In this document: piece by piece, positions 1 to 64,000 of the stretch
Numbering within the stretch: the stretch's first letter is position 1
Layout of the letters: the number at the start of each line of letters is the position of its first letter
The notes under the pieces: generated by a model
Databases searched by the model: none
What the model was told of the DNA's origin: nothing
Seen by the model: the letters and a program-made list of their open reading frames with translations, nothing else
Made by a program: the position numbers and the translations under genes
DNA from: Candidatus Nezhaarchaeales archaeon
GTDB lineage: Archaea > Thermoproteota > Methanomethylicia > Nezhaarchaeales > WYZ-LMO8
DNA length: 64,000 nucleotides
Direction: 5' to 3'
Assembly (NCBI GenBank): GCA_038887515.1
Contig: JAWAKK010000001.1
Span: forward strand, 352,001 to 416,000

Positions 1-515
1 GCCTTTCATTGAAGACTAACTATCAGTAAGCATACAACGTTTGATTTGCGTTAACTTTGTGAAACCATTGTATGAGCCATGGAGGAACGCCATTATATAG
101 TATTGCTAGCAAGGTCGGCTATTATTATTTAATAATAATAAGTACGGCTTACAAGTTGTTTGCGTAGAGCCCCTAGCAGTGCAACCATATGTCCACATAA
201 GCCATCGACCTCCTCTATAGTGCCTCTACACTGTTGACCTCGATCAATGAATGCAACCCAACCATATTAAATAATATCAATAATAGTAATAATATTAAAC
301 TCAACCACGTCATTGTAAAAACCATAGATAATAGGTCTAGAAAAATGAAAAATCTTAAGGAAGTCTCCATAGAGTTATAGGTTTTAAATAGAACCTGCTA
401 CTTACTCGTCGGGTACTGCTAATCGTTTTCCAGGTTGGGTTTAAAGAACACTACGTCTTATTTGATGACTTAGTTTAATATCTAATTAATTAATGCTAGC
501 TAATCAGTGTTTAAA

Positions 516-1526
516 TTACTCTCGACGAAGTACTTTTATTATCTTGTTTTTCTTAATTTCTATTAGTGTTTCTCCGGATATCTCTCTTCCTTCTTTTATC
601 GCTTGATACACGTCTTCTTCGAGGTCTAGCTCGGTGTATACACCTTTTCGGTTCAATTTTTCTCTAGCTTCTTCTACGTATGTAGTGTTATAGACTTCTG
701 ATATTAATGGGTTTAGACATGCTACGGTTTCAGGCTTGAGAAAGAAGGTTATCGTACTTAGTGGGGTTATCTGAACTTTTCTTGATCCTCTTCTTATTTT
801 TACTTGTCCATACGCCCCTCTGGCTGCCATTAACGTAACTCTACTAGCTTCGCTTTCTACATGCCTTAGTAATTTATCTAGATTTTCAACGTCTTCCGGA
901 GTGATGCCTCTAGCGCCCAGGTACCCTCCATGTGCAGCCACGAGAGCTATCCTCTTTAAGATGTATCTAGGAGTGAGCTCTCCATCACTCCCAGGCGCGT
1001 GAACTGCTAGCACCCCTTTAAGGTCCTTAATTGCCGCTAGTCCTATGAAGTCTGCTAGCGGGCTCCAGAGCTCTTCTTCAAATCCTGTTGCTAGTACGTC
1101 TCCACCGACGTCTACCCCTACGACGACGTCGCATCCCAAGTATGATGTTAACTCCTCTATACCCCTCCTAACGCCTATGTAACCGGAGGCTATGTCTACT
1201 ACCCCTATAGGCTCTCCTAGAGCTCTAGATGCATTCGCTGCTTGAAATGCTACTACCCTATCTCCCCTTAGGGCTTTTGATTCCTCGGTGACGAACATTG
1301 CGTGGTCCCCGATCTTTTTGGCATTCACGATCTCGCTCATTCTTACTGGTCCGGGCACGGGATCTATAGAGAACCTCTCCCATACGACGCTTGCCACGTA
1401 GGCTTTTAGACCCAGTCGCCGGGCAGCTAAGGCTAACATCGATGCTGAAGCAACGTCTCCACCACCGCCTAAAGCTATGAAGAGCGGTTGCCTAGCCTTT
1501 CCGATCAATAGTTCCAATAGAAGCAC
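516..1526 (-). CDS. DUF1152 family protein
   Basis: 336 aa; motifs LGGGGDV, GVDVGGDVLA, LWSPLAD and GSDGEL typical of DUF1152. Confidence 0.8.
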   Translation of the reverse strand: MLLLELLIGKARQPLFIALGGGGDVASASMLALAARRLGLKAYVASVVWERFSIDPVPGPVRMSEIVNAKKIGDHAMFVTEESKALRGDRVVAFQAANASRALGEPIGVVDIASGYIGVRRGIEELTSYLGCDVVVGVDVGGDVLATGFEEELWSPLADFIGLAAIKDLKGVLAVHAPGSDGELTPRYILKRIALVAAHGGYLGARGITPEDVENLDKLLRHVESEASRVTLMAARGAYGQVKIRRGSRKVQITPLSTITFFLKPETVACLNPLISEVYNTTYVEEAREKLNRKGVYTELDLEEDVYQAIKEGREISGETLIEIKKNKIIKVLRRE

Positions 1527-1690
1527 CTCTAGCCTATTGGGTCTCAGTAAGACAGCAAGATACTATTTACTCTTTCCTTTATGCTTAAGCCCAGGGGCAT
1601 GGTTGGTCGTTGATAGTTTGAATCTTGAGTTCTTCGAGTACTTACTAAAAGCTAAAGGGGAAGTACTGTTAATACTACGTCTCGAAGCTT

Positions 1691-3034
1691 ATGAAATTTC
1701 TAGCACTATTGACCGTTTGCACCTCCTCGTTCCTCGTAGCCTCATCGCTGTCGTCAGTTAACGTTGCTGTACCATCAATAGCTGACGATTTATCTATGGA
1801 TGCTGTCACCTCAAGCTGGGTAGTTACTTCATTCACACTTGCGTCAGCAGCTTTTCTCGTTCCCCTCGGAAGAATTGCAGACATTAGAGGGAGGAGGGCG
1901 ACTTTTTTACTGGGCAACGCCCTCTTCGTCTTAGCTTCAATGCTCAGCGGTTCTTTAGCATCAAGCAGAGCACTAATCTTCTCCAGATTTGTCCAAGGGT
2001 TGGGCGGGGCAATGATATTTGCTACAGGAGTTGCGATCCTCTCGTCGACATTTGATAGGCATGAAAGGGGTAGAGCTATCGGTCTTCAGTCGGCATCGGT
2101 TTACACGGGCTTGGCCATAGGCCCATTGATCGGCGGCCTGTTAACAGAGGCACTCGGGTGGAGATCGGTCTTCTTTTTCAATGCACCCTTGGGGGCCACG
2201 GTAATCGCCCTATCCATTCCTATGTTGAAGGGTGAACAGGATGAGGCTTTGGGAGAAAAATTCGATTTTGTAGGGGCTTTACTTTATGTGGCCACTATAA
2301 TCTCAATAATGCTAGGTCTTTCGGAGTCTTCCATCATATTATCTTCTCTAGGCGTCTTCCTGCTGCTATCATTTATCTTCTGGGAGCTCAGAGCTCACTA
2401 TCCAATATTGGAGTTGAAGCTTTTTAAGAACCTAATGTTTGCGCTCTCAAATGTTGTAGCATTGTTAAATTACGCTGCAACTTACGCGGTCTCCTTAATT
2501 CTCAGCCTTTACCTACAGTATGTAAAGGGGTTAACGCCGTATCAGGCAGGCCTAGTGCTTACAGTTCAAGCAGCCTTTCAAGCAATACTTTCTCCTATAG
2601 CCGGGTCCTTGTCAGATAGGTTTGAACCTAGAGTTATCGCTTCAGCGGGTATGGGGATAGCGGCCATATGTCTCTGGTGCTTCTCCTACATAACGCCGGC
2701 AACAAGCATACTCCTAGTAACCTTAACGTTAGCTTTTCTAGGCATCGGTCTTGCCTTCTTCATTTCGCCCAATACGTACGCTATAATGAGCTCTGTCGAA
2801 AGCAAATTTTACGGTATAGCATCCGCGATGACTGCAACGATGAGGAACTTAGGCCAATCACTGAGTTTATCTATAATAGCTCTACTGCTTGCCACGTATC
2901 TGGGCAAGGGGGTTGTAGTGTCTTCGGCGAACCTTACCGAATTTATGGAGTGCATTAAAACAGCTTTTCGAGTTTTCTCAGCGCTATGTGTTGTAGGGGT
3001 AGGAGCCTCACTTGTGAGAGGGAAGTTAAGATAA
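1691..3034 (+). CDS. MFS transporter, DHA2/EmrB-QacA-like (about 14 TM)
   Basis: 447 aa hydrophobic; motif A GRIADIRGRR, RFVQGLGGA, GPLIGGLL, GWRSVFFFNAP. Confidence 0.9.
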   Translation: MKFLALLTVCTSSFLVASSLSSVNVAVPSIADDLSMDAVTSSWVVTSFTLASAAFLVPLGRIADIRGRRATFLLGNALFVLASMLSGSLASSRALIFSRFVQGLGGAMIFATGVAILSSTFDRHERGRAIGLQSASVYTGLAIGPLIGGLLTEALGWRSVFFFNAPLGATVIALSIPMLKGEQDEALGEKFDFVGALLYVATIISIMLGLSESSIILSSLGVFLLLSFIFWELRAHYPILELKLFKNLMFALSNVVALLNYAATYAVSLILSLYLQYVKGLTPYQAGLVLTVQAAFQAILSPIAGSLSDRFEPRVIASAGMGIAAICLWCFSYITPATSILLVTLTLAFLGIGLAFFISPNTYAIMSSVESKFYGIASAMTATMRNLGQSLSLSIIALLLATYLGKGVVVSSANLTEFMECIKTAFRVFSALCVVGVGASLVRGKLR

Positions 3035-3167
3035 CTGAATAAATAAAGTAAGGAATGGCGCATAGCGCGCCAGTATTTAAAGTTTTCGCTTTGCTGAAGT
3101 ACAGCACATGATAATGTTAATTAACACGATCCTATAGACCTTGATTCAAGGATCCTAGGCCGAAGCG

Positions 3168-4148
3168 TTGGAGCTGAAGATGATTATGGACGTACTTCAG
3201 ACAATTCTGGTCTCCATCTTAAACGGAGGGGCATTTTACCTGCCAATACACATAACGATATTCGTCCTCTTACCATTAATTCTAAGGACAGCTCACGCCC
3301 GCCGTTACCGCTTAAATATTGAGCCTTCCAACGCTTACCACAATATAAGCGTAATAGTTCCAGAACACAACGAAAGCTGTAAGGTCTTCGAAGAATGTTT
3401 GAAGAGCATTGTTGAAAACGAGCCACTTGAGGTCATAGTGGTCCTCGACGACGGTAGACGCGAGATAGTTGAGATAGCTGAGAGGTATGGTGCTAAGGTT
3501 GTAGCCTTACATCGTAGAATAGGGAAGAGGAACTCCATGTTCATAGGGTGGAGAATGGCTAAGGGAGACATAGTTGTGCACGTCGACAGCGACGTAATCT
3601 TACGGAAGAATGCTTTAAAGGAAATAGTCAAACCATTTAACGACAAACTAGTCGTCTCAGTTCAGGGTAGAATTCATGTTCGTCGAGGCAAGAGCTGGCT
3701 TGCGTGGCGTCTAAGCCAATTCAGTGTGCATGCTGAAACGATAAGCCCTCCAACAATGAGAGCTTTTCTGAAGCAACAGTTGAGATGGATTAGAGGCGGG
3801 CTCAAGGCCTTCATTAATGAGATAAATAACGGCTTTATTGTTAGGGCCCCCTTCACCTACAGCTTCTTAGAAGCAAGCTACTATCTAGGCCCTATAGCCT
3901 TCCTAGCGGGCACCTTTACTACGGCAATATTGTTCGCTTCGCTCGAAAAAGTCGTGCTCATAACTATCGCCATAGCTTTACTGCTAGCTTTCATAAGTAT
4001 CGCACTTGCAAGTCGTGCTCTTAGACCATACGAGATGACTCTTGGAACATTCATTACGTCCTGTATGTTATTGAGTCTATTAACCTATCCGCTAACCTTG
4101 CTCTCACTTTTCACCATTCGTAGGCAGAGTTCCTGGCTGACCCGCTGA
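3168..4148 (+). pseudogene. GT2 processive glycosyltransferase (hyaluronan/cellulose-synthase-like) with apparent in-frame internal deletion
   Basis: VIVPEHNE, VLDD, GKR, HVDSD and QQLRW are present; only 60 aa separate DSD from QQLRW and there is no catalytic (G/T)(E/D)D motif. Confidence 0.6.
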
Positions 4149-4151
4149 AGT

Positions 4152-4433
4152 TCATTTAAGTAAAGTTGCACCTACGTTTTCACTCTTAACTTCAAATACT
4201 ACTATGACTCCGTCTGGGATACATTCGATGACTTCCTTGACTTCAGCATTTATTCCAGCATCTCTTAATTCTATGAGGAGGTCGTCGATGTAATCGTAGA
4301 AGCCGCACGTATAGCAGAAGGAGCCCCCAAATTTGACTACGATTTTCCCTTCTTTAACGTGAAGTACTTGAGCCTCTACTTCGGGCGCTCTATATTTGTT
4401 GTATTCCTTCACAACCTTTGCTAGGTTATCCAA
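4152..4433 (-). CDS. Conserved archaeal hypothetical protein with CxxC (FGGSFCYTCG)
   Basis: 93 aa; last gene of the prx-dfx run; small NifU/HesB-like CxxC protein. Confidence 0.65.
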   Translation of the reverse strand: MDNLAKVVKEYNKYRAPEVEAQVLHVKEGKIVVKFGGSFCYTCGFYDYIDDLLIELRDAGINAEVKEVIECIPDGVIVVFEVKSENVGATLLK

Positions 4434-4491
4434 GATCCGGGCCCCAATGTAAAAAATGGTGAAGTTAGAGAAAGCCTAACTTATGGATACT

Positions 4492-4869
4492 TTAAGTGCC
4501 CTTCCACAAGCCGTGGATATTGCAGTAAGCTCTTGCGATTAGCTTTCCAGCTTTAACGTTGAAGGTTGCTTCAGGCTTTTCGTTAGGCTTAAGATACCTC
4601 CTGTACGTTTCTTGGTCTGTTGAAAGTTCTATCCACTCTATGAAGTGCTTTTCCTCCATGGGGTGAGGAATCGAGCCTACCCTAACTTTGATAGTAGCGT
4701 CGGCTACCTCGATGACTGGAACGTGCTTCTCCTTACCTGACTCTAAGGCTTTCTCTTCGAGGAGTTGCATTGGTTGACCGCAGCAGAAGAGTTGTCCCCT
4801 ACCTTCGTGTAGCACTTCAACTATGTTCCCGCATATGTTACACTTATAAATAGCTCTAAAGATCGCCAA
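4492..4869 (-). CDS. dfx: Desulfoferrodoxin (2Fe superoxide reductase)
   Basis: [16 protein letters not shown] desulforedoxin domain; [28 protein letters not shown] ligands. Confidence 0.95.
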
Positions 4870-4875
4870 GGAAGA

Positions 4876-5541
4876 TCACGCCTGCAAGCTTTTGTAGCAG
4901 AACCACCAGTCGAAGCACTCGTACTTCTTTGACCTCTCAGAGGCAGTTTGTATGTCCGTCGGAGGCGGTATGATGACTTTATCGCCTATAAGCTCGTTGT
5001 TAGGCCAATTGGCCGGCATAGCTACCTTCTCTTTATCGACTATTTGAAGGGCCCTTACCGCTCTGAGTATTTCATCCATGTTTCTACCGAGCTCTTGCGG
5101 GTAGTAGAGTATTAATCTGATGATCCCTTCGGGATCTATCACAAAGACGGCCCTAACGGTGTTAGTACCCTTCCCAGGATGGATCATACCGAACGCTTGG
5201 GCTATCCTGCCTACATCGTCAGCTATTATTGGGAACTGGATTTCGATTCCAAGCTTCTCCTTAATCCATTCAACCCACTTTATGTGGCTAAACACTTGAT
5301 CTATGCTTAAGCCTAAGAGCTCGCAATTAAGCTTCTTAAATTCTTCATATCTCTTCTGGAAAGCTACAAATTCCGTCGTACAAACTGGCGTAAAGTCGGC
5401 CGGGTGAGAGAACAGGACTACCCACTTGCCCTTATAGTCATCAGGGAACCTTATTACCCCTTTAGTTGACTTAGCTACAAAGCTTGGAGCCTTCTCTCCT
5501 ATGAGAGGTATCCTACCAATAGCCGCTTCCATAAGTACCAC
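4876..5541 (-). CDS. Peroxiredoxin (archaeal Prx6-type)
   Basis: [29 protein letters not shown]-terminal CFDWWFC. Confidence 0.95.
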
Positions 5542-5585
5542 CTGTCTGAGTACTATTTATAGGTAGGTGCAATACATATATATTT

Positions 5586-6008
5586 ATGGTTCGTTTTTCG
5601 AACCTAGAAATACTGAAAATATTGAGGGAGAACGCTAGAACGCCATTCTTAAGGATAGCTAGACGGCTTGGCGTTACCGAGACGGCTATTAGGAAGAGGG
5701 TTAGAAGGCTTGAAGAAGAAGGAGTTATAATACGCTACACAGTCGAGTTGGATTTTAGGAAGCTCGGTTATGAAGTTCACGCGTTCATAGGCATCGACGC
5801 AAAACCTGAGAGTTTAATAAGCGTAATTAAAGGTCTTAAGGGATTAGAGGAGATCGTAAACCTATATTCTACAAGTGGTGATCACATGCTGATAGCTGAG
5901 TGCTGGTTTAAAGATAGTAGTGAGCTTATGAATTTTATTGAAAAGATAAACTCGATGAACGGTGTTACGAGGGTCTGCCCAGCTATAGTAGTTGAAAAGG
6001 TAAAATGA
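5586..6008 (+). CDS. lrpA: Lrp/AsnC family regulator (LrpA-like)
   Basis: ENARTPFLRIARRLGVTETAIRKRVRRLEEEGVI HTH; TSGDHMLI and VTRVCPAI; divergent from prx, probably leaderless. Confidence 0.85.
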   Translation: MVRFSNLEILKILRENARTPFLRIARRLGVTETAIRKRVRRLEEEGVIIRYTVELDFRKLGYEVHAFIGIDAKPESLISVIKGLKGLEEIVNLYSTSGDHMLIAECWFKDSSELMNFIEKINSMNGVTRVCPAIVVEKVK

Positions 6009-6440
6009 AGATGTTAGCACTTAAGTGAGACGTATACCTTGCTATATCTCATCGTTGCACTTCAAAACTCTTAATTAAGTTGACGCGTTTACGACTACTT
6101 TATGGCTCAATGGTGATTGTATCGTCTTACCCACCATTCGGTTTGCTCTAGATACGCTTTAGTGGTGAGTCCAGCTCGAAATAACTTCGATCCCTCTTTC
6201 TCATCCCTCTTAGCTTCTACGCTTTTAGTCTTCAATCTATCCATCGTCTATTGGTGGGCATCAACTCGACTTGACTCCTCCTTAGAAGCATCGTTCTAAA
6301 GCTAGATTTTTATGTGCAATAGCTCTAAGTTAATTTAAGACACGTATCTTATATATTGTAAAAGTGCAAATCGTATAGCCTGTGTTGAACGTAACTGTTA
6401 TATCCCGAAGTTCTTGAAGTAGATCTAGAGGAGGAAGCCT

Positions 6441-6746
6441 ATGGCTAAGGACAAGATGGTCGGCGGTGGTCTCCTAGCTCTATCGATTATAGTGGTAATA
6501 GTCTACCTGTGGCTAGTGTTTTTCCCACCCTTCAGTGGGGTGGACCTATTCGTCCTAAAGCTGACAGGAGCTGTAGCTATAGTAGTAGTTTTCGCTATAG
6601 TAGGCTGGATAGGCTACACGCTTGCAACAACTCCGCCGCCAAAACCAATAGAAGAAATCGAAAAGGAAATAGAGGAAGAGATCAAAAAACTTGAGGAATC
6701 GAAGAACACGACTGCCGAGAAACTTTCAGAGGCCGAGCCTAAGTAA
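6441..6746 (+). CDS. Conserved two-TM archaeal membrane protein with acidic tail
   Basis: Two hydrophobic helices, then WIGYTLATTPPPKPIEEIEKEIEEE; GGAGG RBS upstream. Confidence 0.7.
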   Translation: MAKDKMVGGGLLALSIIVVIVYLWLVFFPPFSGVDLFVLKLTGAVAIVVVFAIVGWIGYTLATTPPPKPIEEIEKEIEEEIKKLEESKNTTAEKLSEAEPK

Positions 6747-6972
6747 AGCTAATTACTTAAAAACTTCAATTTTAACAAAACGACTTTATTACTTCATTCC
6801 AACTTAAATGCCTTCTTCAAGCTTAATTCGAAAGCCGTATTATCTAGGCTATCTTTAAAAGGTTGAGTCGTCGTAAGGAGCCTCCTCTGTTACACTAGAA
6901 ACTTATAAAACAGTGTGCTGATACGGGCTAAGCTCAGTTTCAAATGTTAGCACTGATAGTCGAGGTATTGAT

Positions 6973-8163
6973 GTGATGTTTAGATCAAAGGAAAACAAGT
7001 TATGGCTTTTGACCGTGATGCTAGTTGCATATGGATTGGTGTATTTTCATAGAGTCATGGCTGGAGTAATGATGTATGAAATGGTTACTTTCGCCGAGTA
7101 CTACTCGGTAGACCCTAAATACCTTCTCTCGCTTTTTCCTTCAGCCTACTTCTATGCCTACGCCTTAGCTCAACTGTTTGTAGGTAGCTTGGTGGACAGC
7201 TATGGGGTTAAGAGGACTGGAACACTAATGATAGCTTTAATGGGTGCATCTACAGCGTTAATGGTTTTACCGTCTGCAGAGATCCTAGTAGCTGGAAGGT
7301 TCTTAGTTGGTTTAACTGCAGCAGTGGTTTTCGTAGCTTCTCAAAGAGTTGCATCGCTGGGTTTTTCCTCTAAGTCACAGACAATGATAACATCGCTCTT
7401 CTTAATGGTAGGCAACGTAAGTGCATTATTTGCAACTTACCCTCTAAGGCTCTTTCTTTCAGCCTATGGTGTGGCGTCCCTCTTCCTGATGCTAGCTCTA
7501 TTAAGCGTAGCTATAGCACTCTTAACCTTCATCTTTTCAAGAGATGTTGGCACGTCAAATCAAGGAATAGGATTAAAAAGCACTTGGAAAGAGATGCTTC
7601 TCATACTTAAATCAAAACATGCAATAGCAGTAGCTATGGGGGCCGTCGCAACATACGGTACGGGTTTAGCCTTCCAAGCCGCATGGGGTCAAGACTTAAT
7701 GATGGGTCTCTTCGAAATGAGTAAGGAGGCTGCAAGCATGTACTTAATGATTTTAGGCCTAGCTTTCGTTGCAACGACTTTTCCGGCAGCGGCGCTTAGC
7801 GACAGGGTCTTGGGAAGGAGAAAGCCCGTGTTAATAGCGGCTTTGATTCTATCCATCATTGCATGGACGTCTGTGGGCGTAGCGTCCTTCATAAAGTCCC
7901 TCGACCTATTCATCGTAGGCCTACTATTGATTGGGATCTCTATGGGACTTCATGCAGTGTGTCCACCTATGGTTAGAGAGCCTTTTGGACAGGACTTTGC
8001 AGCCACAGCAACGTCAGTCTACAACCTAATACTATTCTCTTGGACTGCGGTACTTCAAAGCATTGAACCTTTAACATCCTCCATGAGCGTTGTGTTACTG
8101 AGCTTGGCAATATCTCTCGTGGGATTAGCGATAGTGTACAAATATGCGGAAGAAGCTAAGTAA
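6973..8163 (+). CDS. MFS transporter
   Basis: About 12 TM; YFHRV, YFYAYALAQ, GSLVDSYGVKR, LSDRVLGRRKP. Confidence 0.85.
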   Translation: MMFRSKENKLWLLTVMLVAYGLVYFHRVMAGVMMYEMVTFAEYYSVDPKYLLSLFPSAYFYAYALAQLFVGSLVDSYGVKRTGTLMIALMGASTALMVLPSAEILVAGRFLVGLTAAVVFVASQRVASLGFSSKSQTMITSLFLMVGNVSALFATYPLRLFLSAYGVASLFLMLALLSVAIALLTFIFSRDVGTSNQGIGLKSTWKEMLLILKSKHAIAVAMGAVATYGTGLAFQAAWGQDLMMGLFEMSKEAASMYLMILGLAFVATTFPAAALSDRVLGRRKPVLIAALILSIIAWTSVGVASFIKSLDLFIVGLLLIGISMGLHAVCPPMVREPFGQDFAATATSVYNLILFSWTAVLQSIEPLTSSMSVVLLSLAISLVGLAIVYKYAEEAK

Positions 8164-8223
8164 TAAACTCGACTTAACATACAATGGCGTACCCTATAAA
8201 AACCGAAGTAAACGTTATAGTTT

Positions 8224-9291
8224 TCAATTAGAAGCCTTTAAGCCGTTGAGGACTTTGTTCACCATAAAGTCTCTATCGCTCCTCCAAGATCCTTCAGAAA
8301 AAGCTTCATCATAAAAACGATACCTTATGCTGGATTGATAATCGCACCAGAAAACACTCATTTCCTCACAGTAGTCGCGTAAGTGTGCTATTAAGTGAGG
8401 ATAATCAGACGAAGTCGTCATGATGAAGAGGACGAAGCCGTACTGAGTTGGGTAAAACGTACTTTGAAACGGAAGCTTTACTATCGCTGAGGCGACTTTC
8501 ATAGCAGTCTTTATCGAACATTTACACCTCAATATTATGTAAGAAGATATCTGTAGGACATGTAGTCCGGCGAGAACTCTATAGCCTTCTATGACCCTCA
8601 GCCTTTCAAGCCTCTTCCATCTTTTATTTAAATGGTACAATTTAATTCCCACGGCCCTAGCTATCTCACTCCTCTTCCTTAGAATATTCGTAGAGAGCTC
8701 TCTAAGGATCTTCATGTCGACGCTATCAAGTAGACTTAAAACGTTCCTCTCTCCCTTGGGCTCAAAGGAACTCTCGGAGTTTATACTCTTAGCCCACGCA
8801 TCCCAATCGAACTTCCATCCGACATTAGGCTCGTAAAAGGAATAATCCGCTTCAGACCCGACCGGAAAGCATAGGGGGCTCTCAAGAAGCCACTTTCTTA
8901 CAATCCCCTCTTTTGAGAGTTCCTCCAACAATTCTACAAGTAGGTAAGTAGTATCGGAAGGTATTTGGAAGATCGCAAAAATACCGTTAATCGATCCGAA
9001 ACATCTCACCCGATAATGAGTGTACGGATGAATGTCGCATACCCTCTCAAATGCTACTACTTTGTCTGCTGGAACGTCAACAAAAACTGGCGTCAAGCTA
9101 AGACCGAGAGAATGAGGATTTATTCTTGCCGAAACACCATATAGGAGCCCGTTGTTAAACATTTCTTCAATTTTCTTCCTCAAAGAAATGGGAGAGAGAC
9201 CCACCTCCTTACTTAGGTTTCTTAAGGAAGCTTTCGGCTTCTTACCCAATATGGATAGGATTCTCAAGGAGAGAGCGTCGACGTGTTCCAT
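8224..9291 (-). CDS. Tandem (duplicated) Lrp/AsnC-type transcriptional regulator
   Basis: Two AsnC-type HTH modules (DALSLRILSIL..LSKEVGLS..; LDSVDMKILREL..IARAVGI..) each followed by a RAM-like region; 355 aa. Confidence 0.75.
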   Translation of the reverse strand: MEHVDALSLRILSILGKKPKASLRNLSKEVGLSPISLRKKIEEMFNNGLLYGVSARINPHSLGLSLTPVFVDVPADKVVAFERVCDIHPYTHYRVRCFGSINGIFAIFQIPSDTTYLLVELLEELSKEGIVRKWLLESPLCFPVGSEADYSFYEPNVGWKFDWDAWAKSINSESSFEPKGERNVLSLLDSVDMKILRELSTNILRKRSEIARAVGIKLYHLNKRWKRLERLRVIEGYRVLAGLHVLQISSYIILRCKCSIKTAMKVASAIVKLPFQSTFYPTQYGFVLFIMTTSSDYPHLIAHLRDYCEEMSVFWCDYQSSIRYRFYDEAFSEGSWRSDRDFMVNKVLNGLKASN

Positions 9292-9365
9292 AAAACCTCG
9301 CCCTTAAAGTTGTGGACAACGTACGCTTACGGATATTGTAAATAAAAGTTAAATGAATTAATGAT

Positions 9366-9803
9366 TTATAAGAGATTTGGGACACCCGGTGTGCCACCAC
9401 CAGGGGGATCAAATTTAAACGTCGCTTTTGCCGTTAGATCGCCACACGTCGCAGTAACCTCAATGACGTAGAGACCTTTAACGGTTATACAGTCCTCAAA
9501 CACGTACGAGTAGGGTATCTTTGTCACTCCATTAACACTTGGGCACTGAAGTACAAGCTGCCCTTGTGCTACCTTCTCACCATCACGTGAAAGGACAATC
9601 GTAACGTAGACCTCAGGGTTTCCCTCTACTCCTTGTAGGAATACTTTACCGCTTACAACAATATCATCGCCATTAGCCTTAGCATGAACGTTGACCTTAA
9701 CAAACGTCTTACTTGCCAAAACCATTGGAGCAACGCTCAATAAAAGCACGACAAGTGTAATGCTGAACAATGCAACTCCTAAGGTCCTACCCTTACCGTT
9801 CAC
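9366..9803 (-). CDS. Small secreted beta-sandwich protein with C-terminal FDPPGGGTPGVPNLL tail
   Basis: Sec signal peptide (..APMVLA|SK), beta-strand-rich body, Pro/Gly tail; GAGGTG RBS. Confidence 0.7.
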   Translation of the reverse strand: MNGKGRTLGVALFSITLVVLLLSVAPMVLASKTFVKVNVHAKANGDDIVVSGKVFLQGVEGNPEVYVTIVLSRDGEKVAQGQLVLQCPSVNGVTKIPYSYVFEDCITVKGLYVIEVTATCGDLTAKATFKFDPPGGGTPGVPNLL

Positions 9804-9846
9804 AACCCCACCTCAACATTTATCTAATTGTCAATTTACTTAAATA

Positions 9847-9868
9847 TTTTTGCATTTTTATGCAAAAA
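9847..9868. promoter_or_regulatory. Palindromic operator candidate TTTTTGCAT-N4-ATGCAAAAA
   Basis: Perfect 9-bp inverted repeat about 45 bp upstream of the 9803 start; core repeated at 10094-10109. Confidence 0.65.
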
Positions 9869-10082
9869 GTACATTAAATAGTTGTATAAATATGCCAGGT
9901 AATACCAGAGTAATACCGTAATCCTCGCATTTTTGTAGGCTAGGAGCGGTTTCTTAAATGCCTTCTTTCTGAATATCGCATAGCGCCAACGCCAAAATTA
10001 ATGTTAAGAATAAGGTTCTGATAACCTTTAAAATTTAACTTCGCAACGCTTAGACCTTTATGTGTATAATTCATTAATGCTC

Positions 10083-10120
10083 TATATAAATTCTTGCATT
10101 AAAATGCAAAAATTTATATA
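10083..10120. promoter_or_regulatory. Palindromic operator candidate (core TTGCAT-N4-ATGCAA) flanked by TATA-like arms upstream of major pilin
   Basis: 17-bp arms with one mismatch: TATATAAATTCTTGCAT-TAAA-ATGCAAAAATTTATATA. Confidence 0.7.
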
Positions 10121-10177
10121 TAGTACCTGACTAATTTGAAAAAGAAAACAAATTTTTTATGGAGGTGGAGGTGATCT

Positions 10178-10693
10178 ATGAGTAAGAAGCCAAGAAACAT
10201 CAGGAAAGCTGTGAGCCCGGTCATCGCGACCATAATTATCGTCGCAGTGGCCATAGTTATGAGCATAGCAGCAGCATACTGGGTAATGGGTCTTACAGCT
10301 GGCTTTACTAGATATGAAAAGCTAGAGTTTGTAAGTGCATATCCAATTAAAGATGGGAAGTGCTTTAACATAAGCATCACTGTAAAGAACACGGGGACTT
10401 CGCCAGCGACGATAACCAAGTTCCTTCTAAATGGTGTCCCAGACGACATTATACTTGCGGAAAATGATCATGAAAAATTCAAAATATACTACTACAATGG
10501 CACAAAATTCGAAGAATTCAAAGTGGGCAATAATGAGATTACAATAAACCCCGGCGAGTCCGAACATCTTAAAATATCAATAAGCGATGGAGCAAAGATT
10601 GGTGCTGGAACAACCACTTCAGGCCTCACTTTAGAGGTGACAATTCAGACTGCGAACGGTTATCAGTATTCAAAGAGCATCGTCTTACCTTAA
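10178..10693 (+). CDS. Type IV pilin, probable major subunit (class III signal peptide)
   Basis: RKA|VSPVIATIIIVAVAIVMSIAAAYW archaeal pilin N-terminus; VKNTG Ig-like domain; strong GGAGGTG RBS. Confidence 0.9.
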   Translation: MSKKPRNIRKAVSPVIATIIIVAVAIVMSIAAAYWVMGLTAGFTRYEKLEFVSAYPIKDGKCFNISITVKNTGTSPATITKFLLNGVPDDIILAENDHEKFKIYYYNGTKFEEFKVGNNEITINPGESEHLKISISDGAKIGAGTTTSGLTLEVTIQTANGYQYSKSIVLP

Positions 10694-10796
10694 GACTGCG
10701 CTAGACAACTTAGCATAAGGTCATTTTTTTATGACTTTTGCATTCTAAACTTTCACAATAATTAATGATTGCTTAAGAAGGTGGGGTAAAAGATCC

Positions 10797-12383
10797 TTGC
10801 CCCTAAAATTTAAGAGGTTTTTTGTAAAGGAGACCGCCCCTCCACATGTAGTCGCAATTTTTTCTAGGCTTCCTACGGAAGCAGAGGTTGTAGAATCCTA
10901 CTTTATTTATCCCCCTTTTGCTAAGGTCATTATAGCGTCTCTGCCCGAACTTGGCGGCGAGAGAGCATACTTCGTAGAGGAAGCCGAGCTATCTAGAGAA
11001 GAGCATCTCATATTTAGTAGATTGATCGAGATTATGAGCGTTGAAGTTGAGCCGCCAAACGAAAACGAAGACCCATACGTACACATAGAACGAGAAGCAA
11101 CTAGGTTAGCTAAAAAGTATGGGTTAACCAAGCGCATTAAGAGGCTTGACGAAGATTCTTGGTTGAAGATTCTATATTACCTTAAGAGGGATCTAATAGG
11201 ATTCGGCCCGCTTCACGTCATAATGTGCGATAAAATGATCGAAGATATATCCGTTAACGGTGTGGACGTACCAATTTACGTTTGGCATAGAAAGTACGAG
11301 GGAATGGCGACCAACGTCAGGATAATCGACGAGAAGACACTTGATGAGCTCCTATTAAAGCTAGCGCATATAGCACAGAAGCACATTTCCACAGCCTTTC
11401 CAGTTCTTGACGCTATGCTTCCAACAAAGGATAGGCTTGCGGCGACCTTTAGGCGTGAAGTCTCGCCTAGAGGAAGTACCTTCTGTATAAGAAGGTTTAG
11501 GGAGGAGCCCTTCTCGATAATAGATCTAATAGAGCTAGGAACTATGGATGAAATGCTCGCAGCGTACTTTTGGCTTATGGTGGAAAACAGGATGACAGCA
11601 ATGGTGATAGGTGGAACTGGGGCTGGAAAGACCACTACACTTAACGTCCTTGTAAGTTTAGTTAAGCCGTCAATGAAGATAGTGACGGTCGAAGAAATAC
11701 CCGAACTCATGCTTCCACACAACAATTGGGTCCAATTGGTCAGTAGAACGAGCTACGGGCTCGGTGCGTCGAGGATAGGTGAAATTGGGCTCTTCGACTT
11801 AGTTAAGTTGTCCTTACGTTACAGGCCAGACTATATTATTGTAGGTGAGGTTAGGGGCGAAGAAGCATTCGTACTGTTCCAAGCGATAGCGACAGGTCAC
11901 GGAGGCTTAACAACGATTCATGCCGAGAACTTAGAGCATGCCATAAAGAGGTTGACGAGCCCGCCAATGAATATATCTGAGAGCTACATACCTTTAGTTA
12001 ACGTCGCTATAGTGCAGGGGAGAGTTCAGTTATTTAGACCGCGAATGGGGTTAACCTTTGGTAGGAGGATTCGCGAAGTCTACGAGGTTGTCGACTACGG
12101 CAAATATGAGTTAATATCTTCGTGGAATCCTCTAGCCGATTCATTCATTCACAACTTTAAGAGGAGCGAGATGCTTAGAAGGATAGCTGCAAAGCATGGC
12201 ATAGGCTTAGAGGACGTCTTAGAAGAGCTTAGTAAAAGAGCTATGCTTCTTCACGAGTTAAAGGTCCGGGGCATAAAGAGCAACGAAGACGTTAGAGCTG
12301 AAGTGACTAAGTATCGCTTGTTGAACCCGTTTCCAGCACTATTTGCACAGCGGGGGTCAGCTAAAGAATGCCATCGTTCGTAG
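10797..12383 (+). CDS. Type IV pilus assembly ATPase (VirB11/ArlI/TadA-like)
   Basis: GGTGAGKTT Walker A, EEIPE Asp box, LRYRPDYIIVGEVRG Walker B, TGHGGLTTIHA His box. Confidence 0.95.
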   Translation: MPLKFKRFFVKETAPPHVVAIFSRLPTEAEVVESYFIYPPFAKVIIASLPELGGERAYFVEEAELSREEHLIFSRLIEIMSVEVEPPNENEDPYVHIEREATRLAKKYGLTKRIKRLDEDSWLKILYYLKRDLIGFGPLHVIMCDKMIEDISVNGVDVPIYVWHRKYEGMATNVRIIDEKTLDELLLKLAHIAQKHISTAFPVLDAMLPTKDRLAATFRREVSPRGSTFCIRRFREEPFSIIDLIELGTMDEMLAAYFWLMVENRMTAMVIGGTGAGKTTTLNVLVSLVKPSMKIVTVEEIPELMLPHNNWVQLVSRTSYGLGASRIGEIGLFDLVKLSLRYRPDYIIVGEVRGEEAFVLFQAIATGHGGLTTIHAENLEHAIKRLTSPPMNISESYIPLVNVAIVQGRVQLFRPRMGLTFGRRIREVYEVVDYGKYELISSWNPLADSFIHNFKRSEMLRRIAAKHGIGLEDVLEELSKRAMLLHELKVRGIKSNEDVRAEVTKYRLLNPFPALFAQRGSAKECHRS

Positions 12384-14119
12384 GCCTAGCGTATCAAGGT
12401 TTCTCCTGGCTATCGAGCATCTTAATGAAACTACTCTACCGTGGAGAACCTTCGAGATTGAAGGGGCTGCTGGAAGTTGCCGGAATAAAGATGTTTCCAG
12501 AAGCCTACCTCTCTATAATTGGCTTTTTGTTGTCAGTGTCTACGATAATCTCAGCGACCCTAACACTCCTTACGGGCTTCTTTCCGGTATTATTTGTACC
12601 AATATCTGTTCTTTTAATCGGTTATATGGTACCAAAGATCAAGGCTAAGGATAGAGCGGCAAAATTGGATATGGAGGCACCATTCATGGCCGCATACGTG
12701 AGCGTCATGGCTACTGGCGGGCTTTCACCATTCTTAAGCTTAAAGAGACTAAAGGACTGTAAACTTCTCCCCAACACCTCTAGTACGGCGAAGCAGATTG
12801 AAGTAGATGTACATTTAAAAGGAATGGATCCTATAGCAGCAATAGAGAAATATGCTGAAAAATCTCAGTCGAAAGAGTATAAGGAATTCCTCTTAGGTTA
12901 CGTTCAGACGTTAAGAGCAGGTGGAGACGTTGTACACTACCTCTTAACGCGTACTGAAATAATGTTTAGGGATCTGGCAGCCAAAATAAAGATATTTGGA
13001 GAAAGGGCAGCGATGCTCTTGGAGTCATACGTTGCTTTAACTATTCTCGGAACTCTCGGCATAAGCATAGTATACCTCACCTCCATAGCATTTCGGGGCT
13101 ACTGGCAATCTGGCTTCACGGCAGAAAACTTCTTACTATATTCTTACGTGATTGTGCCAGCCATCTCGGCGCTATTCATGTATCTATCCGACTTATCTAG
13201 CTTCCAGGAACCCACATATGAAACCACGCCATACAAAATTCTGATGGCATCATTACCCGTAACGGTGTTCCTCGCATTCACGATGTTCCTCCCTTATATA
13301 GTTCTTGAGCTGGAGTCCATACCTCTAGTAAGTCAGTTCAAGGGCTTCTTGAACTCCCTCAGAACGCTATTAGGGCTGGAAAGGGGGTTGGAGCCCGCCC
13401 TAGGGCTTGGAATAGCGTTGATCGCTGGAACTCTTCCAGCGGCAATAGCTCACAGTTACTACGACCGCAGTAGGGGTAAGAGAATAATTAGCGAAGTAAC
13501 GAACTTCATTAGAGATGTAACCGAGATAAGAAAGACGGGGATATCGCCAGAGTCATGTATAATTCAATTGTCATCTAGACCATATGGCGTACTAAATAAG
13601 TACTTAAAAATCGTTGCAAGACAGATCCGATGGGGCCAGCCCATAAGGGTCATATATGAGTCTCTGAAGAGGCGAATAAGATCTTGGTATGCTTTAATGA
13701 ACCTCTACCTCTTAGTCGATGCGATAGAGATTGGTGGAGGAAGCCCAGAGACTCTCGAGACTGTGGCTAAGTTCGGTGAAATCCAAGCATCCCTCGAAAA
13801 GGAGAAGAGATACGCAATTCGTCCACTAGTAGTGATGCCTTACATAGGGGCAATTCTAATGATCTTCTCTACGTTAGTAACCGTCAACTTCATGAACTCT
13901 GCAGTCATGTCAGTAGCACGCATGTCGATACCATTTGCGCAGATGTTGACGATTATAGTTCCAGCTTTGGTCTTTCAATCGTATTTGATGGGGATCGTGA
14001 CGGGGAAGATAGGTTCCGGGAGCATTTCGGCTGGCTTCTGGCATGCAATAACGCTTACATGCATTGCCATTCTTTCAACAGTACTCATGCACGCGCTTGG
14101 TGGAACACTTCAATTCTAG
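12368..14119 (+). CDS. Type IV pilus membrane platform protein (TadC/ArlJ-like, two T2SSF domains)
   Basis: 583 aa multi-TM; MSVMATGG-like and AIEIGGG motifs; directly after the ATPase. Confidence 0.9.
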   Translation: MPSFVGLAYQGFSWLSSILMKLLYRGEPSRLKGLLEVAGIKMFPEAYLSIIGFLLSVSTIISATLTLLTGFFPVLFVPISVLLIGYMVPKIKAKDRAAKLDMEAPFMAAYVSVMATGGLSPFLSLKRLKDCKLLPNTSSTAKQIEVDVHLKGMDPIAAIEKYAEKSQSKEYKEFLLGYVQTLRAGGDVVHYLLTRTEIMFRDLAAKIKIFGERAAMLLESYVALTILGTLGISIVYLTSIAFRGYWQSGFTAENFLLYSYVIVPAISALFMYLSDLSSFQEPTYETTPYKILMASLPVTVFLAFTMFLPYIVLELESIPLVSQFKGFLNSLRTLLGLERGLEPALGLGIALIAGTLPAAIAHSYYDRSRGKRIISEVTNFIRDVTEIRKTGISPESCIIQLSSRPYGVLNKYLKIVARQIRWGQPIRVIYESLKRRIRSWYALMNLYLLVDAIEIGGGSPETLETVAKFGEIQASLEKEKRYAIRPLVVMPYIGAILMIFSTLVTVNFMNSAVMSVARMSIPFAQMLTIIVPALVFQSYLMGIVTGKIGSGSISAGFWHAITLTCIAILSTVLMHALGGTLQF

Positions 14120-14137
14120 CAAAGGTGGTGAGGGTTT

Positions 14138-14905
14138 TTGAATCTGTTGGAAAGACGGAACGTTAAGGAACTTCTAGAAGAAAAAGGTACTTCGCTTGTT
14201 GTATCTTTGGTGATAACATCTGCGACATTGTTAATTGTTGTAGTATCGTCCTCATTTTTTGCAACGAACTTGCTGGAAGTCCAAGTTCAAAATTCGGAGT
14301 TCGAGCAGGCTAAGACTGCAATGCTGCTTCTCGACAGGGTAATAACTGATGTATCCTTGAGACTTGGGGCAGCGAGCTCCATCCCATTCAACCAAAGAAG
14401 TAGTGGAGTAGGTGTGTATAAAGGCGAAACAATGAATATAACAATTTTGTCGGGCTCAAGCGTACTCCTAAATAAGTCCATTAGTTCCTACGTCATTAAG
14501 TATCGTGGAGGAAGGATGGCTTCGGTCGCTGAAACAAATCTGAGAGATCCTGGCGGGTTAATAATCAAAGATCGGTTCAAATCTCTAGGGCGAATCCAAG
14601 TAAAAGTCGAAGAGGGTGCTTGGATAACATTAGACTATAACAGAGTACGGATTGCTGTAAATGAGAACCTTAAAGTCATGGACATTTACTTAATCCGCCT
14701 AGAACCAGGGTCATTCGGCAGTTCCGGAAGTATTATGATTAGAGTTCAAAACAAGGACGTAAAGGTAGAACCAATCTTACTTGGTTGCACAATCGACAAC
14801 CTAAGGGTCCTCGTGACGGTCGGGGACCTCATGGAGTATCAAGATTACTCAAAGGTATCAACGATTAGGATTGTAGAGGTAGTCATAGTAGTATCTATTA
14901 CGTGA
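14138..14905 (+). CDS. Minor pilin-like protein
   Basis: EKG|TSLVVSLVITS class III-like N-terminus; EFEQAKTAML helix; operon context. Confidence 0.7.
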   Translation: MNLLERRNVKELLEEKGTSLVVSLVITSATLLIVVVSSSFFATNLLEVQVQNSEFEQAKTAMLLLDRVITDVSLRLGAASSIPFNQRSSGVGVYKGETMNITILSGSSVLLNKSISSYVIKYRGGRMASVAETNLRDPGGLIIKDRFKSLGRIQVKVEEGAWITLDYNRVRIAVNENLKVMDIYLIRLEPGSFGSSGSIMIRVQNKDVKVEPILLGCTIDNLRVLVTVGDLMEYQDYSKVSTIRIVEVVIVVSIT

Positions 14906-14915
14906 GGTTAAAGTT

Positions 14916-15449
14916 ATGGTTCACGCATCGGTTCAGCACATCATCGGAACCGTCGCTTTACTAGGTCTCATCTCATCTATAGTCTTGGCATTTCAGATGT
15001 TTATTGGCTTTATCGTAGAAGACACCGTTGGAACTCAGCTAAGCCAAATCGCTGAGTACACATCAATGAGCATAGCTAACATCGTTAGCTTAACCGACTT
15101 CACTTTTGGAATGCTTTCTACGACAGAAGCCGTCTCGAAACGGCTAGGGCTTCCAGCGAGTATAAACGGGAAACCCTACAACTTAACAATAATTGAGAAG
15201 GATGAAGGGTATTACGTTCAGGTAAAAATGGTTGGAAGCAACCTCTATGCAGAATCTCCAATTAGTGTAAAGCTAGCACAGAAGTTTAAGGTATTCTCGG
15301 GAGAAGAAGAACTATTGAACGTGTTAGAAGCATCTCAAGTTGAACCTAAGTATTGGGTTTATGGCGGTAGCCAGAATGTGGTTGTCTGGTGCTTAAAGTT
15401 TGGCGACGTAATGTACGTAGGCTTGGGGCTATCTACGAGGAGGCGATGA
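14916..15449 (+). CDS. Pilin-like accessory protein
   Basis: N-terminal hydrophobic helix then QLSQIAEY; LPASINGKPY motif; operon context. Confidence 0.6.
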   Translation: MVHASVQHIIGTVALLGLISSIVLAFQMFIGFIVEDTVGTQLSQIAEYTSMSIANIVSLTDFTFGMLSTTEAVSKRLGLPASINGKPYNLTIIEKDEGYYVQVKMVGSNLYAESPISVKLAQKFKVFSGEEELLNVLEASQVEPKYWVYGGSQNVVVWCLKFGDVMYVGLGLSTRRR

Positions 15450-15453
15450 GCTC

Positions 15454-16491
15454 GTGCAAACATACGAATACATTTTTGCATCGATAATAGTGGTCGCGAT
15501 GCTGATCGCTACAACATCTCTAGCAAGCATAACCCCACAACTTTACATAAGCATGTCCGACGTAGAGCAAATGAAAATGGTTGCCCAAAAATTGATGGTT
15601 CGCCTATTGATGAGCCCTGGAGAGCCGAAGGACTGGGGCGGAAACATCACTATAGAAGCTTCTCGCATATCGTCTTTCGGTCTAGCAACGAATGCGTATT
15701 TTACATGCGATGCATTTACTTTAGACCAAGATAAGGTTCAGAGGTTAAATCAAAGATTGCCGGGCCAATTGTACTTACCGCCCAGAAGGGTGCTAGAACT
15801 ATTGAACATCGACCTAGAGTACGGCTTTAAAATAGAATTCATCCCTGTAATAAGGATAGAAGCTTCCTTAAGATCCTTCAGAGAGTTATTGGTCAATGTC
15901 ACTTCAGAGCAAGGCCTACCGCTTATTCAAGCAAATGTGGTTGCCGGAGCATTTTACGTCAGCAACGGAGAGATAGTAGAAAGTATAGCGACCGGCTTAA
16001 CAGGCCCCCGTGGAAACTGCACGATAAATCTTACCTGTCCTACTCCAGCCCTCTTGATTGTAGCCGTAGACTACTATGGGATCCGAGCAATTAAAGTTAT
16101 TGAAGTGGGAGACCTCCATACTGGCTTCTTCATAGGAAGCTTTTTGATTACCAATGCCTCCCTCAGCGGTGAAGCTTACCAGGTCTCCATAGAGCCTATG
16201 AATGGATCGTTAAGCTTAAGATCCATAAAGAGTCATCTAGCTTTATTCGACGGCTATTGTGTTAGCAACTACAAGTTGTATCGCATGGCTTACACGGAGC
16301 CAAACACCGTGGTGGTTGTAGCGACGGATGAAGACGGCAGATTAATGGCCGCGTGGAAGGGCGTTCCCGAAACGTATGGAACCTCGAGTGGAAGCGTTCT
16401 TTCTCCTTTAGCCTATACACTTGAGAGGAACGTTAAGATTGGGTTTACTGCTTACACGCTTAAGTTGACGGTATGGAGGGTGTCGTGGTGA
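15454..16491 (+). CDS. Pilus-associated minor pilin/adhesin-like protein
   Basis: QTYEYIFASIIV pilin-like N-terminus, PGEPKDWG and FGLA motifs common in archaeal T4P accessory proteins. Confidence 0.65.
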   Translation: MQTYEYIFASIIVVAMLIATTSLASITPQLYISMSDVEQMKMVAQKLMVRLLMSPGEPKDWGGNITIEASRISSFGLATNAYFTCDAFTLDQDKVQRLNQRLPGQLYLPPRRVLELLNIDLEYGFKIEFIPVIRIEASLRSFRELLVNVTSEQGLPLIQANVVAGAFYVSNGEIVESIATGLTGPRGNCTINLTCPTPALLIVAVDYYGIRAIKVIEVGDLHTGFFIGSFLITNASLSGEAYQVSIEPMNGSLSLRSIKSHLALFDGYCVSNYKLYRMAYTEPNTVVVVATDEDGRLMAAWKGVPETYGTSSGSVLSPLAYTLERNVKIGFTAYTLKLTVWRVSW

Positions 16492-16946
16492 AGGATGGCT
16501 CAAGACTTGGACAGATGAGGATACTCGAAGCTGTAGTGGCTTCGATCCTAATATACATAGCTTTTACGGCGGTCTTCTACATGCTCTTCTCCTCGGAAAA
16601 GTCTTTCAAATACGAGGCTGTTGACCTAGGCAGGCTGGCGTATAATGTACTCCACCGTTTAGTGGAGTCTGATGTAATTGAAGGGATCCTTATCGATGCT
16701 CAAGGTAACGGAACAATGCTTATCGCCGTCCTTCAGGGTCTACTGCCTCAAAACGTACTCTTCAACTTAACGATTTATGAGGTAGGTCATGTAGGTTTGT
16801 GGAATAGGGTGCTTATCATTTCCAATGCTCCTAAGGAAGCCTTTGAAGTAACTAACGAAGTTGCTTCAGCAAGTGCACCCTACACGTCGAGGTGGGGAAG
16901 AATGTACTTCTTATGCCTTAGCCTCACGAGAATTGGTGGGTTATGA
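16473..16946 (+). CDS. Minor pilin
   Basis: RLG|QMRILEAVVASILI class III signal with GQ..E. Confidence 0.75.
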   Translation: MEGVVVKDGSRLGQMRILEAVVASILIYIAFTAVFYMLFSSEKSFKYEAVDLGRLAYNVLHRLVESDVIEGILIDAQGNGTMLIAVLQGLLPQNVLFNLTIYEVGHVGLWNRVLIISNAPKEAFEVTNEVASASAPYTSRWGRMYFLCLSLTRIGGL

Positions 16947-16973
16947 GATCGTAGAGTCGATGGAGATTGTAGT

Positions 16974-18245
16974 ATGAAAGGATCGAACAAATCCGGCAAG
17001 ATTATGAGCAATAGAAGAGGGCAAATAATAATTCTAGCAGTAATCGTAATGATGGCTCTAATGCTCTCTTTAACGCATACGATAGTTCAGATAAGTGTAA
17101 CTAGACAAGAAGTAGTTTATGAGCCAATAGATGAAGTGGTCCTTGCTATAACGAGCGACTTTGAAAGGTGTTTGACGAGGGCTCTGGCAAAAGTAACAGA
17201 AGTTTACTACGAGCATAGGAATACATCGTTAGCTGAGAAAGCTGGAATACAACTCATCCAATATTGGCTTAGCTCGGTCTTAGAGCTTTATGAGGGTTTA
17301 AATATATGTGCGGTTTTGAGCGGGAAGAATGATTGTAGAAGCGTTGACTGGATAGTTGATTGGGTAGAACGAGATGGTAAAAGCTATGTTTATACAACTT
17401 TCAGCCTGGATATTGGAGCTTACGGACTCAGCGGACTGGCTCTAACGATTCAGAAATCCTTAGACCTTAGGATCTTAGACGTTAAAATAAACTCGACTCA
17501 AGAAGGTTATGCAGACATAACAGTAATATTTGAAGTTAAGCGTAATAAAAACGGCTTTGTTGAACCCTTGTACGACCTAACGATTAATGACGTTCTGGTA
17601 TCTATCAATGGGAGCATCGTTGATTCAGGGAAAATAACTGGATTTAAGTACTCCGGCCAAGGGGTGTACACCCTCACAGTTAGGTACCATAGCTTAACGA
17701 CATGGAACATAAGTATAACTGTAACTGCAAGTGATGGCGTAAAGGTTGCCGCGTTTTACTCAGATAACCTAAACACAAGCAAGCCACTTCAAAGCTGGCG
17801 CACCTTATACGTATCTCCGGGTAGGGGGAGAGATGATTTCGTCCTTACGTTAATTCCCTCGGACAAGGAAAAGGAAATTAGCCCGATAAATCCTTCTTGG
17901 AGGCTTCGAGAAGGTAATTCAACTGACGTGACGCCGTACATACCTTTAGGTTCGGCAGTGAAGGTTTTATTGTACGCTAGATCCTCTTCAGCAAACGTTG
18001 AACTCAATGTGACCCTCGGCTTCTATGACGAGAACAAAGTTTTTCACTTAATTGGCAGTACGGCAACAACTATACGTAAATCTCCCAATTACCTTGTATA
18101 CGAGCTATCATTAGCCCCCTCTACTACAGCCATACCTAGGGGGGCCACGCTAACCTTGATTTTAAAGCGGAACGATAAGGATCAGGGGGGAGGAACAATT
18201 CACATACTTTGCGGCCCAGAAAAGACTAGGATAATGCTCTGGTAA
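16974..18245 (+). CDS. Large minor pilin / tip adhesin candidate
   Basis: RRG|QIIILAVIVMMAL class III signal; beta-rich C-terminal domains. Confidence 0.7.
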   Translation: MKGSNKSGKIMSNRRGQIIILAVIVMMALMLSLTHTIVQISVTRQEVVYEPIDEVVLAITSDFERCLTRALAKVTEVYYEHRNTSLAEKAGIQLIQYWLSSVLELYEGLNICAVLSGKNDCRSVDWIVDWVERDGKSYVYTTFSLDIGAYGLSGLALTIQKSLDLRILDVKINSTQEGYADITVIFEVKRNKNGFVEPLYDLTINDVLVSINGSIVDSGKITGFKYSGQGVYTLTVRYHSLTTWNISITVTASDGVKVAAFYSDNLNTSKPLQSWRTLYVSPGRGRDDFVLTLIPSDKEKEISPINPSWRLREGNSTDVTPYIPLGSAVKVLLYARSSSANVELNVTLGFYDENKVFHLIGSTATTIRKSPNYLVYELSLAPSTTAIPRGATLTLILKRNDKDQGGGTIHILCGPEKTRIMLW

Positions 18246-18435
18246 CTTAAATAATGTTCAGTTTCCATATTAATGTAGGTTTAACCGATATGTTTCTATG
18301 AAGGGTTACAGAATCTTTGAACATCTTCAGCTGGTGTTAGGGAATTGATGTACAAGCCGTGAACGTGCATTGATAGCCATCTCGTAAGGCTTATTTGAAG
18401 TCTGAAAAATATTATAATTATCAAGGTCGATCCGT

Positions 18436-19713
18436 ATGAAGAGGACCCTGATGGTATTAATGGGAGCACTACTGATGATATCTAGCGTGCTTCTGCTTCC
18501 CACAATAACTGTCGTCAACGCTCAACAGGTAAGGAGCATAGACCCAATAGTTTCTACAGAATGGTTAAGTAAAAACCTCAACCTTCCAGGCTTAGTGATA
18601 GTTGACATTAGAAGCCCAGACGAATACAATGCTGGACACATCCCTGGATCGATAAACATCCCAGCGGGTTTGTGGTATATTAACCCACCATTCGGCGAGA
18701 AGGCTCCGTGGATGGAGCTCCCACCGGATAACCAATTGCTTAAGCTTCTTGCAGACAACGGAATAACGAGCGATTCGCTGGTTGTAATAGTAGGGTCTAC
18801 GAGCGGTCCGCTCGTTCCATTACCCATAGCGCTCTACAACACAGCCACTGCATGTAGAATAGCCATCACCCTATTGTATGCTGGAGTAACAAATGTAGCC
18901 ATCCTAGACGGTGGCTATGACAAGTGGGTCGCCGAAGGAAGGCTAACAACCACTGTACCCACTACACCGACTCCAGTAACTTATTCTGGGACGATGAGGA
19001 AGGAGATGATAGTTTCGAAAGAGTACGTTGCAAACAAAATAGGCAAAGCAGTAATTGTAGATGCTAGAGACCTGATAGTCTATTTGGGCTTCTTCCAGGA
19101 ACCATGGACTGCGAGAGTTGGACACATACCGACTGCTAGGAGCTTCCCGACCCCATGGCTATACAACCTTAAGATGGGCGAGGGCGGAATTGTCGTCTAC
19201 ACGACCTTTATGGACTTGGACTTCATGAGGACCTTAGCTACTAATATCATTGGAGAGGATAAAGACCAAGAGGTAATAATCTACTGCGGTATTGGAGGGT
19301 ATGCGAGCACTATGTACTTCGTGTTGAAGGAGGTCCTAGGCTACAACAATGTTGCCATATATGATGGTAGCGCTCAGGAATGGACTCACGACTTAAGCCT
19401 TCCAGTGGTTTATGAAGGCCTAGGGCAAGAATACATGGGCTTACAAAAGCTCTACACGGACTTATCTGCCGTAGTATCATCCCTACAGAACGATTATACG
19501 AAACTTCAAGGGGAGTACTACGCTCTTCGAGGAGAGCTCTCCAAGCTTAAAGATGAAAATGAGCAATTAAATGCTGAGAAAGTCAAGTTAGAAGCTCAAT
19601 TAGCATCCATGACACCGATGTACTTAACGTTAATATTCGTCGTAACGACCATAATATTCCTCGTGCTAACAATATACTTTGCAGCTAAGCTAAGGAGCTC
19701 AAAGAAAGTTTAA
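18436..19713 (+). CDS. Secreted, C-terminally anchored tandem rhodanese (sulfurtransferase)
   Basis: Signal peptide; VSTEWL, GHIPGS, ILDGG, GHIPTA, active-site YCGIGGYAS, YDGSAQEW; coiled coil and TM helix with basic tail. Confidence 0.85.
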   Translation: MKRTLMVLMGALLMISSVLLLPTITVVNAQQVRSIDPIVSTEWLSKNLNLPGLVIVDIRSPDEYNAGHIPGSINIPAGLWYINPPFGEKAPWMELPPDNQLLKLLADNGITSDSLVVIVGSTSGPLVPLPIALYNTATACRIAITLLYAGVTNVAILDGGYDKWVAEGRLTTTVPTTPTPVTYSGTMRKEMIVSKEYVANKIGKAVIVDARDLIVYLGFFQEPWTARVGHIPTARSFPTPWLYNLKMGEGGIVVYTTFMDLDFMRTLATNIIGEDKDQEVIIYCGIGGYASTMYFVLKEVLGYNNVAIYDGSAQEWTHDLSLPVVYEGLGQEYMGLQKLYTDLSAVVSSLQNDYTKLQGEYYALRGELSKLKDENEQLNAEKVKLEAQLASMTPMYLTLIFVVTTIIFLVLTIYFAAKLRSSKKV

Positions 19714-19747
19714 AACTTAAATATCAAAAATCAACATTCTTTTTTAT

Positions 19748-21064
19748 ATGGAGGTTAGCAGAGTGTCTAAAAGAAGGGGAGTTACAAAGCTCCAAATAGC
19801 CGTTATCGTGGTCGTAATAGTAGTTGTTGCGGCTGTTGGAGCATACTTGGCCATGCAACCTACAGCGCCTGGGCCCGGACCCCTTCCGGCTAAAGATAAT
19901 GTAGTGATAGGATGGGCTCACGGCAAGTCAGGTTATTTAGCCCCTCAAACTGCCACACTTCATCCATACTTCTACTGGGTCATTGAGGAGTACAACAATA
20001 AGGGCGGGATCTACGTCCCTGAATACGGTAAAAAGTTACCGATAAGATACATAGAATACGACGATGAAAGCAGTATAGATAAATGCTTAACCTTGTACGA
20101 AAAGCTGATAACTGAAGATAAAGTTGACTTAATCTTCGAACCCACGAGCACGGCATTTGTTTACGCCGTGTTCGCTATGGCTGAGAAGTATAAGTATCCG
20201 CTCATAGGCTTAACATTCGGTTCCGAGATAGCTGCCCAAAAAATGAGGACTGGAGAGTTCAAGTATGCATTTAGCGTATTAGGTTTTCCAAGCGAGGCAG
20301 CAAAGGAAGTAGCCGACTTTTTCGACTACATAAACTCAAAGTACGGCAAAAACGAAATCAAGAAAGTTGGAATAATACATCACAACGACCAGCACGGCGT
20401 AGAATACGCGTCAGCAATGTTCAGTGAGTTAAGTATAAGAGGTTATGATGTGCCCGTCTATCAGAGCTATCCGATGACTATTGCGGACTTCACCCCGCTA
20501 ATAAAAGCTCTTAGAGATGCTAATGTAGATGTTGTAATACTTTGCGGTTACGAAGGAGCGACATTCTTGTGGCAATGTATAGCCCAAGACTATAACCCGA
20601 AGTTCATCATAACCGGGCCAGGTTCAATGGAGGTCCCATTCTTGGTGTTCGGGCCCTTTGGATTTAATGCAGAACAAGTTAAAGGCATCATGAATTACGA
20701 CGGATGGCCTGCAACGAGCTACAATACCCCCGAACTACAAGCATGGGTTGATGAGCACAAGAGAAGGTTGGGTTGGGAACCGTTCCCCGCTGCAGCAACC
20801 TTCTACTCTGCTCTCCAATCAATCTTGCAGGCAGTTGAAAGGCATGGACTGGACAGAACGAAGATAAGGGATGCCCTTGCAACGGAGACATACGATACCC
20901 TACTGGGTAAATTCAAGTTCAGGCAAGGCTACTCCGCTCAAGCTGAGCTCGCTGGTACGTTAATTCAGTGGACCGGAAAAGACATGATGGAAGTCGTGTG
21001 GCCGAAAGGTTCTCCAGCAGCTACTAGTGAGCCAATATACCCGAAGCCTCCATGGCCGAAATGA
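19748..21064 (+). CDS. ABC transporter substrate-binding protein, branched-chain amino acid (LivK/PBP1) family, class III signal peptide
   Basis: YDDESS..LITEDKVDL PBP1 motif; KRRG|VTKLQIAVIVVVIVVVAAVGAY N-terminus; upstream of livHM. Confidence 0.85.
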   Translation: MEVSRVSKRRGVTKLQIAVIVVVIVVVAAVGAYLAMQPTAPGPGPLPAKDNVVIGWAHGKSGYLAPQTATLHPYFYWVIEEYNNKGGIYVPEYGKKLPIRYIEYDDESSIDKCLTLYEKLITEDKVDLIFEPTSTAFVYAVFAMAEKYKYPLIGLTFGSEIAAQKMRTGEFKYAFSVLGFPSEAAKEVADFFDYINSKYGKNEIKKVGIIHHNDQHGVEYASAMFSELSIRGYDVPVYQSYPMTIADFTPLIKALRDANVDVVILCGYEGATFLWQCIAQDYNPKFIITGPGSMEVPFLVFGPFGFNAEQVKGIMNYDGWPATSYNTPELQAWVDEHKRRLGWEPFPAAATFYSALQSILQAVERHGLDRTKIRDALATETYDTLLGKFKFRQGYSAQAELAGTLIQWTGKDMMEVVWPKGSPAATSEPIYPKPPWPK

Positions 21065-21126
21065 CGCTAACTCCATGATACCTTATATACCATTCTCATT
21101 TTTTAATGAGAGTTGTGGGATAAACC

Positions 21127-21987
21127 ATGATCGACGTAGTGATTGGCGGAGCAATATTGGGTGCCATCTTCTCTCTCATAGCTATTGGCCTTAACTTGCA
21201 ATATGGCGTCACGAGGATATTAAATGTAGCTCATGGAGAATTCCTCATGTTGGGCGCTTACATAACTAACTTCTTCTTCATAAACTATGGCATTAACCCG
21301 CTTCTTTGTATAGCTATAAGCGGGCCCTTGGTTTTTGTTATAGGCTTCATAATTCAAAACATAGTCTTCCGTAGGATAATTCTAATATCGAGGGTTGCGG
21401 AAGAGCTGGAGTTTCGGTCCCTCTTAGCATGTTTCGGTCTTATGTACATCATTCAAAACGTTATTAGAGAAATCTTTGGTTCTTTGCCCATGAGCAACTC
21501 CTATCTCATGGAGTCCATTCTAATATTAGGAGAAAGATTTCAATTAAACATGATAGTCTCAGCAATCATGGCTGTAATCATTAGTGCTCTACTTTATGTA
21601 ATGCTACGATTTACGAAAGTAGGGCTAGCTATGAGGGCGGTTGTGGAAGAACCGATAGGAGCACAGCTTGTCGGCATAAACACACTTAGAACACACTCAT
21701 TATCGTTCAGCTTAGGTGCTTTGCTAGCAGCAATAGCCGGTATAATGATTTCTATGATTTATACGAACCTAACCCCTTACGTAGGGCCTCAATATACATT
21801 CATTGCCCTTGCAATAATAGTCTTGGGCGGTATGGGCAGTTTTGTAGGTAGTCTCGTTGGGGGCTTTATTATAGGGTACATATACTATTCGACCTTAAAA
21901 ATAGAACCATTATTGGTCATGGCAATAGTCTACGTATTCTTGATATTATTCTTGATATTTAAGCCGAGAGGACTCTTTGGGCGATGA
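21127..21987 (+). CDS. livH: Branched-chain amino acid ABC permease
   Basis: IGLNLQYGVTRILNVAHGEF, GLAMRAV, VLGGMGS, KPRGLFG. Confidence 0.9.
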   Translation: MIDVVIGGAILGAIFSLIAIGLNLQYGVTRILNVAHGEFLMLGAYITNFFFINYGINPLLCIAISGPLVFVIGFIIQNIVFRRIILISRVAEELEFRSLLACFGLMYIIQNVIREIFGSLPMSNSYLMESILILGERFQLNMIVSAIMAVIISALLYVMLRFTKVGLAMRAVVEEPIGAQLVGINTLRTHSLSFSLGALLAAIAGIMISMIYTNLTPYVGPQYTFIALAIIVLGGMGSFVGSLVGGFIIGYIYYSTLKIEPLLVMAIVYVFLILFLIFKPRGLFGR

Positions 21988-21990
21988 AAC

Positions 21991-22968
21991 ATGTCAGTCG
22001 AGAAGACGCAAAAAGTTAAAGGAGCTTTCTCGATTAAAGCGGTCATAGCTCTAGCAGTTGTAGCAGTGTTGGCTTCCGCTCCGTTCTATACTAGCGAGTA
22101 TTACCTATCGATTATTAGAACCATACTTTTATGGCTCGGGTTATCGATAAGTTGGTACTTCTTTTCGGGTCTTACAAAGTACGTATCGCTTGGCTCGGCC
22201 GCTTTCTTTGGCTTAGGCGTTTACTTTACAGTAAAGTATCTAGACCTTAGCCATAAAGGTCTATGGCCAACCCTTCCGCTTCCAGTAATAATATTGATGG
22301 GTACAGTTATGTGCTTTGCTTTGGCTCTAGTGATTGGTTTAGTAACCTTAAGGGTTAAAGGGATATACTTTGCGATACTAACTTTCGGTATAAGCGAAAT
22401 GCTTAAAAACTTCTTTGAATGGTGGGAAATAAGGGTTGTTGGTACTCGAGGAACGTACCTTCCAATATTTATGGATTACGTGAGCTTCTACTACATGGTT
22501 TTTGTACCTGCAATGATAGCGCTCGGCGTCGTGGCTTTCTTAAGTAGGTCTAAGTTTGGTTTGGGTTTAAGAATGATAGGAGAGAACGAGGATACCGCTG
22601 TTCACGTAGGCGTCAACACTACAATTCTAAAGACGCTGGGGTTCGCTGTAAGCTCCATGCTCATTGGCCTTATGGGAGGCTGCTTTGCAATGAGGTTCGC
22701 ATATGTAAACGTTGACATAGCCTTCGATCCCCTCTATACGTTCATGCCTGCGGCAATGACATTACTTGGAGGAGCCATAAATATGTACGGTCCTATAATT
22801 GGGGCGGTCATACTATCGCTGATAAGTGAGTATCTTCGAGTATCGTATCCACACTACTTCTTAATAATTTTAGGATTGGTGTTCATAGCGATAATACTAT
22901 TCATGCCGAACGGCATAATGGGTAGATTGAGGGAATTTAAAGTAAGGCAACAAAAAAATCAAAGTTAA
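21991..22968 (+). CDS. livM: Branched-chain amino acid ABC permease
   Basis: SLGSAAFFGLG, LRVKGIYFAILT, GENEDTA..GVN, MPNGIMG. Confidence 0.9.
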   Translation: MSVEKTQKVKGAFSIKAVIALAVVAVLASAPFYTSEYYLSIIRTILLWLGLSISWYFFSGLTKYVSLGSAAFFGLGVYFTVKYLDLSHKGLWPTLPLPVIILMGTVMCFALALVIGLVTLRVKGIYFAILTFGISEMLKNFFEWWEIRVVGTRGTYLPIFMDYVSFYYMVFVPAMIALGVVAFLSRSKFGLGLRMIGENEDTAVHVGVNTTILKTLGFAVSSMLIGLMGGCFAMRFAYVNVDIAFDPLYTFMPAAMTLLGGAINMYGPIIGAVILSLISEYLRVSYPHYFLIILGLVFIAIILFMPNGIMGRLREFKVRQQKNQS

Positions 22969-22975
22969 AAAGGTT

Positions 22976-23680
22976 CTAGAGACCTAGATAGGCTTTTTTA
23001 ACGTAGTCGTTTTCTAGAAGTTCTTTTCCCTTTCCTTGCAACATTACTCTACCCGTTTCTAGTACATATGCTCTATCCGCCAGACTTAAAGCATGATAGA
23101 CGTTCTGTTCCGCTAGTAAGATGCTAATTCCACGCCCTTTTAGTTTCTCGACTGTTTTGAATATTTCGAGGGCCATTTTAGGCGAAAGGCCTTGAGTTGG
23201 TTCGTCTAGAATGAGTAGCTCTGGATTCGACATTAAGCCTCGAGCTATCGTAAGCATCCTTTGTTCTCCTCCGCTAAGCGTCATTGCTAATTGTCTCTCC
23301 CTTTCTTTTAAGATTGGAAATAGCTCGCAAACGGTCTTGAACATTTCTTCCTTCGTTTTCTTCCCCCTAGCAGCGTAAGCGCCTAACAATAAGTTCTCTC
23401 GGACAGTCATCCTTCCAAAAAGCTTCCTGTCTTCAGGTACGAGAGCTATTCCAACATCGACGACTTTGTGTGGCGGAAGCCTGGTTATATCTATGCCGTT
23501 AAACTTTATGGTTCCAGATGATGGTTTTAGCAGGCCGACTATAGCGTTTATCAGCGTTGTCTTGCCAGCTCCATTAGGGCCTATTAACGATACTACCTCG
23601 CCTTTATTAACTTCGATAGATACTTTCCAAAGTATTTGAATAGGACCTCGAAAAACGTCGACTTCTCTCACTTCAAGCAT
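22976..23680 (-). CDS. livF: Branched-chain amino acid ABC ATPase
   Basis: GPNGAGKTT, VPEDRKLF, LSGGEQRML, LDEP, EQN, VKKAYLG. Confidence 0.92.
   Translation of the reverse strand: MLEVREVDVFRGPIQILWKVSIEVNKGEVVSLIGPNGAGKTTLINAIVGLLKPSSGTIKFNGIDITRLPPHKVVDVGIALVPEDRKLFGRMTVRENLLLGAYAARGKKTKEEMFKTVCELFPILKERERQLAMTLSGGEQRMLTIARGLMSNPELLILDEPTQGLSPKMALEIFKTVEKLKGRGISILLAEQNVYHALSLADRAYVLETGRVMLQGKGKELLENDYVKKAYLGL
23552..23584. repeat. 33-bp exact repeat copy 1 (Walker A codons of livF)
   Basis: CAGCGTTGTCTTGCCAGCTCCATTAGGGCCTAT identical to 24271-24303. Confidence 0.85.
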
Positions 23681-24405
23681 AAACTTTCACCTAAGTAGAC
23701 TTTTATGACTTCAGGGGTATTAGCAACTTCCTGCGGTTTTCCTTCAGCTAATTTTGTACCTTGATGTAGGACCACGACTCGATCTGATATGCCCATTATT
23801 GCACGCATGTTGTGCTCAATCATTACGATGGTTATTCCATCCTTGGAGCGCAGTTCTTTTATTATATCTAGTGCTTGTGCTATCTCGGCTGGGTTAAGAC
23901 CCGCTAGGACCTCATCTAAGAGGAGGAGCTTAGGATTTATTGCTAGAGATCTAGCTATTTCGAGCATTCTCTGTTCGTAGATCGTAAGACTTGAAGCTGG
24001 AACGCTGGTTTTCTTCTCTAGCCCGAGCCTATTTAAAATAGATGCAATTCTAACCTTAACTTCCGAAGAACTCTTCTCTCTTACACAGCCGAAGAGGAAA
24101 GCTGCCATAACGTTCTCGTAAACCGTCATGTTGGGGAAAGGCTTCGGCGTCTGAAACGTCCTCGCTATCCCTAGCTTACAAATTCTGTGGGGGGGCCAGC
24201 CAGCTATCTCCTTGCCTTCAAACCTTATCGATCCACTATCCGGTTTGTAAGTGCCGGCTATCACATTAAACAGCGTTGTCTTGCCAGCTCCATTAGGGCC
24301 TATGAGACCTAGTATCTCGCCCTTGTCGACGTAGAGGTTTACGTTTCTTAGGGCTTCAAGCCCTCCGAACCGTTTCGATACACCTTCGACTTCAAGTAGC
24401 TTCAA
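23668..24405 (-). CDS. livG: Branched-chain amino acid ABC ATPase
   Basis: KRFGGL, GPNGAGKTT, GIARTFQ, LLDE, IEHNM, VIKVYLG. Confidence 0.92.
   Translation of the reverse strand: MKLLEVEGVSKRFGGLEALRNVNLYVDKGEILGLIGPNGAGKTTLFNVIAGTYKPDSGSIRFEGKEIAGWPPHRICKLGIARTFQTPKPFPNMTVYENVMAAFLFGCVREKSSSEVKVRIASILNRLGLEKKTSVPASSLTIYEQRMLEIARSLAINPKLLLLDEVLAGLNPAEIAQALDIIKELRSKDGITIVMIEHNMRAIMGISDRVVVLHQGTKLAEGKPQEVANTPEVIKVYLGESLCLK
24271..24303. repeat. 33-bp exact repeat copy 2 (Walker A codons of livG)
   Basis: Identical to 23552-23584. Confidence 0.85.
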
Positions 24406-24818
24406 AACCCATCCCCACTTTCTCTGTCTCTTTTAAGCTTTACTAGGACTTTTGAGGTATGACAACATATAAGTTTAACCCGCACGCTTAAGAGCTATCA
24501 TACCACCAAATCCGCTCCTTTTGAGGTTTGTCTCCTCCATAGCATATGACCCCTAACCTCTTAGAACATCTTCGAAAGCTACGACATTACGGACAAGCTA
24601 TATTGTAAACAGCTTACGCGAGCCCGAATTCCACTTTAGCAAAGCCGTCAGAAGTTGGAGGAGAATCCATAGTTAAGAGAAGCTATAAAATTATGATGAA
24701 TGCCAGGGCGAGCCGCCAATCAACTCTAGACTTTGTGAAAAGACCTCATGGAGTACATGAAGTTAACCAAGGGGGCCTTGACGTCATCGTTAAGATCTAA
24801 GAACCTCAAACTTGATAG

Positions 24819-25210
24819 CTAATCAGCGCTTGGGCTCATAAGCTTCAATAACTTGTCTTCATATTTAGAAACGACTTTAACTATTGGAGCTAAAATGGTT
24901 ATCGTTGAGAATATGCTGGTCAAGCCTTCCAGCTCCCTCTTGGTCAATACTCGAAGCGGTGGAGCTATCGTGAGGTAGGCTACCAAGTAAACCAGGGCAC
25001 TAACTATTAGGTTAACGATGCTAGGTAGGAGCTGGTGAAGCGTTAGTGGCATTATGGTGAGCGAAGCTAGTAGTGAAGCCAGGTAGATCTTAGCCGAAGC
25101 CTTTAAATCCAGTATCATCTTGTACCTCTTAACAGCCATCATTAGGCCATACAAGGTTGAAGTTGTTGTGGCCATTATTATTGCCAATAGCATCCCTTCA
25201 ACCTTAAAGG
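24819..25210 (-). pseudogene. C-terminal fragment of a polysaccharide flippase (Wzx/MATE-like)
   Basis: Only the last TM helices remain (KIYLASLLAS..YLVAYLTIAP..ELEGL); N-terminal three quarters absent. Confidence 0.55.
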
Positions 25211-25219
25211 TGAAGGTTA

Positions 25220-25674
25220 ATGGAGGAGCTAAGGAGGCGAAGACTATCGTGTAGAGGGCTGCTGCTTTAACTCTCCTAGTCTCAACATCTTTAGCCATAA
25301 GGCTCTACCCAACGTTGTCGAGTGGGCTACCCTTTTCAACCGATGCCTGGCCTCTCATAAGGAACACGGAGCTCCTTCTAGAGAACACTCCTGTAAGCTT
25401 GTCTCACGAGGTATTTGACGGCTACAACAACTACTGGCCTGCTAGCAGCATCTTCGGAGCAGTCTTCTCGCTAATCTCTGGCTTGAGCCCAATGGTCGCC
25501 ATGTCAATGAGCATACCTGCTGTGCATAGTTATTATCGGGTAGTCTTTAAGGAGCTTGTACATGAATATGAACGTGCACATATAAGATCACGCTCTACAA
25601 ATAGCATTACATCTAATAGGCACATAGACGTTGTGTGTTTAGAAATACTCATTAGGCTTTCCTTTAATGAATAG
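25220..25674 (+). pseudogene. N-terminal fragment of a conserved archaeal multi-TM surface-glycosylation-cluster protein
   Basis: Frame-disrupted start (ATG near 25220, then AAALTLLVSTSLAIRLYPTLSSGLPFSTDAWPLIRN..GYNNYWP); similarity lost after about 25520. Confidence 0.45.
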
Positions 25675-26043
25675 ATTATGAGATAAAAACATGGCCTAGT
25701 CTTCCATCAAGAAATAGTTCGTAAATCATCTATCATCACCTTAAGACATCTTCGATAAGGCCTCTTGGTATGATCTTTTTGACGATGACCTTAGCGTTGA
25801 TTCCTTCTCCTACGCTATTTTTAGGATCAATTGAGGAATTAATTGGACCTCCTCAAGACTATCAATCTTAAGCTTGAGCTTTAGTATTTTTTAGTTTTTT
25901 TATTTTTTATTTATTTTAATTACATTAATTCTAAGCCTGGCAAGATAGCGTTGAGACCCTAAGCCCTTTAAGGCTTTTTCTAAGACTTTTTGAGAGTATA
26001 ACTACATATAAGATTTATCTTATGCATTTAGAGGACATCTACG

Positions 26044-26805
26044 TTATTGGATTGGTATTTCATAGGAAATTTTTCCTCTATAGTACGTAACCTTTATCCT
26101 TTTCTTGGAGTCTCTTAAAAGCTGTAAAGTTATGAGTAAACCGGCTACAAAACCACCTATGTGAGCCCAAAAAGCTACTCCAGCAAAGTAGTTCGAAGCT
26201 AAGGCTAGAAGGCCCATCCACAGTTGATATAGGAACCATATAGTTATGAATATTGATGCTGGAATGGATAGCACTAAGGGGAGGAAGAGAAAGATCGTTA
26301 AGACTTGAAGGCGGGATCTCGGAAAAGCGTTTAGATAACCACCTATTAAACCCGAAATAGCTCCACTAGCACCTACACACGGTATCCAAAGAGGGTCCAC
26401 TACTAGAGGCTTGCCGTACGGGTTGTAGATGATCATCGGCTCTGCAAAGGACTTTTCAATTCCTATATGCATAAAGGCTGCGCATAGACCGCAGACAAAG
26501 TAAAAAGCTACGAACTTTGTTCTTCCCAGCCTGTTTTCGAGAGGAGCCCCGAAAACATAGAGATACAACATGTTACCCAATAAGTGGATCCACCCACCAT
26601 GCATGAACATTGAAGTTACGATTGTATGTAACTTTTCGCCTCTAAGTATTAAGTGAGGAATCATGCCCAGGTCTTGTATAGCCTCTTGAAGAGCTTGAGG
26701 GCCTTGAACGTAAAAGTATAGGAAGACAAGGAAGTTTATCAGCATTAAGATCCAGGTAACAATAGGTCTTCTAGTTCTCGGAACGTGGGAAGGTAATGGT
26801 ATCAA
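26044..26805 (-). CDS. Rhomboid family intramembrane serine protease
   Basis: TSMFMHGGWIHLLGNMLYL, GASGAISG catalytic Ser, AFWAHIGGF catalytic His. Confidence 0.95.
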   Translation of the reverse strand: MIPLPSHVPRTRRPIVTWILMLINFLVFLYFYVQGPQALQEAIQDLGMIPHLILRGEKLHTIVTSMFMHGGWIHLLGNMLYLYVFGAPLENRLGRTKFVAFYFVCGLCAAFMHIGIEKSFAEPMIIYNPYGKPLVVDPLWIPCVGASGAISGLIGGYLNAFPRSRLQVLTIFLFLPLVLSIPASIFITIWFLYQLWMGLLALASNYFAGVAFWAHIGGFVAGLLITLQLLRDSKKRIKVTYYRGKISYEIPIQ

Positions 26806-26983
26806 AGCTTGGGCACCCGCGCAGAAGTAGTAAGAGAACTTAAATTCAATAACCTTTTCCTAGCAGCCTAACTAAAGGGTACTAAATTAAGTAAGAATAA
26901 TATAAAGCACTTGATTGGCAAAATGCTTTTAGGCTGAGAAAGATTATTACTTAGGGATTGTCATCACATCACCGTGATGCAAC

Positions 26984-27634
26984 TTGGCTCTCGACTTTCT
27001 AGCTCAAGTAGTAATCATATCGGCTTCCGGAGCTCTAGCTCCAGGTCCTTTAACAACTTTAACGGCTACCATCGGCGCTAAGAGAGGATGGAAAGCTGGC
27101 CTTTTAGTAGCTCTGGGCCACACGGCGGTGGAGCTACCGCTAGTAATCCTAATAGCGCTCGGGGTCCTAGCGATCTTTGAAGACAACTTTACTTCAAGTC
27201 TTCTAGCCTTAATAGGAGGATCCTTCCTCTTGTTTTTCGGGGTCTTGACCCTTAAGGACTCTTTAAGATGGCACTCCTCGAGTGTGTCTATCAACTCTAA
27301 AGCGAAGAAATCGTATGAGAACCCCATACTCATAGGCATAACTCTCTCCGCTCTAAACCCGTTCTTCATTATTTGGTGGCTCGGGGTAGGCTCGCCTCTG
27401 GTCTACGAGGCTTTAAGGCTTTGGAGCTTCCAAGGCTTGGCTTTAATGTATGTAAGTCACGTATGGCTTGATTTCGCTTGGCTTCCATCAGTTGCATATC
27501 TCGCTTCTCTTGGAAAGTTCAACATTAAATTTTTGAGAGCACTGTTAGCGGCCTTAGCGTTAGCCATCCTATACTTCGCCTTTTCGTTCATTGCTAGCGG
27601 GCTCAGCACCCTTGCCACGACGAAGTTAAGTTAA
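26984..27634 (+). CDS. LysE family transporter
   Basis: SGALAPGPL, GHTAVE, LNPFFIIWW motifs. Confidence 0.85.
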   Translation: MALDFLAQVVIISASGALAPGPLTTLTATIGAKRGWKAGLLVALGHTAVELPLVILIALGVLAIFEDNFTSSLLALIGGSFLLFFGVLTLKDSLRWHSSSVSINSKAKKSYENPILIGITLSALNPFFIIWWLGVGSPLVYEALRLWSFQGLALMYVSHVWLDFAWLPSVAYLASLGKFNIKFLRALLAALALAILYFAFSFIASGLSTLATTKLS

Positions 27635-27675
27635 AGTGGATCTCACCTAGACGGCTCTTTTATGGTGGGGGCCAG

Positions 27676-28284
27676 GTGAAGCTTGTCCCGTGGCGCAGGA
27701 TCGAAAGCTGGTCCTGCATTGCGTGTGGAGATTGCTGTAAGGAATTTAGAGTCCCCTTAAAAGCCTATGAGGCGGCGAGGCTCGCGAGGTTATTCGGTTA
27801 TACGTGCATAGAATTTAACATCGAAAGGTACGTTTTGAGGAAGAGACTTGATGGAAGGTGTATCTTTCAGGTATACAGTAATGGTAAATGGGTTTGTGGT
27901 ATCCAAAGCATTAAACCTTTGGCATGTAAGATCTGGCCTTTCCTAGTATCTCATATGCCCTCTCACGGATCTAAGGAGGAAGCTTGGTACGAGTACGAAG
28001 GCCGTAAGTACTACATCTATGTTAACACTTTTTGTAGAGGAATCGCGTACGGCAAGCCTACTAAGACGTTATCGGAAAAAGTCTTACCAGAGTTCATAGA
28101 GCTAAGTCTAGGTATTAGAGAAAAGCAAAATCTATCAACGTCTATGTTAGTGAACTATGGACAAAAGGGTCATACAATCCCACTTGTCAACGTCAATTAC
28201 CTATTATTGCGAGGCGGTAGACCCTACGTTCTTATACCCTTATACTATGGTGGACTTTGCAAATTCGGTGGCTTAACAAGTTAA
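27676..28284 (+). CDS. YkgJ/UPF0153 Fe-S or Zn cysteine-cluster protein
   Basis: CIACGDCC, GRCIF, CGIQSIKPLACKIWPF, CRG. Confidence 0.85.
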   Translation: MKLVPWRRIESWSCIACGDCCKEFRVPLKAYEAARLARLFGYTCIEFNIERYVLRKRLDGRCIFQVYSNGKWVCGIQSIKPLACKIWPFLVSHMPSHGSKEEAWYEYEGRKYYIYVNTFCRGIAYGKPTKTLSEKVLPEFIELSLGIREKQNLSTSMLVNYGQKGHTIPLVNVNYLLLRGGRPYVLIPLYYGGLCKFGGLTS

Positions 28285-28334
28285 AGCTAATAGTTTAGCT
28301 CCAAAATTTATGGAAAAGAGGGAGGGGTTAAAAG

Positions 28335-28421
28335 ATGAAGGTAGGGCTAAGTAAGTGCTCTCTGTGCGGGGTGCTCTTCGCTAAAGTAAGTTGTAAAGCT
28401 TGTAAGAGAATCTCTAAGTAG
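28335..28421 (+). pseudogene. 28-aa CxxC-x8-CxxC peptide, probably a truncated zinc-finger gene
   Basis: GGAGGGG RBS, ATG at 28335, MKVGLSKCSLCGVLFAKVSCKACKRISK then TAG. Confidence 0.4.
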
Positions 28422-28427
28422 TAAGAT

Positions 28428-29501
28428 TCATTCTTCATTTTCTACGAAGTTTAAGGCCACCATGTAATCTCCAGAGGCTCCTACAACTATTCTTTGATAC
28501 CTCAAGCCCTTGAAGTTAACTTCTTCAAGTCTACCCTCCACCTCTATTACTTCACCTTTAACTGCTTGCTCAGAGAACCTTCCCCTAAAAGAAGTAACTT
28601 CTTTTAGTAAGCTGGAATTCACGCTTCCGCTTACGACCTCTAGGCACCTGACCTTATAAGTGCACGGCGTAAACAGCGACTCAGAATCATCAGTTACAAC
28701 GGCTCTAACCTTAGCTCTACCTAAACCCCTACTCCTCCTTTCACCATAAGTTTCGCCTATCTCATGAAGATCCTTGACGAAGCGGATGAAGTAAGTATAT
28801 CCTCTATATACTCCTTGAATAACCTTCCTCCTTTCCTGTTTCACGAAGACGTCATAACTCATCGGAGTCTCCGAAGACCTAAACTCAAAAAGTTTCTTCA
28901 AGTACTCCTCATTAAACCTCTTGAAATGGTCTTCCTCATCTAGAAGTTTTCTTAAAGCCCTCTGCACCTTAATGCTGTTAACTATGCCGTAGACGATGAG
29001 ATCTATATCTGATGTATGCGTGTGTAACGATAACAGGAGTGAACCCGATATCCCCATGTCGTTTAAGTCCACTCCTGATGCTGAGCTAATCTCTTCAGCG
29101 AAGCTCTTAGCTGCCTGTGCTAACGGATCTCTAATCCTATTCATTACTTCCATTAAGCCTTTGCTTGGATCATACACCCTCCAAATCTTCTTGCGTGGAA
29201 CCGACTGTAACTCTACGTCAAAGACCTCGTCGTAGTGCAGATATTGAGGGTACCTCGACCTTATTATCGATAGTTGCTCTTCAAATCCATATATCCTCCT
29301 ATACCTTACGTTGCTCCGTACCCTTTCCCCTTTCGGGTCAGCCATGTACCTCAAATATGCTATAATCCTATGAGGAGGATGGACAAGTCCCTTAACTGTA
29401 AATATCAGTTGTTCTGGAGTTTCTACGTAGCCTCCTTCAAGCATCCATCTTCCTCTTAATGTCTTCGAGCAGTTGCTCAATCTTGTCAAGCCTCCCTTCA
29501 A
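28428..29501 (-). CDS. Predicted archaeal nucleotidyltransferase (COG1665-like); true start probably MLEGGYVE near 29444
   Basis: VKGLVHPP, pol-beta-type GISGS..SDIDLIVYG, SFRGRFSEQA. Confidence 0.8.
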   Translation of the reverse strand: MKGGLTRLSNCSKTLRGRWMLEGGYVETPEQLIFTVKGLVHPPHRIIAYLRYMADPKGERVRSNVRYRRIYGFEEQLSIIRSRYPQYLHYDEVFDVELQSVPRKKIWRVYDPSKGLMEVMNRIRDPLAQAAKSFAEEISSASGVDLNDMGISGSLLLSLHTHTSDIDLIVYGIVNSIKVQRALRKLLDEEDHFKRFNEEYLKKLFEFRSSETPMSYDVFVKQERRKVIQGVYRGYTYFIRFVKDLHEIGETYGERRSRGLGRAKVRAVVTDDSESLFTPCTYKVRCLEVVSGSVNSSLLKEVTSFRGRFSEQAVKGEVIEVEGRLEEVNFKGLRYQRIVVGASGDYMVALNFVENEE

Positions 29502-30150
29502 TCTTCTTTAACCTGTCTTCAAGCTCTTTGTAGGCTAAAATCCTTTTTACCTGAAGTTTCAGCTTATCGAAGTTCCAAGACCCCCTTACAATTCCTCGAG
29601 CTCTTAGATTATTTATTTGGCACCATATGTCTTGGACTGTCAACTTAAGCTTAGAAGATGCTTCCTCCATATCGCTCGACGATGCTATGGCTTTCAGCAG
29701 CTTGAGGTCTCTCTTCGTAAGCTTCTCCCTGTACGGTAGAGGTATCAAGCAACCTAGCTCGTCTACGGAGTCCTGTAGGGCGGCTTTAACTGCTAACTCC
29801 AGTTCCTCGACTTCGAGGAGCATGTAGTACTCCGGTATCGTTAAGACCCTTACGTTAAGCTCTCTAGCTACAGTCTCAGCTGCGGCATCGGCAAAGCCTT
29901 TACATATTATTAGGGGCTTCATCCCCAGGAGGAGGGCCCCCGTATAAGCTTGCCTAATATCGCTCACGTTTGCTTTGCCTGCCTTAACCTCGACTGCGTA
30001 GAGGTCCCCTTCAGGGCTTGAAGCTACTATATCGACTTCCCCCACTTCAACCCCATCCTTAACTATCTTCTTCCTAGCGTCTAGGACCTTGAAGCCTATC
30101 TTCTCTAAGATCCCTACAGCTACCCTCTCGCTACTTAACCCTCTTTTCAA
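29437..30150 (-). CDS. PD-(D/E)XK nuclease-fold protein (Mrr/RecB-like) with C-terminal HTH and coiled coil
   Basis: SERVA..GEVDIVA..AVEVKAG..RQAY motif. Confidence 0.7.
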   Translation of the reverse strand: MKRGLSSERVAVGILEKIGFKVLDARKKIVKDGVEVGEVDIVASSPEGDLYAVEVKAGKANVSDIRQAYTGALLLGMKPLIICKGFADAAAETVARELNVRVLTIPEYYMLLEVEELELAVKAALQDSVDELGCLIPLPYREKLTKRDLKLLKAIASSSDMEEASSKLKLTVQDIWCQINNLRARGIVRGSWNFDKLKLQVKRILAYKELEDRLKKIEGRLDKIEQLLEDIKRKMDA

Positions 30151-30161
30151 GCCTCACCGAC

Positions 30162-31379
30162 CTAAAACAAGTTCCTAGCAACCTTCAACGCTAACATCGG
30201 GTGCTTCATCAATTTCACGGCAACCTTCAATGTATCCCATCCGTTTGCTAGGTTCACTACGTCGTCTCCACTTAACACATTGGCTAGCATGTTTAGCTCC
30301 TCATCTTTAAGTTTCTCTATAGCTCTCAGCGCCTTAAGGCTCCTCCTTATCCTAGAGCCCCAAGGCTCCTCGTACCTTGAAGGATACTCGGAGAGGGCTT
30401 GAAGCGAAGCATCGCCCTTAACCACTGCTCTGCCAGCAACTTCGCCGCCTATCTTTCCAGCAGCTATCGACGAGTGTATGCCTCCACCAGTTAGCGGTAT
30501 TACTTGACCGGCTGAGTCGCCGCACAGCATTAGCTTATCGGCCACTATGCCCTTGAGCATGCCTCCTACGGGGACTGCCGCAGCCCCGAAATCCACCACC
30601 TCAGCTTTCTCGAAGAGGTCTCGATGCTTCTTCACGAAGGCTTTCAAGTAGTTTATTGCTGGTCCTCCCCATCTAACTCCTAAGCCTACGTTAGCCACTT
30701 TATTGCCTCTTGGGAAGACCCAAGCGTACCCCCCCGGCGCCACGTTGTTGCCCACGTAGAACATGAGTACGTCGTTGTAGGGCAGGTTCACATTTTTCAT
30801 CCTGTACTGGACACATGGTATGAGTTCGTAGTTACTTCTATCGAAGAACTTTCGGGCAACGATAGACGTGTAGCCTTCACAGCCTATCACTAGCTTAGCC
30901 CTAACCATCAGCTTCCCGGCACCTCCACAAGCTCGGCTAACAACCCCGTCATCTACAAGCTCCACGTCATCAACCTTAATATTCGTCAGTATTTCAGCTC
31001 CACAACCTACAGCCACCTCAGCCATCCTCTTAAGGAACATCTTCTTATCTATGATGTAGCCCTGCACCTCGCCTTCACTCACAAGCCTAACTTTCTTAGT
31101 CTCATCAGGAGCGTAAACCTCAAACCCTCTTATCTTCTCTAAGACGATATCGCTTGATGGTGGGAGCTCGGCAGTTTCAAAGCACGCTGATGAAACGCCT
31201 TCTCCACAAGGCTTCAAGCCGAACGCCTCTTTAGCTTCTAGGAGTAGGACCTTAGATCCCTGCTTAGCAGCGTACCGAGCAGCCATCAGCCCTGCAGGGC
31301 CGCCACCAATCACTAAAACGTCGCATCGCATCTCCCTGCTCATACCTATCCAGGAAATATCTCCACATAAGGGTAGCAT
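30162..31379 (-). CDS. Geranylgeranyl reductase family (digeranylgeranylglycerophospholipid reductase-like)
   Basis: GGGPAG FAD motif, PCGEG, APGGYAWVFP, GDSAGQVIPLTGGGI. Confidence 0.9.
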   Translation of the reverse strand: MLPLCGDISWIGMSREMRCDVLVIGGGPAGLMAARYAAKQGSKVLLLEAKEAFGLKPCGEGVSSACFETAELPPSSDIVLEKIRGFEVYAPDETKKVRLVSEGEVQGYIIDKKMFLKRMAEVAVGCGAEILTNIKVDDVELVDDGVVSRACGGAGKLMVRAKLVIGCEGYTSIVARKFFDRSNYELIPCVQYRMKNVNLPYNDVLMFYVGNNVAPGGYAWVFPRGNKVANVGLGVRWGGPAINYLKAFVKKHRDLFEKAEVVDFGAAAVPVGGMLKGIVADKLMLCGDSAGQVIPLTGGGIHSSIAAGKIGGEVAGRAVVKGDASLQALSEYPSRYEEPWGSRIRRSLKALRAIEKLKDEELNMLANVLSGDDVVNLANGWDTLKVAVKLMKHPMLALKVARNLF

Positions 31380-31680
31380 TAATTGTTTACCCTTAATGAA
31401 AAAGGGCCTCTTCTTTGAGCAACAGCCTCAAACTTTGACGTATTCAAGCTAAAATCTCTAGGTCTCTTGGTTAATAGGCTTCACGTCGTGAATTGATATG
31501 GCTTTACGAGCATTTTATTGGCATTGAGTACTTTAGCTAACGCCGGTGTAAACTCGTATCTAGATAACCTTCCACTAACTAAATATGTGATTCCCGTAGC
31601 CTTTGTCAACCAGCCTAGCATTGTTTATGCTAACTGTCGATGTACTCCTAGAATTGTGTGAAGTAAAAAAAAGTTGTAAG

Positions 31681-32352
31681 TTATCTTTTCCCTTTTGGAA
31701 GGTACTTGGAGATTACTGATGCAAATGATGGTAGGGTTCTCGTCTGGATCCATATTCTTCCGGGTCCCGTCGTTTCTATTACTAGCCCTTCGCCCCCGAA
31801 GAAAAAGGTCTTCAGCCCACCTAGTTTTCTTATTCTCCATTGAATCGTTCCATCCATGGCTACAAAGTGCCCATTATCTACTGTAACCCTTTCACCAGGT
31901 CCTAGTGATATCTCCTCTATTGCACCATAACTGTTCACGAACACCAGCCCTCTTCCACTTGCTTTTAGCCAGAAGAGCTCGCCTTCAGCTATTAGCCCTT
32001 TTAGTCCCCTCCAGCCTACTGATAGCTCTACTTCGCCTACGTGGGCTAGGTAGCTTGTGTCCTGTATGAAGAGTTCGCCGTTGAGTTCTATTGCGGCGAT
32101 GTCCCCTGGAACGCTAGGAGCTATCCATATCTCGGTAGGGGACCTTGCAGTGAAAGAGTTGAAGAAGAAGCTCTCGCCTCCAGTAAGCATTCTGGCAATG
32201 CCCGTTGAAACGCCTAGAGAGCTTGTTGATATTTGTACTTCTCCTCTATGCAACATGTATGATCCAGGCTCTACCACTATTGATTCGCCCGGATTGAGGA
32301 GAACCTTCAATGTAGAATATGCAGGTCCCTTCTCAACTCTATATTGAACCAT
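31681..32352 (-). CDS. AIM24/TIGR00266 family protein
   Basis: TGGESFF, APSVPGDI, YGAI, VDNGHFVA, GGEGLV, GPGRIWIQTR. Confidence 0.9.
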   Translation of the reverse strand: MVQYRVEKGPAYSTLKVLLNPGESIVVEPGSYMLHRGEVQISTSSLGVSTGIARMLTGGESFFFNSFTARSPTEIWIAPSVPGDIAAIELNGELFIQDTSYLAHVGEVELSVGWRGLKGLIAEGELFWLKASGRGLVFVNSYGAIEEISLGPGERVTVDNGHFVAMDGTIQWRIRKLGGLKTFFFGGEGLVIETTGPGRIWIQTRTLPSFASVISKYLPKGKR

Positions 32353-32546
32353 TGAAGCCCCGTACTTTCTGTAATGCTACATTCTTAAAAATTGTTTGAT
32401 TAACGTTTACGTTACTAGGAATTGATGGTACCTAAAAATCGAAGATAGCGCATTCCACTACCACAATTTAGCGAGCTCTACTCGTATTCAGCACGTGAAG
32501 CTGGCGTTTGCAGACTTCTTTGTTTAAAGGAAATAATTGGTTGAGT

Positions 32547-32687
32547 TTAACCCATCATCTCTTCTCGCTTCTTAGCTTCCTTCATGATCCTCTTTGACCA
32601 CTCCTTTAATATGTTGTCCTCTTCCTTTTTGACCTCTTCGCGACCTGCCTTATTTAAGCGCTCCTTAGTTTCTGGCAGCGTAACCAC
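32547..32687 (-). CDS. Possible 46-aa charged small protein (not in ORF track)
   Basis: GTG at 32687: MVTLPETKERLNKAGREEVKKEEDNILKEWSKRIMKEAKKREEMMG; codon style fits the host. Confidence 0.35.
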   Translation of the reverse strand: MVTLPETKERLNKAGREEVKKEEDNILKEWSKRIMKEAKKREEMMG

Positions 32688-32746
32688 CCTTCATTAACTT
32701 GAGAGAAGCAACCACATAAAGCTGGCGTCCAAATTATTGCTTTTAA

Positions 32747-32990
32747 TTAGGGGATGACTTTTACACCAATCTTCATTGCTACTTGTTCTTGCCTATGATC
32801 TAACGTTAGGAGTGGGGCCCTACTTCGTACGGCTTGAGCTATGTATAGAGTATCGTACACCGTCACGTCATAATCTAACGCTATTTTAAGGCGTCTTTAA
32901 GATACTTTACTTCAGGCTTCACGATCATGTTCTTTTCACGATAAGGCTCGAAGAGGTCTGCAATTTTTATAGCATCCCCACGCTAATCAT
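32747..32990 (-). pseudogene. vapC: VapC (PIN domain) toxin remnant, frameshifted and 5'-truncated
   Basis: ..EVKYLKDA / LKIALDYDVTVYDTLYIAQAVRSRAPLLTLDHRQEQVAMKIGVKVIP stop; typical PIN C-terminal YD..Y and LLTLD motifs. Confidence 0.7.
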
Positions 32991-33480
32991 GATTCTCATC
33001 TCTACATACCATATAGTCTATCAAACAATAAACCTTCGAGGTGTTAAGTTACCGTCTCCACGCTATGAGGTGATTGGACAAGATAGCCCGCTGATCGAGA
33101 TTTTGAACCCAGCTCTAGTAGGCTTAGAGCTCACCCCCTCTACTAGCTTCCTGGATCTGCTAGCTAGTGCTAGGTTGGATCTTCAGAGAGTTCGGCTTAT
33201 TGGTAGTATTGAAAACAACTGATAAGATGCTCAATCTAATGGGGGTCTTCGATTTCCTCAAGAGCGAGCGAGGATGTGTGCTCTACGATTAAGGTCCTAG
33301 TCAATTATAGATGAGTTGCGAGCGAGATCGAGAGGTACTGGCTTAAACCTTTGAATATGGAGAGCGAGTTTCGGATCAAGCTACTAAAGCCCACATATCA
33401 TGACCTCTCCACGGCTTTACTCGGCATCGCGCTCTTATATTGCCTCAGCATATCTTTAGTTGAACTTGTAGGGGTAGTGG

Positions 33481-34638
33481 TTGTTGCCAAAGATATTCGC
33501 GGATAAGGAAAAACTCTCCCCTTCATATATACCGGCTAGGCTACCGCATAGAGAAGCCCAGTTGAAGACTCTGCTCGATCTAATTGATGTCGAGAGGGTG
33601 AAGGAAACAGTTTACCCCAAGTACATTCAGGTGATCGGTCCAATAGGGTCTGGGAAGACCTCGTCCTGCATTAAGCTTGGGAAGCTGTTGGAGCAGAAGG
33701 CTTTGAGTAAGGGCTTAAACCTCAAGTCGATATACGTGAACTTAAGGCTTGAGGGCTCCTCTAGGTTTATGGCCTTTAAGTCAATGGTTGAAAGGGTTGC
33801 ATTTGAAGCTGTTTCTCGAAGCCTGAGCCCAGACGAGGTTTTAAAGCAGTTTATTGAGACCTTGAAGGCTAGGAAGTTAATGGCTTTAATAATAGTGGAT
33901 GAGGTGGACTTTCATGTTAGGAGGAGCAAGGAGACCGTGGTCTACGATCTGACTAGGCTCCATGAGCTCACTTTAGGTGAAAGCCCCAATGTTTTAGGTA
34001 CAATATTCATAGCTAGAGACCCTGATTGGGTTAATCTCCTTGACCCTGCTGAAAGGTCCACGCTAGGGAACATTAAGGTTCTGTTTCCTCCTTACTCGAA
34101 GGCTCAGGTCTTCGACATTCTTGAGTACAGGGCATCTGAGGCCCTAGTTCCAGGGGCAGTATCCCACGAAGTGCTGGACTTCATATCGAGTATAGTGGTT
34201 CAGCCGCCTAGGAACGGTGATGTTCGCTTCGCCCTAGACCTGCTCCTATATAGTGGAGTTTTAGCTGAAGAGCAGGGCTTTGATCGTATAACTATAGACC
34301 ATGTGAGGAGCGTCTATGGCAAAAGTGTGGATTCAATTTTATTAAGCGACTTCGAGGAGCTGTCGATAGAGGAGAAAGTGTTGCTATTGGCGACTGCTAA
34401 GGCTCTATTTTCGACGACGTCCCCCTACGTTGATTTGAGCGGCGTTGAAGAACAATCAGTCGTGTTGCTTAAGGAACTTAAAGCTAAAGTAGACCTTCGA
34501 ATAAGCGAAACGATAAAGAAACTTAGCGAGAAGGGTTTTGTTGAGTTAAGCGGTAGAAAGGTGGGGATCCTACTGGGACCTCTATGTAAGTTGATAACCA
34601 TACTAGAAGACCTAATTTCAAGGGAGGTACAAAGGTGA
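33481..34638 (+). CDS. cdc6: Orc1/Cdc6 family AAA+ replication initiator
   Basis: YIPARLPHRE, GPIGSGKT, IIVDEVD, FPPYS..ILEYR, GDVRFALDLL, C-terminal winged helix. Confidence 0.9.
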   Translation: MLPKIFADKEKLSPSYIPARLPHREAQLKTLLDLIDVERVKETVYPKYIQVIGPIGSGKTSSCIKLGKLLEQKALSKGLNLKSIYVNLRLEGSSRFMAFKSMVERVAFEAVSRSLSPDEVLKQFIETLKARKLMALIIVDEVDFHVRRSKETVVYDLTRLHELTLGESPNVLGTIFIARDPDWVNLLDPAERSTLGNIKVLFPPYSKAQVFDILEYRASEALVPGAVSHEVLDFISSIVVQPPRNGDVRFALDLLLYSGVLAEEQGFDRITIDHVRSVYGKSVDSILLSDFEELSIEEKVLLLATAKALFSTTSPYVDLSGVEEQSVVLLKELKAKVDLRISETIKKLSEKGFVELSGRKVGILLGPLCKLITILEDLISREVQR

Positions 34639-34913
34639 CCGAGCACCCAATTGAGGTAGCATTGGGTAGTGTTGGTAGGCTCAGAATACTAAAGTGTCTC
34701 CTCTCAGCTTCTAGGCCATTAACTAAGTATGCTATCGAAAAGGCGACTGGGCTCAAATCCGTCGACGTTAAGAGGGACCTAGAAAAGCTCACTTCGATAG
34801 GTTGGTTAACGGTGCTCAAAAACCCTAGATCCCCAGATAAATATGTGGTGAATCGAAGCCTAGAGGAGATTAAGGCATTAGAGGCCTTCTTTAGAGCCGT
34901 AAACTACGTTTAA
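34635..34913 (+). CDS. Small winged-helix protein
   Basis: LGSVGRLRILKCL..LTKYAIEKATGL..DLEKL; overlaps the cdc6 stop. Confidence 0.7.
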   Translation: MTEHPIEVALGSVGRLRILKCLLSASRPLTKYAIEKATGLKSVDVKRDLEKLTSIGWLTVLKNPRSPDKYVVNRSLEEIKALEAFFRAVNYV

Positions 34914-34994
34914 TATCTTCAGTACCCCCTCCCCCACCCAGGGTATTTCACGACTTATAAAGCTGCGGCTCTCTATAATGTTGGAGAGGTTGAG

Positions 34995-35945
34995 ATGGCT
35001 TACGACTACGATTTAACCGATATAAAAGGTGTGGGCCCCGTAACTGCCGAAAAGCTTAGAAACGCGGGAATAACTAGCGTTGAGATGCTGGCCGTAACGC
35101 CTGTAAGAACTTTAATCGAAGTCGCCGGGTTAAGTGAAGATAAGGCTCTAGAACTAGTAAAGGCGGCAAGAGAGCTCGTCCAAATAAAGTTCATGAAGGC
35201 CTCCGAGTACTTAGAGAAACGTAAGCAGGTCGGCTTCTTGACGACGGGCTGTAAGGCTCTAGACGACCTCCTCATGGGTGGAATAGAGACCCAAGCGATT
35301 ACAGAGCTCGTTGGCGAGTACGGCGTCGGAAAGACCCAGCTTTGTCATCAGTTATGCGTAACTGTACAACTACCTAAGGAGAAGGGAGGACTCAGCGGAT
35401 CAGCGCTATACGTAGATACTGAGGGTACCTTCAGGCCTGAGAGGGTACTTCAAATAGCTGAGAGATTTCGTTTGGACGGTGAGCGAGCCCTAGATAACGT
35501 GGTTTACGCTAGAGCTTACAACAGCGACCATCAAATGCTGATAATTGAGGAAGCAGCGAACATAATTAAAGAGAACAACGTGAAGCTAATCGTAGTAGAC
35601 TCCTTGATAAGCCACTTCAGAGGAGAGTACTTGGGGAGAGAGACTTTAGCCATCAGGCAACAGAGGTTAAACAAGCACATCCACCAGCTTTTAAGGCTTG
35701 CAGACATATACAACCTAGCCGTCGTGGTAACGAATCAAGTTCTAGCTAATCCAGAAGCATTCTTCGGTAACCCGCAGAAGCCGGCAGGAGGCAACATATT
35801 AGCTCACGGATCTACGTATAGGCTGTGGTTGAGAAAGGGGAAGGAGAATAAGAGAATAGCAAGGATATTTGATTCGCCGAAGCATCCGGAGGCTGAAGCG
35901 GTGTTCACAATTACAGATAAAGGAGTAATCGATGCAGAGGATTAG
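34995..35945 (+). CDS. radA: DNA repair and recombination protein RadA
   Basis: HhH N-terminal domain, [36 protein letters not shown]; no intein. Confidence 0.97.
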
Positions 35946-35947
35946 CC

Positions 35948-36829
35948 CTAGATCAGGTTTATAGATGGCTTAAGGTCAAAGGGAGGCCTATGGGGGCCAT
36001 CTTCCATTACAACTGCATAAAGAGCTTTGGGAGGGGTCAAGTCGAAGTATAGGTTGAATGGTTCTACTCTGCTTATCTTGCTTAGAATCTCCTCTCCTTC
36101 TTTTACTTCGAGCACTACGTCTTCGACTCGCGCTTCTACGTCGACTTTAATAGATTCGCAAAAAGTTACATTCCTTAGCCCCATATCAGCTAAAGCTAGA
36201 GCTATCTGCGCGGTCCCAACCTTGTTTACTACGTGTCCGTCTCGGAGAATAGAGTCGGCTCCAAATACGAAGACCTCTACATCGAATATCCTCGACGCTT
36301 GATTCGCCGAAGCATCGACGATCAGCTTGACCTTATGACCCATGGAAGCCAATTGCTTAGCCGTAGCTACCCCTTCGCAGCGAGGTCTTGACTCCGTCAC
36401 TAATACGAACTTCTTATCGCTCATGGCTTTAAAGAACTCTAGGACTGTTGAGCTCAAGCTATGAGTTAGGAACACATTATACTCCTTTAAGAGCTCGGTA
36501 GCCTTCCTAGCGACTTCCATCTTTGATTTCTCTAAATAATCTTTGAGGTCCTGCAGGGCTTTCAAGACCTCACTTAATAACCTTGACTCTTTAAGTGACC
36601 TCTTCACGACATTAGATGAAATAATAGCCGTATTCTTCAATGAGGTCATGCTAGGTCTTACCCGTTTAAAGGCTTCTACCAGTAGCTCTTGCTCCTTCTC
36701 GAGATCGGCTGAACCCCACAAGTTTTCTGCCAAACACTTAAACGCATCTATAGACCTAGAAGCCAACCACAACGCTCCGTGCTCTCTATCGTTCCTGACT
36801 TCATCTAATATTGATAGCCACTCCTTCAC
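35948..36829 (-). CDS. aIF-2B/eIF2B alpha-beta-delta family protein
   Basis: HGA, RPSM, LTHSLSSTV, ESRPRCEG, GADSI, NKVGT, FDLTP. Confidence 0.85.
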   Translation of the reverse strand: MKEWLSILDEVRNDREHGALWLASRSIDAFKCLAENLWGSADLEKEQELLVEAFKRVRPSMTSLKNTAIISSNVVKRSLKESRLLSEVLKALQDLKDYLEKSKMEVARKATELLKEYNVFLTHSLSSTVLEFFKAMSDKKFVLVTESRPRCEGVATAKQLASMGHKVKLIVDASANQASRIFDVEVFVFGADSILRDGHVVNKVGTAQIALALADMGLRNVTFCESIKVDVEARVEDVVLEVKEGEEILSKISRVEPFNLYFDLTPPKALYAVVMEDGPHRPPFDLKPSINLI

Positions 36830-36954
36830 AGTAGTAAATTAACAGACACGCTCACTTAATTCTACTAGCTTCAGACTTGTACTATGCGACTTTCAAAAAC
36901 TATATGGAGGTTTTGTCACAAAAGTTCCTGACTCGCCACTTAAGGTGAACAACT

Positions 36955-37615
36955 TTGCTTCCATCCATCTACAAGTGCAATATGTGTGGTGAATACATCG
37001 AGGAAGAGGAGCATTGCTCGTTACTAGCAAAGCACTCACTGGAGCATGCACCCGACTCTGTGGGGTTAAAGTCAAGTGAAAATAGTTGGGTAATGCTTAG
37101 CGAGCTAGTAACGAAAATTAAGCATCACAAACCCCATTATAGTTGGTTGTCTGAGGACCTCATAAAGCTGTTGCCATCCTAGATCCTAAAGGAAGATTCG
37201 AGCTGCGAAGGAATTTCATAAGGGCTAGGCATGGGCACTCAAAGAAGATTAAAGTTAAGGTGGAGTACCAAGAAGATCAAGAGATAAAAACCTTGTATCA
37301 TGGTACAAGCATCTCGAAGTTAGATGCCATACTTAGAGAGGGCATCAAATCCATGAGCAGGGTAATGGTTCACTTAACATCATCAGTTCAAGATGCATCG
37401 AGGTAGCTTTGAGGAAAAGTTAGAAGATTGTGATATTTGAAATAGATGCAGATAGGCTTAGGCAAGAGGGCTTCAAGCTGTACAAGGCTAGCAGCAAGGT
37501 GTATGTAACGAGCTACGTACCTCCTTCAGCGATTAGAAAGTATGAGTTAATAACCCTTAGCCGATTTTCGACTCAGTTTTACAACTTTTTGAGCGAATGG
37601 GTAACGTTATTATAG
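36955..37615 (+). pseudogene. kptA: RNA 2'-phosphotransferase KptA/Tpt1 pseudogene
   Basis: Across three frames: CNMCGEY..HC, LDPKGRFE..IRARHGHS, LYHGTS, VHLTSS, IDADRL..YKAS..YVPP; frameshifts near 37165 and 37397 and in-frame TAG at 37421. Confidence 0.85.
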
Positions 37616-38412
37616 GGCTCTGTAGAACTAGGGTACCGAGTAAGAGGGTTTTCATCGTGCCATTGCTCGAAATTATTGACCTGCATGCAGAGGTTGGTGA
37701 AAAACAAATACTTAGAGGAATAAACCTCAGCATAAATGCCGGAGAAGTTCACGTGCTTTTTGGACCTAATGGATCTGGCAAGACAACTCTCATAAATGCC
37801 ATAATTGGGAACCCCGCCGTCAAGATCGTCAAGGGGAAAATAATGTTCAAGGGCGTCGACATAACTCGATTGCCAACACCAGAGAGAATCAAGATGGGCA
37901 TGGGCGTAGCCTTCCAACACCCACCCAAGATTAGGGGTGTAAGGCTACAAGACCTCTTAGATGGGATGGCTAGCAAGATTGGAAGCAAGGTGGACGTGGA
38001 GAAGGCTGCTGCTCTTGTTAAGATGAAGGAGTACTTGGATAGAGAGGTTAACGTTGGCTTTTCAGGTGGTGAACTCAAGAGATCCGAGATACTTCAGCTT
38101 CTAGTTCAATCGCCAGAGCTTCTTCTGCTAGATGAACCAGACTCCGGGGTTGACGTTGAGAACTTAACGGTCATAGCCAACGCAATAAACGAGCTCTGCG
38201 AGCTCAACTTAAAGCCGAGCATGAGGACTAGAGCTGCTCTAATAATCACCCACTTAGGGTACATCTTGAATTACGTTAAGGCTGATAGAGCCCACGTGCT
38301 CTTCAATGGCAAGATAGCTTGCTCTGGAAAACCTAACGAGATACTGAAGCAGATAATGGAGCACGGATTTGAGAGGTGCCATGAATGCCTTCAGGAACAA
38401 GGAGTCAAATAG
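37597..38412 (+). CDS. sufC: Fe-S assembly ABC ATPase SufC (SmsC-type); likely start GTG at 37657
   Basis: GPNGSGKT, REVNVGFSGGELKRSE, LDEPDSGVD, IITH, C-terminal CHEC. Confidence 0.92.
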   Translation: MGNVIIGLCRTRVPSKRVFIVPLLEIIDLHAEVGEKQILRGINLSINAGEVHVLFGPNGSGKTTLINAIIGNPAVKIVKGKIMFKGVDITRLPTPERIKMGMGVAFQHPPKIRGVRLQDLLDGMASKIGSKVDVEKAAALVKMKEYLDREVNVGFSGGELKRSEILQLLVQSPELLLLDEPDSGVDVENLTVIANAINELCELNLKPSMRTRAALIITHLGYILNYVKADRAHVLFNGKIACSGKPNEILKQIMEHGFERCHECLQEQGVK

Positions 38413-39605
38413 AGCAATTAAAGAAGAAGGCTGAAGAAACTTTAACCAAACCCCCTGCTTTCGGGCCAGACTTAGACCTCTCCAAGTACAGGTATGAAGT
38501 CGAGAAGCCGAAAGACTGGCTCACAGAAGATCTTATAGAAAGAGCTGAGACCGTTGGAATCGACTTACGCGAGAGGGAGAGATCAGGAACCTACCTACAG
38601 CTTGACCACTACTCAATAATCGAAAAGGCTACAGCAGGCGGCGTAGAAGTCATGAGCATAAGCAAGGCACTTGAAAGTTACGACTGGCTCCTCGACTACT
38701 ACTGGAAGGCACTAAGCGTCGACATGGACAAGTTCACAGCACTAGCAGAAGTTAAGAGAACTGAGGGTTACTTCATAAGGGCTAAAAAGGGGGTTAAGAT
38801 AGACCTCCCAATACAAGCATGCTTATACTTGAAGACTCCAAGGATAGCTCAGAACGTTCACAACATAATAATCGTAGAAGAAGGAGCTGAGCTTCACGTA
38901 ATAACTGGTTGCGTTACACCAAAGAAGGCTGAAGGGCTCCACGTAGGAGTTTCAGAGTTCTACGTTAAGAAGGGCGGTAAGCTGACCTTCACTATGATTC
39001 ACGGATGGACTGAAGAAGTTGACGTAAGGCCGAGAACAGGTGTGATACTTGAAGATGATGCCTCTTACACCTCAATTTACGTAAACTTAAACCCTGTAAG
39101 GACGTTTCAGATGATGCCTAAAGTGTACTTGGAGGGCAGGAATGCGAGGTGCTACTTAGCCTCAATAATAGCAGCCTCAAAGAGCTCCTATTTTGATGTA
39201 GGTGGAGCTACTTATTTAAGAGCCGAGAACACGAAGGCAGAGATAGTCTCAAAGACTGTGGCCAAAGATGAAGCTTACGTTGCTGCTCGGGGCTTCATCG
39301 TCGGCGAGAGGGATGGAGTTAAAGGACATTTAGAGTGTAGAGGGATGCTCCTTTCACCTAAATCAGTGATACTAGCTATTCCAGAACTTGAAGCTAGAGC
39401 TAGGGATGTAGAGTTATCACACGAAGCTGCTGTTGGAAAGATAGCGGAGGAGGAGATATACTACCTTATGGCTAGGGGCTTCAGTGAGGAAGAGGCAACC
39501 TCAATAATAATAAGAGGCTTCATGAACGTGGATGTGAAAGGCTTACCGCCAGCACTTGCACTACAAATTAAGAAGGCCTTGGACATTAGCGCAAAGAGTC
39601 TCTAG
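38385..39605 (+). CDS. sufB: Fe-S assembly scaffold SufB/SufBD (SmsB-type)
   Basis: PIQAC, ITGC, GHLECRG, SHEAAVGKI..YLMARGFSEEEA. Confidence 0.92.
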   Translation: MPSGTRSQIEQLKKKAEETLTKPPAFGPDLDLSKYRYEVEKPKDWLTEDLIERAETVGIDLRERERSGTYLQLDHYSIIEKATAGGVEVMSISKALESYDWLLDYYWKALSVDMDKFTALAEVKRTEGYFIRAKKGVKIDLPIQACLYLKTPRIAQNVHNIIIVEEGAELHVITGCVTPKKAEGLHVGVSEFYVKKGGKLTFTMIHGWTEEVDVRPRTGVILEDDASYTSIYVNLNPVRTFQMMPKVYLEGRNARCYLASIIAASKSSYFDVGGATYLRAENTKAEIVSKTVAKDEAYVAARGFIVGERDGVKGHLECRGMLLSPKSVILAIPELEARARDVELSHEAAVGKIAEEEIYYLMARGFSEEEATSIIIRGFMNVDVKGLPPALALQIKKALDISAKSL

Positions 39606-40158
39606 ACATTTTCCTCCCCTCTATCATGGCCTGTGCGAGAAGAGTGTACGCCATCTTGGCAGCTCTCTCAGGCATATAGCAATTGGGAACAAGCCCCTTA
39701 CCTAGTATTTCAAGTGCTTGCTCAAACTCTTGCATTCTAACGCCCAAAGGAAGAGTCCAAGCCACAATTATCGGCTTTCCATATCGCCTGCTAGATTCAA
39801 CGATTGCCCTCGAAATGTTGATGGGCGAAGGTGCATGGATTATTGGTGGTGAGATTATCATGTCTATATTAGGGTCTCGGCACATTATTTCAAGAGCCTC
39901 TCTATACATGTCTATATTTTCAAGAATAGAACCCGTAGTATCTACAGGGTTCGTAACTGAAGCTATTGGTGGTAGAATTGCTTTCAACTTCTCAATGCTC
40001 TCCTTAGTCAGTGAGGGGACTTTAAGGCCATACCTTTCACAAGCTATGACAGCAGGTCCTCCTAGAACCGATATTATTCCAACCCTGTTGCCCTTTGGTC
40101 TTAAGGAGCAGGCAAGGGTCATGGAGAGCTCGTAGAGCTCCTCGAAACTTTCAGCCTG
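39586..40158 (-). pseudogene. acdA: C-terminal fragment of ADP-forming acetate/acyl-CoA synthetase alpha subunit
   Basis: QAESFEELYE..PKGNRVGIIS..GGP..ACERYGL..NPVDTTG..PERAA; CoA-binding N-terminal half and catalytic His region absent. Confidence 0.75.
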
Positions 40159-40539
40159 ATCTTCAAAGGCCCCTCTGCAATATAGTGTCCGAGGAGGTTC
40201 TCGATTTTCACTAGACGTTCCATTGACTTGCCCTCAAATGTAATCATCGAGACTTATATATTAAGGATATCCAAAGCCTTGAAAATTAATTTGATGACAT
40301 AAGAACGTTGTAAGCTCAAGAAGCGCTAAGCTCTTCTTTGGGACGTCGAGGCTCCGCATCGTAATAGCTTCTCAAGATAGCATCAATATAGTTGATGACA
40401 ATTTATGAAATGGATAGTCAAATGAATTCGATGTGGCATTTTGATGCTTAAAGGAAAGAGGAGTTGAAGCTTTAAGTGATTTGCGCATCAAGCTTCATTT
40501 AGAAGAAATTTTTAAACTTCCTTCGATTAGCCGCTCATC

Positions 40540-41727
40540 GTGTGGTGGCTAAGCTTCGTCCTTCACGAAGCAGGGTTTAACCTGCTGTTGATATTGCTGC
40601 CACTCTACGTGGTCTCCATTGGTGGATCGCTCACTGATGTAGGCATTATGTGTATGATAGGGCAGCTCGTAGCCATTCCAGCTTCAATGTTTTGGGGCTA
40701 CATCTGCGATAAAGCGAGGAGTTACAAGCCCTTCATCATCTTATCCTTCTCATCCCTCTCAATAGCTATATACTCCTTAGTAGTGGTAACTAAAGTAAGT
40801 CATCTGATCTTCCTTTATGCTATATTATCAATATTTCATTCAGCTCACGGTCCTCCACGAAATGTGCTGATAGCAGAACTACACACATATGAAGAATGGA
40901 AAAGGAGCTTTGCAGTATTTGGAGGGTTCGCGGAGATCGGGCGGCTTATAGGATTGCTCATGGGCGCCTACATTTCATTTAGCGGGGCAAGTACCATCTC
41001 TCTGATATCCTTATGTGGTAGCCTACACATAGCTGCCCTCCTCTTATCCATCATCCTTATTAGAGATCCCATTTTGATTCTAGAGCGCCGTTTAGTATAC
41101 ATAAAGAGGATGGTGGACTTAGTAGATAGAGGGACTTATGCTTTCTGTAAAGCTCTCGATGGGTTCTCTAGAGTTTGTAACCTTAAGGAGGTGAATGTAA
41201 AAGCTTTTTATGCTGGATTAACCTTCTTCCAAGCAGCATCAACCATGCTCTTCACTCCATTGCCTATATTTCTCTCACGTGAACTAGCCCTCCAACAAGG
41301 CCTAGTCTTCACTATATATACCTTAAACTCCTTGGGTGTTGTTCTAGGTTACTTACACCTAATTTATCGATCTAGCGAAAATGTTGAGAAGACCTCTTTG
41401 CTTAAAGTCGTGCTACTAAGAAGTGTAACGGTCTTCTTAATGTTCATTGCACTATCATCGACCTTTAATGTAGTGATAATTACAGCGTTGCTAACCCTGC
41501 TAGGCTATCTCTATGCGCTATTCTACGTCTATGTGTTGACTATTTCTATGGAGCTTTTACCTCCTAAGAAAGTGGGGTTAATTGACGCCATAATAAACCT
41601 GGGCTCGGTTTATGGAGCCTTTATTGGACAGCTTATAGCCGATAAGGTGGGCTTTAACTACGTGTTCCTATTGAGTGGGCTAACATTCTTCGCTTCATTC
41701 ATAGCGTTTAAAGTCTTCAATAGATAG
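40540..41727 (+). CDS. MFS transporter
   Basis: About 12 TM; WGYICDK motif, NVLIAE, GAFIG. Confidence 0.8.
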   Translation: MWWLSFVLHEAGFNLLLILLPLYVVSIGGSLTDVGIMCMIGQLVAIPASMFWGYICDKARSYKPFIILSFSSLSIAIYSLVVVTKVSHLIFLYAILSIFHSAHGPPRNVLIAELHTYEEWKRSFAVFGGFAEIGRLIGLLMGAYISFSGASTISLISLCGSLHIAALLLSIILIRDPILILERRLVYIKRMVDLVDRGTYAFCKALDGFSRVCNLKEVNVKAFYAGLTFFQAASTMLFTPLPIFLSRELALQQGLVFTIYTLNSLGVVLGYLHLIYRSSENVEKTSLLKVVLLRSVTVFLMFIALSSTFNVVIITALLTLLGYLYALFYVYVLTISMELLPPKKVGLIDAIINLGSVYGAFIGQLIADKVGFNYVFLLSGLTFFASFIAFKVFNR

Positions 41728-41854
41728 TTGTTTGACCATAAAGCTACTAGCCTAGAAATATGTGTCTTTGATGTAAAATGCTGCTTTAAGAGAAGACCTG
41801 AGCAACTCTAACTGTTCACACGGCAGTAAGCAACATTAATTAATGTACGCTTCC

Positions 41855-42955
41855 TCAAACTTCAAAATGCTTCGCAAGCACTTTAACTCTTGAGGCTTTA
41901 ATTTGCACAAAAACCGTGGCTCCGGGTTTAACATTGAAATCGTCAAGATAATCCGGGTTAATCTCAGCTTTTAGGTTAACATTGCCTAAATCGACGTCAA
42001 CCTTAACAACTGATCCTTCCATATACATGCCTTTTACCCTTCCCACCAAGATGTTGCATTGGCAGCCTTTCCACTTCGGCTTGACGATCTCCCTCGTAGG
42101 CGATAAAATGATATCTTGAGGTTTTATGACAACTATAACATCTTTAACTTTTTCTGGGAAGTTTCCACAACCCTCAGCATTCAAGATAGTGTCTCCAACA
42201 TCGACAGAGACGCGTCCATCCTCGATTGAAATGACATGTCCATCAAGGACATTATAGCCTAAAAATTCTGCGATGAATTTTGAACTTGGATTTTCAAATA
42301 TAGTCTCAATAGAGCCTACCTGCTCAATCCTTCCATCACTCATTATGGCTATTTTATCACCGACTGCTCTCGCTTCCAACAGGTCGTGAGTTGTATGTAT
42401 GACTGAAGTGCCAAATTGACGGAAGACCTCCTTAAGCATACCGCAGATTTCTCTTCTAAAAACTTCTCTTGTAGGTGGGTCCAGCGCTGAGCACGGTTCA
42501 TCTAACAATAAAACGTCAGGTTTAGCTGCTAAGGCTCTCGCAATAGCCACCCTCTGTTTCTGCCCAGAACTCAGGGACTCGACACTTTTATTCATTAAAT
42601 TCTCAATTTGAAGTAGGCGTACGATCCTTTGAAGATCATTTAATCCCATGCCCTTCGATTTCTTAAATGCAAGCTGAATATTCCGCTCAACAGTCATATT
42701 CGGGAACAACACGTAATCAGCTGGTACATACCCGACTCTCCTCTTTTCTGGTGGAAGATCCGTGACGTCAATTCCGTTAATTATTATCTTTCCGGAATCG
42801 ATCTTCTGAAGACCGGCTATGCATTCAAGCAGCGTCGTCTTTCCACATCCATTGGGGCCCATTAACGTAAGAATTGTGCCGCACTGAACTTCAAAGCTAA
42901 TATCTGTTAAGAAGAAGGAGCCTCGTTGTGCATGCAAATTTAAAACAGTTATCAT
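41855..42955 (-). CDS. modC: Molybdate/tungstate ABC ATPase with TOBE domains
   Basis: GPNGCGKTT, LSSGQKQRVAIARAL, LDEP, C-terminal TOBE (VFVQIKAS). Confidence 0.85.
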   Translation of the reverse strand: MITVLNLHAQRGSFFLTDISFEVQCGTILTLMGPNGCGKTTLLECIAGLQKIDSGKIIINGIDVTDLPPEKRRVGYVPADYVLFPNMTVERNIQLAFKKSKGMGLNDLQRIVRLLQIENLMNKSVESLSSGQKQRVAIARALAAKPDVLLLDEPCSALDPPTREVFRREICGMLKEVFRQFGTSVIHTTHDLLEARAVGDKIAIMSDGRIEQVGSIETIFENPSSKFIAEFLGYNVLDGHVISIEDGRVSVDVGDTILNAEGCGNFPEKVKDVIVVIKPQDIILSPTREIVKPKWKGCQCNILVGRVKGMYMEGSVVKVDVDLGNVNLKAEINPDYLDDFNVKPGATVFVQIKASRVKVLAKHFEV

Positions 42956-43758
42956 ATAGCGAGCCCCCCGTACAAGAGCTTTCTAGTAGCTATTAATGCT
43001 AGGCAAGCTGTGAAGAGGAGAATAAATGACAAAGCAGCCACATTTCCTAAGTCTGCTGCAACGAGATTAAGATAGAGCGCGATGGGTAAGGTTTCAGTCT
43101 TGAATCTAGTAGCACCGGCAAGCATGAGTGTTGCGCCAAACTCTCCCAACGCTTTAGCCCAAGATATGAGGGCTGCTCCAAGAATGCATCGCTTAGCAGC
43201 TGGCAACGTTACATATAGGAAAGTCTCCAACTCCGTGTATCCAAATGTCCGAGCAACTCTTTCATAGCGAGCAGGTACTCCATCGAAAGTCTCTTTTAGG
43301 AGCTTTATTGTTAAAGCGCTTATTACAGCTAATTGGGCTACGATGATCCCCGGGACTTCGAAGACAATCCTTACAACACTTTCATTTATGAACATACCTA
43401 GAGGATTTCTCGCGAAGAAAATAAGTAGCATAACTCCTAGTGCGACTGGAGGAACTGCTATAGGTACGTCTAGGAAGCCTTCAATCACGGTTTTCCCCCG
43501 AAATTCGAGACGAGATAGAGCGTAAGCTACTGGAATGCCGATGACTAGAGAGATTAAAGTTGAACATGTAGCGGTAAAGATTGAGAGGGAGAGAGCGAAC
43601 CTTACTTCATCAGAGATAAAAGCATATGCGAGCTGCCAAGGATCAACAAAGATTGCTGGCGATGTAAAGACGCATAAGAAGAATATCAAAATGAGTATTA
43701 AGAAGGAGAACACTACGACTCTGAACACATTGGGCTTCATGCTACCCAAGCTCCTCAA
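42952..43758 (-). CDS. modB: Molybdate/tungstate ABC permease
   Basis: PIAVPPVALG, YERVARTFG, WAKALGEFGAT, TETLPIA. Confidence 0.9.
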   Translation of the reverse strand: MRSLGSMKPNVFRVVVFSFLILILIFFLCVFTSPAIFVDPWQLAYAFISDEVRFALSLSIFTATCSTLISLVIGIPVAYALSRLEFRGKTVIEGFLDVPIAVPPVALGVMLLIFFARNPLGMFINESVVRIVFEVPGIIVAQLAVISALTIKLLKETFDGVPARYERVARTFGYTELETFLYVTLPAAKRCILGAALISWAKALGEFGATLMLAGATRFKTETLPIALYLNLVAADLGNVAALSFILLFTACLALIATRKLLYGGLAI

Positions 43759-44605
43759 TTATTGCATTTGGAGCATAGGCTCTAGCTTCCTCTAATGTCG
43801 AGAAGTATCCATACTTTGCCCAAACGCCATGCATGTCCTGTGAAGTTAAGAAGTCTAGAAACTTCTCGGCAAGAACTTTATTTTTACTATATGTTGACAC
43901 TGCTCCAGCTATGTAGCCTATCTTCAGGATCTTATTCGGTTCGATCCACACGATGTCAGTCTTCTCGGGGCTCCAATAATGGAAAACGTGCCACCCGATT
44001 ACGGCATCCACAGTACCAATGTAGATTAGCTGAGCCGTCGCCTCGCAGCTAGCCGCGTAAACAGCAATATTCTTACTAACAGCTTCCCAAAGCCCATTTA
44101 TCTCTAAAAGCTCCTTAGCGTAAAGACCGACACAAACAGATTTAGGATCAGCTATTCCAACATGGATTCCAGGTCTTGCAAGATCCTCAATTGACGTGAT
44201 GTTCTTCGGATTTCCTTTCTGAACAATGATTGCTGGAACTAGATAAGCAAGTATTTTTGCTGGGTGCTCAGTAAGGTTAACAACATTCCTCTCATTTGCC
44301 AAAATAAGATATTCTGGCGAACCCGGAATATAGACGTCGCCTGTTCTTGCAATTTCCATAGACGACAGCAAACTCCCTGAGCCACCAAGCTTCAACTCAA
44401 CTTTAATGCCATACTTCGATTCAAAAATGCTAGCAGCTTCTCTATAAACGGGAGCGGCGGCTGCACCAGCGAATACGACGATCGATTGATCTGCTGGGTT
44501 GCTACCATAGAACGTATAAATGACTACTCCAAGTGCAACTAATATGAGACCAATCAGAGAAGATATGTTCAAAAGTCTCAAATGAGACCTGCTTGGCTTC
44601 ATCAA
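43742..44605 (-). CDS. modA: Molybdate/tungstate ABC substrate-binding protein
   Basis: VFAGAA, GGSGSL, GDVYIPGS, VQKGNPKNI, N-terminal TM anchor. Confidence 0.9.
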   Translation of the reverse strand: MMKPSRSHLRLLNISSLIGLILVALGVVIYTFYGSNPADQSIVVFAGAAAAPVYREAASIFESKYGIKVELKLGGSGSLLSSMEIARTGDVYIPGSPEYLILANERNVVNLTEHPAKILAYLVPAIIVQKGNPKNITSIEDLARPGIHVGIADPKSVCVGLYAKELLEINGLWEAVSKNIAVYAASCEATAQLIYIGTVDAVIGWHVFHYWSPEKTDIVWIEPNKILKIGYIAGAVSTYSKNKVLAEKFLDFLTSQDMHGVWAKYGYFSTLEEARAYAPNAIIEELG

Positions 44606-44802
44606 TTATCGTCCTTTTATTGCTGGGAAGAGATGGTTATATCTTCAACCTTATAAGACCTACTGAAAACTAGTTTTAACTTTCTATAGTTAACAATTTA
44701 ATTTAAATTCATAGTAATGGCGTAGAGCTTATGGTTTCTGGAGTAATGTTTATAAGCAAATTCATATCATTAGTGTTACGAACTGATAGTTAAGGTGTTA
44801 CC

Positions 44803-45456
44803 ATGCATATACCAGATGGTTTTCTAGATTTTACCACAGCTACCTTAACATATCTCGTAACCATCGGCTATGGCTATGTAGCTTGGAGGAGGTTCAAGGT
44901 CTCCTTTGCTCCTGAAAGAGTATCGCTTCTAGTTATCCTCTCAGTAGCAATATTTGTGGCTCAAATGTTGAATTGGCCTTTACCTGGAGGTACTAGCCTG
45001 CACTTTGTTGGTGGAGCATTAGCTGGAATGCTGCTTGGCCCTTTACTTGGCTTCATATCGTTAGCGCTAGTTGTTGGCGTTCAATGCATCATCTTCCATG
45101 ACGGTGGAGTAACTACGCTTGGAGCCAACCTCTTAAACATGGCGATAATCGCGGTACTAGTGGGTTACGCAACATTCAAGATTACCATCAAGCTCATAGG
45201 AAATAAGCGAAGCTCAAGAGCTATAGGTGCATTTATAGGTGGATGGCTGAGTATCGTGCTAGCTGGTCTTGCGTGTGGTCTTGAGATAGGTTTGTCGCCG
45301 GCATTTGGCTTTTACATTGACGTCACAGTCCCAGTAATGGTTGGGTGGCATGCGATATTAGGTGTAGTAGAGGGTGTGATAACTTCCCTCGTGGTTGACT
45401 TTATCTACACGAGATTACCTATGGCGACCTATAAGGGTGAGGGGGTAAAAGCATGA
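44803..45456 (+). CDS. cbiM: ECF Ni/Co transporter S component (NikM/CbiM)
   Basis: MHIPDGFL N-terminus, GTSLHFVGG, HDGGVTTLGAN, H..GVVEG. Confidence 0.92.
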   Translation: MHIPDGFLDFTTATLTYLVTIGYGYVAWRRFKVSFAPERVSLLVILSVAIFVAQMLNWPLPGGTSLHFVGGALAGMLLGPLLGFISLALVVGVQCIIFHDGGVTTLGANLLNMAIIAVLVGYATFKITIKLIGNKRSSRAIGAFIGGWLSIVLAGLACGLEIGLSPAFGFYIDVTVPVMVGWHAILGVVEGVITSLVVDFIYTRLPMATYKGEGVKA

Positions 45457-45764
45457 GCAACCTCATCAAGAGCAAGAAGGCTTGGACAACAATAATAGTA
45501 CTACTAATTCTAAGCCCAATATTTGGTGTAGTACTAGCTGATATCGTCGGCTATCATGAGCCTCTCGATCTAGCAGCTGAAGCTATAGGTCTTCGTGATG
45601 TGAGCGAGGAAATAACTTGGACTCCATTCTTCGACTACAACGTTCCTGGCTTGCCAGCTGAGATCGGCTACATCATTAGTGGAGCTATAGGGGTCATTGC
45701 TATCACGATGATAGGTTATGGAATCTTAAAATTGGCTGAGAAGAGAGTGAGGAGAAAGGTGTAA
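45453..45764 (+). CDS. ECF Ni/Co transporter auxiliary component (NikN/PDGLE-like)
   Basis: Two TM helices around YHEPLDLAAE..TPFFDYNVPG. Confidence 0.8.
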   Translation: MSNLIKSKKAWTTIIVLLILSPIFGVVLADIVGYHEPLDLAAEAIGLRDVSEEITWTPFFDYNVPGLPAEIGYIISGAIGVIAITMIGYGILKLAEKRVRRKV

Positions 45765-45767
45765 TCT

Positions 45768-46559
45768 TTGTCTAAGAGCCTCTTATCATCGTTTTTAAAC
45801 GGCATAGCCGATGTGTTGGAGGTCTTCTCGTTTGAGAGGAAAGAAGATGTAAAGCTCTTTGACGACAGATCTATTTCTATTTCACTCTTAACGCTAGCTA
45901 TCGCTGTCTCTTTCTCTAAGACCGTATATTCACCTCTAATAGTGCTCTTACTAATAGCCATACTAGCAAGGCTATTCAAAGTAGATGTTAGATACACGCT
46001 GAAAGTAGCAAGCGTAGTGGCTATCTTTGTTATGGGAGTAACGCTCCCAATGGCTTTGTACCAAGCATACATCAGCTACGATGTTAAAGGAGGCTTACTC
46101 GCAAGCTTAATGCCAATAGCGAGCAGCGTCACCATCCCACTAATATTAAGAGCTGTTGCAGCAGCTACTGCCGTAACGCTTATGGTTCAATGCTTGGGGT
46201 TAACAAGATTAATGAAGGTGCTTAGAAGTCTAAGGTTTCCTCCAAAGCTCCTCTTCGTATTAACGTTATACATTAGGTACATACCCATAATGCTAAGACG
46301 GTTAGTAAGATTATTTTCAGCTCGTGAAGCGCGTTTACTGAGCAAAAGTAAATCGAAGAATTCTTGGTTTATGCTGTCAACGGTAGCAGGGAGCTTACTC
46401 ATAATTGGGTTTGAAAAAGCTCTTAGATTACAAATGGCTCTTAAAGCCAGGGGACTCCACTATGATTTGATCCCAACATATTCAGGAAAAATTAGCTTAC
46501 AGGATTCAATATTCATGGCATTAATGCTTGGATTAGCTTTCATGTTGGTGTTGATGTGA
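45768..46559 (+). CDS. cbiQ: ECF transporter T component
   Basis: RYIP, AREAR, ALKARG motifs. Confidence 0.85.
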   Translation: MSKSLLSSFLNGIADVLEVFSFERKEDVKLFDDRSISISLLTLAIAVSFSKTVYSPLIVLLLIAILARLFKVDVRYTLKVASVVAIFVMGVTLPMALYQAYISYDVKGGLLASLMPIASSVTIPLILRAVAAATAVTLMVQCLGLTRLMKVLRSLRFPPKLLFVLTLYIRYIPIMLRRLVRLFSAREARLLSKSKSKNSWFMLSTVAGSLLIIGFEKALRLQMALKARGLHYDLIPTYSGKISLQDSIFMALMLGLAFMLVLM

Positions 46560-46560
46560 A

Positions 46561-47493
46561 ATGAGTGAAAATGAGCCCCTAAAGCCACTAATAGAGCTTG
46601 AGAATGTGTCATACACATATCCTGATGGAACTTGCGCACTTAAGAAGATTAGCGTTAAAATACCAGAGAAGAGCATTATTGCGATAACAGGGGCTAATGG
46701 ATCCGGTAAGAGCACCTTGCTTCTGATAATGGCCGGCTTATTAGATCCTCAAGAGGGCTGCGTTAGGTTTAGAGGCATAGACATGAAGAAGCTTGGACAC
46801 AAAGTAAGGCGCGAAATAGGAGTAGTCTTTCAAGACCCCGATGATCAGCTCTTCGCACCAACAGTCTACGACGACATAGCCTTTGGCTTAAGGCTTCTGA
46901 AGTTAAGTGAGAAAGAAGTTAGAGCGCGCGTCTATGAGATAGCGCGCGAGCTGGGCATCGAGAACTTGCTGAATAGACCTCCACATAGGCTTAGTGGTGG
47001 CGAGAAGCGTAGAGTAGCTCTCGCCACAACTCTGATCTTAAATCCATCAGTACTACTCCTAGACGAACCCTTCTCAGACTTAACTCCTTACGCAGTCGAG
47101 TACTTAATGGACTTTATCATGAAGCTTAGAGGCTCTGGGAGGACCATAGTGTTCACGAGTCACGATATAGACATCGTCGCTGAGTTATCCGATTACGTCT
47201 ACGTCTTAGCCAAAGGTCAGTTAATAGCTCAAGGAAAGCCTAACGAGGTTCTGTGCAACGATGAGCTGTTGAGCAAAGCCGAGATGAGACCTCCAACAGT
47301 GACGATCATATATAGAGAGCTTATGGGCTATAGTGATAGATGTCCCATTAAGATGTCAGAACTTTTATCAATACTAAGAAGTAGAATCGTAGCCCCTCAT
47401 TCGCATGATGGTGTGGCATGCAATAAGTTTGCCTTAAGTGAGGAGAAAATCAGCTATCTAACAAAATCACCACAATATGATGGGAGTTTCTGA
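46561..47493 (+). CDS. cbiO: ECF transporter ATPase
   Basis: YPDGT, GANGSGKST, VFQDPDDQLFAPTV, LSGGEKRR. Confidence 0.92.
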   Translation: MSENEPLKPLIELENVSYTYPDGTCALKKISVKIPEKSIIAITGANGSGKSTLLLIMAGLLDPQEGCVRFRGIDMKKLGHKVRREIGVVFQDPDDQLFAPTVYDDIAFGLRLLKLSEKEVRARVYEIARELGIENLLNRPPHRLSGGEKRRVALATTLILNPSVLLLDEPFSDLTPYAVEYLMDFIMKLRGSGRTIVFTSHDIDIVAELSDYVYVLAKGQLIAQGKPNEVLCNDELLSKAEMRPPTVTIIYRELMGYSDRCPIKMSELLSILRSRIVAPHSHDGVACNKFALSEEKISYLTKSPQYDGSF

Positions 47494-47718
47494 CGGCGAT
47501 GACGATCACCATGGCATAATGACATCAACATGCGATGAGAGGGCTGTAGATTATTAATGTCATAACCTAAATGATGAGATTCATCTCGTATTATCGTCAC
47601 GTGACTAAAGTCAACAGCTATGATAGGATAGGAGAAAGGCTACGGATGGATTATTCATCCAAAGTCTTTATAACTCTGAATTTAAGAGACAGCGAGGGGT
47701 GTCGGTGGTTTTTAGGAG

Positions 47719-48009
47719 ATGAAGGCTATCATTATAATCGGTGATGGAATGGCTGATCGACCGTTAGAGGAGCTCAACTTCATGACTCCATTGGAAGCTA
47801 CTAGAGTAAACAACATGAACTGGCTTGCCTCAAATGGCATTTCAGGGCTTCTCTGTTCAACAGTTCCTGAAAGTGATGTAGCGAACTTAGCCGTCTTCGG
47901 CTATGATCCCTCTAGCGTTTACACTGGTAGAGGGGGGTTCGAAGCTGTTGGAGCTGGAGTCCAACTTTTGGATGAAGATTTAGCTTTTAGATGCGACTTC
48001 GCCACTATT
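47719..48009 (+). pseudogene. apgM: N-terminal fragment of cofactor-independent phosphoglycerate mutase (ApgM family)
   Basis: IIGDGMADRP..TPLE..SDVANL..GYDP..YTGRG..EA..LAFRCDFAT, then similarity ends. Confidence 0.8.
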
Positions 48010-48320
48010 CTTACAGCTCTATCAAGGAGCTCTACGAGGTTGTAGAACGTGTCCCTAAATATCCCGCATATCGTGACCACTACATCTATTCTAGGTCTAC
48101 CGAGCTCTGAGAGAGGTATTACTTCGAGGTCCCTAATGTACAGGCCTCTCCAAACAGGTTTTACACCTAGAAGGTGGAATATTGCTGCTAGCGTCTCTCC
48201 ACCGGTCTTCATGGTCTCAAAGGCCCATAAAACAACGCCAACGGCCTTCGGGTACCTCCCATTCTTCTGGTAGAACCTCTTAAGATATTCTTCAGCTATC
48301 TTCTTACCTCTCTCCTCCTT
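48010..48320 (-). pseudogene. cobN: Internal fragment of cobaltochelatase CobN/Mg-chelatase H
   Basis: GRYPKAVGVVLWAFETMKTGGE..LGVKPVW..IPLSELGRPRIDVVVTICGIFRDTF..LLDRAV. Confidence 0.85.
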
Positions 48321-48418
48321 CTTGCAATCTTCACTACGCCTACTATCAAAAATGGTATCGCAATGGCGAACCAAACTGCTACCCATAATGGAGAAAGAAA
48401 ACCATCCATTATATGCAT
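48296..48418 (-). pseudogene. cbiM: N-terminal fragment of a second CbiM, fused out of frame to the cobN fragment
   Basis: ATG at 48418 reads MHIMDGFLSPLWVAVWFAIAIPFLIVGVVKIAR, then runs into cobN sequence and stops. Confidence 0.8.
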
Positions 48419-48649
48419 AGGAATCACTAGCTGGATAGATTATCCAGCCAACTCATATAAAACTTACCATCAACGTAATTACTGTTGGGAAGAGATGTCT
48501 TAAAGCAAGATGTTGGCTTCTCTGTTTATGAAGTCGTGACCGCACTTAGCCTATATTAAGGTTAGATGGTCAACTTACTTAGCCATTTAAGGACGAGGTC
48601 TAGAGTGAAGTTTAAATTGTTGGTTAGCTTCACCTATCCTTAAGGCTGG

Positions 48650-49333
48650 ATGGGTTATCCAACCATGGATCAACATCACGATCCTGATGACATTCAAGCT
48701 TCGAGGGCACTTCTATCCATGAGCATCAATAAGGTTAGAGAGCTTATTGGAGATTACTTAAGAAGTTTGCCAGCAAGCCATGCGAGAATCGTTGAGCGAG
48801 TCGTGCATGCTACTGCGGATCCAGAGTTTGCTAAACTAGTAGTTATAAGTAATGGAGCTGTCGAAAGTGGGATCAAAGCCATAAGGGCTGGCGCAAAGGT
48901 CGTGACCGACGTTAAGATGGTTAAAGCCGGGTTGAGAGAAGTAGGGCTTAGAAGGTTTGGAGGAAGAGTTGAGTGCTACGTGGATGATGAAAGAGCCATT
49001 AAGGTAGCTCGAGAAGAAGGAATAACTAGAACTGCAGCGGCAATGCGAGTCGCCGTCGAGATGGGGTTAAACGGAGCGATAGTCCTGATCGGGATATCTC
49101 CCAGTGCAACACTTGAGCTGGTTTCAGCTATTAAGAGAGGAGAAGCAAAGCCAGCTCTGATAGTTGCAACACCAGTTGGTTTCATAGGGGCTAGAGAGTC
49201 TAAAGAGGAGGTCATGAAGCTACCAATCCCCTACATAGTCGTAACAGGTTCAAAGGGTGGTAGCCCCGTAGCTGTAGCAATATTCAATGCGCTATTAACG
49301 TTAGCAGAAGAGGGTATGGAGGGCTTCACTTGA
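48650..49333 (+). CDS. cbiC: Cobalt-precorrin-8 methylmutase
   Basis: RVVHATAD, TDVKMV, TRTAAAM, PVGFIGARESK, KGGSPVA. Confidence 0.92.
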   Translation: MGYPTMDQHHDPDDIQASRALLSMSINKVRELIGDYLRSLPASHARIVERVVHATADPEFAKLVVISNGAVESGIKAIRAGAKVVTDVKMVKAGLREVGLRRFGGRVECYVDDERAIKVAREEGITRTAAAMRVAVEMGLNGAIVLIGISPSATLELVSAIKRGEAKPALIVATPVGFIGARESKEEVMKLPIPYIVVTGSKGGSPVAVAIFNALLTLAEEGMEGFT

Positions 49334-50418
49334 AGTTTCTAAAGTACGGGATTTCGACAGGTGCATGTGCAGCTGCTGCAGCTAAAGCTGCTGCTCTAGC
49401 CTTGATGGGGGTCAAGACTGATAAAGTCAGCATTCCAACACCTATTGGACTACGACTTGAAGTACCTGTTGAAGGGTGTCGAAGAATCGACGATGAGAGG
49501 GCAGTGGCTTGGGTGGTAAAGGATCCTGGAGATGACGTTGACGTAACTAGGGGGCTTAAAATACATGCTACTGTTAGGCTTACTAGAGATGGAGAGATCG
49601 TCATAAAAGGTGGAGAAGGCATCGGAGTAGTCACCAAGCCTGGATTACCAGTCCCCGTAGGAGAGGCGGCTATAAACCCCGTGCCCAGAATGATGATCAA
49701 ACAAGCTCTTCAAGAAGTACTGCCTCCAGGCATTGGCGCCGAGGTCTTGATAGAGGTCCCCGGCGGTGATGAGGTAGCAAAGAGGACCCTCAACCCAAAG
49801 CTTGGCATCATTGGAGGAATATCGATTCTAGGCACCACCGGAATCGTGAAACCACACTCTACTTCAGCATATAAGCGTTCGCTCTCAGTTCAAGTAGACG
49901 TAGCTTTGGCTAATGGGCATGATAGAATAGTCATAGTTCCTGGGAACGTTGGTGCGAGGGTTGCCAGACAGCTCCTCAAAATCCCAGATGAGGCTATAGT
50001 GCAAGCAGGCGACTTCATCGGCTACATGCTTCGTAAAGCAGTAGAGAAGGGGGTGAAAGAAATCCTGCTAGTTGGACATGCAGGTAAGCTTGTGAAGATC
50101 GCAGCAGGCATCTTCAATACTCATCATAAAGTTGCTGATGCTAGAATGGAGGTCATTGCAGCATATGCTGCTGCAGCAGGAGCTGATAATCATCTAGTTA
50201 AGAGAATCTTAGAAGCTAACACAACGGAGGAGGCTATTAAGCTCCTTCAACTTCATGGAATCCTTAAGCAAACCTTCAACATGATTGCTGATAGAGCCAG
50301 GTCTAGGTGCATTGACCTAATCGATGGAAGGGCAAACGTAGGCATCATAATAGTGTCGCTTGAAGGTGAGGTTTTAGGAGTTAGTGGCGTTGATAGGTGG
50401 TTGTCAGCACATGGCTAA
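49330..50418 (+). CDS. cbiD: Cobalt-precorrin-5B C1-methyltransferase
   Basis: GISTGACAAAAA, KDPGDDVDVT, AINPVPR, TLNPKLGIIGGISILGTTGIV, GKLVK. Confidence 0.95.
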   Translation: MKFLKYGISTGACAAAAAKAAALALMGVKTDKVSIPTPIGLRLEVPVEGCRRIDDERAVAWVVKDPGDDVDVTRGLKIHATVRLTRDGEIVIKGGEGIGVVTKPGLPVPVGEAAINPVPRMMIKQALQEVLPPGIGAEVLIEVPGGDEVAKRTLNPKLGIIGGISILGTTGIVKPHSTSAYKRSLSVQVDVALANGHDRIVIVPGNVGARVARQLLKIPDEAIVQAGDFIGYMLRKAVEKGVKEILLVGHAGKLVKIAAGIFNTHHKVADARMEVIAAYAAAAGADNHLVKRILEANTTEEAIKLLQLHGILKQTFNMIADRARSRCIDLIDGRANVGIIIVSLEGEVLGVSGVDRWLSAHG

Positions 50419-51091
50419 GATCTACATTGTCGGCGCTGGTCCAGGAGATCCTGACTACGTGACTCCAATTGCCAGGAAGATGGTTAGGCAGGCGGAGTTG
50501 GTAATAGGCTCAGAGAGAGCAGTTAAGCTCTTCAATAACGACGTAAGAGGAGAGGTCATCATTCTCGATTCGAGGAATTTTAGGGAGGTAATGGTTTACG
50601 CTGTAGAACGAGCAAGAAGTGGAGCAAACGTAGTAATGGTATCCACAGGAGATCCTGGCTTCGCTGGTCTACTTGGAACATTCATAAAGAGTTTTGGAAC
50701 AAAATTGGACGTGGAGGTTGACGTCATCCCTGGAGTAAGCGTCATTCAAGTATGCGCTGCTAAACTCAAGATCTGTTGGGATGATGCTGTCCTAATTAGT
50801 CTTCATGAGGGCGCAACCGAAGAAAAGAGGAGGAGACTGGCTGGAGCTGTTAAGTCGGGTAAGACGGTAATCCTCTTGCCAAACACTAGGTCTTTCACTG
50901 TCAGGGATGTCGTGAAGTACCTCTTGAGCGAGGGAGTAGACGAGGAGACAATCGCGTACGTGTGCGAGGACTTAACTCTTAGTAGTGAGAGGATCGTTAA
51001 AGCCACTTTAAGAGAATTAATGTCCTACGAGGGTAGCTCTCTATGCGTTATGGTGATCACTCCAAGGAGGGGTAATTGTGTGGAGCTATAA
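50411..51091 (+). CDS. cbiE: Cobalt-precorrin-7 C5-methyltransferase
   Basis: IVGAGPGDPDY, STGDPGFAG, IPGVS, SLH; start taken at ATG 50411. Confidence 0.9.
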   Translation: MAKIYIVGAGPGDPDYVTPIARKMVRQAELVIGSERAVKLFNNDVRGEVIILDSRNFREVMVYAVERARSGANVVMVSTGDPGFAGLLGTFIKSFGTKLDVEVDVIPGVSVIQVCAAKLKICWDDAVLISLHEGATEEKRRRLAGAVKSGKTVILLPNTRSFTVRDVVKYLLSEGVDEETIAYVCEDLTLSSERIVKATLRELMSYEGSSLCVMVITPRRGNCVEL

Positions 51092-51671
51092 AACACCTGG
51101 AATACCGGATGAGCTCTTCATAACTAGCGATAAGGTTCCTGGACCAACCAAAGAAGAGGTAAGAGTTGTGACCATATCGAAGGCAAGGCTTAAGGAGGGA
51201 TGTCGCGTTGCTGATGTTGGTTGTGGTGTTGGAAGCATAACTGTCGAAGCTGCATTAATTGTTGGCTCTACGGGGAAAGTATACGCTATTGATAAAGATG
51301 AAGAGGCTATTAGAATCACGAAGCTGAACGTGGCTAAATTTGGCGTTCAAGATCGCGTTCAGGTAATACTTGGGAAAGCTTCTAAGGTTCTTGAGCTAAT
51401 CCCGGAGGTCGATAGCATAATAATAGGAGGTGGAAGGCCCTTATCCAAGGTCCTTGAAGCTGCTGTTAAGAGACTGAAGTTTGGTGGACGCATCGTAATC
51501 AATGCGGTCACTGTTGAAACGGCGAGTAGAGCTATCAAGATGCTCAAGAAGATGAAGTTCGGTGAGCTGGAAGTAGTTAACGTATCTATCGCTAAAGGCA
51601 AGCTTACCAACGCGGGAACTATCATGCTGGCTAGGAACCCTGTTTTCGTAATATCTGCGTCAAAATCTTGA
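51078..51671 (+). CDS. cbiT: Cobalt-precorrin-6B C15-methyltransferase
   Basis: PGIPDELF, PTKEEVR, DVGCGVGSITVE, ARNPVF. Confidence 0.92.
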   Translation: MWSYKTPGIPDELFITSDKVPGPTKEEVRVVTISKARLKEGCRVADVGCGVGSITVEAALIVGSTGKVYAIDKDEEAIRITKLNVAKFGVQDRVQVILGKASKVLELIPEVDSIIIGGGRPLSKVLEAAVKRLKFGGRIVINAVTVETASRAIKMLKKMKFGELEVVNVSIAKGKLTNAGTIMLARNPVFVISASKS

Positions 51672-51681
51672 GGGAGCTATA

Positions 51682-52200
51682 TTGCTAGGCAAGTTATATG
51701 GTGTGGGTGTTGGTCCAGGCGACCCTGACTTACTGACTTTGAAGGCTGTAAAGGTTTTGGGTGATGTGGACGTAATATTCGCTCCAAAACCCAGCACTGA
51801 CAAGCCTAGCTTAGCACTGACGATTGTTAAGCCAATGCTTAGAGACCATCAGGAAGTGGTAGAACTTGTCTACCCGATGACTAAGGAAAGAGAGGTCTTA
51901 GAAGCTTGTTGGGAAAAGAATGCTGACCTGATAATCTCAAAGCTCATGACAGGAAAGAACGCAGCCTTCATAACGTTAGGAGACCCCATGCTCTACAGCA
52001 CCTTCATATATACTTGCAGGAAGATTGTAGCTAAAGCTCCTGACGTGGAGATAGAGATAGTCCCAGGAGTTACATCGATAACGGAATGTGCTGCAATCTC
52101 AAGGACGTCCATAGCAGAAGGAGATGAAGTAGTGGTGATAATCCCTTCACTGAGTGATCGCGAAAAAATTAGAGGTCTAGCGAAGAAGCTACATCAATAA
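51682..52200 (+). pseudogene. cbiL: Cobalt-precorrin-2 C20-methyltransferase, 3'-truncated
   Basis: YGVGVGPGDPDLLTLKA, TLGDPMLYSTF, VPGVTS; ends at 172 aa where sufB-like sequence begins. Confidence 0.8.
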
Positions 52201-52300
52201 TCATAAGGGGCTTCATGGAGATAGACGTTAAAGGCTTACCGCCACTATTAGCTTCTCTCAGATAAAGAGGGCATTAGATGTAGCGACCAAAGGCGTCCAG
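52171..52300 (+). pseudogene. sufB: 3' end of a second sufB paralog
   Basis: Reads EEATSIIIRGFMEIDVKGLPPLLA..QIKRALDVATKG, matching the sufB C-terminus EEATSIIIRGFMNVDVKGLPPALALQIKKALDISAKS at about 39490-39605. Confidence 0.8.
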
Positions 52301-52320
52301 ACAACCTCCTTTCACTTTCA

Positions 52321-52341
52321 GCTAAAAGCTAAAAGCTAAAA
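52321..52341. repeat. Short tandem repeat (GCTAAAA)x3
   Basis: Seen directly in the AT-rich intergenic region. Confidence 0.6.
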
Positions 52342-52453
52342 GAATTTAATCAATAATTTATAGAAAGTCCACATACAAAACTGAAAAATTAAAACATAGT
52401 TGAAAAGATGAATGAAGTACGTCTTGGGGTGTTAGTGAAGTACATGCCATTGC

Positions 52454-53383
52454 TTGCTGGTGTCGTGTATGAGGTTAAGGTATCGCCTGCAGAAGAGTCG
52501 GGAAGCGCTCATAATCTCTGTTTCGCTAAGCTCTCTAGGCGCAATTGTTGAAGGTGTGGCACTAACATTTTATGGGAGCATTATTCTCGCCACTGACTTT
52601 TTTCACTGGGTCTTGGATACAATAGTTGAGGTTATGTTCCTATTTTCGATTTATTACGCTAGTAGAGTAGGAAAGAGGTTTCCTTGGAGTATAATAGCGC
52701 TTGAGTTCTTGACAAGCATAATAGTGATGATCGTTGTCTTAGGCTTCTATGGCTTCTACTTCTTCAATTACGTTAACAGCCTCATGCAACAGTATAGTGT
52801 ATCAACGGTATCGCCGCTGGCTGCAATAGCTACAGCTATTGGAGGAATAATTACTTTAACAGTGTTCGTGCTTCAAAGAAGGAACTACAGGAAATATTCG
52901 TTAGAGATCTTAAGAATTGATAGTAACCATGCACTGATAGATACCGCATCGTCTTTTTTCGCTACCTTTGGAATAATCCTTACAGCTTGGTTGGGAGACC
53001 CAACGATAGAGATTTTTGCTACACTAATCATCATGATGTTCATAATTCATAGCATCTTTGAGATATTTAAAGATACCTTTAAGGTATTATCGGGAAGCAA
53101 TTTAGATCACGAGATAACGGATAGAGTGAGAAGAGCCATCGAAGAGAGATTGTTCGATGCTAAATTAAAGAACGTGGAGGCTAGGAAGGTCGGATCGTTT
53201 TACATAGTGTCTACCGATATATTTTTGGATCCAAACACCACCATTTCAAAAGCACATTCTTTACGCAGGAAGATCGTAAATTTAGTTAAAGAAGTCTCCG
53301 ACCTCATTTACCATGTCGACGTTAAGTTCTATCCCTCGCTCGAATACAGGAGAGTTTTGAAAAAGCAAAAGAGGAGGAGTTAA
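52454..53383 (+). CDS. Cation diffusion facilitator family transporter
   Basis: TM2 HWVLD and TM5 HALID metal sites, ARKVG..HVDV C-terminal domain. Confidence 0.85.
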   Translation: MLVSCMRLRYRLQKSREALIISVSLSSLGAIVEGVALTFYGSIILATDFFHWVLDTIVEVMFLFSIYYASRVGKRFPWSIIALEFLTSIIVMIVVLGFYGFYFFNYVNSLMQQYSVSTVSPLAAIATAIGGIITLTVFVLQRRNYRKYSLEILRIDSNHALIDTASSFFATFGIILTAWLGDPTIEIFATLIIMMFIIHSIFEIFKDTFKVLSGSNLDHEITDRVRRAIEERLFDAKLKNVEARKVGSFYIVSTDIFLDPNTTISKAHSLRRKIVNLVKEVSDLIYHVDVKFYPSLEYRRVLKKQKRRS

Positions 53384-53464
53384 AGGTTTAAGTTTAAACC
53401 CCAATTATACAGACTAAGGTATGTGGACGCTGTTGCGATGAAACCATTTGCGACTATTGATTGG

Positions 53465-54715
53465 CTACTCCTCTCTTCGCATAGGCTCTTTGATCAACGT
53501 TCCAATCATTACCATTAACGGTATGCTAAGGGTCATTGCCAAGTAGAAAGGCGCCTTGGGCGATACATGTTCGTAGAGAGAGCCTCCTGCAAGATTTCCA
53601 AGAGCCATAAATATGACGCTAAGGAAGTTGGAAAGGGCATTAATCTTTCCTCTCTCGTCCCTAGGTGTGAGATCTGCGATAAGTGAGCTCGCCCCTGCGT
53701 ACATCATTACTTGGCCAGCTCCTACAAGTATCAAGGAGATTACTACTAAGAACGTGCTTCCATTTACGAAGAACCATATAGAGAAAGTAAAGAGTACGTA
53801 GGCTACTATCAAGGATATCTTTCTGCTGGCCTTGTCGATTAACTTTCCTATCGGTATAGAGAAGACGACTGTAGTAACCGGTACAATTGTTAAGAGAAGC
53901 CCCCATAGAGTCTCGTTTATCAATAATTCTCTCACCGCGTATACCGGGAGAAATGGTGTTATTGCGGAGAAACCCGATTGTCCGATAGCAACCGCTAAAA
54001 CGAGGTATAAGAGAGACCTCGACGCTTTCTTGTACGCTGTTAAACATTCCCTAACCGCAATCGGGTAGTTCCTCCAGAGATTCGATACGCTAGGCTTCTC
54101 GGAACCCCTAAAAGTCTCCTTTAAGTAGAACAATCTGAGGAAAGCCGCGGCGAGAAAGAAGGTGACCACTAACCCGTAACCCATCCTCATCCCCATCATC
54201 AACCCAAAGGTTCCACATAAATAAGCGGCGATTATAGGGCCTGGAGTCGTCGAGGCGTTACCTATTAGCGAAACTATACCGAAGCCCATGCCCCTCTTTT
54301 CGGGCGGTAGAGAGTCGGCCAGCATAGCCATGAGGGCTGGCTGATACATAGAGTTAAATACGGCCATTAGTACACTGCCCACTAAGATGAAGTGCCAGGA
54401 GGGGGCTAGGGCGAAGAATAGGTAACTTAAAGCCACCCCGAATGTCATGGTACATATTATCCACTTTCTCCCAAACTTATCGGCAATATAGCCTCCGGGA
54501 AACTGCATTGAAGCTAAAGCAATGAAGTGACAAAACCCTATTAGCCCTACTATAGTCTCGCTAGCCCCTAGACCGATTACGTATAGAGCATAGTAGACGG
54601 CTGGTATCTCCATCGCAAAATCCATGAGTAGCCAACTTACAACCAAGACGGCATAGTTTCCTTTAACGAAAGCTAGGTCTTCTCTGATATGCTGAATAAA
54701 CCGTGCAACCATCAA
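53465..54715 (-). CDS. MFS transporter
   Basis: GGYIADKFGRK, ADSLPPEKRG, GKLIDK, ADLTPRDERGK. Confidence 0.9.
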   Translation of the reverse strand: MMVARFIQHIREDLAFVKGNYAVLVVSWLLMDFAMEIPAVYYALYVIGLGASETIVGLIGFCHFIALASMQFPGGYIADKFGRKWIICTMTFGVALSYLFFALAPSWHFILVGSVLMAVFNSMYQPALMAMLADSLPPEKRGMGFGIVSLIGNASTTPGPIIAAYLCGTFGLMMGMRMGYGLVVTFFLAAAFLRLFYLKETFRGSEKPSVSNLWRNYPIAVRECLTAYKKASRSLLYLVLAVAIGQSGFSAITPFLPVYAVRELLINETLWGLLLTIVPVTTVVFSIPIGKLIDKASRKISLIVAYVLFTFSIWFFVNGSTFLVVISLILVGAGQVMMYAGASSLIADLTPRDERGKINALSNFLSVIFMALGNLAGGSLYEHVSPKAPFYLAMTLSIPLMVMIGTLIKEPMRREE

Positions 54716-54863
54716 CGGCTCGCCTCAAACACTCGCCGGAATAAACGCTAATTACTACTCAACGCTGAGGCTTCTACCTATAACTATAGATTTGCTTTAA
54801 ACTTTATGTCTAATAGGCCTTCAAAATGATTGGTTTAGCAGGTCTCTATCGACCTTTTCATGT

Positions 54864-55925
54864 TTAATTAATATCCTTCGATTTTCTTTGTATCATGTAT
54901 TGATACTTTACTTCTCCATCCATTATATAGTACACTAAACATTCACCATCTTCGGCTTTTAGTATCGGCTTTGTTAAGACTTCCGCTATTTTTACGAGGT
55001 CCCCAAGACTCTTCACGTCTATTGTTGTCCACGTCTCGGGAGGTAATCTCGTTGCCTCAATTATCAAGTCTTTATATTCTTCAGCCACTTTTTCGGTCTT
55101 TGCTATTTCGCTAGACTCTTTCTTGGCCTTCCTTGAACCCTTAAAGTATAGGGCTGTCGATACGACTAATCCTGAAATCATAACTGCGGTCACAGCATAA
55201 GACGCATCTTTCTGTAGTTCGACGTCGGGGTACCCTACTTCAATAGTTTCCCTAATTTCTTTATTTTCAGTCTGGTTTAGGCCCTCCAGCGATATGTAGC
55301 TACCCTTATCGGTTGTCGATTTAAAAACTACGGTCAGCTGAGGGGTAAACTTTTCCCCTACTTCTCTCCCAGCAAGAACGGCTTCTATGTTTATGTTTGG
55401 CATCACGTAGATACTATAGGAGGAGGAGTACATTCCCAACTCTTTGTCTATCGCATGAGCGATATTCCTTATTGCTGGACAGTTTATTTCAAGTGTAAAG
55501 TTTAGCGACCCCCTAAAATTCAATAACTCCACAAGTTCTGTCTCCTGCAGGTACTTTACCCATCTACCTGGCGATTCTATTTTTGCAGCCACACTCTCCA
55601 TTGTTACGTTAAGCTTCTCTGGACTTGGGTTTGAAGCGAATACGTACGTAAATGTTACGTTAATCCTGTTCGTTAGAGATGTATACAAGATCCCTTCGTC
55701 GGGTCTCAATACGGTCTTATTATAAATGACGTTCGGCTTCAACTCTGCTACGCAATCGTAAAATGCTTTATGCATATATGAAGCTAAGGTTACCGTTCGC
55801 CTCTCAAACGTTGGCCTCTGTTGTACATAGTAAAGGTTTACGAGTGAGAAAACAGTTAGCGCAATGAAAGAAATGACCAATATTTTCTTAATTAACTCCT
55901 TGTCTTTCTTCATGCCTTTCATCAC
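54864..55925 (-). CDS. DUF5305-like membrane protein with large extracellular domain
   Basis: N-terminal TM, PNVIY motif, second TM, cytoplasmic tail YKDLI..SLGDLVKIAE..KPIL..YYIMDG..Y. Confidence 0.7.
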   Translation of the reverse strand: MMKGMKKDKELIKKILVISFIALTVFSLVNLYYVQQRPTFERRTVTLASYMHKAFYDCVAELKPNVIYNKTVLRPDEGILYTSLTNRINVTFTYVFASNPSPEKLNVTMESVAAKIESPGRWVKYLQETELVELLNFRGSLNFTLEINCPAIRNIAHAIDKELGMYSSSYSIYVMPNINIEAVLAGREVGEKFTPQLTVVFKSTTDKGSYISLEGLNQTENKEIRETIEVGYPDVELQKDASYAVTAVMISGLVVSTALYFKGSRKAKKESSEIAKTEKVAEEYKDLIIEATRLPPETWTTIDVKSLGDLVKIAEVLTKPILKAEDGECLVYYIMDGEVKYQYMIQRKSKDIN

Positions 55926-55948
55926 TAGCCGTTTTCCTTATAATATTA

Positions 55949-56057
55949 ATTTGACACATATTTTAGCCTTTACCATGTTTTTCCTTACGGCCATAAACGG
56001 ATTAATTCTTCTTTCTCGCAATAAGCGGGGTTGCCCCACGTGGGCTATATTGCCCCC
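55949..56057 (-). promoter_or_regulatory. Conserved upstream element, copy A (DUF5305-like gene)
   Basis: Plus-strand boxes ATTTGACACATATT, CCTTACGGC..AACGG, GGGGTTGCCCCAC, CCCCC in the same order as 61639-61709. Confidence 0.55.
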
Positions 56058-56214
56058 TTTAAATTTTTTATTTACTATAATTCTTCATTATTTGCTGCGT
56101 TCTCAACGCCTTTCTATATCTATTAGATCTTTAAATGTGAGGAAATGACTACACGTAGTCGCCCAACTACAAAACTTAGAAAGTTCCGCTTCTGATAGAC
56201 GTTCTCGACAAACC

Positions 56215-57990
56215 ATGAGGCCCCCAAGCGTTAGGCTTGTGGGCGCTTTATTGATCGCATTACCTCTAATCATAGCTATTTCTTCTATGTGCATGATGGC
56301 TTCTCAGCCCACCGTCCAATTATTGCTAAGGTTTAGGCCGGGCGTTCCCGAGGACTTTAAGAAGGAGTTCCTAGAGTCTCACGGTCTACAGACGGTAGAC
56401 TACATAAAGCAAATAGATGTTTTCGTTGTTTCAGCTCCAGTACAAAGACTTCCATCAATTAAATCGGCATTGGCTGAGAGCCCTATAATAGACTTTGTTG
56501 AAGTAGACTCGATTATAGCCTACTCGCAGGTGCCCAACGATCCATATTATCCAGTCCAATGGTATTTGGCTAAAATTAATTGTCCTAGCGCTTGGGATAT
56601 TTCGACTGGAAGAAGCAACATTATAATAGCAGTGATCGACAGCGGGGTTGACCCCACACACCCTGATTTAGCCGGTAAACTCATTCAAGGATGGAACTTC
56701 TACGATAACAATGACGATACCTCCGACGCCTTTGGACACGGTACAAGGGTTGCAGGTATAATAGCTGCAGTAACTAATAACAATGTAGGCATAGCCGGCG
56801 TGACCTGGAACTGTCTGATACTACCTATTAAGGTCACAAACCCAAGCGGTTACACTACCACCTCGCTATTAAGCAAGGGTCTAGTTTACGCCGCCGATAG
56901 AGGTGCCAAGGTCGCAGTGATAAGTTATCAAATATTTGGTGGCTCCTCTATTTCGAGTGCGGCTAAGTACTTTGTGGACAAGGGAGGAGTAGTTGTAGCA
57001 GCAGCAGGCAACACCGGGAAGTACGAGAGCTATAACGATAATCCATACATAATCTCCGTCAGCGCTACGACTAGTAGCGATACGTTAGCAAGTTACTCGT
57101 CCTATGGACCGTACGTGGACCTTTCAGCTCCAGGTTCAGGCATATACACTACGACTAGAGGTGGCGGTTACGGTGCAGTTTCAGGAACATCGTTCTCGGC
57201 TCCCATTGTTGCTGGGGTTGCTGCATTGATGCTCTCAATTAATCCCTCTCTAACACCATCGCAAATCGAGCAAGTACTAGAGTCCACCGCCGTCGACTTA
57301 GGTGCGCCCGGCTACGACGTCTATTATGGTTGGGGAAGAATCGACGCTTATGCTGCCCTCAAAGCGGCTTTAGAGATGACGAGCAGAAGTACCAGCCCTC
57401 CAACAATAATAGACACTACCCCACCAAGTGTTAGGATAGTCTATCCAGCTAGTGGAGAGGTTGTTTCAGGCTCGGTGACAGTCAAGGTTGAAGCGAGCGA
57501 CAACATCGGAGTAGCTAAGGTAGAGCTATACAAGAATGGCAATTTACTCGCTGTAGATTATGATGCGCCCTACGAGTTCTACTGGGATAGTGCGGCAGAT
57601 CCAAACGGAGTGTACCTCTTAGTAGCTAGAGCCTACGACTCTTACGGTAACGTTGGTGAGTCGAACGCAATCGCGGTCAACGTCGTTAACAGTCTTGTAA
57701 GCAACCCTTCCGACACTAATCCTCCAACAGTTAAAATAGTTAAGCCCTTGAACAGACAGGTGGTGTCAAAAGCTGTAGATATAGTTGTTTCAGCATCGGA
57801 CGATTCAGGGATAGGGAGGATCGAGATTTACGTGAATGGCAACTTAATAGCTACAATTAATGCTGAACCGTACACCTATAATTGGAATACAAGGTCTGTC
57901 AAAAATGGTTGGCATACTATAACTGCTAAAGTCTACGATATCTACGACAATTACGCCGAGACTTCGATAAGCGTTTACGTGTACAATTAA
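56215..57990 (+). CDS. Secreted S8 subtilase (thermitase-like) with two C-terminal Ig-like domains
   Basis: Signal peptide and propeptide; VIDSG, GHGTRVAG, AAAGN, SGTSFSAP triad; DTTPPSV and DTNPPTV Big-type repeats. Confidence 0.92.
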   Translation: MRPPSVRLVGALLIALPLIIAISSMCMMASQPTVQLLLRFRPGVPEDFKKEFLESHGLQTVDYIKQIDVFVVSAPVQRLPSIKSALAESPIIDFVEVDSIIAYSQVPNDPYYPVQWYLAKINCPSAWDISTGRSNIIIAVIDSGVDPTHPDLAGKLIQGWNFYDNNDDTSDAFGHGTRVAGIIAAVTNNNVGIAGVTWNCLILPIKVTNPSGYTTTSLLSKGLVYAADRGAKVAVISYQIFGGSSISSAAKYFVDKGGVVVAAAGNTGKYESYNDNPYIISVSATTSSDTLASYSSYGPYVDLSAPGSGIYTTTRGGGYGAVSGTSFSAPIVAGVAALMLSINPSLTPSQIEQVLESTAVDLGAPGYDVYYGWGRIDAYAALKAALEMTSRSTSPPTIIDTTPPSVRIVYPASGEVVSGSVTVKVEASDNIGVAKVELYKNGNLLAVDYDAPYEFYWDSAADPNGVYLLVARAYDSYGNVGESNAIAVNVVNSLVSNPSDTNPPTVKIVKPLNRQVVSKAVDIVVSASDDSGIGRIEIYVNGNLIATINAEPYTYNWNTRSVKNGWHTITAKVYDIYDNYAETSISVYVYN

Positions 57991-58048
57991 AGGTGGTTGG
58001 CAAGGTAGCAAAGTAGCCAGCGAAATCCACCAACACCCTAACATTTTA

Positions 58049-58618
58049 TTAGGGCGCGCTGTATCGCAATGTTACATAAATTATCATGTAATCTCTCTCC
58101 TCTTGTCCGCATTCCATTCTAATCCACACGATTGCTTTCTCTCCTGGATTCAGAACCACCATTCCAAAGTGATTTAAACCGTCGAGCGGCGGATCGCCAA
58201 CCTCATATTCTCCACAGCCATCTCCACTATACGGACCATAAAAGTACGTTTGCACAGTATTGCCGTCATAGTCTGCGCCGTTTACCCATACCATAGGGCT
58301 CTCTAGAACTGAAGGCACAGTTCCATCGTTTCGCACTAGAAGCCCCACCCAGATGTACCATCCGCTCGACACGTTGGTGCATTCAATTATAAGCGTCTGT
58401 CCGCCACCTATCACGTTACTAACTATTGTCCCATCGTATCCCATTGAGCTGACTATCTTGCTTAAACAAATAGTCTGTCTAAACACTGCAGTTTCAACTC
58501 TTCCAACGACGTATAGGTTGTCCTGCAACAATGTGTGGGTCAGGCCGACTACAGCTAAAGCTACTATTGGGATTAGCGCCATCACGAACATTCTATTAAG
58601 AAAACTGCTCCTCCTCAC
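58049..58618 (-). CDS. SipW-type substrate, TasA-like minor subunit
   Basis: Hydrophobic signal then GLTHTLLQDNLYVVGRVETA, paralogous to 60044 and 61114 N-termini; VRNDGTVP and LNPGE motifs. Confidence 0.7.
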   Translation of the reverse strand: MRRSSFLNRMFVMALIPIVALAVVGLTHTLLQDNLYVVGRVETAVFRQTICLSKIVSSMGYDGTIVSNVIGGGQTLIIECTNVSSGWYIWVGLLVRNDGTVPSVLESPMVWVNGADYDGNTVQTYFYGPYSGDGCGEYEVGDPPLDGLNHFGMVVLNPGEKAIVWIRMECGQEERDYMIIYVTLRYSAP

Positions 58619-58627
58619 TTCACCTCT

Positions 58628-59956
58628 TCACCTCCTAACGATTTTTCTAGAGCCATTCACGTGCTTGTACGCGTATATTATGGATGCGTTAATAACAGCA
58701 GTTAATAGTACGTATGCGATCAATGGGTTTTCAGTCAGATATACTGCAACGGTGCCAACCATGTTCTTTAAGAATATGCTGGCCCAGCCTATCTTCGGCA
58801 CTGCGAAGACAAGCTTCCATAATTTTTGGCTAGGTATTACAACTATTGGTTCGTCGGGTACGTTGTTAGCATCACCCTTAGTCACTATTACTATTACGCC
58901 TCCAGACCTGCTTACTTCCACGACCCTATGTGCTATTGGGGAATCGATCCCGCTTCTCAAGTATTGTATTACATCGCCCACGTGAACCTTTTCTGCCGAT
59001 GTTTGTACGGTTACGATTATGTCGCCTACATCAAGCATTGGCCTCATACTTCCACTTACGACTACGCTAGCTTGATACCCCAGTAGCCCACTCGTACCCC
59101 AGACCATTGCTACCATAATCAAAGCCGCAACAAGACCTACCAGCTCTACGGACCTTGAAGCCTTACGCCCCCTCAATTTTATTTGCTTGATGTCCTTCTT
59201 GTTCATGATTCCTACAGCGATTAACTTCATGGGCGAGAGAGCTTCATTTATCATTATCACTCCAATAGCAGGTGTAAGCGTAGTTATCAACGATTCTACC
59301 CCCCACGGTGGTTTTGGTAGTATAGGTGCTAACCAATTGTATGCTTCTATGGTCCATACGTAGGTAATCGATGCTAGTGGCCCGCCTATTAGAGCTAGGT
59401 AAGTTGACAATAGACTCTGTGCGCCGGCCGGTAGTACTTTCGAAGCTAAAAACTTTACTGAATCAGCTAAGCTATTCTGGGCAATAAAGCTGAAAGCTGA
59501 AAGTTTAAGGAACATAAAAAATACTGTTACCAGGATTAGTCCAGTATACTTTCTACTTCTGGGTACAGACTTGACTACGTATGCTCTTGCAGTCTCCTGA
59601 GCTAAGATCGGAGCTGTAAAGTATACTATGTTTGTAATCATTCCTATTAGCGTGAACGAGTAGGGACTTCTCCCGAACTCCGTAAACAATGCTACAAGGT
59701 TTAAGCTTACGATTTGCAGTAAAGCCGTTAAAAACGCTATTATAATTACGAATCTATGGGTCTCCAACTTAAACCGTCTTAGACCTCCAATAAGATAAAG
59801 CGAGATTAAAAACGATAACGTCCACAATAGTGATGGAATCACGTAAGCCAATAATCCAGTAAAATTAAAGGAGTTCAAAACGACATATATACCGATAATT
59901 AAGGTTAGCGTTGAGACCTGCCCTTTGTATTGGGCAAACGTGTCTTTCAAGCGCAT
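58628..59956 (-). CDS. sipW: Signal peptidase I (SipW/ER-type S26B) fused to N-terminal multi-TM domain
   Basis: VVSGSMRP (Ser), GDII, IAHRVV (His), TKGDAN..D, VPKIG; about 260 aa of TM helices upstream. Confidence 0.85.
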   Translation of the reverse strand: MRLKDTFAQYKGQVSTLTLIIGIYVVLNSFNFTGLLAYVIPSLLWTLSFLISLYLIGGLRRFKLETHRFVIIIAFLTALLQIVSLNLVALFTEFGRSPYSFTLIGMITNIVYFTAPILAQETARAYVVKSVPRSRKYTGLILVTVFFMFLKLSAFSFIAQNSLADSVKFLASKVLPAGAQSLLSTYLALIGGPLASITYVWTIEAYNWLAPILPKPPWGVESLITTLTPAIGVIMINEALSPMKLIAVGIMNKKDIKQIKLRGRKASRSVELVGLVAALIMVAMVWGTSGLLGYQASVVVSGSMRPMLDVGDIIVTVQTSAEKVHVGDVIQYLRSGIDSPIAHRVVEVSRSGGVIVIVTKGDANNVPDEPIVVIPSQKLWKLVFAVPKIGWASIFLKNMVGTVAVYLTENPLIAYVLLTAVINASIIYAYKHVNGSRKIVRR

Positions 59957-59987
59957 CCATGGCGACCTCCAACATTATCGTTAGCAT

Positions 59988-60037
59988 AAAAAAAGAGGGG
60001 TTTATTCGGACTCTAACTTAACGTAAGGCTTAGTTAG
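59988..60037 (-). terminator. Candidate terminator after the 347-aa subunit gene
   Basis: Imperfect CTAAC..GTTAG inverted repeat followed on the minus strand by CCCCTCTTTTTTT. Confidence 0.45.
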
Positions 60038-60043
60038 CTGTCT

Positions 60044-61087
60044 CTACGGTGTGTACGTGTACTTTACTTCAACTACCGCTAAATCGTGGTAAGTGTATGC
60101 GCCCCATCCGTCGGTTGCCTGGAAGCGTACCTTTAAGTCGTTAATTTCAGCAACTGTATCTACACCGAGCGCCTTTAAGTCTATAACCTCGGTACGATCT
60201 TGTCCAGGCGCAGGTAGGGGCGACAAGTTAATCGTACCCATCAACGTCGGCCCAACGTACACTCTTATCCTTGCATTATCTACGTGTGATGGTCTGTTCC
60301 ACTCGAAGTACAATACAACACTGTCTATCGATGCTCCAGCAGGTAGGGTTACCTTTTCAAACCATATATCTAGGTACTCAAACTCACTATAGCACTCACT
60401 CCACGTACTCTTAGTGCGATACCTATCATCATCACTTTGTTTAAGCCTGTTTAGATCTTGGCTCTTTAGCTGGTACCCAAAGTCTGTAGTGTCACAGCCT
60501 TTATTCGGATTCAAACGCACTGTCTCCGTTATCGCTTGAGCTGGCGGTACATACTCATTCCACTGTATCAATTCCATCTCTAGAGCAAACGGGTAGGATG
60601 CATCTTGGTCGGCACACTGCTCAACATGCACCTTAATTACGACGGTTATTTCATCTCCTTGATGTAATTGTCTCCCTACAGGGGCATCGTGCGTAATCTG
60701 TAACCAGACAGGTCCATCATTTGCTCCATATCCGCTCGACGGTGTCCAACCAATAGTGGTTATAACGGTTTCATTAACTATTGCTGGGACCGTTCCAGTA
60801 TATCTATACACGGCAGTTATTGTTGCGTTGTAGCATGGATACGTATTGTCTACGACTACAATAAGTGTATCTGTCCCCAAGCCGTCGAATATAACTCCTC
60901 CAACATCCTTATCGTAACCAGGATCTACACCTTCATCGTTAGATACCGCAGATACCCACATTCCTTCAACAGTACCAGTTTCAATAGTACCACTTACCAA
61001 GACGTTCGTGCTCCATAACGTGTACACTAAACCTATCAATAACATGACAGCTACGAGGGCTGAAAGTACATACGCAAGTTTTTTCAC
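60044..61087 (-). CDS. SipW-type substrate: TasA-like domain plus C-terminal beta-sandwich (adhesin-like) domain
   Basis: GLVYTLWSTNVLVSGTIETGTV; first about 180 aa colinear with 61114..61623 down to QWNE; extra about 160 aa domain. Confidence 0.75.
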   Translation of the reverse strand: MKKLAYVLSALVAVMLLIGLVYTLWSTNVLVSGTIETGTVEGMWVSAVSNDEGVDPGYDKDVGGVIFDGLGTDTLIVVVDNTYPCYNATITAVYRYTGTVPAIVNETVITTIGWTPSSGYGANDGPVWLQITHDAPVGRQLHQGDEITVVIKVHVEQCADQDASYPFALEMELIQWNEYVPPAQAITETVRLNPNKGCDTTDFGYQLKSQDLNRLKQSDDDRYRTKSTWSECYSEFEYLDIWFEKVTLPAGASIDSVVLYFEWNRPSHVDNARIRVYVGPTLMGTINLSPLPAPGQDRTEVIDLKALGVDTVAEINDLKVRFQATDGWGAYTYHDLAVVEVKYTYTP

Positions 61088-61113
61088 AGCAGATACCCCG
61101 CTAATTGCTTAAA

Positions 61114-61623
61114 CTACTCTGGTGCTTGGAATTCGTTCCACTGTACGAGCATTATATCAATCGTGAACGTGTATGTCGCGCCCTGTAGAGCATCATTTGT
61201 TAAGTGGACAGTTAACAGACAGTTGACCTCTTGCCCTGGCTCTATTTGGTCTCCCACAGCTATCCCGCTAACCACGACCCATACAGACGCGTTACCGTTA
61301 ATAGCTATGCTTTGAACTTTGACAGGAATTGTCCCAGTATTCTTTACCTTAAACTCTTGGAAGTAGTCTATGCTCGGATAGGCGTTTGTAATCGTAACCA
61401 CCAACGTATTTCCATCAACAAGAGCAGATATTTCGCTAACGTCTTTTCCAGGAACATCATCATCTCCATCGTAGCTGGCGCCTGCTATTATTTCTGCAGA
61501 GACCGTTCCAGTATTTATAGTACCGCTTACGTAGAGGTTCGTGGACCACAACGCGTAGCTTACTCCTAAGGCCAGCATAACTACGAGTAGTGATGCAACA
61601 ATACCGACAATCTTGGTCTTCAC
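61114..61623 (-). CDS. SipW-type substrate, TasA/camelysin/AbpA-like probable major fibre subunit
   Basis: MKTK-hydrophobic-GVSYA|LWSTNLYVSGTINTGTV SipW-class signal; NAYP, VKNTGTIPV, IEPGQ, QGATYTFTI motifs; GGAGGTGG RBS; first in operon. Confidence 0.8.
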   Translation of the reverse strand: MKTKIVGIVASLLVVMLALGVSYALWSTNLYVSGTINTGTVSAEIIAGASYDGDDDVPGKDVSEISALVDGNTLVVTITNAYPSIDYFQEFKVKNTGTIPVKVQSIAINGNASVWVVVSGIAVGDQIEPGQEVNCLLTVHLTNDALQGATYTFTIDIMLVQWNEFQAPE

Positions 61624-61638
61624 TCAAGCCACCTCCAT

Positions 61639-61745
61639 ATTTCATACATATTCTTGGGATCTATCATCGCCTTACGGCTTTAACGGGGGCCACCCCACAT
61701 TAGTCCCCCGGGAAGTACGTTTCATACGTACTCCGTAGGTAGGAG
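61639..61745 (-). promoter_or_regulatory. Structured 5' leader / conserved upstream element, copy B
   Basis: Stems GGAGUACGU/ACGUACUUC, CGGGGG/CCCCCG, GCC-GUAA-GGC and UACGG/CCGUA; TTTAAA box near 61764-61769; shares boxes with 55949-56057. Confidence 0.6.
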
Positions 61746-61940
61746 TTATCATGGAAAATGGTTTTTAAACATGTGAAACTTTCAGTAAGAATGAGCTGGT
61801 AGTTATCTAGGGGTATGTATCTGCTCGACCACACTTAATGCAGTTCAATCTACATGTAGAAGCATAGCGTAAATCAAAGGCCTACTTTCTATTATAAGCT
61901 TAAATCCAAAGGGCTTTAGGCCTTAAGGAGTTTTAGGTAC

Positions 61941-62177
61941 TTACTCTTCTACTAGCAGTTTAAGAAAAAGTCTTCCCTTATCGGTTGTTCGATAAATTTT
62001 TGGGCCGCTCGGTACTTCAACGATTTCTAGCAACTCTTTGCCGACGAGGTACTGGAGGTACGCTTGAAAGCGTTTAAAGTTTAAATTAGATTTATAGATG
62101 ATATGGGTTATTTTCTCGCCCTTAAGGCATAACCTAAGTATCTCCATAATTATATTAACTTGGTTTCTACGCATCAC
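61941..62177 (-). CDS. Small winged-helix regulator (HTH_45/DUF4364-like)
   Basis: RRNQVNIIMEIL..THIIYKSNLN..YLQYL..YRTTDKG. Confidence 0.8.
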   Translation of the reverse strand: MMRRNQVNIIMEILRLCLKGEKITHIIYKSNLNFKRFQAYLQYLVGKELLEIVEVPSGPKIYRTTDKGRLFLKLLVEE

Positions 62178-62368
62178 GAATCTACCATCTTCGTATTAAA
62201 ACTTTAATTAACCAGTGTTGCGCGTCTAGTAGTAGACGTTTACGTCCTTTGCTTTTAAAAGTATGTGAACTTTTTCAAGGTGAGGGGTATTAATCTACTC
62301 CAAGATATGGTCTATTAATTAAGGAACTGATAGTCCATAACGTCTATAAGTATCATCAATGATATCTC

Positions 62369-62614
62369 ATGTGTAGGCATTTTAAAAGAGGCGGCTCGAT
62401 TGAGAGGATGAAGAAAAACATTAGGCGTTTTCTTAGAGCACTGGAAGACGGGGAGTTTCACAACCTCGAGGACCTATCTAGGAAATTGAATATGCCGCTT
62501 GAATTATTGGTAGCCTTCTCAAACTTCTTGAAGAAATGGGACTTCGCGGATTTCGATGAGGAGGGTCGAAGGGTAAGACTTAAGCCTGACTTTCTTGAAC
62601 TCCCCCGAGACTAA
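62369..62614 (+). CDS. Small winged-helix protein
   Basis: LEDGEFHNLEDLSRKLNM..FLKKWDF..RRVRL; start may be ATG at 62408. Confidence 0.6.
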   Translation: MCRHFKRGGSIERMKKNIRRFLRALEDGEFHNLEDLSRKLNMPLELLVAFSNFLKKWDFADFDEEGRRVRLKPDFLELPRD

Positions 62615-62903
62615 GGTGTCTCTCGAGCTTCTTAAGAGCTTGGAAAAGTTTTTCTTCAGCTTCTTTGAGTTTCATAAATTCTTCAACGAAGTCCAGACCA
62701 TTCTTGGTAATCGCTATCTTTGAAGAACTACCATTTAAGGAAACGAGCTTCCTAGAAAGAAGGAAGGATAAGTACTTATTAGTCCTATTTAAGTTCAAGT
62801 TGACCTTGCGCATAATCATGGTCTTACTTTGTTTTCCTTCCTTAAGTAGAAGGAGGATGTCTGATAGGATGTCCAAGCCACTCCTTCTCTTCCTTTTAAT
62901 CAT
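62580..62903 (-). CDS. Small winged-helix regulator (HTH_45/DUF4364-like)
   Basis: RRSGLDILSDIL..KTMIMRKVNLN..YLSFL..ITKNG, C-terminal coiled coil. Confidence 0.8.
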   Translation of the reverse strand: MIKRKRRSGLDILSDILLLLKEGKQSKTMIMRKVNLNLNRTNKYLSFLLSRKLVSLNGSSSKIAITKNGLDFVEEFMKLKEAEEKLFQALKKLERHLSLGGVQESQA

Positions 62904-62957
62904 GGCTCTAGCAAGTACGATGACTTATATCCCCCTTAATAGATCTTCCCCCAACGC

Positions 62958-63008
62958 AAAAAGGGCAGCGGGCCCTACTAGGCCGCCACCCTACAACCGG
63001 CCAGGTTA
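62958..63008 (-). ncRNA. Candidate small RNA or attenuator: GC-rich hairpin followed by U5
   Basis: Minus strand GGGUGGCGG-CCUAGUAGG-GC-CCGCUGCCC-UUUUU; two G-U pairs work only on this strand; TTATATA box near 63034-63041. Confidence 0.4.
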
Positions 63009-63516
63009 GTTAACTAGTAATACTTCAGTTAAGTATATAATTGTTTCTATAAAATTCTTCTTATTTAAGCGAAGATTCTTTTAATCAATAAATGCAATGG
63101 TGGTTTTTATTTAATTTAAGCGTTGAAAATAAACGATATAAATACGTTAAAAATGTGCAAGCGTAAAAGTTTATGATTATAAAAGGGCTTCAACCATGTC
63201 ACGTTTACTGACATACCTTTTCTTTAGTTGAAGCGATTTCGTGAAGTCAAAAAAGCTTGTTTCATATTTAGGGAGACAAATTTGGATTTGACGTAAAGGA
63301 TAGCAGTTGTCAATATATGGATTCTGCTATCCTGAAGTTACGATTTTCGATGTAGTCTTCAAGAACTTTAAGGCAAGGTAAAGGCGTTTTGACGTTGAAA
63401 TGTTTTAGAAGTCAACTTCTTAGCTTGAAAGTTCCTTAAATTTATTTGGAGCCAATAACTATTTTAAATTATTAAGGATACATGTGCTAACTAGTTTTTT
63501 AGGAGTCGAATGGGGT

Positions 63517-64000
63517 TTGAAGGAGAATAATTGCGGCTCTTCTCTAATTCATGAATTTAAGGTTTACGTTGGTACTTCTGGTTGGCTTTACGATTGGAAC
63601 GTCGATGGAAGCTTTGACTGGTATGTGAGCTACTCTGAACTTAACGCTGTTGAGCTAAATGCCTCTTTCTACAGATTCCCATTTCCGAGCCAAGTGTCTT
63701 CTTGGGCTAAGAAGGGAAGTAAGCTTAAGTGGGCTATTAAGGTTAACAGACTCATAACTCACGTCAAGAGACTGAAAGAGGACTCTCTAAACATTTGGAT
63801 GAGGTTTAGGACTCTCTTGAAGCCAATGGATCACCTAGTAGACTTCTATTTGTTCCAGCTCCCACCAAACTTCAAGAGGACTAGCGAGAACGTTAGGAGG
63901 TTAAAGACCTACGCTGAGGAGACTGACTTGGGCTCTAGGTTTGCAGTAGAATTTAGAGACGTTTCTTGGTTTAACGATGAGACCGTCGATGTATGTGAAA
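63517..64000 (+). CDS. DUF72 family protein (runs off window end; start uncertain)
   Basis: VYVGTSGWLYDWN, LNAVELNASFYRFP, WAIKVNRLITH, LFQLPP, AVEFRD..WF. Confidence 0.9.
   Translation, partial: MKENNCGSSLIHEFKVYVGTSGWLYDWNVDGSFDWYVSYSELNAVELNASFYRFPFPSQVSSWAKKGSKLKWAIKVNRLITHVKRLKEDSLNIWMRFRTLLKPMDHLVDFYLFQLPPNFKRTSENVRRLKTYAEETDLGSRFAVEFRDVSWFNDETVDVCE

Follow-up and report, generated by a model that had tools for sequence, protein, structure and literature searches.

The closest described counterparts of the locus analyzed here are the abpX loci of a January 2026 preprint (10.64898/2026.01.04.697558), whose available parts report major and minor subunits, a tip protein, a ten-TM signal peptidase I, a DUF5305 protein, and transcription factors, and whose section 6 gives the AbpX structure with its donor strand, Trp clamp, and calcium ligands. 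These loci, exemplified by Pyrodictium abyssi AbpX (PDB 9sj2 and 9rhp) and by a larger version in Zestosphaera tikiterensis, encode a low-pI major subunit with an amphipathic donor strand starting from a Trp, and they are spread over Thermoproteota, Chloroflexota, and Bacillota. Neither Nezhaarchaeales nor Bathyarchaeia is mentioned in the available main text. The tapA-sipW-tasA operon of Bacillus subtilis encodes a secreted jelly-roll subunit that polymerises by donor-strand exchange, together with a dedicated Ser-His signal peptidase and an accessory subunit (PMC9245690). The AbpA/AbpB fibre of Pyrobaculum calidifontis is an archaeal donor-strand fibre of the TasA superfamily whose larger second subunit was proposed to be an initiator or adhesin (PMC9245690), and the preprint places AbpA in a more distant cluster. 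Haloarchaeal taf loci encode Tafi pili, which assemble by strand donation, with a regulator (TafB), a peptidase (TafD), a DUF5305 protein (TafG), pilins, and tip and anchor candidates (PMC12337348).

We analyzed a block of nine ORFs within a window of 64,000 nucleotides from a Candidatus Nezhaarchaeales genome (contig JAWAKK010000001.1). From homology, we interpret this block as an abpX-type locus of the TasA superfamily that would build an extracellular fibre by donor-strand complementation (probability about 0.8). A sequence-only reading had proposed an uncharacterised donor-strand fibre with major, adhesin-bearing, and minor subunits, a dedicated peptidase, and a remodelling protease; our analysis retains all of these except the protease and the word "uncharacterised", the abpX locus type being already present in the preprint. 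Its remark that the AbpA strand is exposed by SipW cleavage is also not supported: according to PMC9245690, the ABP operon has no dedicated peptidase gene in its vicinity, a difference from the present locus. All nine ORFs were recovered by an ORF check (Table 1), and the motifs YA|LWSTNLYVSGTINTG, YT|LWSTNVLVSGTIETG, and HT|LLQDNLYVVGRVETA were found letter for letter in the three secreted paralogues, as that reading had reported. A whole-genome search found these three copies and no others, with the 347-aa and 189-aa paralogues sharing 38% and 26% identity with the 169-aa protein by alignment. The closest named homologues share 65-70% identity and are MAG proteins that carry the labels Candidatus Nezhaarchaeales, Nitrososphaerota, and Bathyarchaeia.

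Table 1. Features of the locus, with positions in the window
Feature	Length (aa)	Coordinates	Strand	Basis
DUF5305 membrane protein	353	54864..55925	-	PF17231, hydropathy
Secreted S8 subtilase with two Big_7 domains	591	56215..57990	+	PF00082, Big_7, motifs
Putative minor subunit	189	58049..58618	-	Paralogue alignment, orthologous group
Dedicated signal peptidase I	442	58628..59956	-	TIGR02228, conserved residues, hydropathy
Putative tip/adhesin subunit	347	60044..61087	-	Alignment, AF2, Foldseek, VIA
Predicted major fibre subunit, AbpX-like	169	61114..61623	-	AbpX homology, AF2 model
wHTH regulator candidate (wHTH78), HTH_45 / Sso10a family	78	61941..62177	-	PF14947, NF053610
Conserved small ORF, no family	81	62369..62614	+	Homologues in metagenome loci
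Second wHTH protein (wHTH107), HTH_45	107	62580..62903	-	PF14947, E 2.6e-17

The assignment of the 169-aa protein as major subunit is supported by its homology to AbpX, whose fibre structure is solved, and by the in-register alignment of its N-terminal strand with the AbpX donor strand. The protein comprises a signal peptide (residues 1-24) with predicted cleavage at SYA|LW, a predicted donor strand (25-42), and a beta-sandwich (43-161). In a phmmer search, it matched 9sj2 on its own at E 6.2e-5, with query residues 26-140 aligned to chain residues 2-119 from the Trp onward, and a profile of 50 family members reached E 1.3e-17 to 9sj2 and 2.6e-12 to 9rhp. Across these 50 members W26 is invariant, L30 is conserved in 42, and the residue at -1 of the cleavage site (A24 in the 169-aa protein) is small throughout (A in 47, G in 2, S in 1). 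The AF2 model (pLDDT 92.3) shows a helix at 2-24, no regular structure at 25-42, and strands at 43-161; AbpX monomer predictions likewise show an unstructured N-terminal extension (10.64898/2026.01.04.697558).

Structure-based searches were less specific. Foldseek with the 169-aa model gave no match at E <= 0.001 (a Sulfolobus thread, 7pnb, ranked 36th at E 0.1), and the best VIA-align matches were generic Ig/PapD/MSP-like sandwiches at Z 8.0. AbpX was not retrieved by these searches, whose libraries may not include 9sj2/9rhp, and neither were TasA and AbpA, which the sequence-only reading had named for comparison. That fold searches match only generic beta-sandwiches (Z <= 8.0) would suit monomeric secreted or surface Ig-like paralogues that share a signal-peptide type, with the peptidase as a specialised secretion enzyme. 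We consider this very improbable, given the significant homology to a solved fibre protein, donor strand included, the conservation of the strand's hydrophobic register and Trp over 50 sequences, and the position of the N-terminal 18 residues outside the fold in the AF2 model.

Links to TasA proper appear weak at the sequence level. The Pfam TasA model, Peptidase_M73, scored 15.7 bits (E 0.014) with the 169-aa protein, under the cut-off of 22.5, and was matched at E <= 0.01 by 3 of 50 family members; the 50-member profile reached PDB TasA only at E 0.83 and 0.95 and had no match to PDB AbpA at E <= 1. The NCBIfam model UpsA also matched weakly (E 1.3e-6, 28.6 bits, residues 71-155), as it did in 10 of 50 family members, which would be compatible with type IV pilin-like (Ups-like) subunits processed by a prepilin peptidase. 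However, this score is far under the 130-bit cut-off and covers the sandwich domain alone, none of the nine ORFs matched type IV pilus ATPase, platform, or prepilin peptidase families, the adjoining enzyme is a signal peptidase I, and mature AbpX, according to the preprint, starts past the hydrophobic stretch, with the Trp as its second residue. A pilin identity is therefore extremely improbable.

[quoted passage not shown] The aromatic residue is present here, whereas position 4 is Thr in the 169-aa and 347-aa proteins; only 19 of 50 family members have an acidic residue there. Thr and Ser occupy the positions of the AbpX calcium ligands E4 and D18, both here and in the nine closest relatives; the calcium site is therefore probably absent, and assembly in this clade may not be calcium-gated. 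This bears on the idea that the product of the same proteins is not an adhesive pilus attached to the cell but a lattice-like matrix that is released, like the hydrogel network of P. abyssi AbpX; the 347-aa protein would then cross-link the matrix to polysaccharide instead of acting as a tip. AbpX forms para-crystalline lattices ex vivo and in vitro (10.64898/2026.01.04.697558), no subunit here retains an obvious membrane anchor after cleavage, and the mature proteins are acidic like AbpX (pI 4.05 for the 169-aa protein, 4.35 and 4.26 for the others); D+E amounts to 11.7% here and 14.6% in AbpX. The AbpX lattice is calcium-triggered, however, and the preprint authors predict continuous fibrils for loci with tip and minor subunits. 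A matrix thus appears possible but doubtful.

The peptidase, read earlier as a dedicated Ser-His signal peptidase, scored 80.8 bits with TIGR02228, a curated model for archaeal signal peptidase I whose cut-off is 51.85. Its N-terminal membrane domain (about residues 1-265) is polytopic and is followed by a pre-catalytic TM, a catalytic domain with Ser303/His343, and a C-terminal TM. In 27 aligned homologues, S303, M304, H343, R344, D362, and D368 were invariant, as were W45, G95, E121, R124, Y199, P211, P214, and W218 of the N-terminal domain. Because a separate, shorter signal peptidase I (235-aa open frame) is encoded elsewhere in the genome, the locus enzyme is an extra, dedicated copy, and in five genus relatives matches to it were confined to the catalytic part (residues 260-391). 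Compared with the B. subtilis system, the enzyme differs in its large polytopic N-terminal domain and DUF5305 partner; the SipW model NF046067 gave 67.9 bits, below its cut-off of 190, and a TapA homologue was not detected. The DUF5305 membrane protein, for which the sequence-only reading proposed a role as anchor or assembly factor, was confirmed by PF17231, with 76.8 bits (E 2.2e-21) where the cut-off is 29, and by hydrophobic segments at 10-35 and 241-261. A role in helping the peptidase is proposed for DUF5305 in the preprint (10.64898/2026.01.04.697558) and in the Tafi paper, where TafG is assigned to help the peptidase TafD (PMC12337348); the DUF5305 protein here probably assists the locus peptidase likewise, as a candidate accessory subunit. 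Tafi pilins form a separate superfamily cluster (10.64898/2026.01.04.697558) and many use Tat signals (PMC12337348), whereas the subunits here are Sec-type, and a TafF-like anchor was not identified.

The 347-aa subunit joins an AbpX-like N-terminal domain to a C-terminal domain (residues 186-347, nt 60047-60532) that models as a widespread carbohydrate-binding-module-like (CBM-like) jelly-roll, in keeping with the adhesin role first suggested. Scans of copies of Pfam-A and PHROGs assigned this domain to no family, and its 149 representative homologues occur in many architectures. Its AF2 model (pLDDT 97.1) matched BcsB (E 2.1e-5) and several CBMs in Foldseek, and VIA returned 40 chains at Z 11.3 to 8.0, of which CBMs and other glycan-binding modules made up a large share. 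The full-length form was found only in the close relatives L054 and L056 and the representative P0055. On the modelled fold, the 347-aa protein is most likely a glycan-binding tip adhesin. The 189-aa protein, regarded from the outset as a minor subunit, indeed falls into a distinct, conserved AbpX-like orthologous group with a YFYGPY motif, mostly encoded directly downstream of the peptidase gene; this group was the best match in 12 of 52 metagenome loci. The donor-strand Trp is present in 12 of 13 aligned group members, and only the copy in the window has Leu, so selection on it may be relaxed.

We then examined whether these genes co-occur elsewhere, using 72 related loci (20 from genomes and 52 from metagenomes). 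Of the 20 genome loci, 19 had the peptidase beside subunit genes. The metagenome loci had it there in 33 of 52 cases, or in 19 of 21 when only those of 4.5 kb or longer are counted. DUF5305 was present downstream of subunits and peptidase in 12 genome and 11 metagenome loci. Five loci (L059, L062, L072, L074, and L080) shared the order subunit, subunit, peptidase, 189-like subunit, DUF5305, which L075 follows up to the 189-like subunit, where the locus ends. Subunits, peptidase, DUF5305, and small wHTH genes recur together in archaea and bacteria, and they co-occur far more often than chance would allow. Two genus relatives, G005 and G001, have a degraded locus, and function in this genome is therefore not guaranteed.

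The subtilase with Ig-like domains was recognized correctly, with PF00082 at E 2.4e-53, two Big_7 stretches (E 3.9e-38), and the motifs DSGV at 142, HGT at 175, and GTSFS at 324. Its proposed part in the system, as a protease that trims, matures, or remodels the fibre or tip, is unlikely. The gene does sit within the block, flanked by the 189-aa subunit gene and DUF5305; a close relative (L054) keeps it in the same place at 65% identity; and the product is secreted with two Ig-like Big_7 domains. Against this, it is on the opposite strand and is missing from 71 of 72 related loci (20/20 genome and 51/52 metagenome loci). In G001, an 88% complete genome in which neither subunits nor the dedicated peptidase were found, the gene is intact (628-aa frame, 67% identical) beside a 46-aa DUF5305 remnant and an unrelated neighbouring gene. 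In the available main text of the preprint, "subtilisin" does not occur, and "protease" occurs three times, for the AbpX signal peptidase and for two protease-inhibitor reagents used in the laboratory. The S8 protease is thus a lineage-specific insert and probably not a core or required component.

Among the small genes, all three of which had been called wHTH, two belong to HTH_45. wHTH78 matched PF14947 (E 9.2e-19) and NF053610 (73.4 bits against a cut-off of 60), and 9 of 52 metagenome loci have its homologue adjoining subunit genes; among the genome loci, 4 of 20 encode a small wHTH protein whose best match is wHTH78 or wHTH107. wHTH107 is also present in the syntenic contig L056 and shares 35 nt with the 3′ end of the 81-aa ORF. 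The 81-aa ORF matched no family in Pfam, NCBIfam, or PHROGs, so its wHTH label is unproven. It is a genuine conserved gene all the same: 8 of 52 metagenome loci carry a homologue of it next to that of wHTH78. The closest homologue has 72 aa and aligns from query residue 12, and the true start is perhaps Met14. The ORF is a divergent partner of the 78-aa wHTH gene.

In the proposed mechanism, Sec would export the pre-subunits, and the dedicated peptidase (Ser303/His343), probably helped by DUF5305, would cut after a small residue one position ahead of the conserved Trp, at SYA|LW (169-aa), VYT|LW (347-aa), and THT|LL (189-aa). The freed amphipathic strand would enter the open groove of the next subunit's beta-sandwich through W2, L6, V8, G10, and I12 of the mature protein, in the register of AbpX W2, L6, L8, A10, and I12, giving a polymer without covalent links that would still be very stable. 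The 169-aa protein would supply the bulk, the 347-aa protein would join by the same strand and groove and display its CBM-like jelly-roll, and the 189-aa protein would serve as initiator, terminator, or base. The wHTH78/orf81 pair and wHTH107 probably regulate transcription, the inserted S8 protease is probably dispensable, and assembly in this clade is perhaps not calcium-gated. Compared with the described abpX loci, this one carries the S8 gene, a tip with a CBM-like module, and probably no calcium site; the available parts of the preprint contain no S8 insert, CBM-like tip domain, missing acidic residue, or degradation in genus relatives. Because abpX loci of the same make-up are already described there, the locus belongs to a known kind and is a good further example of the AbpX (TasA-like) system, not a new system.

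The 169-aa major subunit matched one solved family by sequence, AbpX, the donor-strand fibre protein of Pyrodictium abyssi (PDB 9sj2; phmmer E 6.2e-5). A profile of 50 homologues gave E 1.3e-17 to 9sj2 and E 2.6e-12 to 9rhp, a self-complemented crystal construct, and E 0.83-0.95 against B. subtilis TasA. According to the main text of a preprint by Sleutel and colleagues (10.64898/2026.01.04.697558), AbpX polymerises via donor-strand complementation, with mature residues W2, L6, L8, A10 and I12 buried in the groove of the next protomer and W2 acting as a clamp. The alignment between the 169-aa protein and AbpX starts at the Trp following the predicted cleavage site, and the predicted mature start, LWSTNLYVSGTI, places W2, L6, V8, G10 and I12 in the same donor-strand register. 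This Trp (W26) was invariant in 50/50 homologues, and the residue at -1 was A, G or S in all 50. The mature 169-aa, 347-aa and 189-aa paralogues had low isoelectric points (4.05, 4.35 and 4.26, respectively), as in the AbpX family, and D+E contents of 11.7%, 13.9% and 11.2%, somewhat below the 14.6% of AbpX. The sequence-only reading, whose motifs and coordinates were exact, had proposed a fibre of the donor-strand type, built from major, adhesin-bearing and minor subunits, together with a dedicated peptidase; the proposal appears right in kind. The same reading called the system uncharacterised, a label that has to be dropped, since loci of the AbpX kind are already described in the main text of 10.64898/2026.01.04.697558. 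We judged novelty against that main text; the supplements of the preprint may cover the lineage, the variation at position 4 and the tip folds.

Pfam Peptidase_M73 (PF12389; TasA/camelysin) scored 15.7 bits (E 0.014), under the gathering threshold of 22.5, and matched 3 of the 50 family members at E ≤ 0.01. The SipW signal-peptide models TIGR04088 and TIGR04090 found nothing at E ≤ 0.1 in any of the three paralogues of the window; within the family they matched 8/50 (best E 0.001) and 7/50 members, respectively. An AlphaFold2 model of the 169-aa protein (pLDDT 92.3) comprised a signal helix at residues 2-24 and an eight-strand sandwich at 43-161, and left residues 25-42, the 18 that follow the helix, without regular structure. 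The monomer predictions in 10.64898/2026.01.04.697558 likewise leave the N-terminal extension of AbpX unstructured. A Foldseek pdb search with the model returned nothing at E ≤ 0.001, and the top score of a wide VIA-align search was Z 8.0, to generic Ig/PapD/MSP-like sandwiches. AbpX, TasA and AbpA were absent among the matches listed by the two programs, whose libraries may lack 9sj2 or 9rhp. Because the structure searches gave only generic sandwiches, the AbpX family assignment rests on sequence and not on fold. A type IV pilin reading of the subunits was also considered and rejected.

One hallmark of AbpX was not shared. In AbpX, three calcium ions are held by E4 together with D18, D46, D48, E52 and E142 (main text of 10.64898/2026.01.04.697558), whereas donor-strand position 4 is Thr in the 169-aa and 347-aa proteins of the window and acidic (Asp) only in the 189-aa protein. 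Of the 50 homologues, 19 have E or D in this column, 20 have K, and 11 have T, A or Q; in the window protein and in each of its nine closest relatives the residue is T or A. In the column equivalent to D18, 34/50 homologues have D or E, but the window's clade has S or R instead. In the pairwise alignment of the 169-aa protein with AbpX, D18 corresponds to S42 and D46 to D69, D48 and E52 align to gaps, and E142 is beyond the aligned part. From these alignments we infer that the calcium site between strand and groove would not form in this clade.

The signal peptidase I of the locus (442 aa; 58628-59956, minus strand) scored 80.8 bits with TIGR02228 (cut-off 51.85) and 67.9 bits with the SipW model NF046067 (cut-off 190); given the latter score, we class it as a SipW-like enzyme and not as a SipW equivalog. 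Besides this longer, extra copy, its genome has one other signal peptidase I gene. Across 27 archaeal and bacterial homologues, the serine of the SGSM motif (S303), the histidine of the HR motif (H343) and the aspartates of GDANN were invariant. The N-terminal membrane domain (residues 1-265) had invariant residues of its own (W45, G95, E121, R124, Y199, P211, P214 and W218), with E121 and R124 located in an 'ELSRAY'-like motif. Hydropathy analysis, a crude method, found 7 peaks of at least 1.6 and 3 more at 1.35-1.56 outside the catalytic domain. This profile is consistent with about ten transmembrane helices, without an exact count, and ten helices are given for the AbpX-locus peptidase in the main text of 10.64898/2026.01.04.697558. 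Over its N-domain, the ESM Atlas model of the peptidase aligned with other long signal peptidases and with stand-alone proteins of 221-283 aa, which the Atlas structure search placed in Chloroflexota, Bacillota and archaea. A weaker alignment, in one row, was to a CPBP/Rce1-like cluster (TM 0.67/0.64 over 234 residues). The CPBP/Rce1 family has conserved Glu/His motifs; none of the 27 peptidase homologues matched PF02517 (CPBP/Rce1) by sequence at E ≤ 1, and the N-domain had no invariant His among them. A CPBP-like nature of this domain, as the model would suggest, is a lead only, and the point of interest is its own set of invariant polar residues.

The DUF5305 protein (PF17231, 76.8 bits; threshold 29) has hydrophobic segments at residues 10-35 and 241-261, two predicted transmembrane segments flanking an extracytoplasmic part. 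Proteins of this family have been proposed to assist the signal peptidase (10.64898/2026.01.04.697558, main text; PMC12337348, on haloarchaeal Tafi pili). Complex prediction for the peptidase (alignment A5) with DUF5305 (alignment A6) scored 0.00 in both runs, which were made without controls and count neither for nor against a complex. In Chloroflexota-type loci (L026, L027, L029, L031, L033, L069 and L070), DUF5305 was 531-548 aa long and was matched twice by the 353-aa protein of the window, which suggests an internal duplication of its extracytoplasmic part.

By the window ORF calls, the block comprises nine ORFs between an MFS transporter gene and an unrelated ORF on the right flank. The minus strand carries, in order, the genes for two small winged-helix proteins of the HTH_45 family (wHTH107 and wHTH78, of 107 and 78 aa), the 169-aa and 347-aa subunits, the signal peptidase, the 189-aa subunit and, further on, DUF5305. 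On the plus strand are orf81, an 81-aa ORF between wHTH107 and wHTH78, and an S8 subtilase gene between those for the 189-aa protein and DUF5305. The subunit/peptidase run is tightly packed (gaps of 26, 87 and 9 nt); S8 converges with the 189-aa gene, 58 nt away, and diverges from the DUF5305 gene, at a distance of 289 nt. The 3' ends of orf81 and wHTH107 overlap by 35 nt. Since the nearest orf81 orthologue has 72 aa and its alignment starts at residue 12, the annotated GTG/ATG start of orf81 may lie too far upstream. A PHROGs scan of the C-terminal domain of the 347-aa protein, orf81 and the 189-aa protein gave no match below E 0.26.

Coordinates of features in and beside the fibre locus
Feature	Coordinates	Strand	Source
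MFS transporter gene, left flank	53465-54715	-	ORF calls
Extra module of the 347-aa protein (residues 186-347)	60047-60532	-	
orf81	62369-62614	+	
wHTH107	62580-62903	-	
Unrelated ORF, right flank	63484 onward	+	ORF calls

The genome itself (1.29 Mb, 9 contigs, 94% complete) contains a single set of subunit paralogues, at this locus, as found by a whole-genome search. The sequencing run containing the locus is labelled as hot springs. Among the listed records that contain the stretch, none is registered as RNA. The metatranscriptome runs X3 and X4 of the same study (about 3 in 100 of each sampled), which may not contain the organism, gave no reads on 52400-63999, flanks included; run X2 gave short pieces only.

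We surveyed the neighbourhood in 20 genome loci. Seven belong to genomes of the same class; the other 13, from Bathyarchaeia, Thermoprotei, Aeropyrum, Anaerolineae, Dehalococcoidia and Ammonifex, were obtained by scanning GTDB species genomes. A long peptidase stood beside two to five subunit paralogues in 19 of them, and the single exception ends immediately past the subunit. DUF5305 was present in 12/20 and a small wHTH gene in 4/20. An initial metagenome scan with a single protein query had found no relative; the metagenome set analysed here comprised 52 loci, many of them short and some near-duplicates (e.g., L094/L095, L088/L089 and L062/L072). The best match was of the 169-aa subunit type in 50 of the 52, and the peptidase was found in 33, or in 19/21 of those of at least 4.5 kb. 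A 189-like subunit occurred in 12, DUF5305 in 11, wHTH78 in 9 and orf81 in 8. Gene order as in the window was seen in a closely related contig, L054 (65% identity in the subunit), and in L056 the right side of the window recurs, starting at the flanking ORF and continuing past both wHTH genes, orf81 and the subunits as far as the peptidase. These counts define the locus core as the subunits, the peptidase, the 189-like subunit and DUF5305, often accompanied by the wHTH78/orf81 pair. The distribution agrees with that described for abpX loci in the main text of 10.64898/2026.01.04.697558. By label, the closest homologues with a name belong to Nezhaarchaeales, Nitrososphaerota and Bathyarchaeia.

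The S8 protease, which the sequence-only reading had included as a part of the system, does not belong to this core: its gene was found in 0/20 genome loci and in one of the 52 metagenome loci, the L054 contig (S8 identity 65%). Relatives within the genus point the same way. The major subunit had no match in six other genus genomes (69-95% complete). A peptidase search of five of these, G003 being left aside, found the short housekeeping enzyme only. At the syntenic site, G005 has the MFS gene, a DUF5305 fragment (residues 195-349, 46%) and the right-flank ORF; G001 has the MFS gene, a 46-aa DUF5305 remnant, an intact S8 gene (67%) and an unrelated gene; and in G006 the MFS gene is followed by a complete DUF5305 gene (54%) and, at a contig end, by the beginning of S8. 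In G009, from another genus, a cation-efflux gene directly adjoins the right-flank ORF. The traces in G005, G001 and G006 indicate that the genus once had the locus and that loss or erosion followed in some of its members. The persistence of S8 without fibre genes argues against counting this neighbouring protease as a dedicated part of the system. Two further observations concern these genomes. Beside S8 in G001 (L044, G001:C236, 2-562), where the window has the 189-aa gene, lies a gene whose secreted, proline-rich product contains the stretch DYNGDGIINVID, which we take to resemble a dockerin or calcium-binding repeat. G005 shares 98% DNA identity with window positions 48307-52185 (C2:62412-66294) and only 69% with 53571-54682 in the MFS gene (C2:18816-19927); this drop, together with the distance of about 43 kb between the two matches, suggests a recent transfer or rearrangement boundary at about 52.2-53.5 kb, immediately left of the fibre locus.

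The 347-aa protein combines a paralogue of the major subunit (residues 1-185, 38% identity) with an extra module. No significant PDB match was obtained by phmmer with the whole protein (best E 0.14), and the module could be placed in no family of Pfam or PHROGs. Exhaustive searching with HMMER gave module homologues in 149 cluster representatives at E ≤ 0.001, at N-terminal, C-terminal or tandem positions in host proteins of 106 to 2565 aa, the longest of which (P0062) was matched in 18 stretches. In 4 of the 9 representatives scanned for domains, the module occurred together with TasA-like Peptidase_M73 domains; other partners among the nine were VWA, SpaA-like, Ig-like, dockerin, InlB-repeat and CBM96 domains. 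The module model (pLDDT 97.1, pTM 0.91) resembles carbohydrate-binding jelly-rolls. Foldseek matched it to the carbohydrate-binding domain of BcsB (E 2.1e-5), a chondroitin-sulfate CBM (7e-4) and CBM15 (2.8e-3), and VIA-align to a phage phi812 baseplate protein (Z 11.3), CBM8 (10.3) and CBM15 (9.4), with SGBP-B, CBM32, CBM4 and CBM22 lower among forty chains at Z of at least 8. A profile match to the C-terminal part of mannanase 1wky had E 0.0078, and the nearest clusters in an Atlas feature search (scores 0.95 and 0.93) were unnamed and mostly viral or phage. On the strength of the model, the most economical reading of the 347-aa protein is as a putative glycan-binding tip or cross-linker. 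The full-length form is limited to the closest relatives (identity of 58% in L054, 74% in L056 and, over the module, 70% in representative P0055), and the second subunit of other loci has about 170-230 aa. Being widespread, unnamed and recurrent on TasA-like and adhesin proteins, this CBM-like module is a candidate new adhesin domain family.

The 189-aa subunit (58049-58618, minus strand) belongs to a distinct orthologous group with the motifs YFYGPY and W..W.G. In most loci the gene of this group directly follows that of the peptidase; L094, L095 and L097 have it on the opposite strand, upstream of the subunit genes. The donor-strand Trp was present in 12 of the 13 aligned members, the window copy alone having Leu, with Thr at -1. 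The resulting THT/LL junction raised the idea of an uncleaved membrane anchor, which we discarded since 12/13 members have the Trp and nearly all have A, S or G before the cleavage point, and further since the 347-aa protein likewise has Thr at -1. The N-terminus, MRRSSFLN, slightly resembles a twin-arginine signal; because the orthologues have basic N-termini without this pattern, the signal is read as Sec-type.

How the fibre might be assembled can be considered from the architecture of the peptidase. The multi-transmembrane signal peptidase could be an assembly machine as well as a processing enzyme, which we regard as unlikely (probability about 0.15). In such a scheme, the signal peptide would tether each pre-subunit with its groove exposed, and cleavage of the previous subunit would release its donor strand straight into the waiting groove. 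The fibre would then grow from the base, analogous to sortase-driven pilus growth, and the polytopic N-domain would be the platform holding the tethered subunits. The loss of the acidic donor-strand residue in this clade would mean that enzymatic gating replaces calcium gating.

TasA-superfamily donor-strand fibres are an emerging biofilm scaffold common to bacteria and archaea, and with the present locus the AbpX branch reaches a lineage of uncultured, thermophilic archaea with small genomes. Of interest are the absent calcium residues, the CBM-like module of the putative tip and the conservation of the peptidase N-domain. Lacking the calcium-binding residue of the donor strand, this naturally occurring form of AbpX would offer a test of how general calcium gating is.
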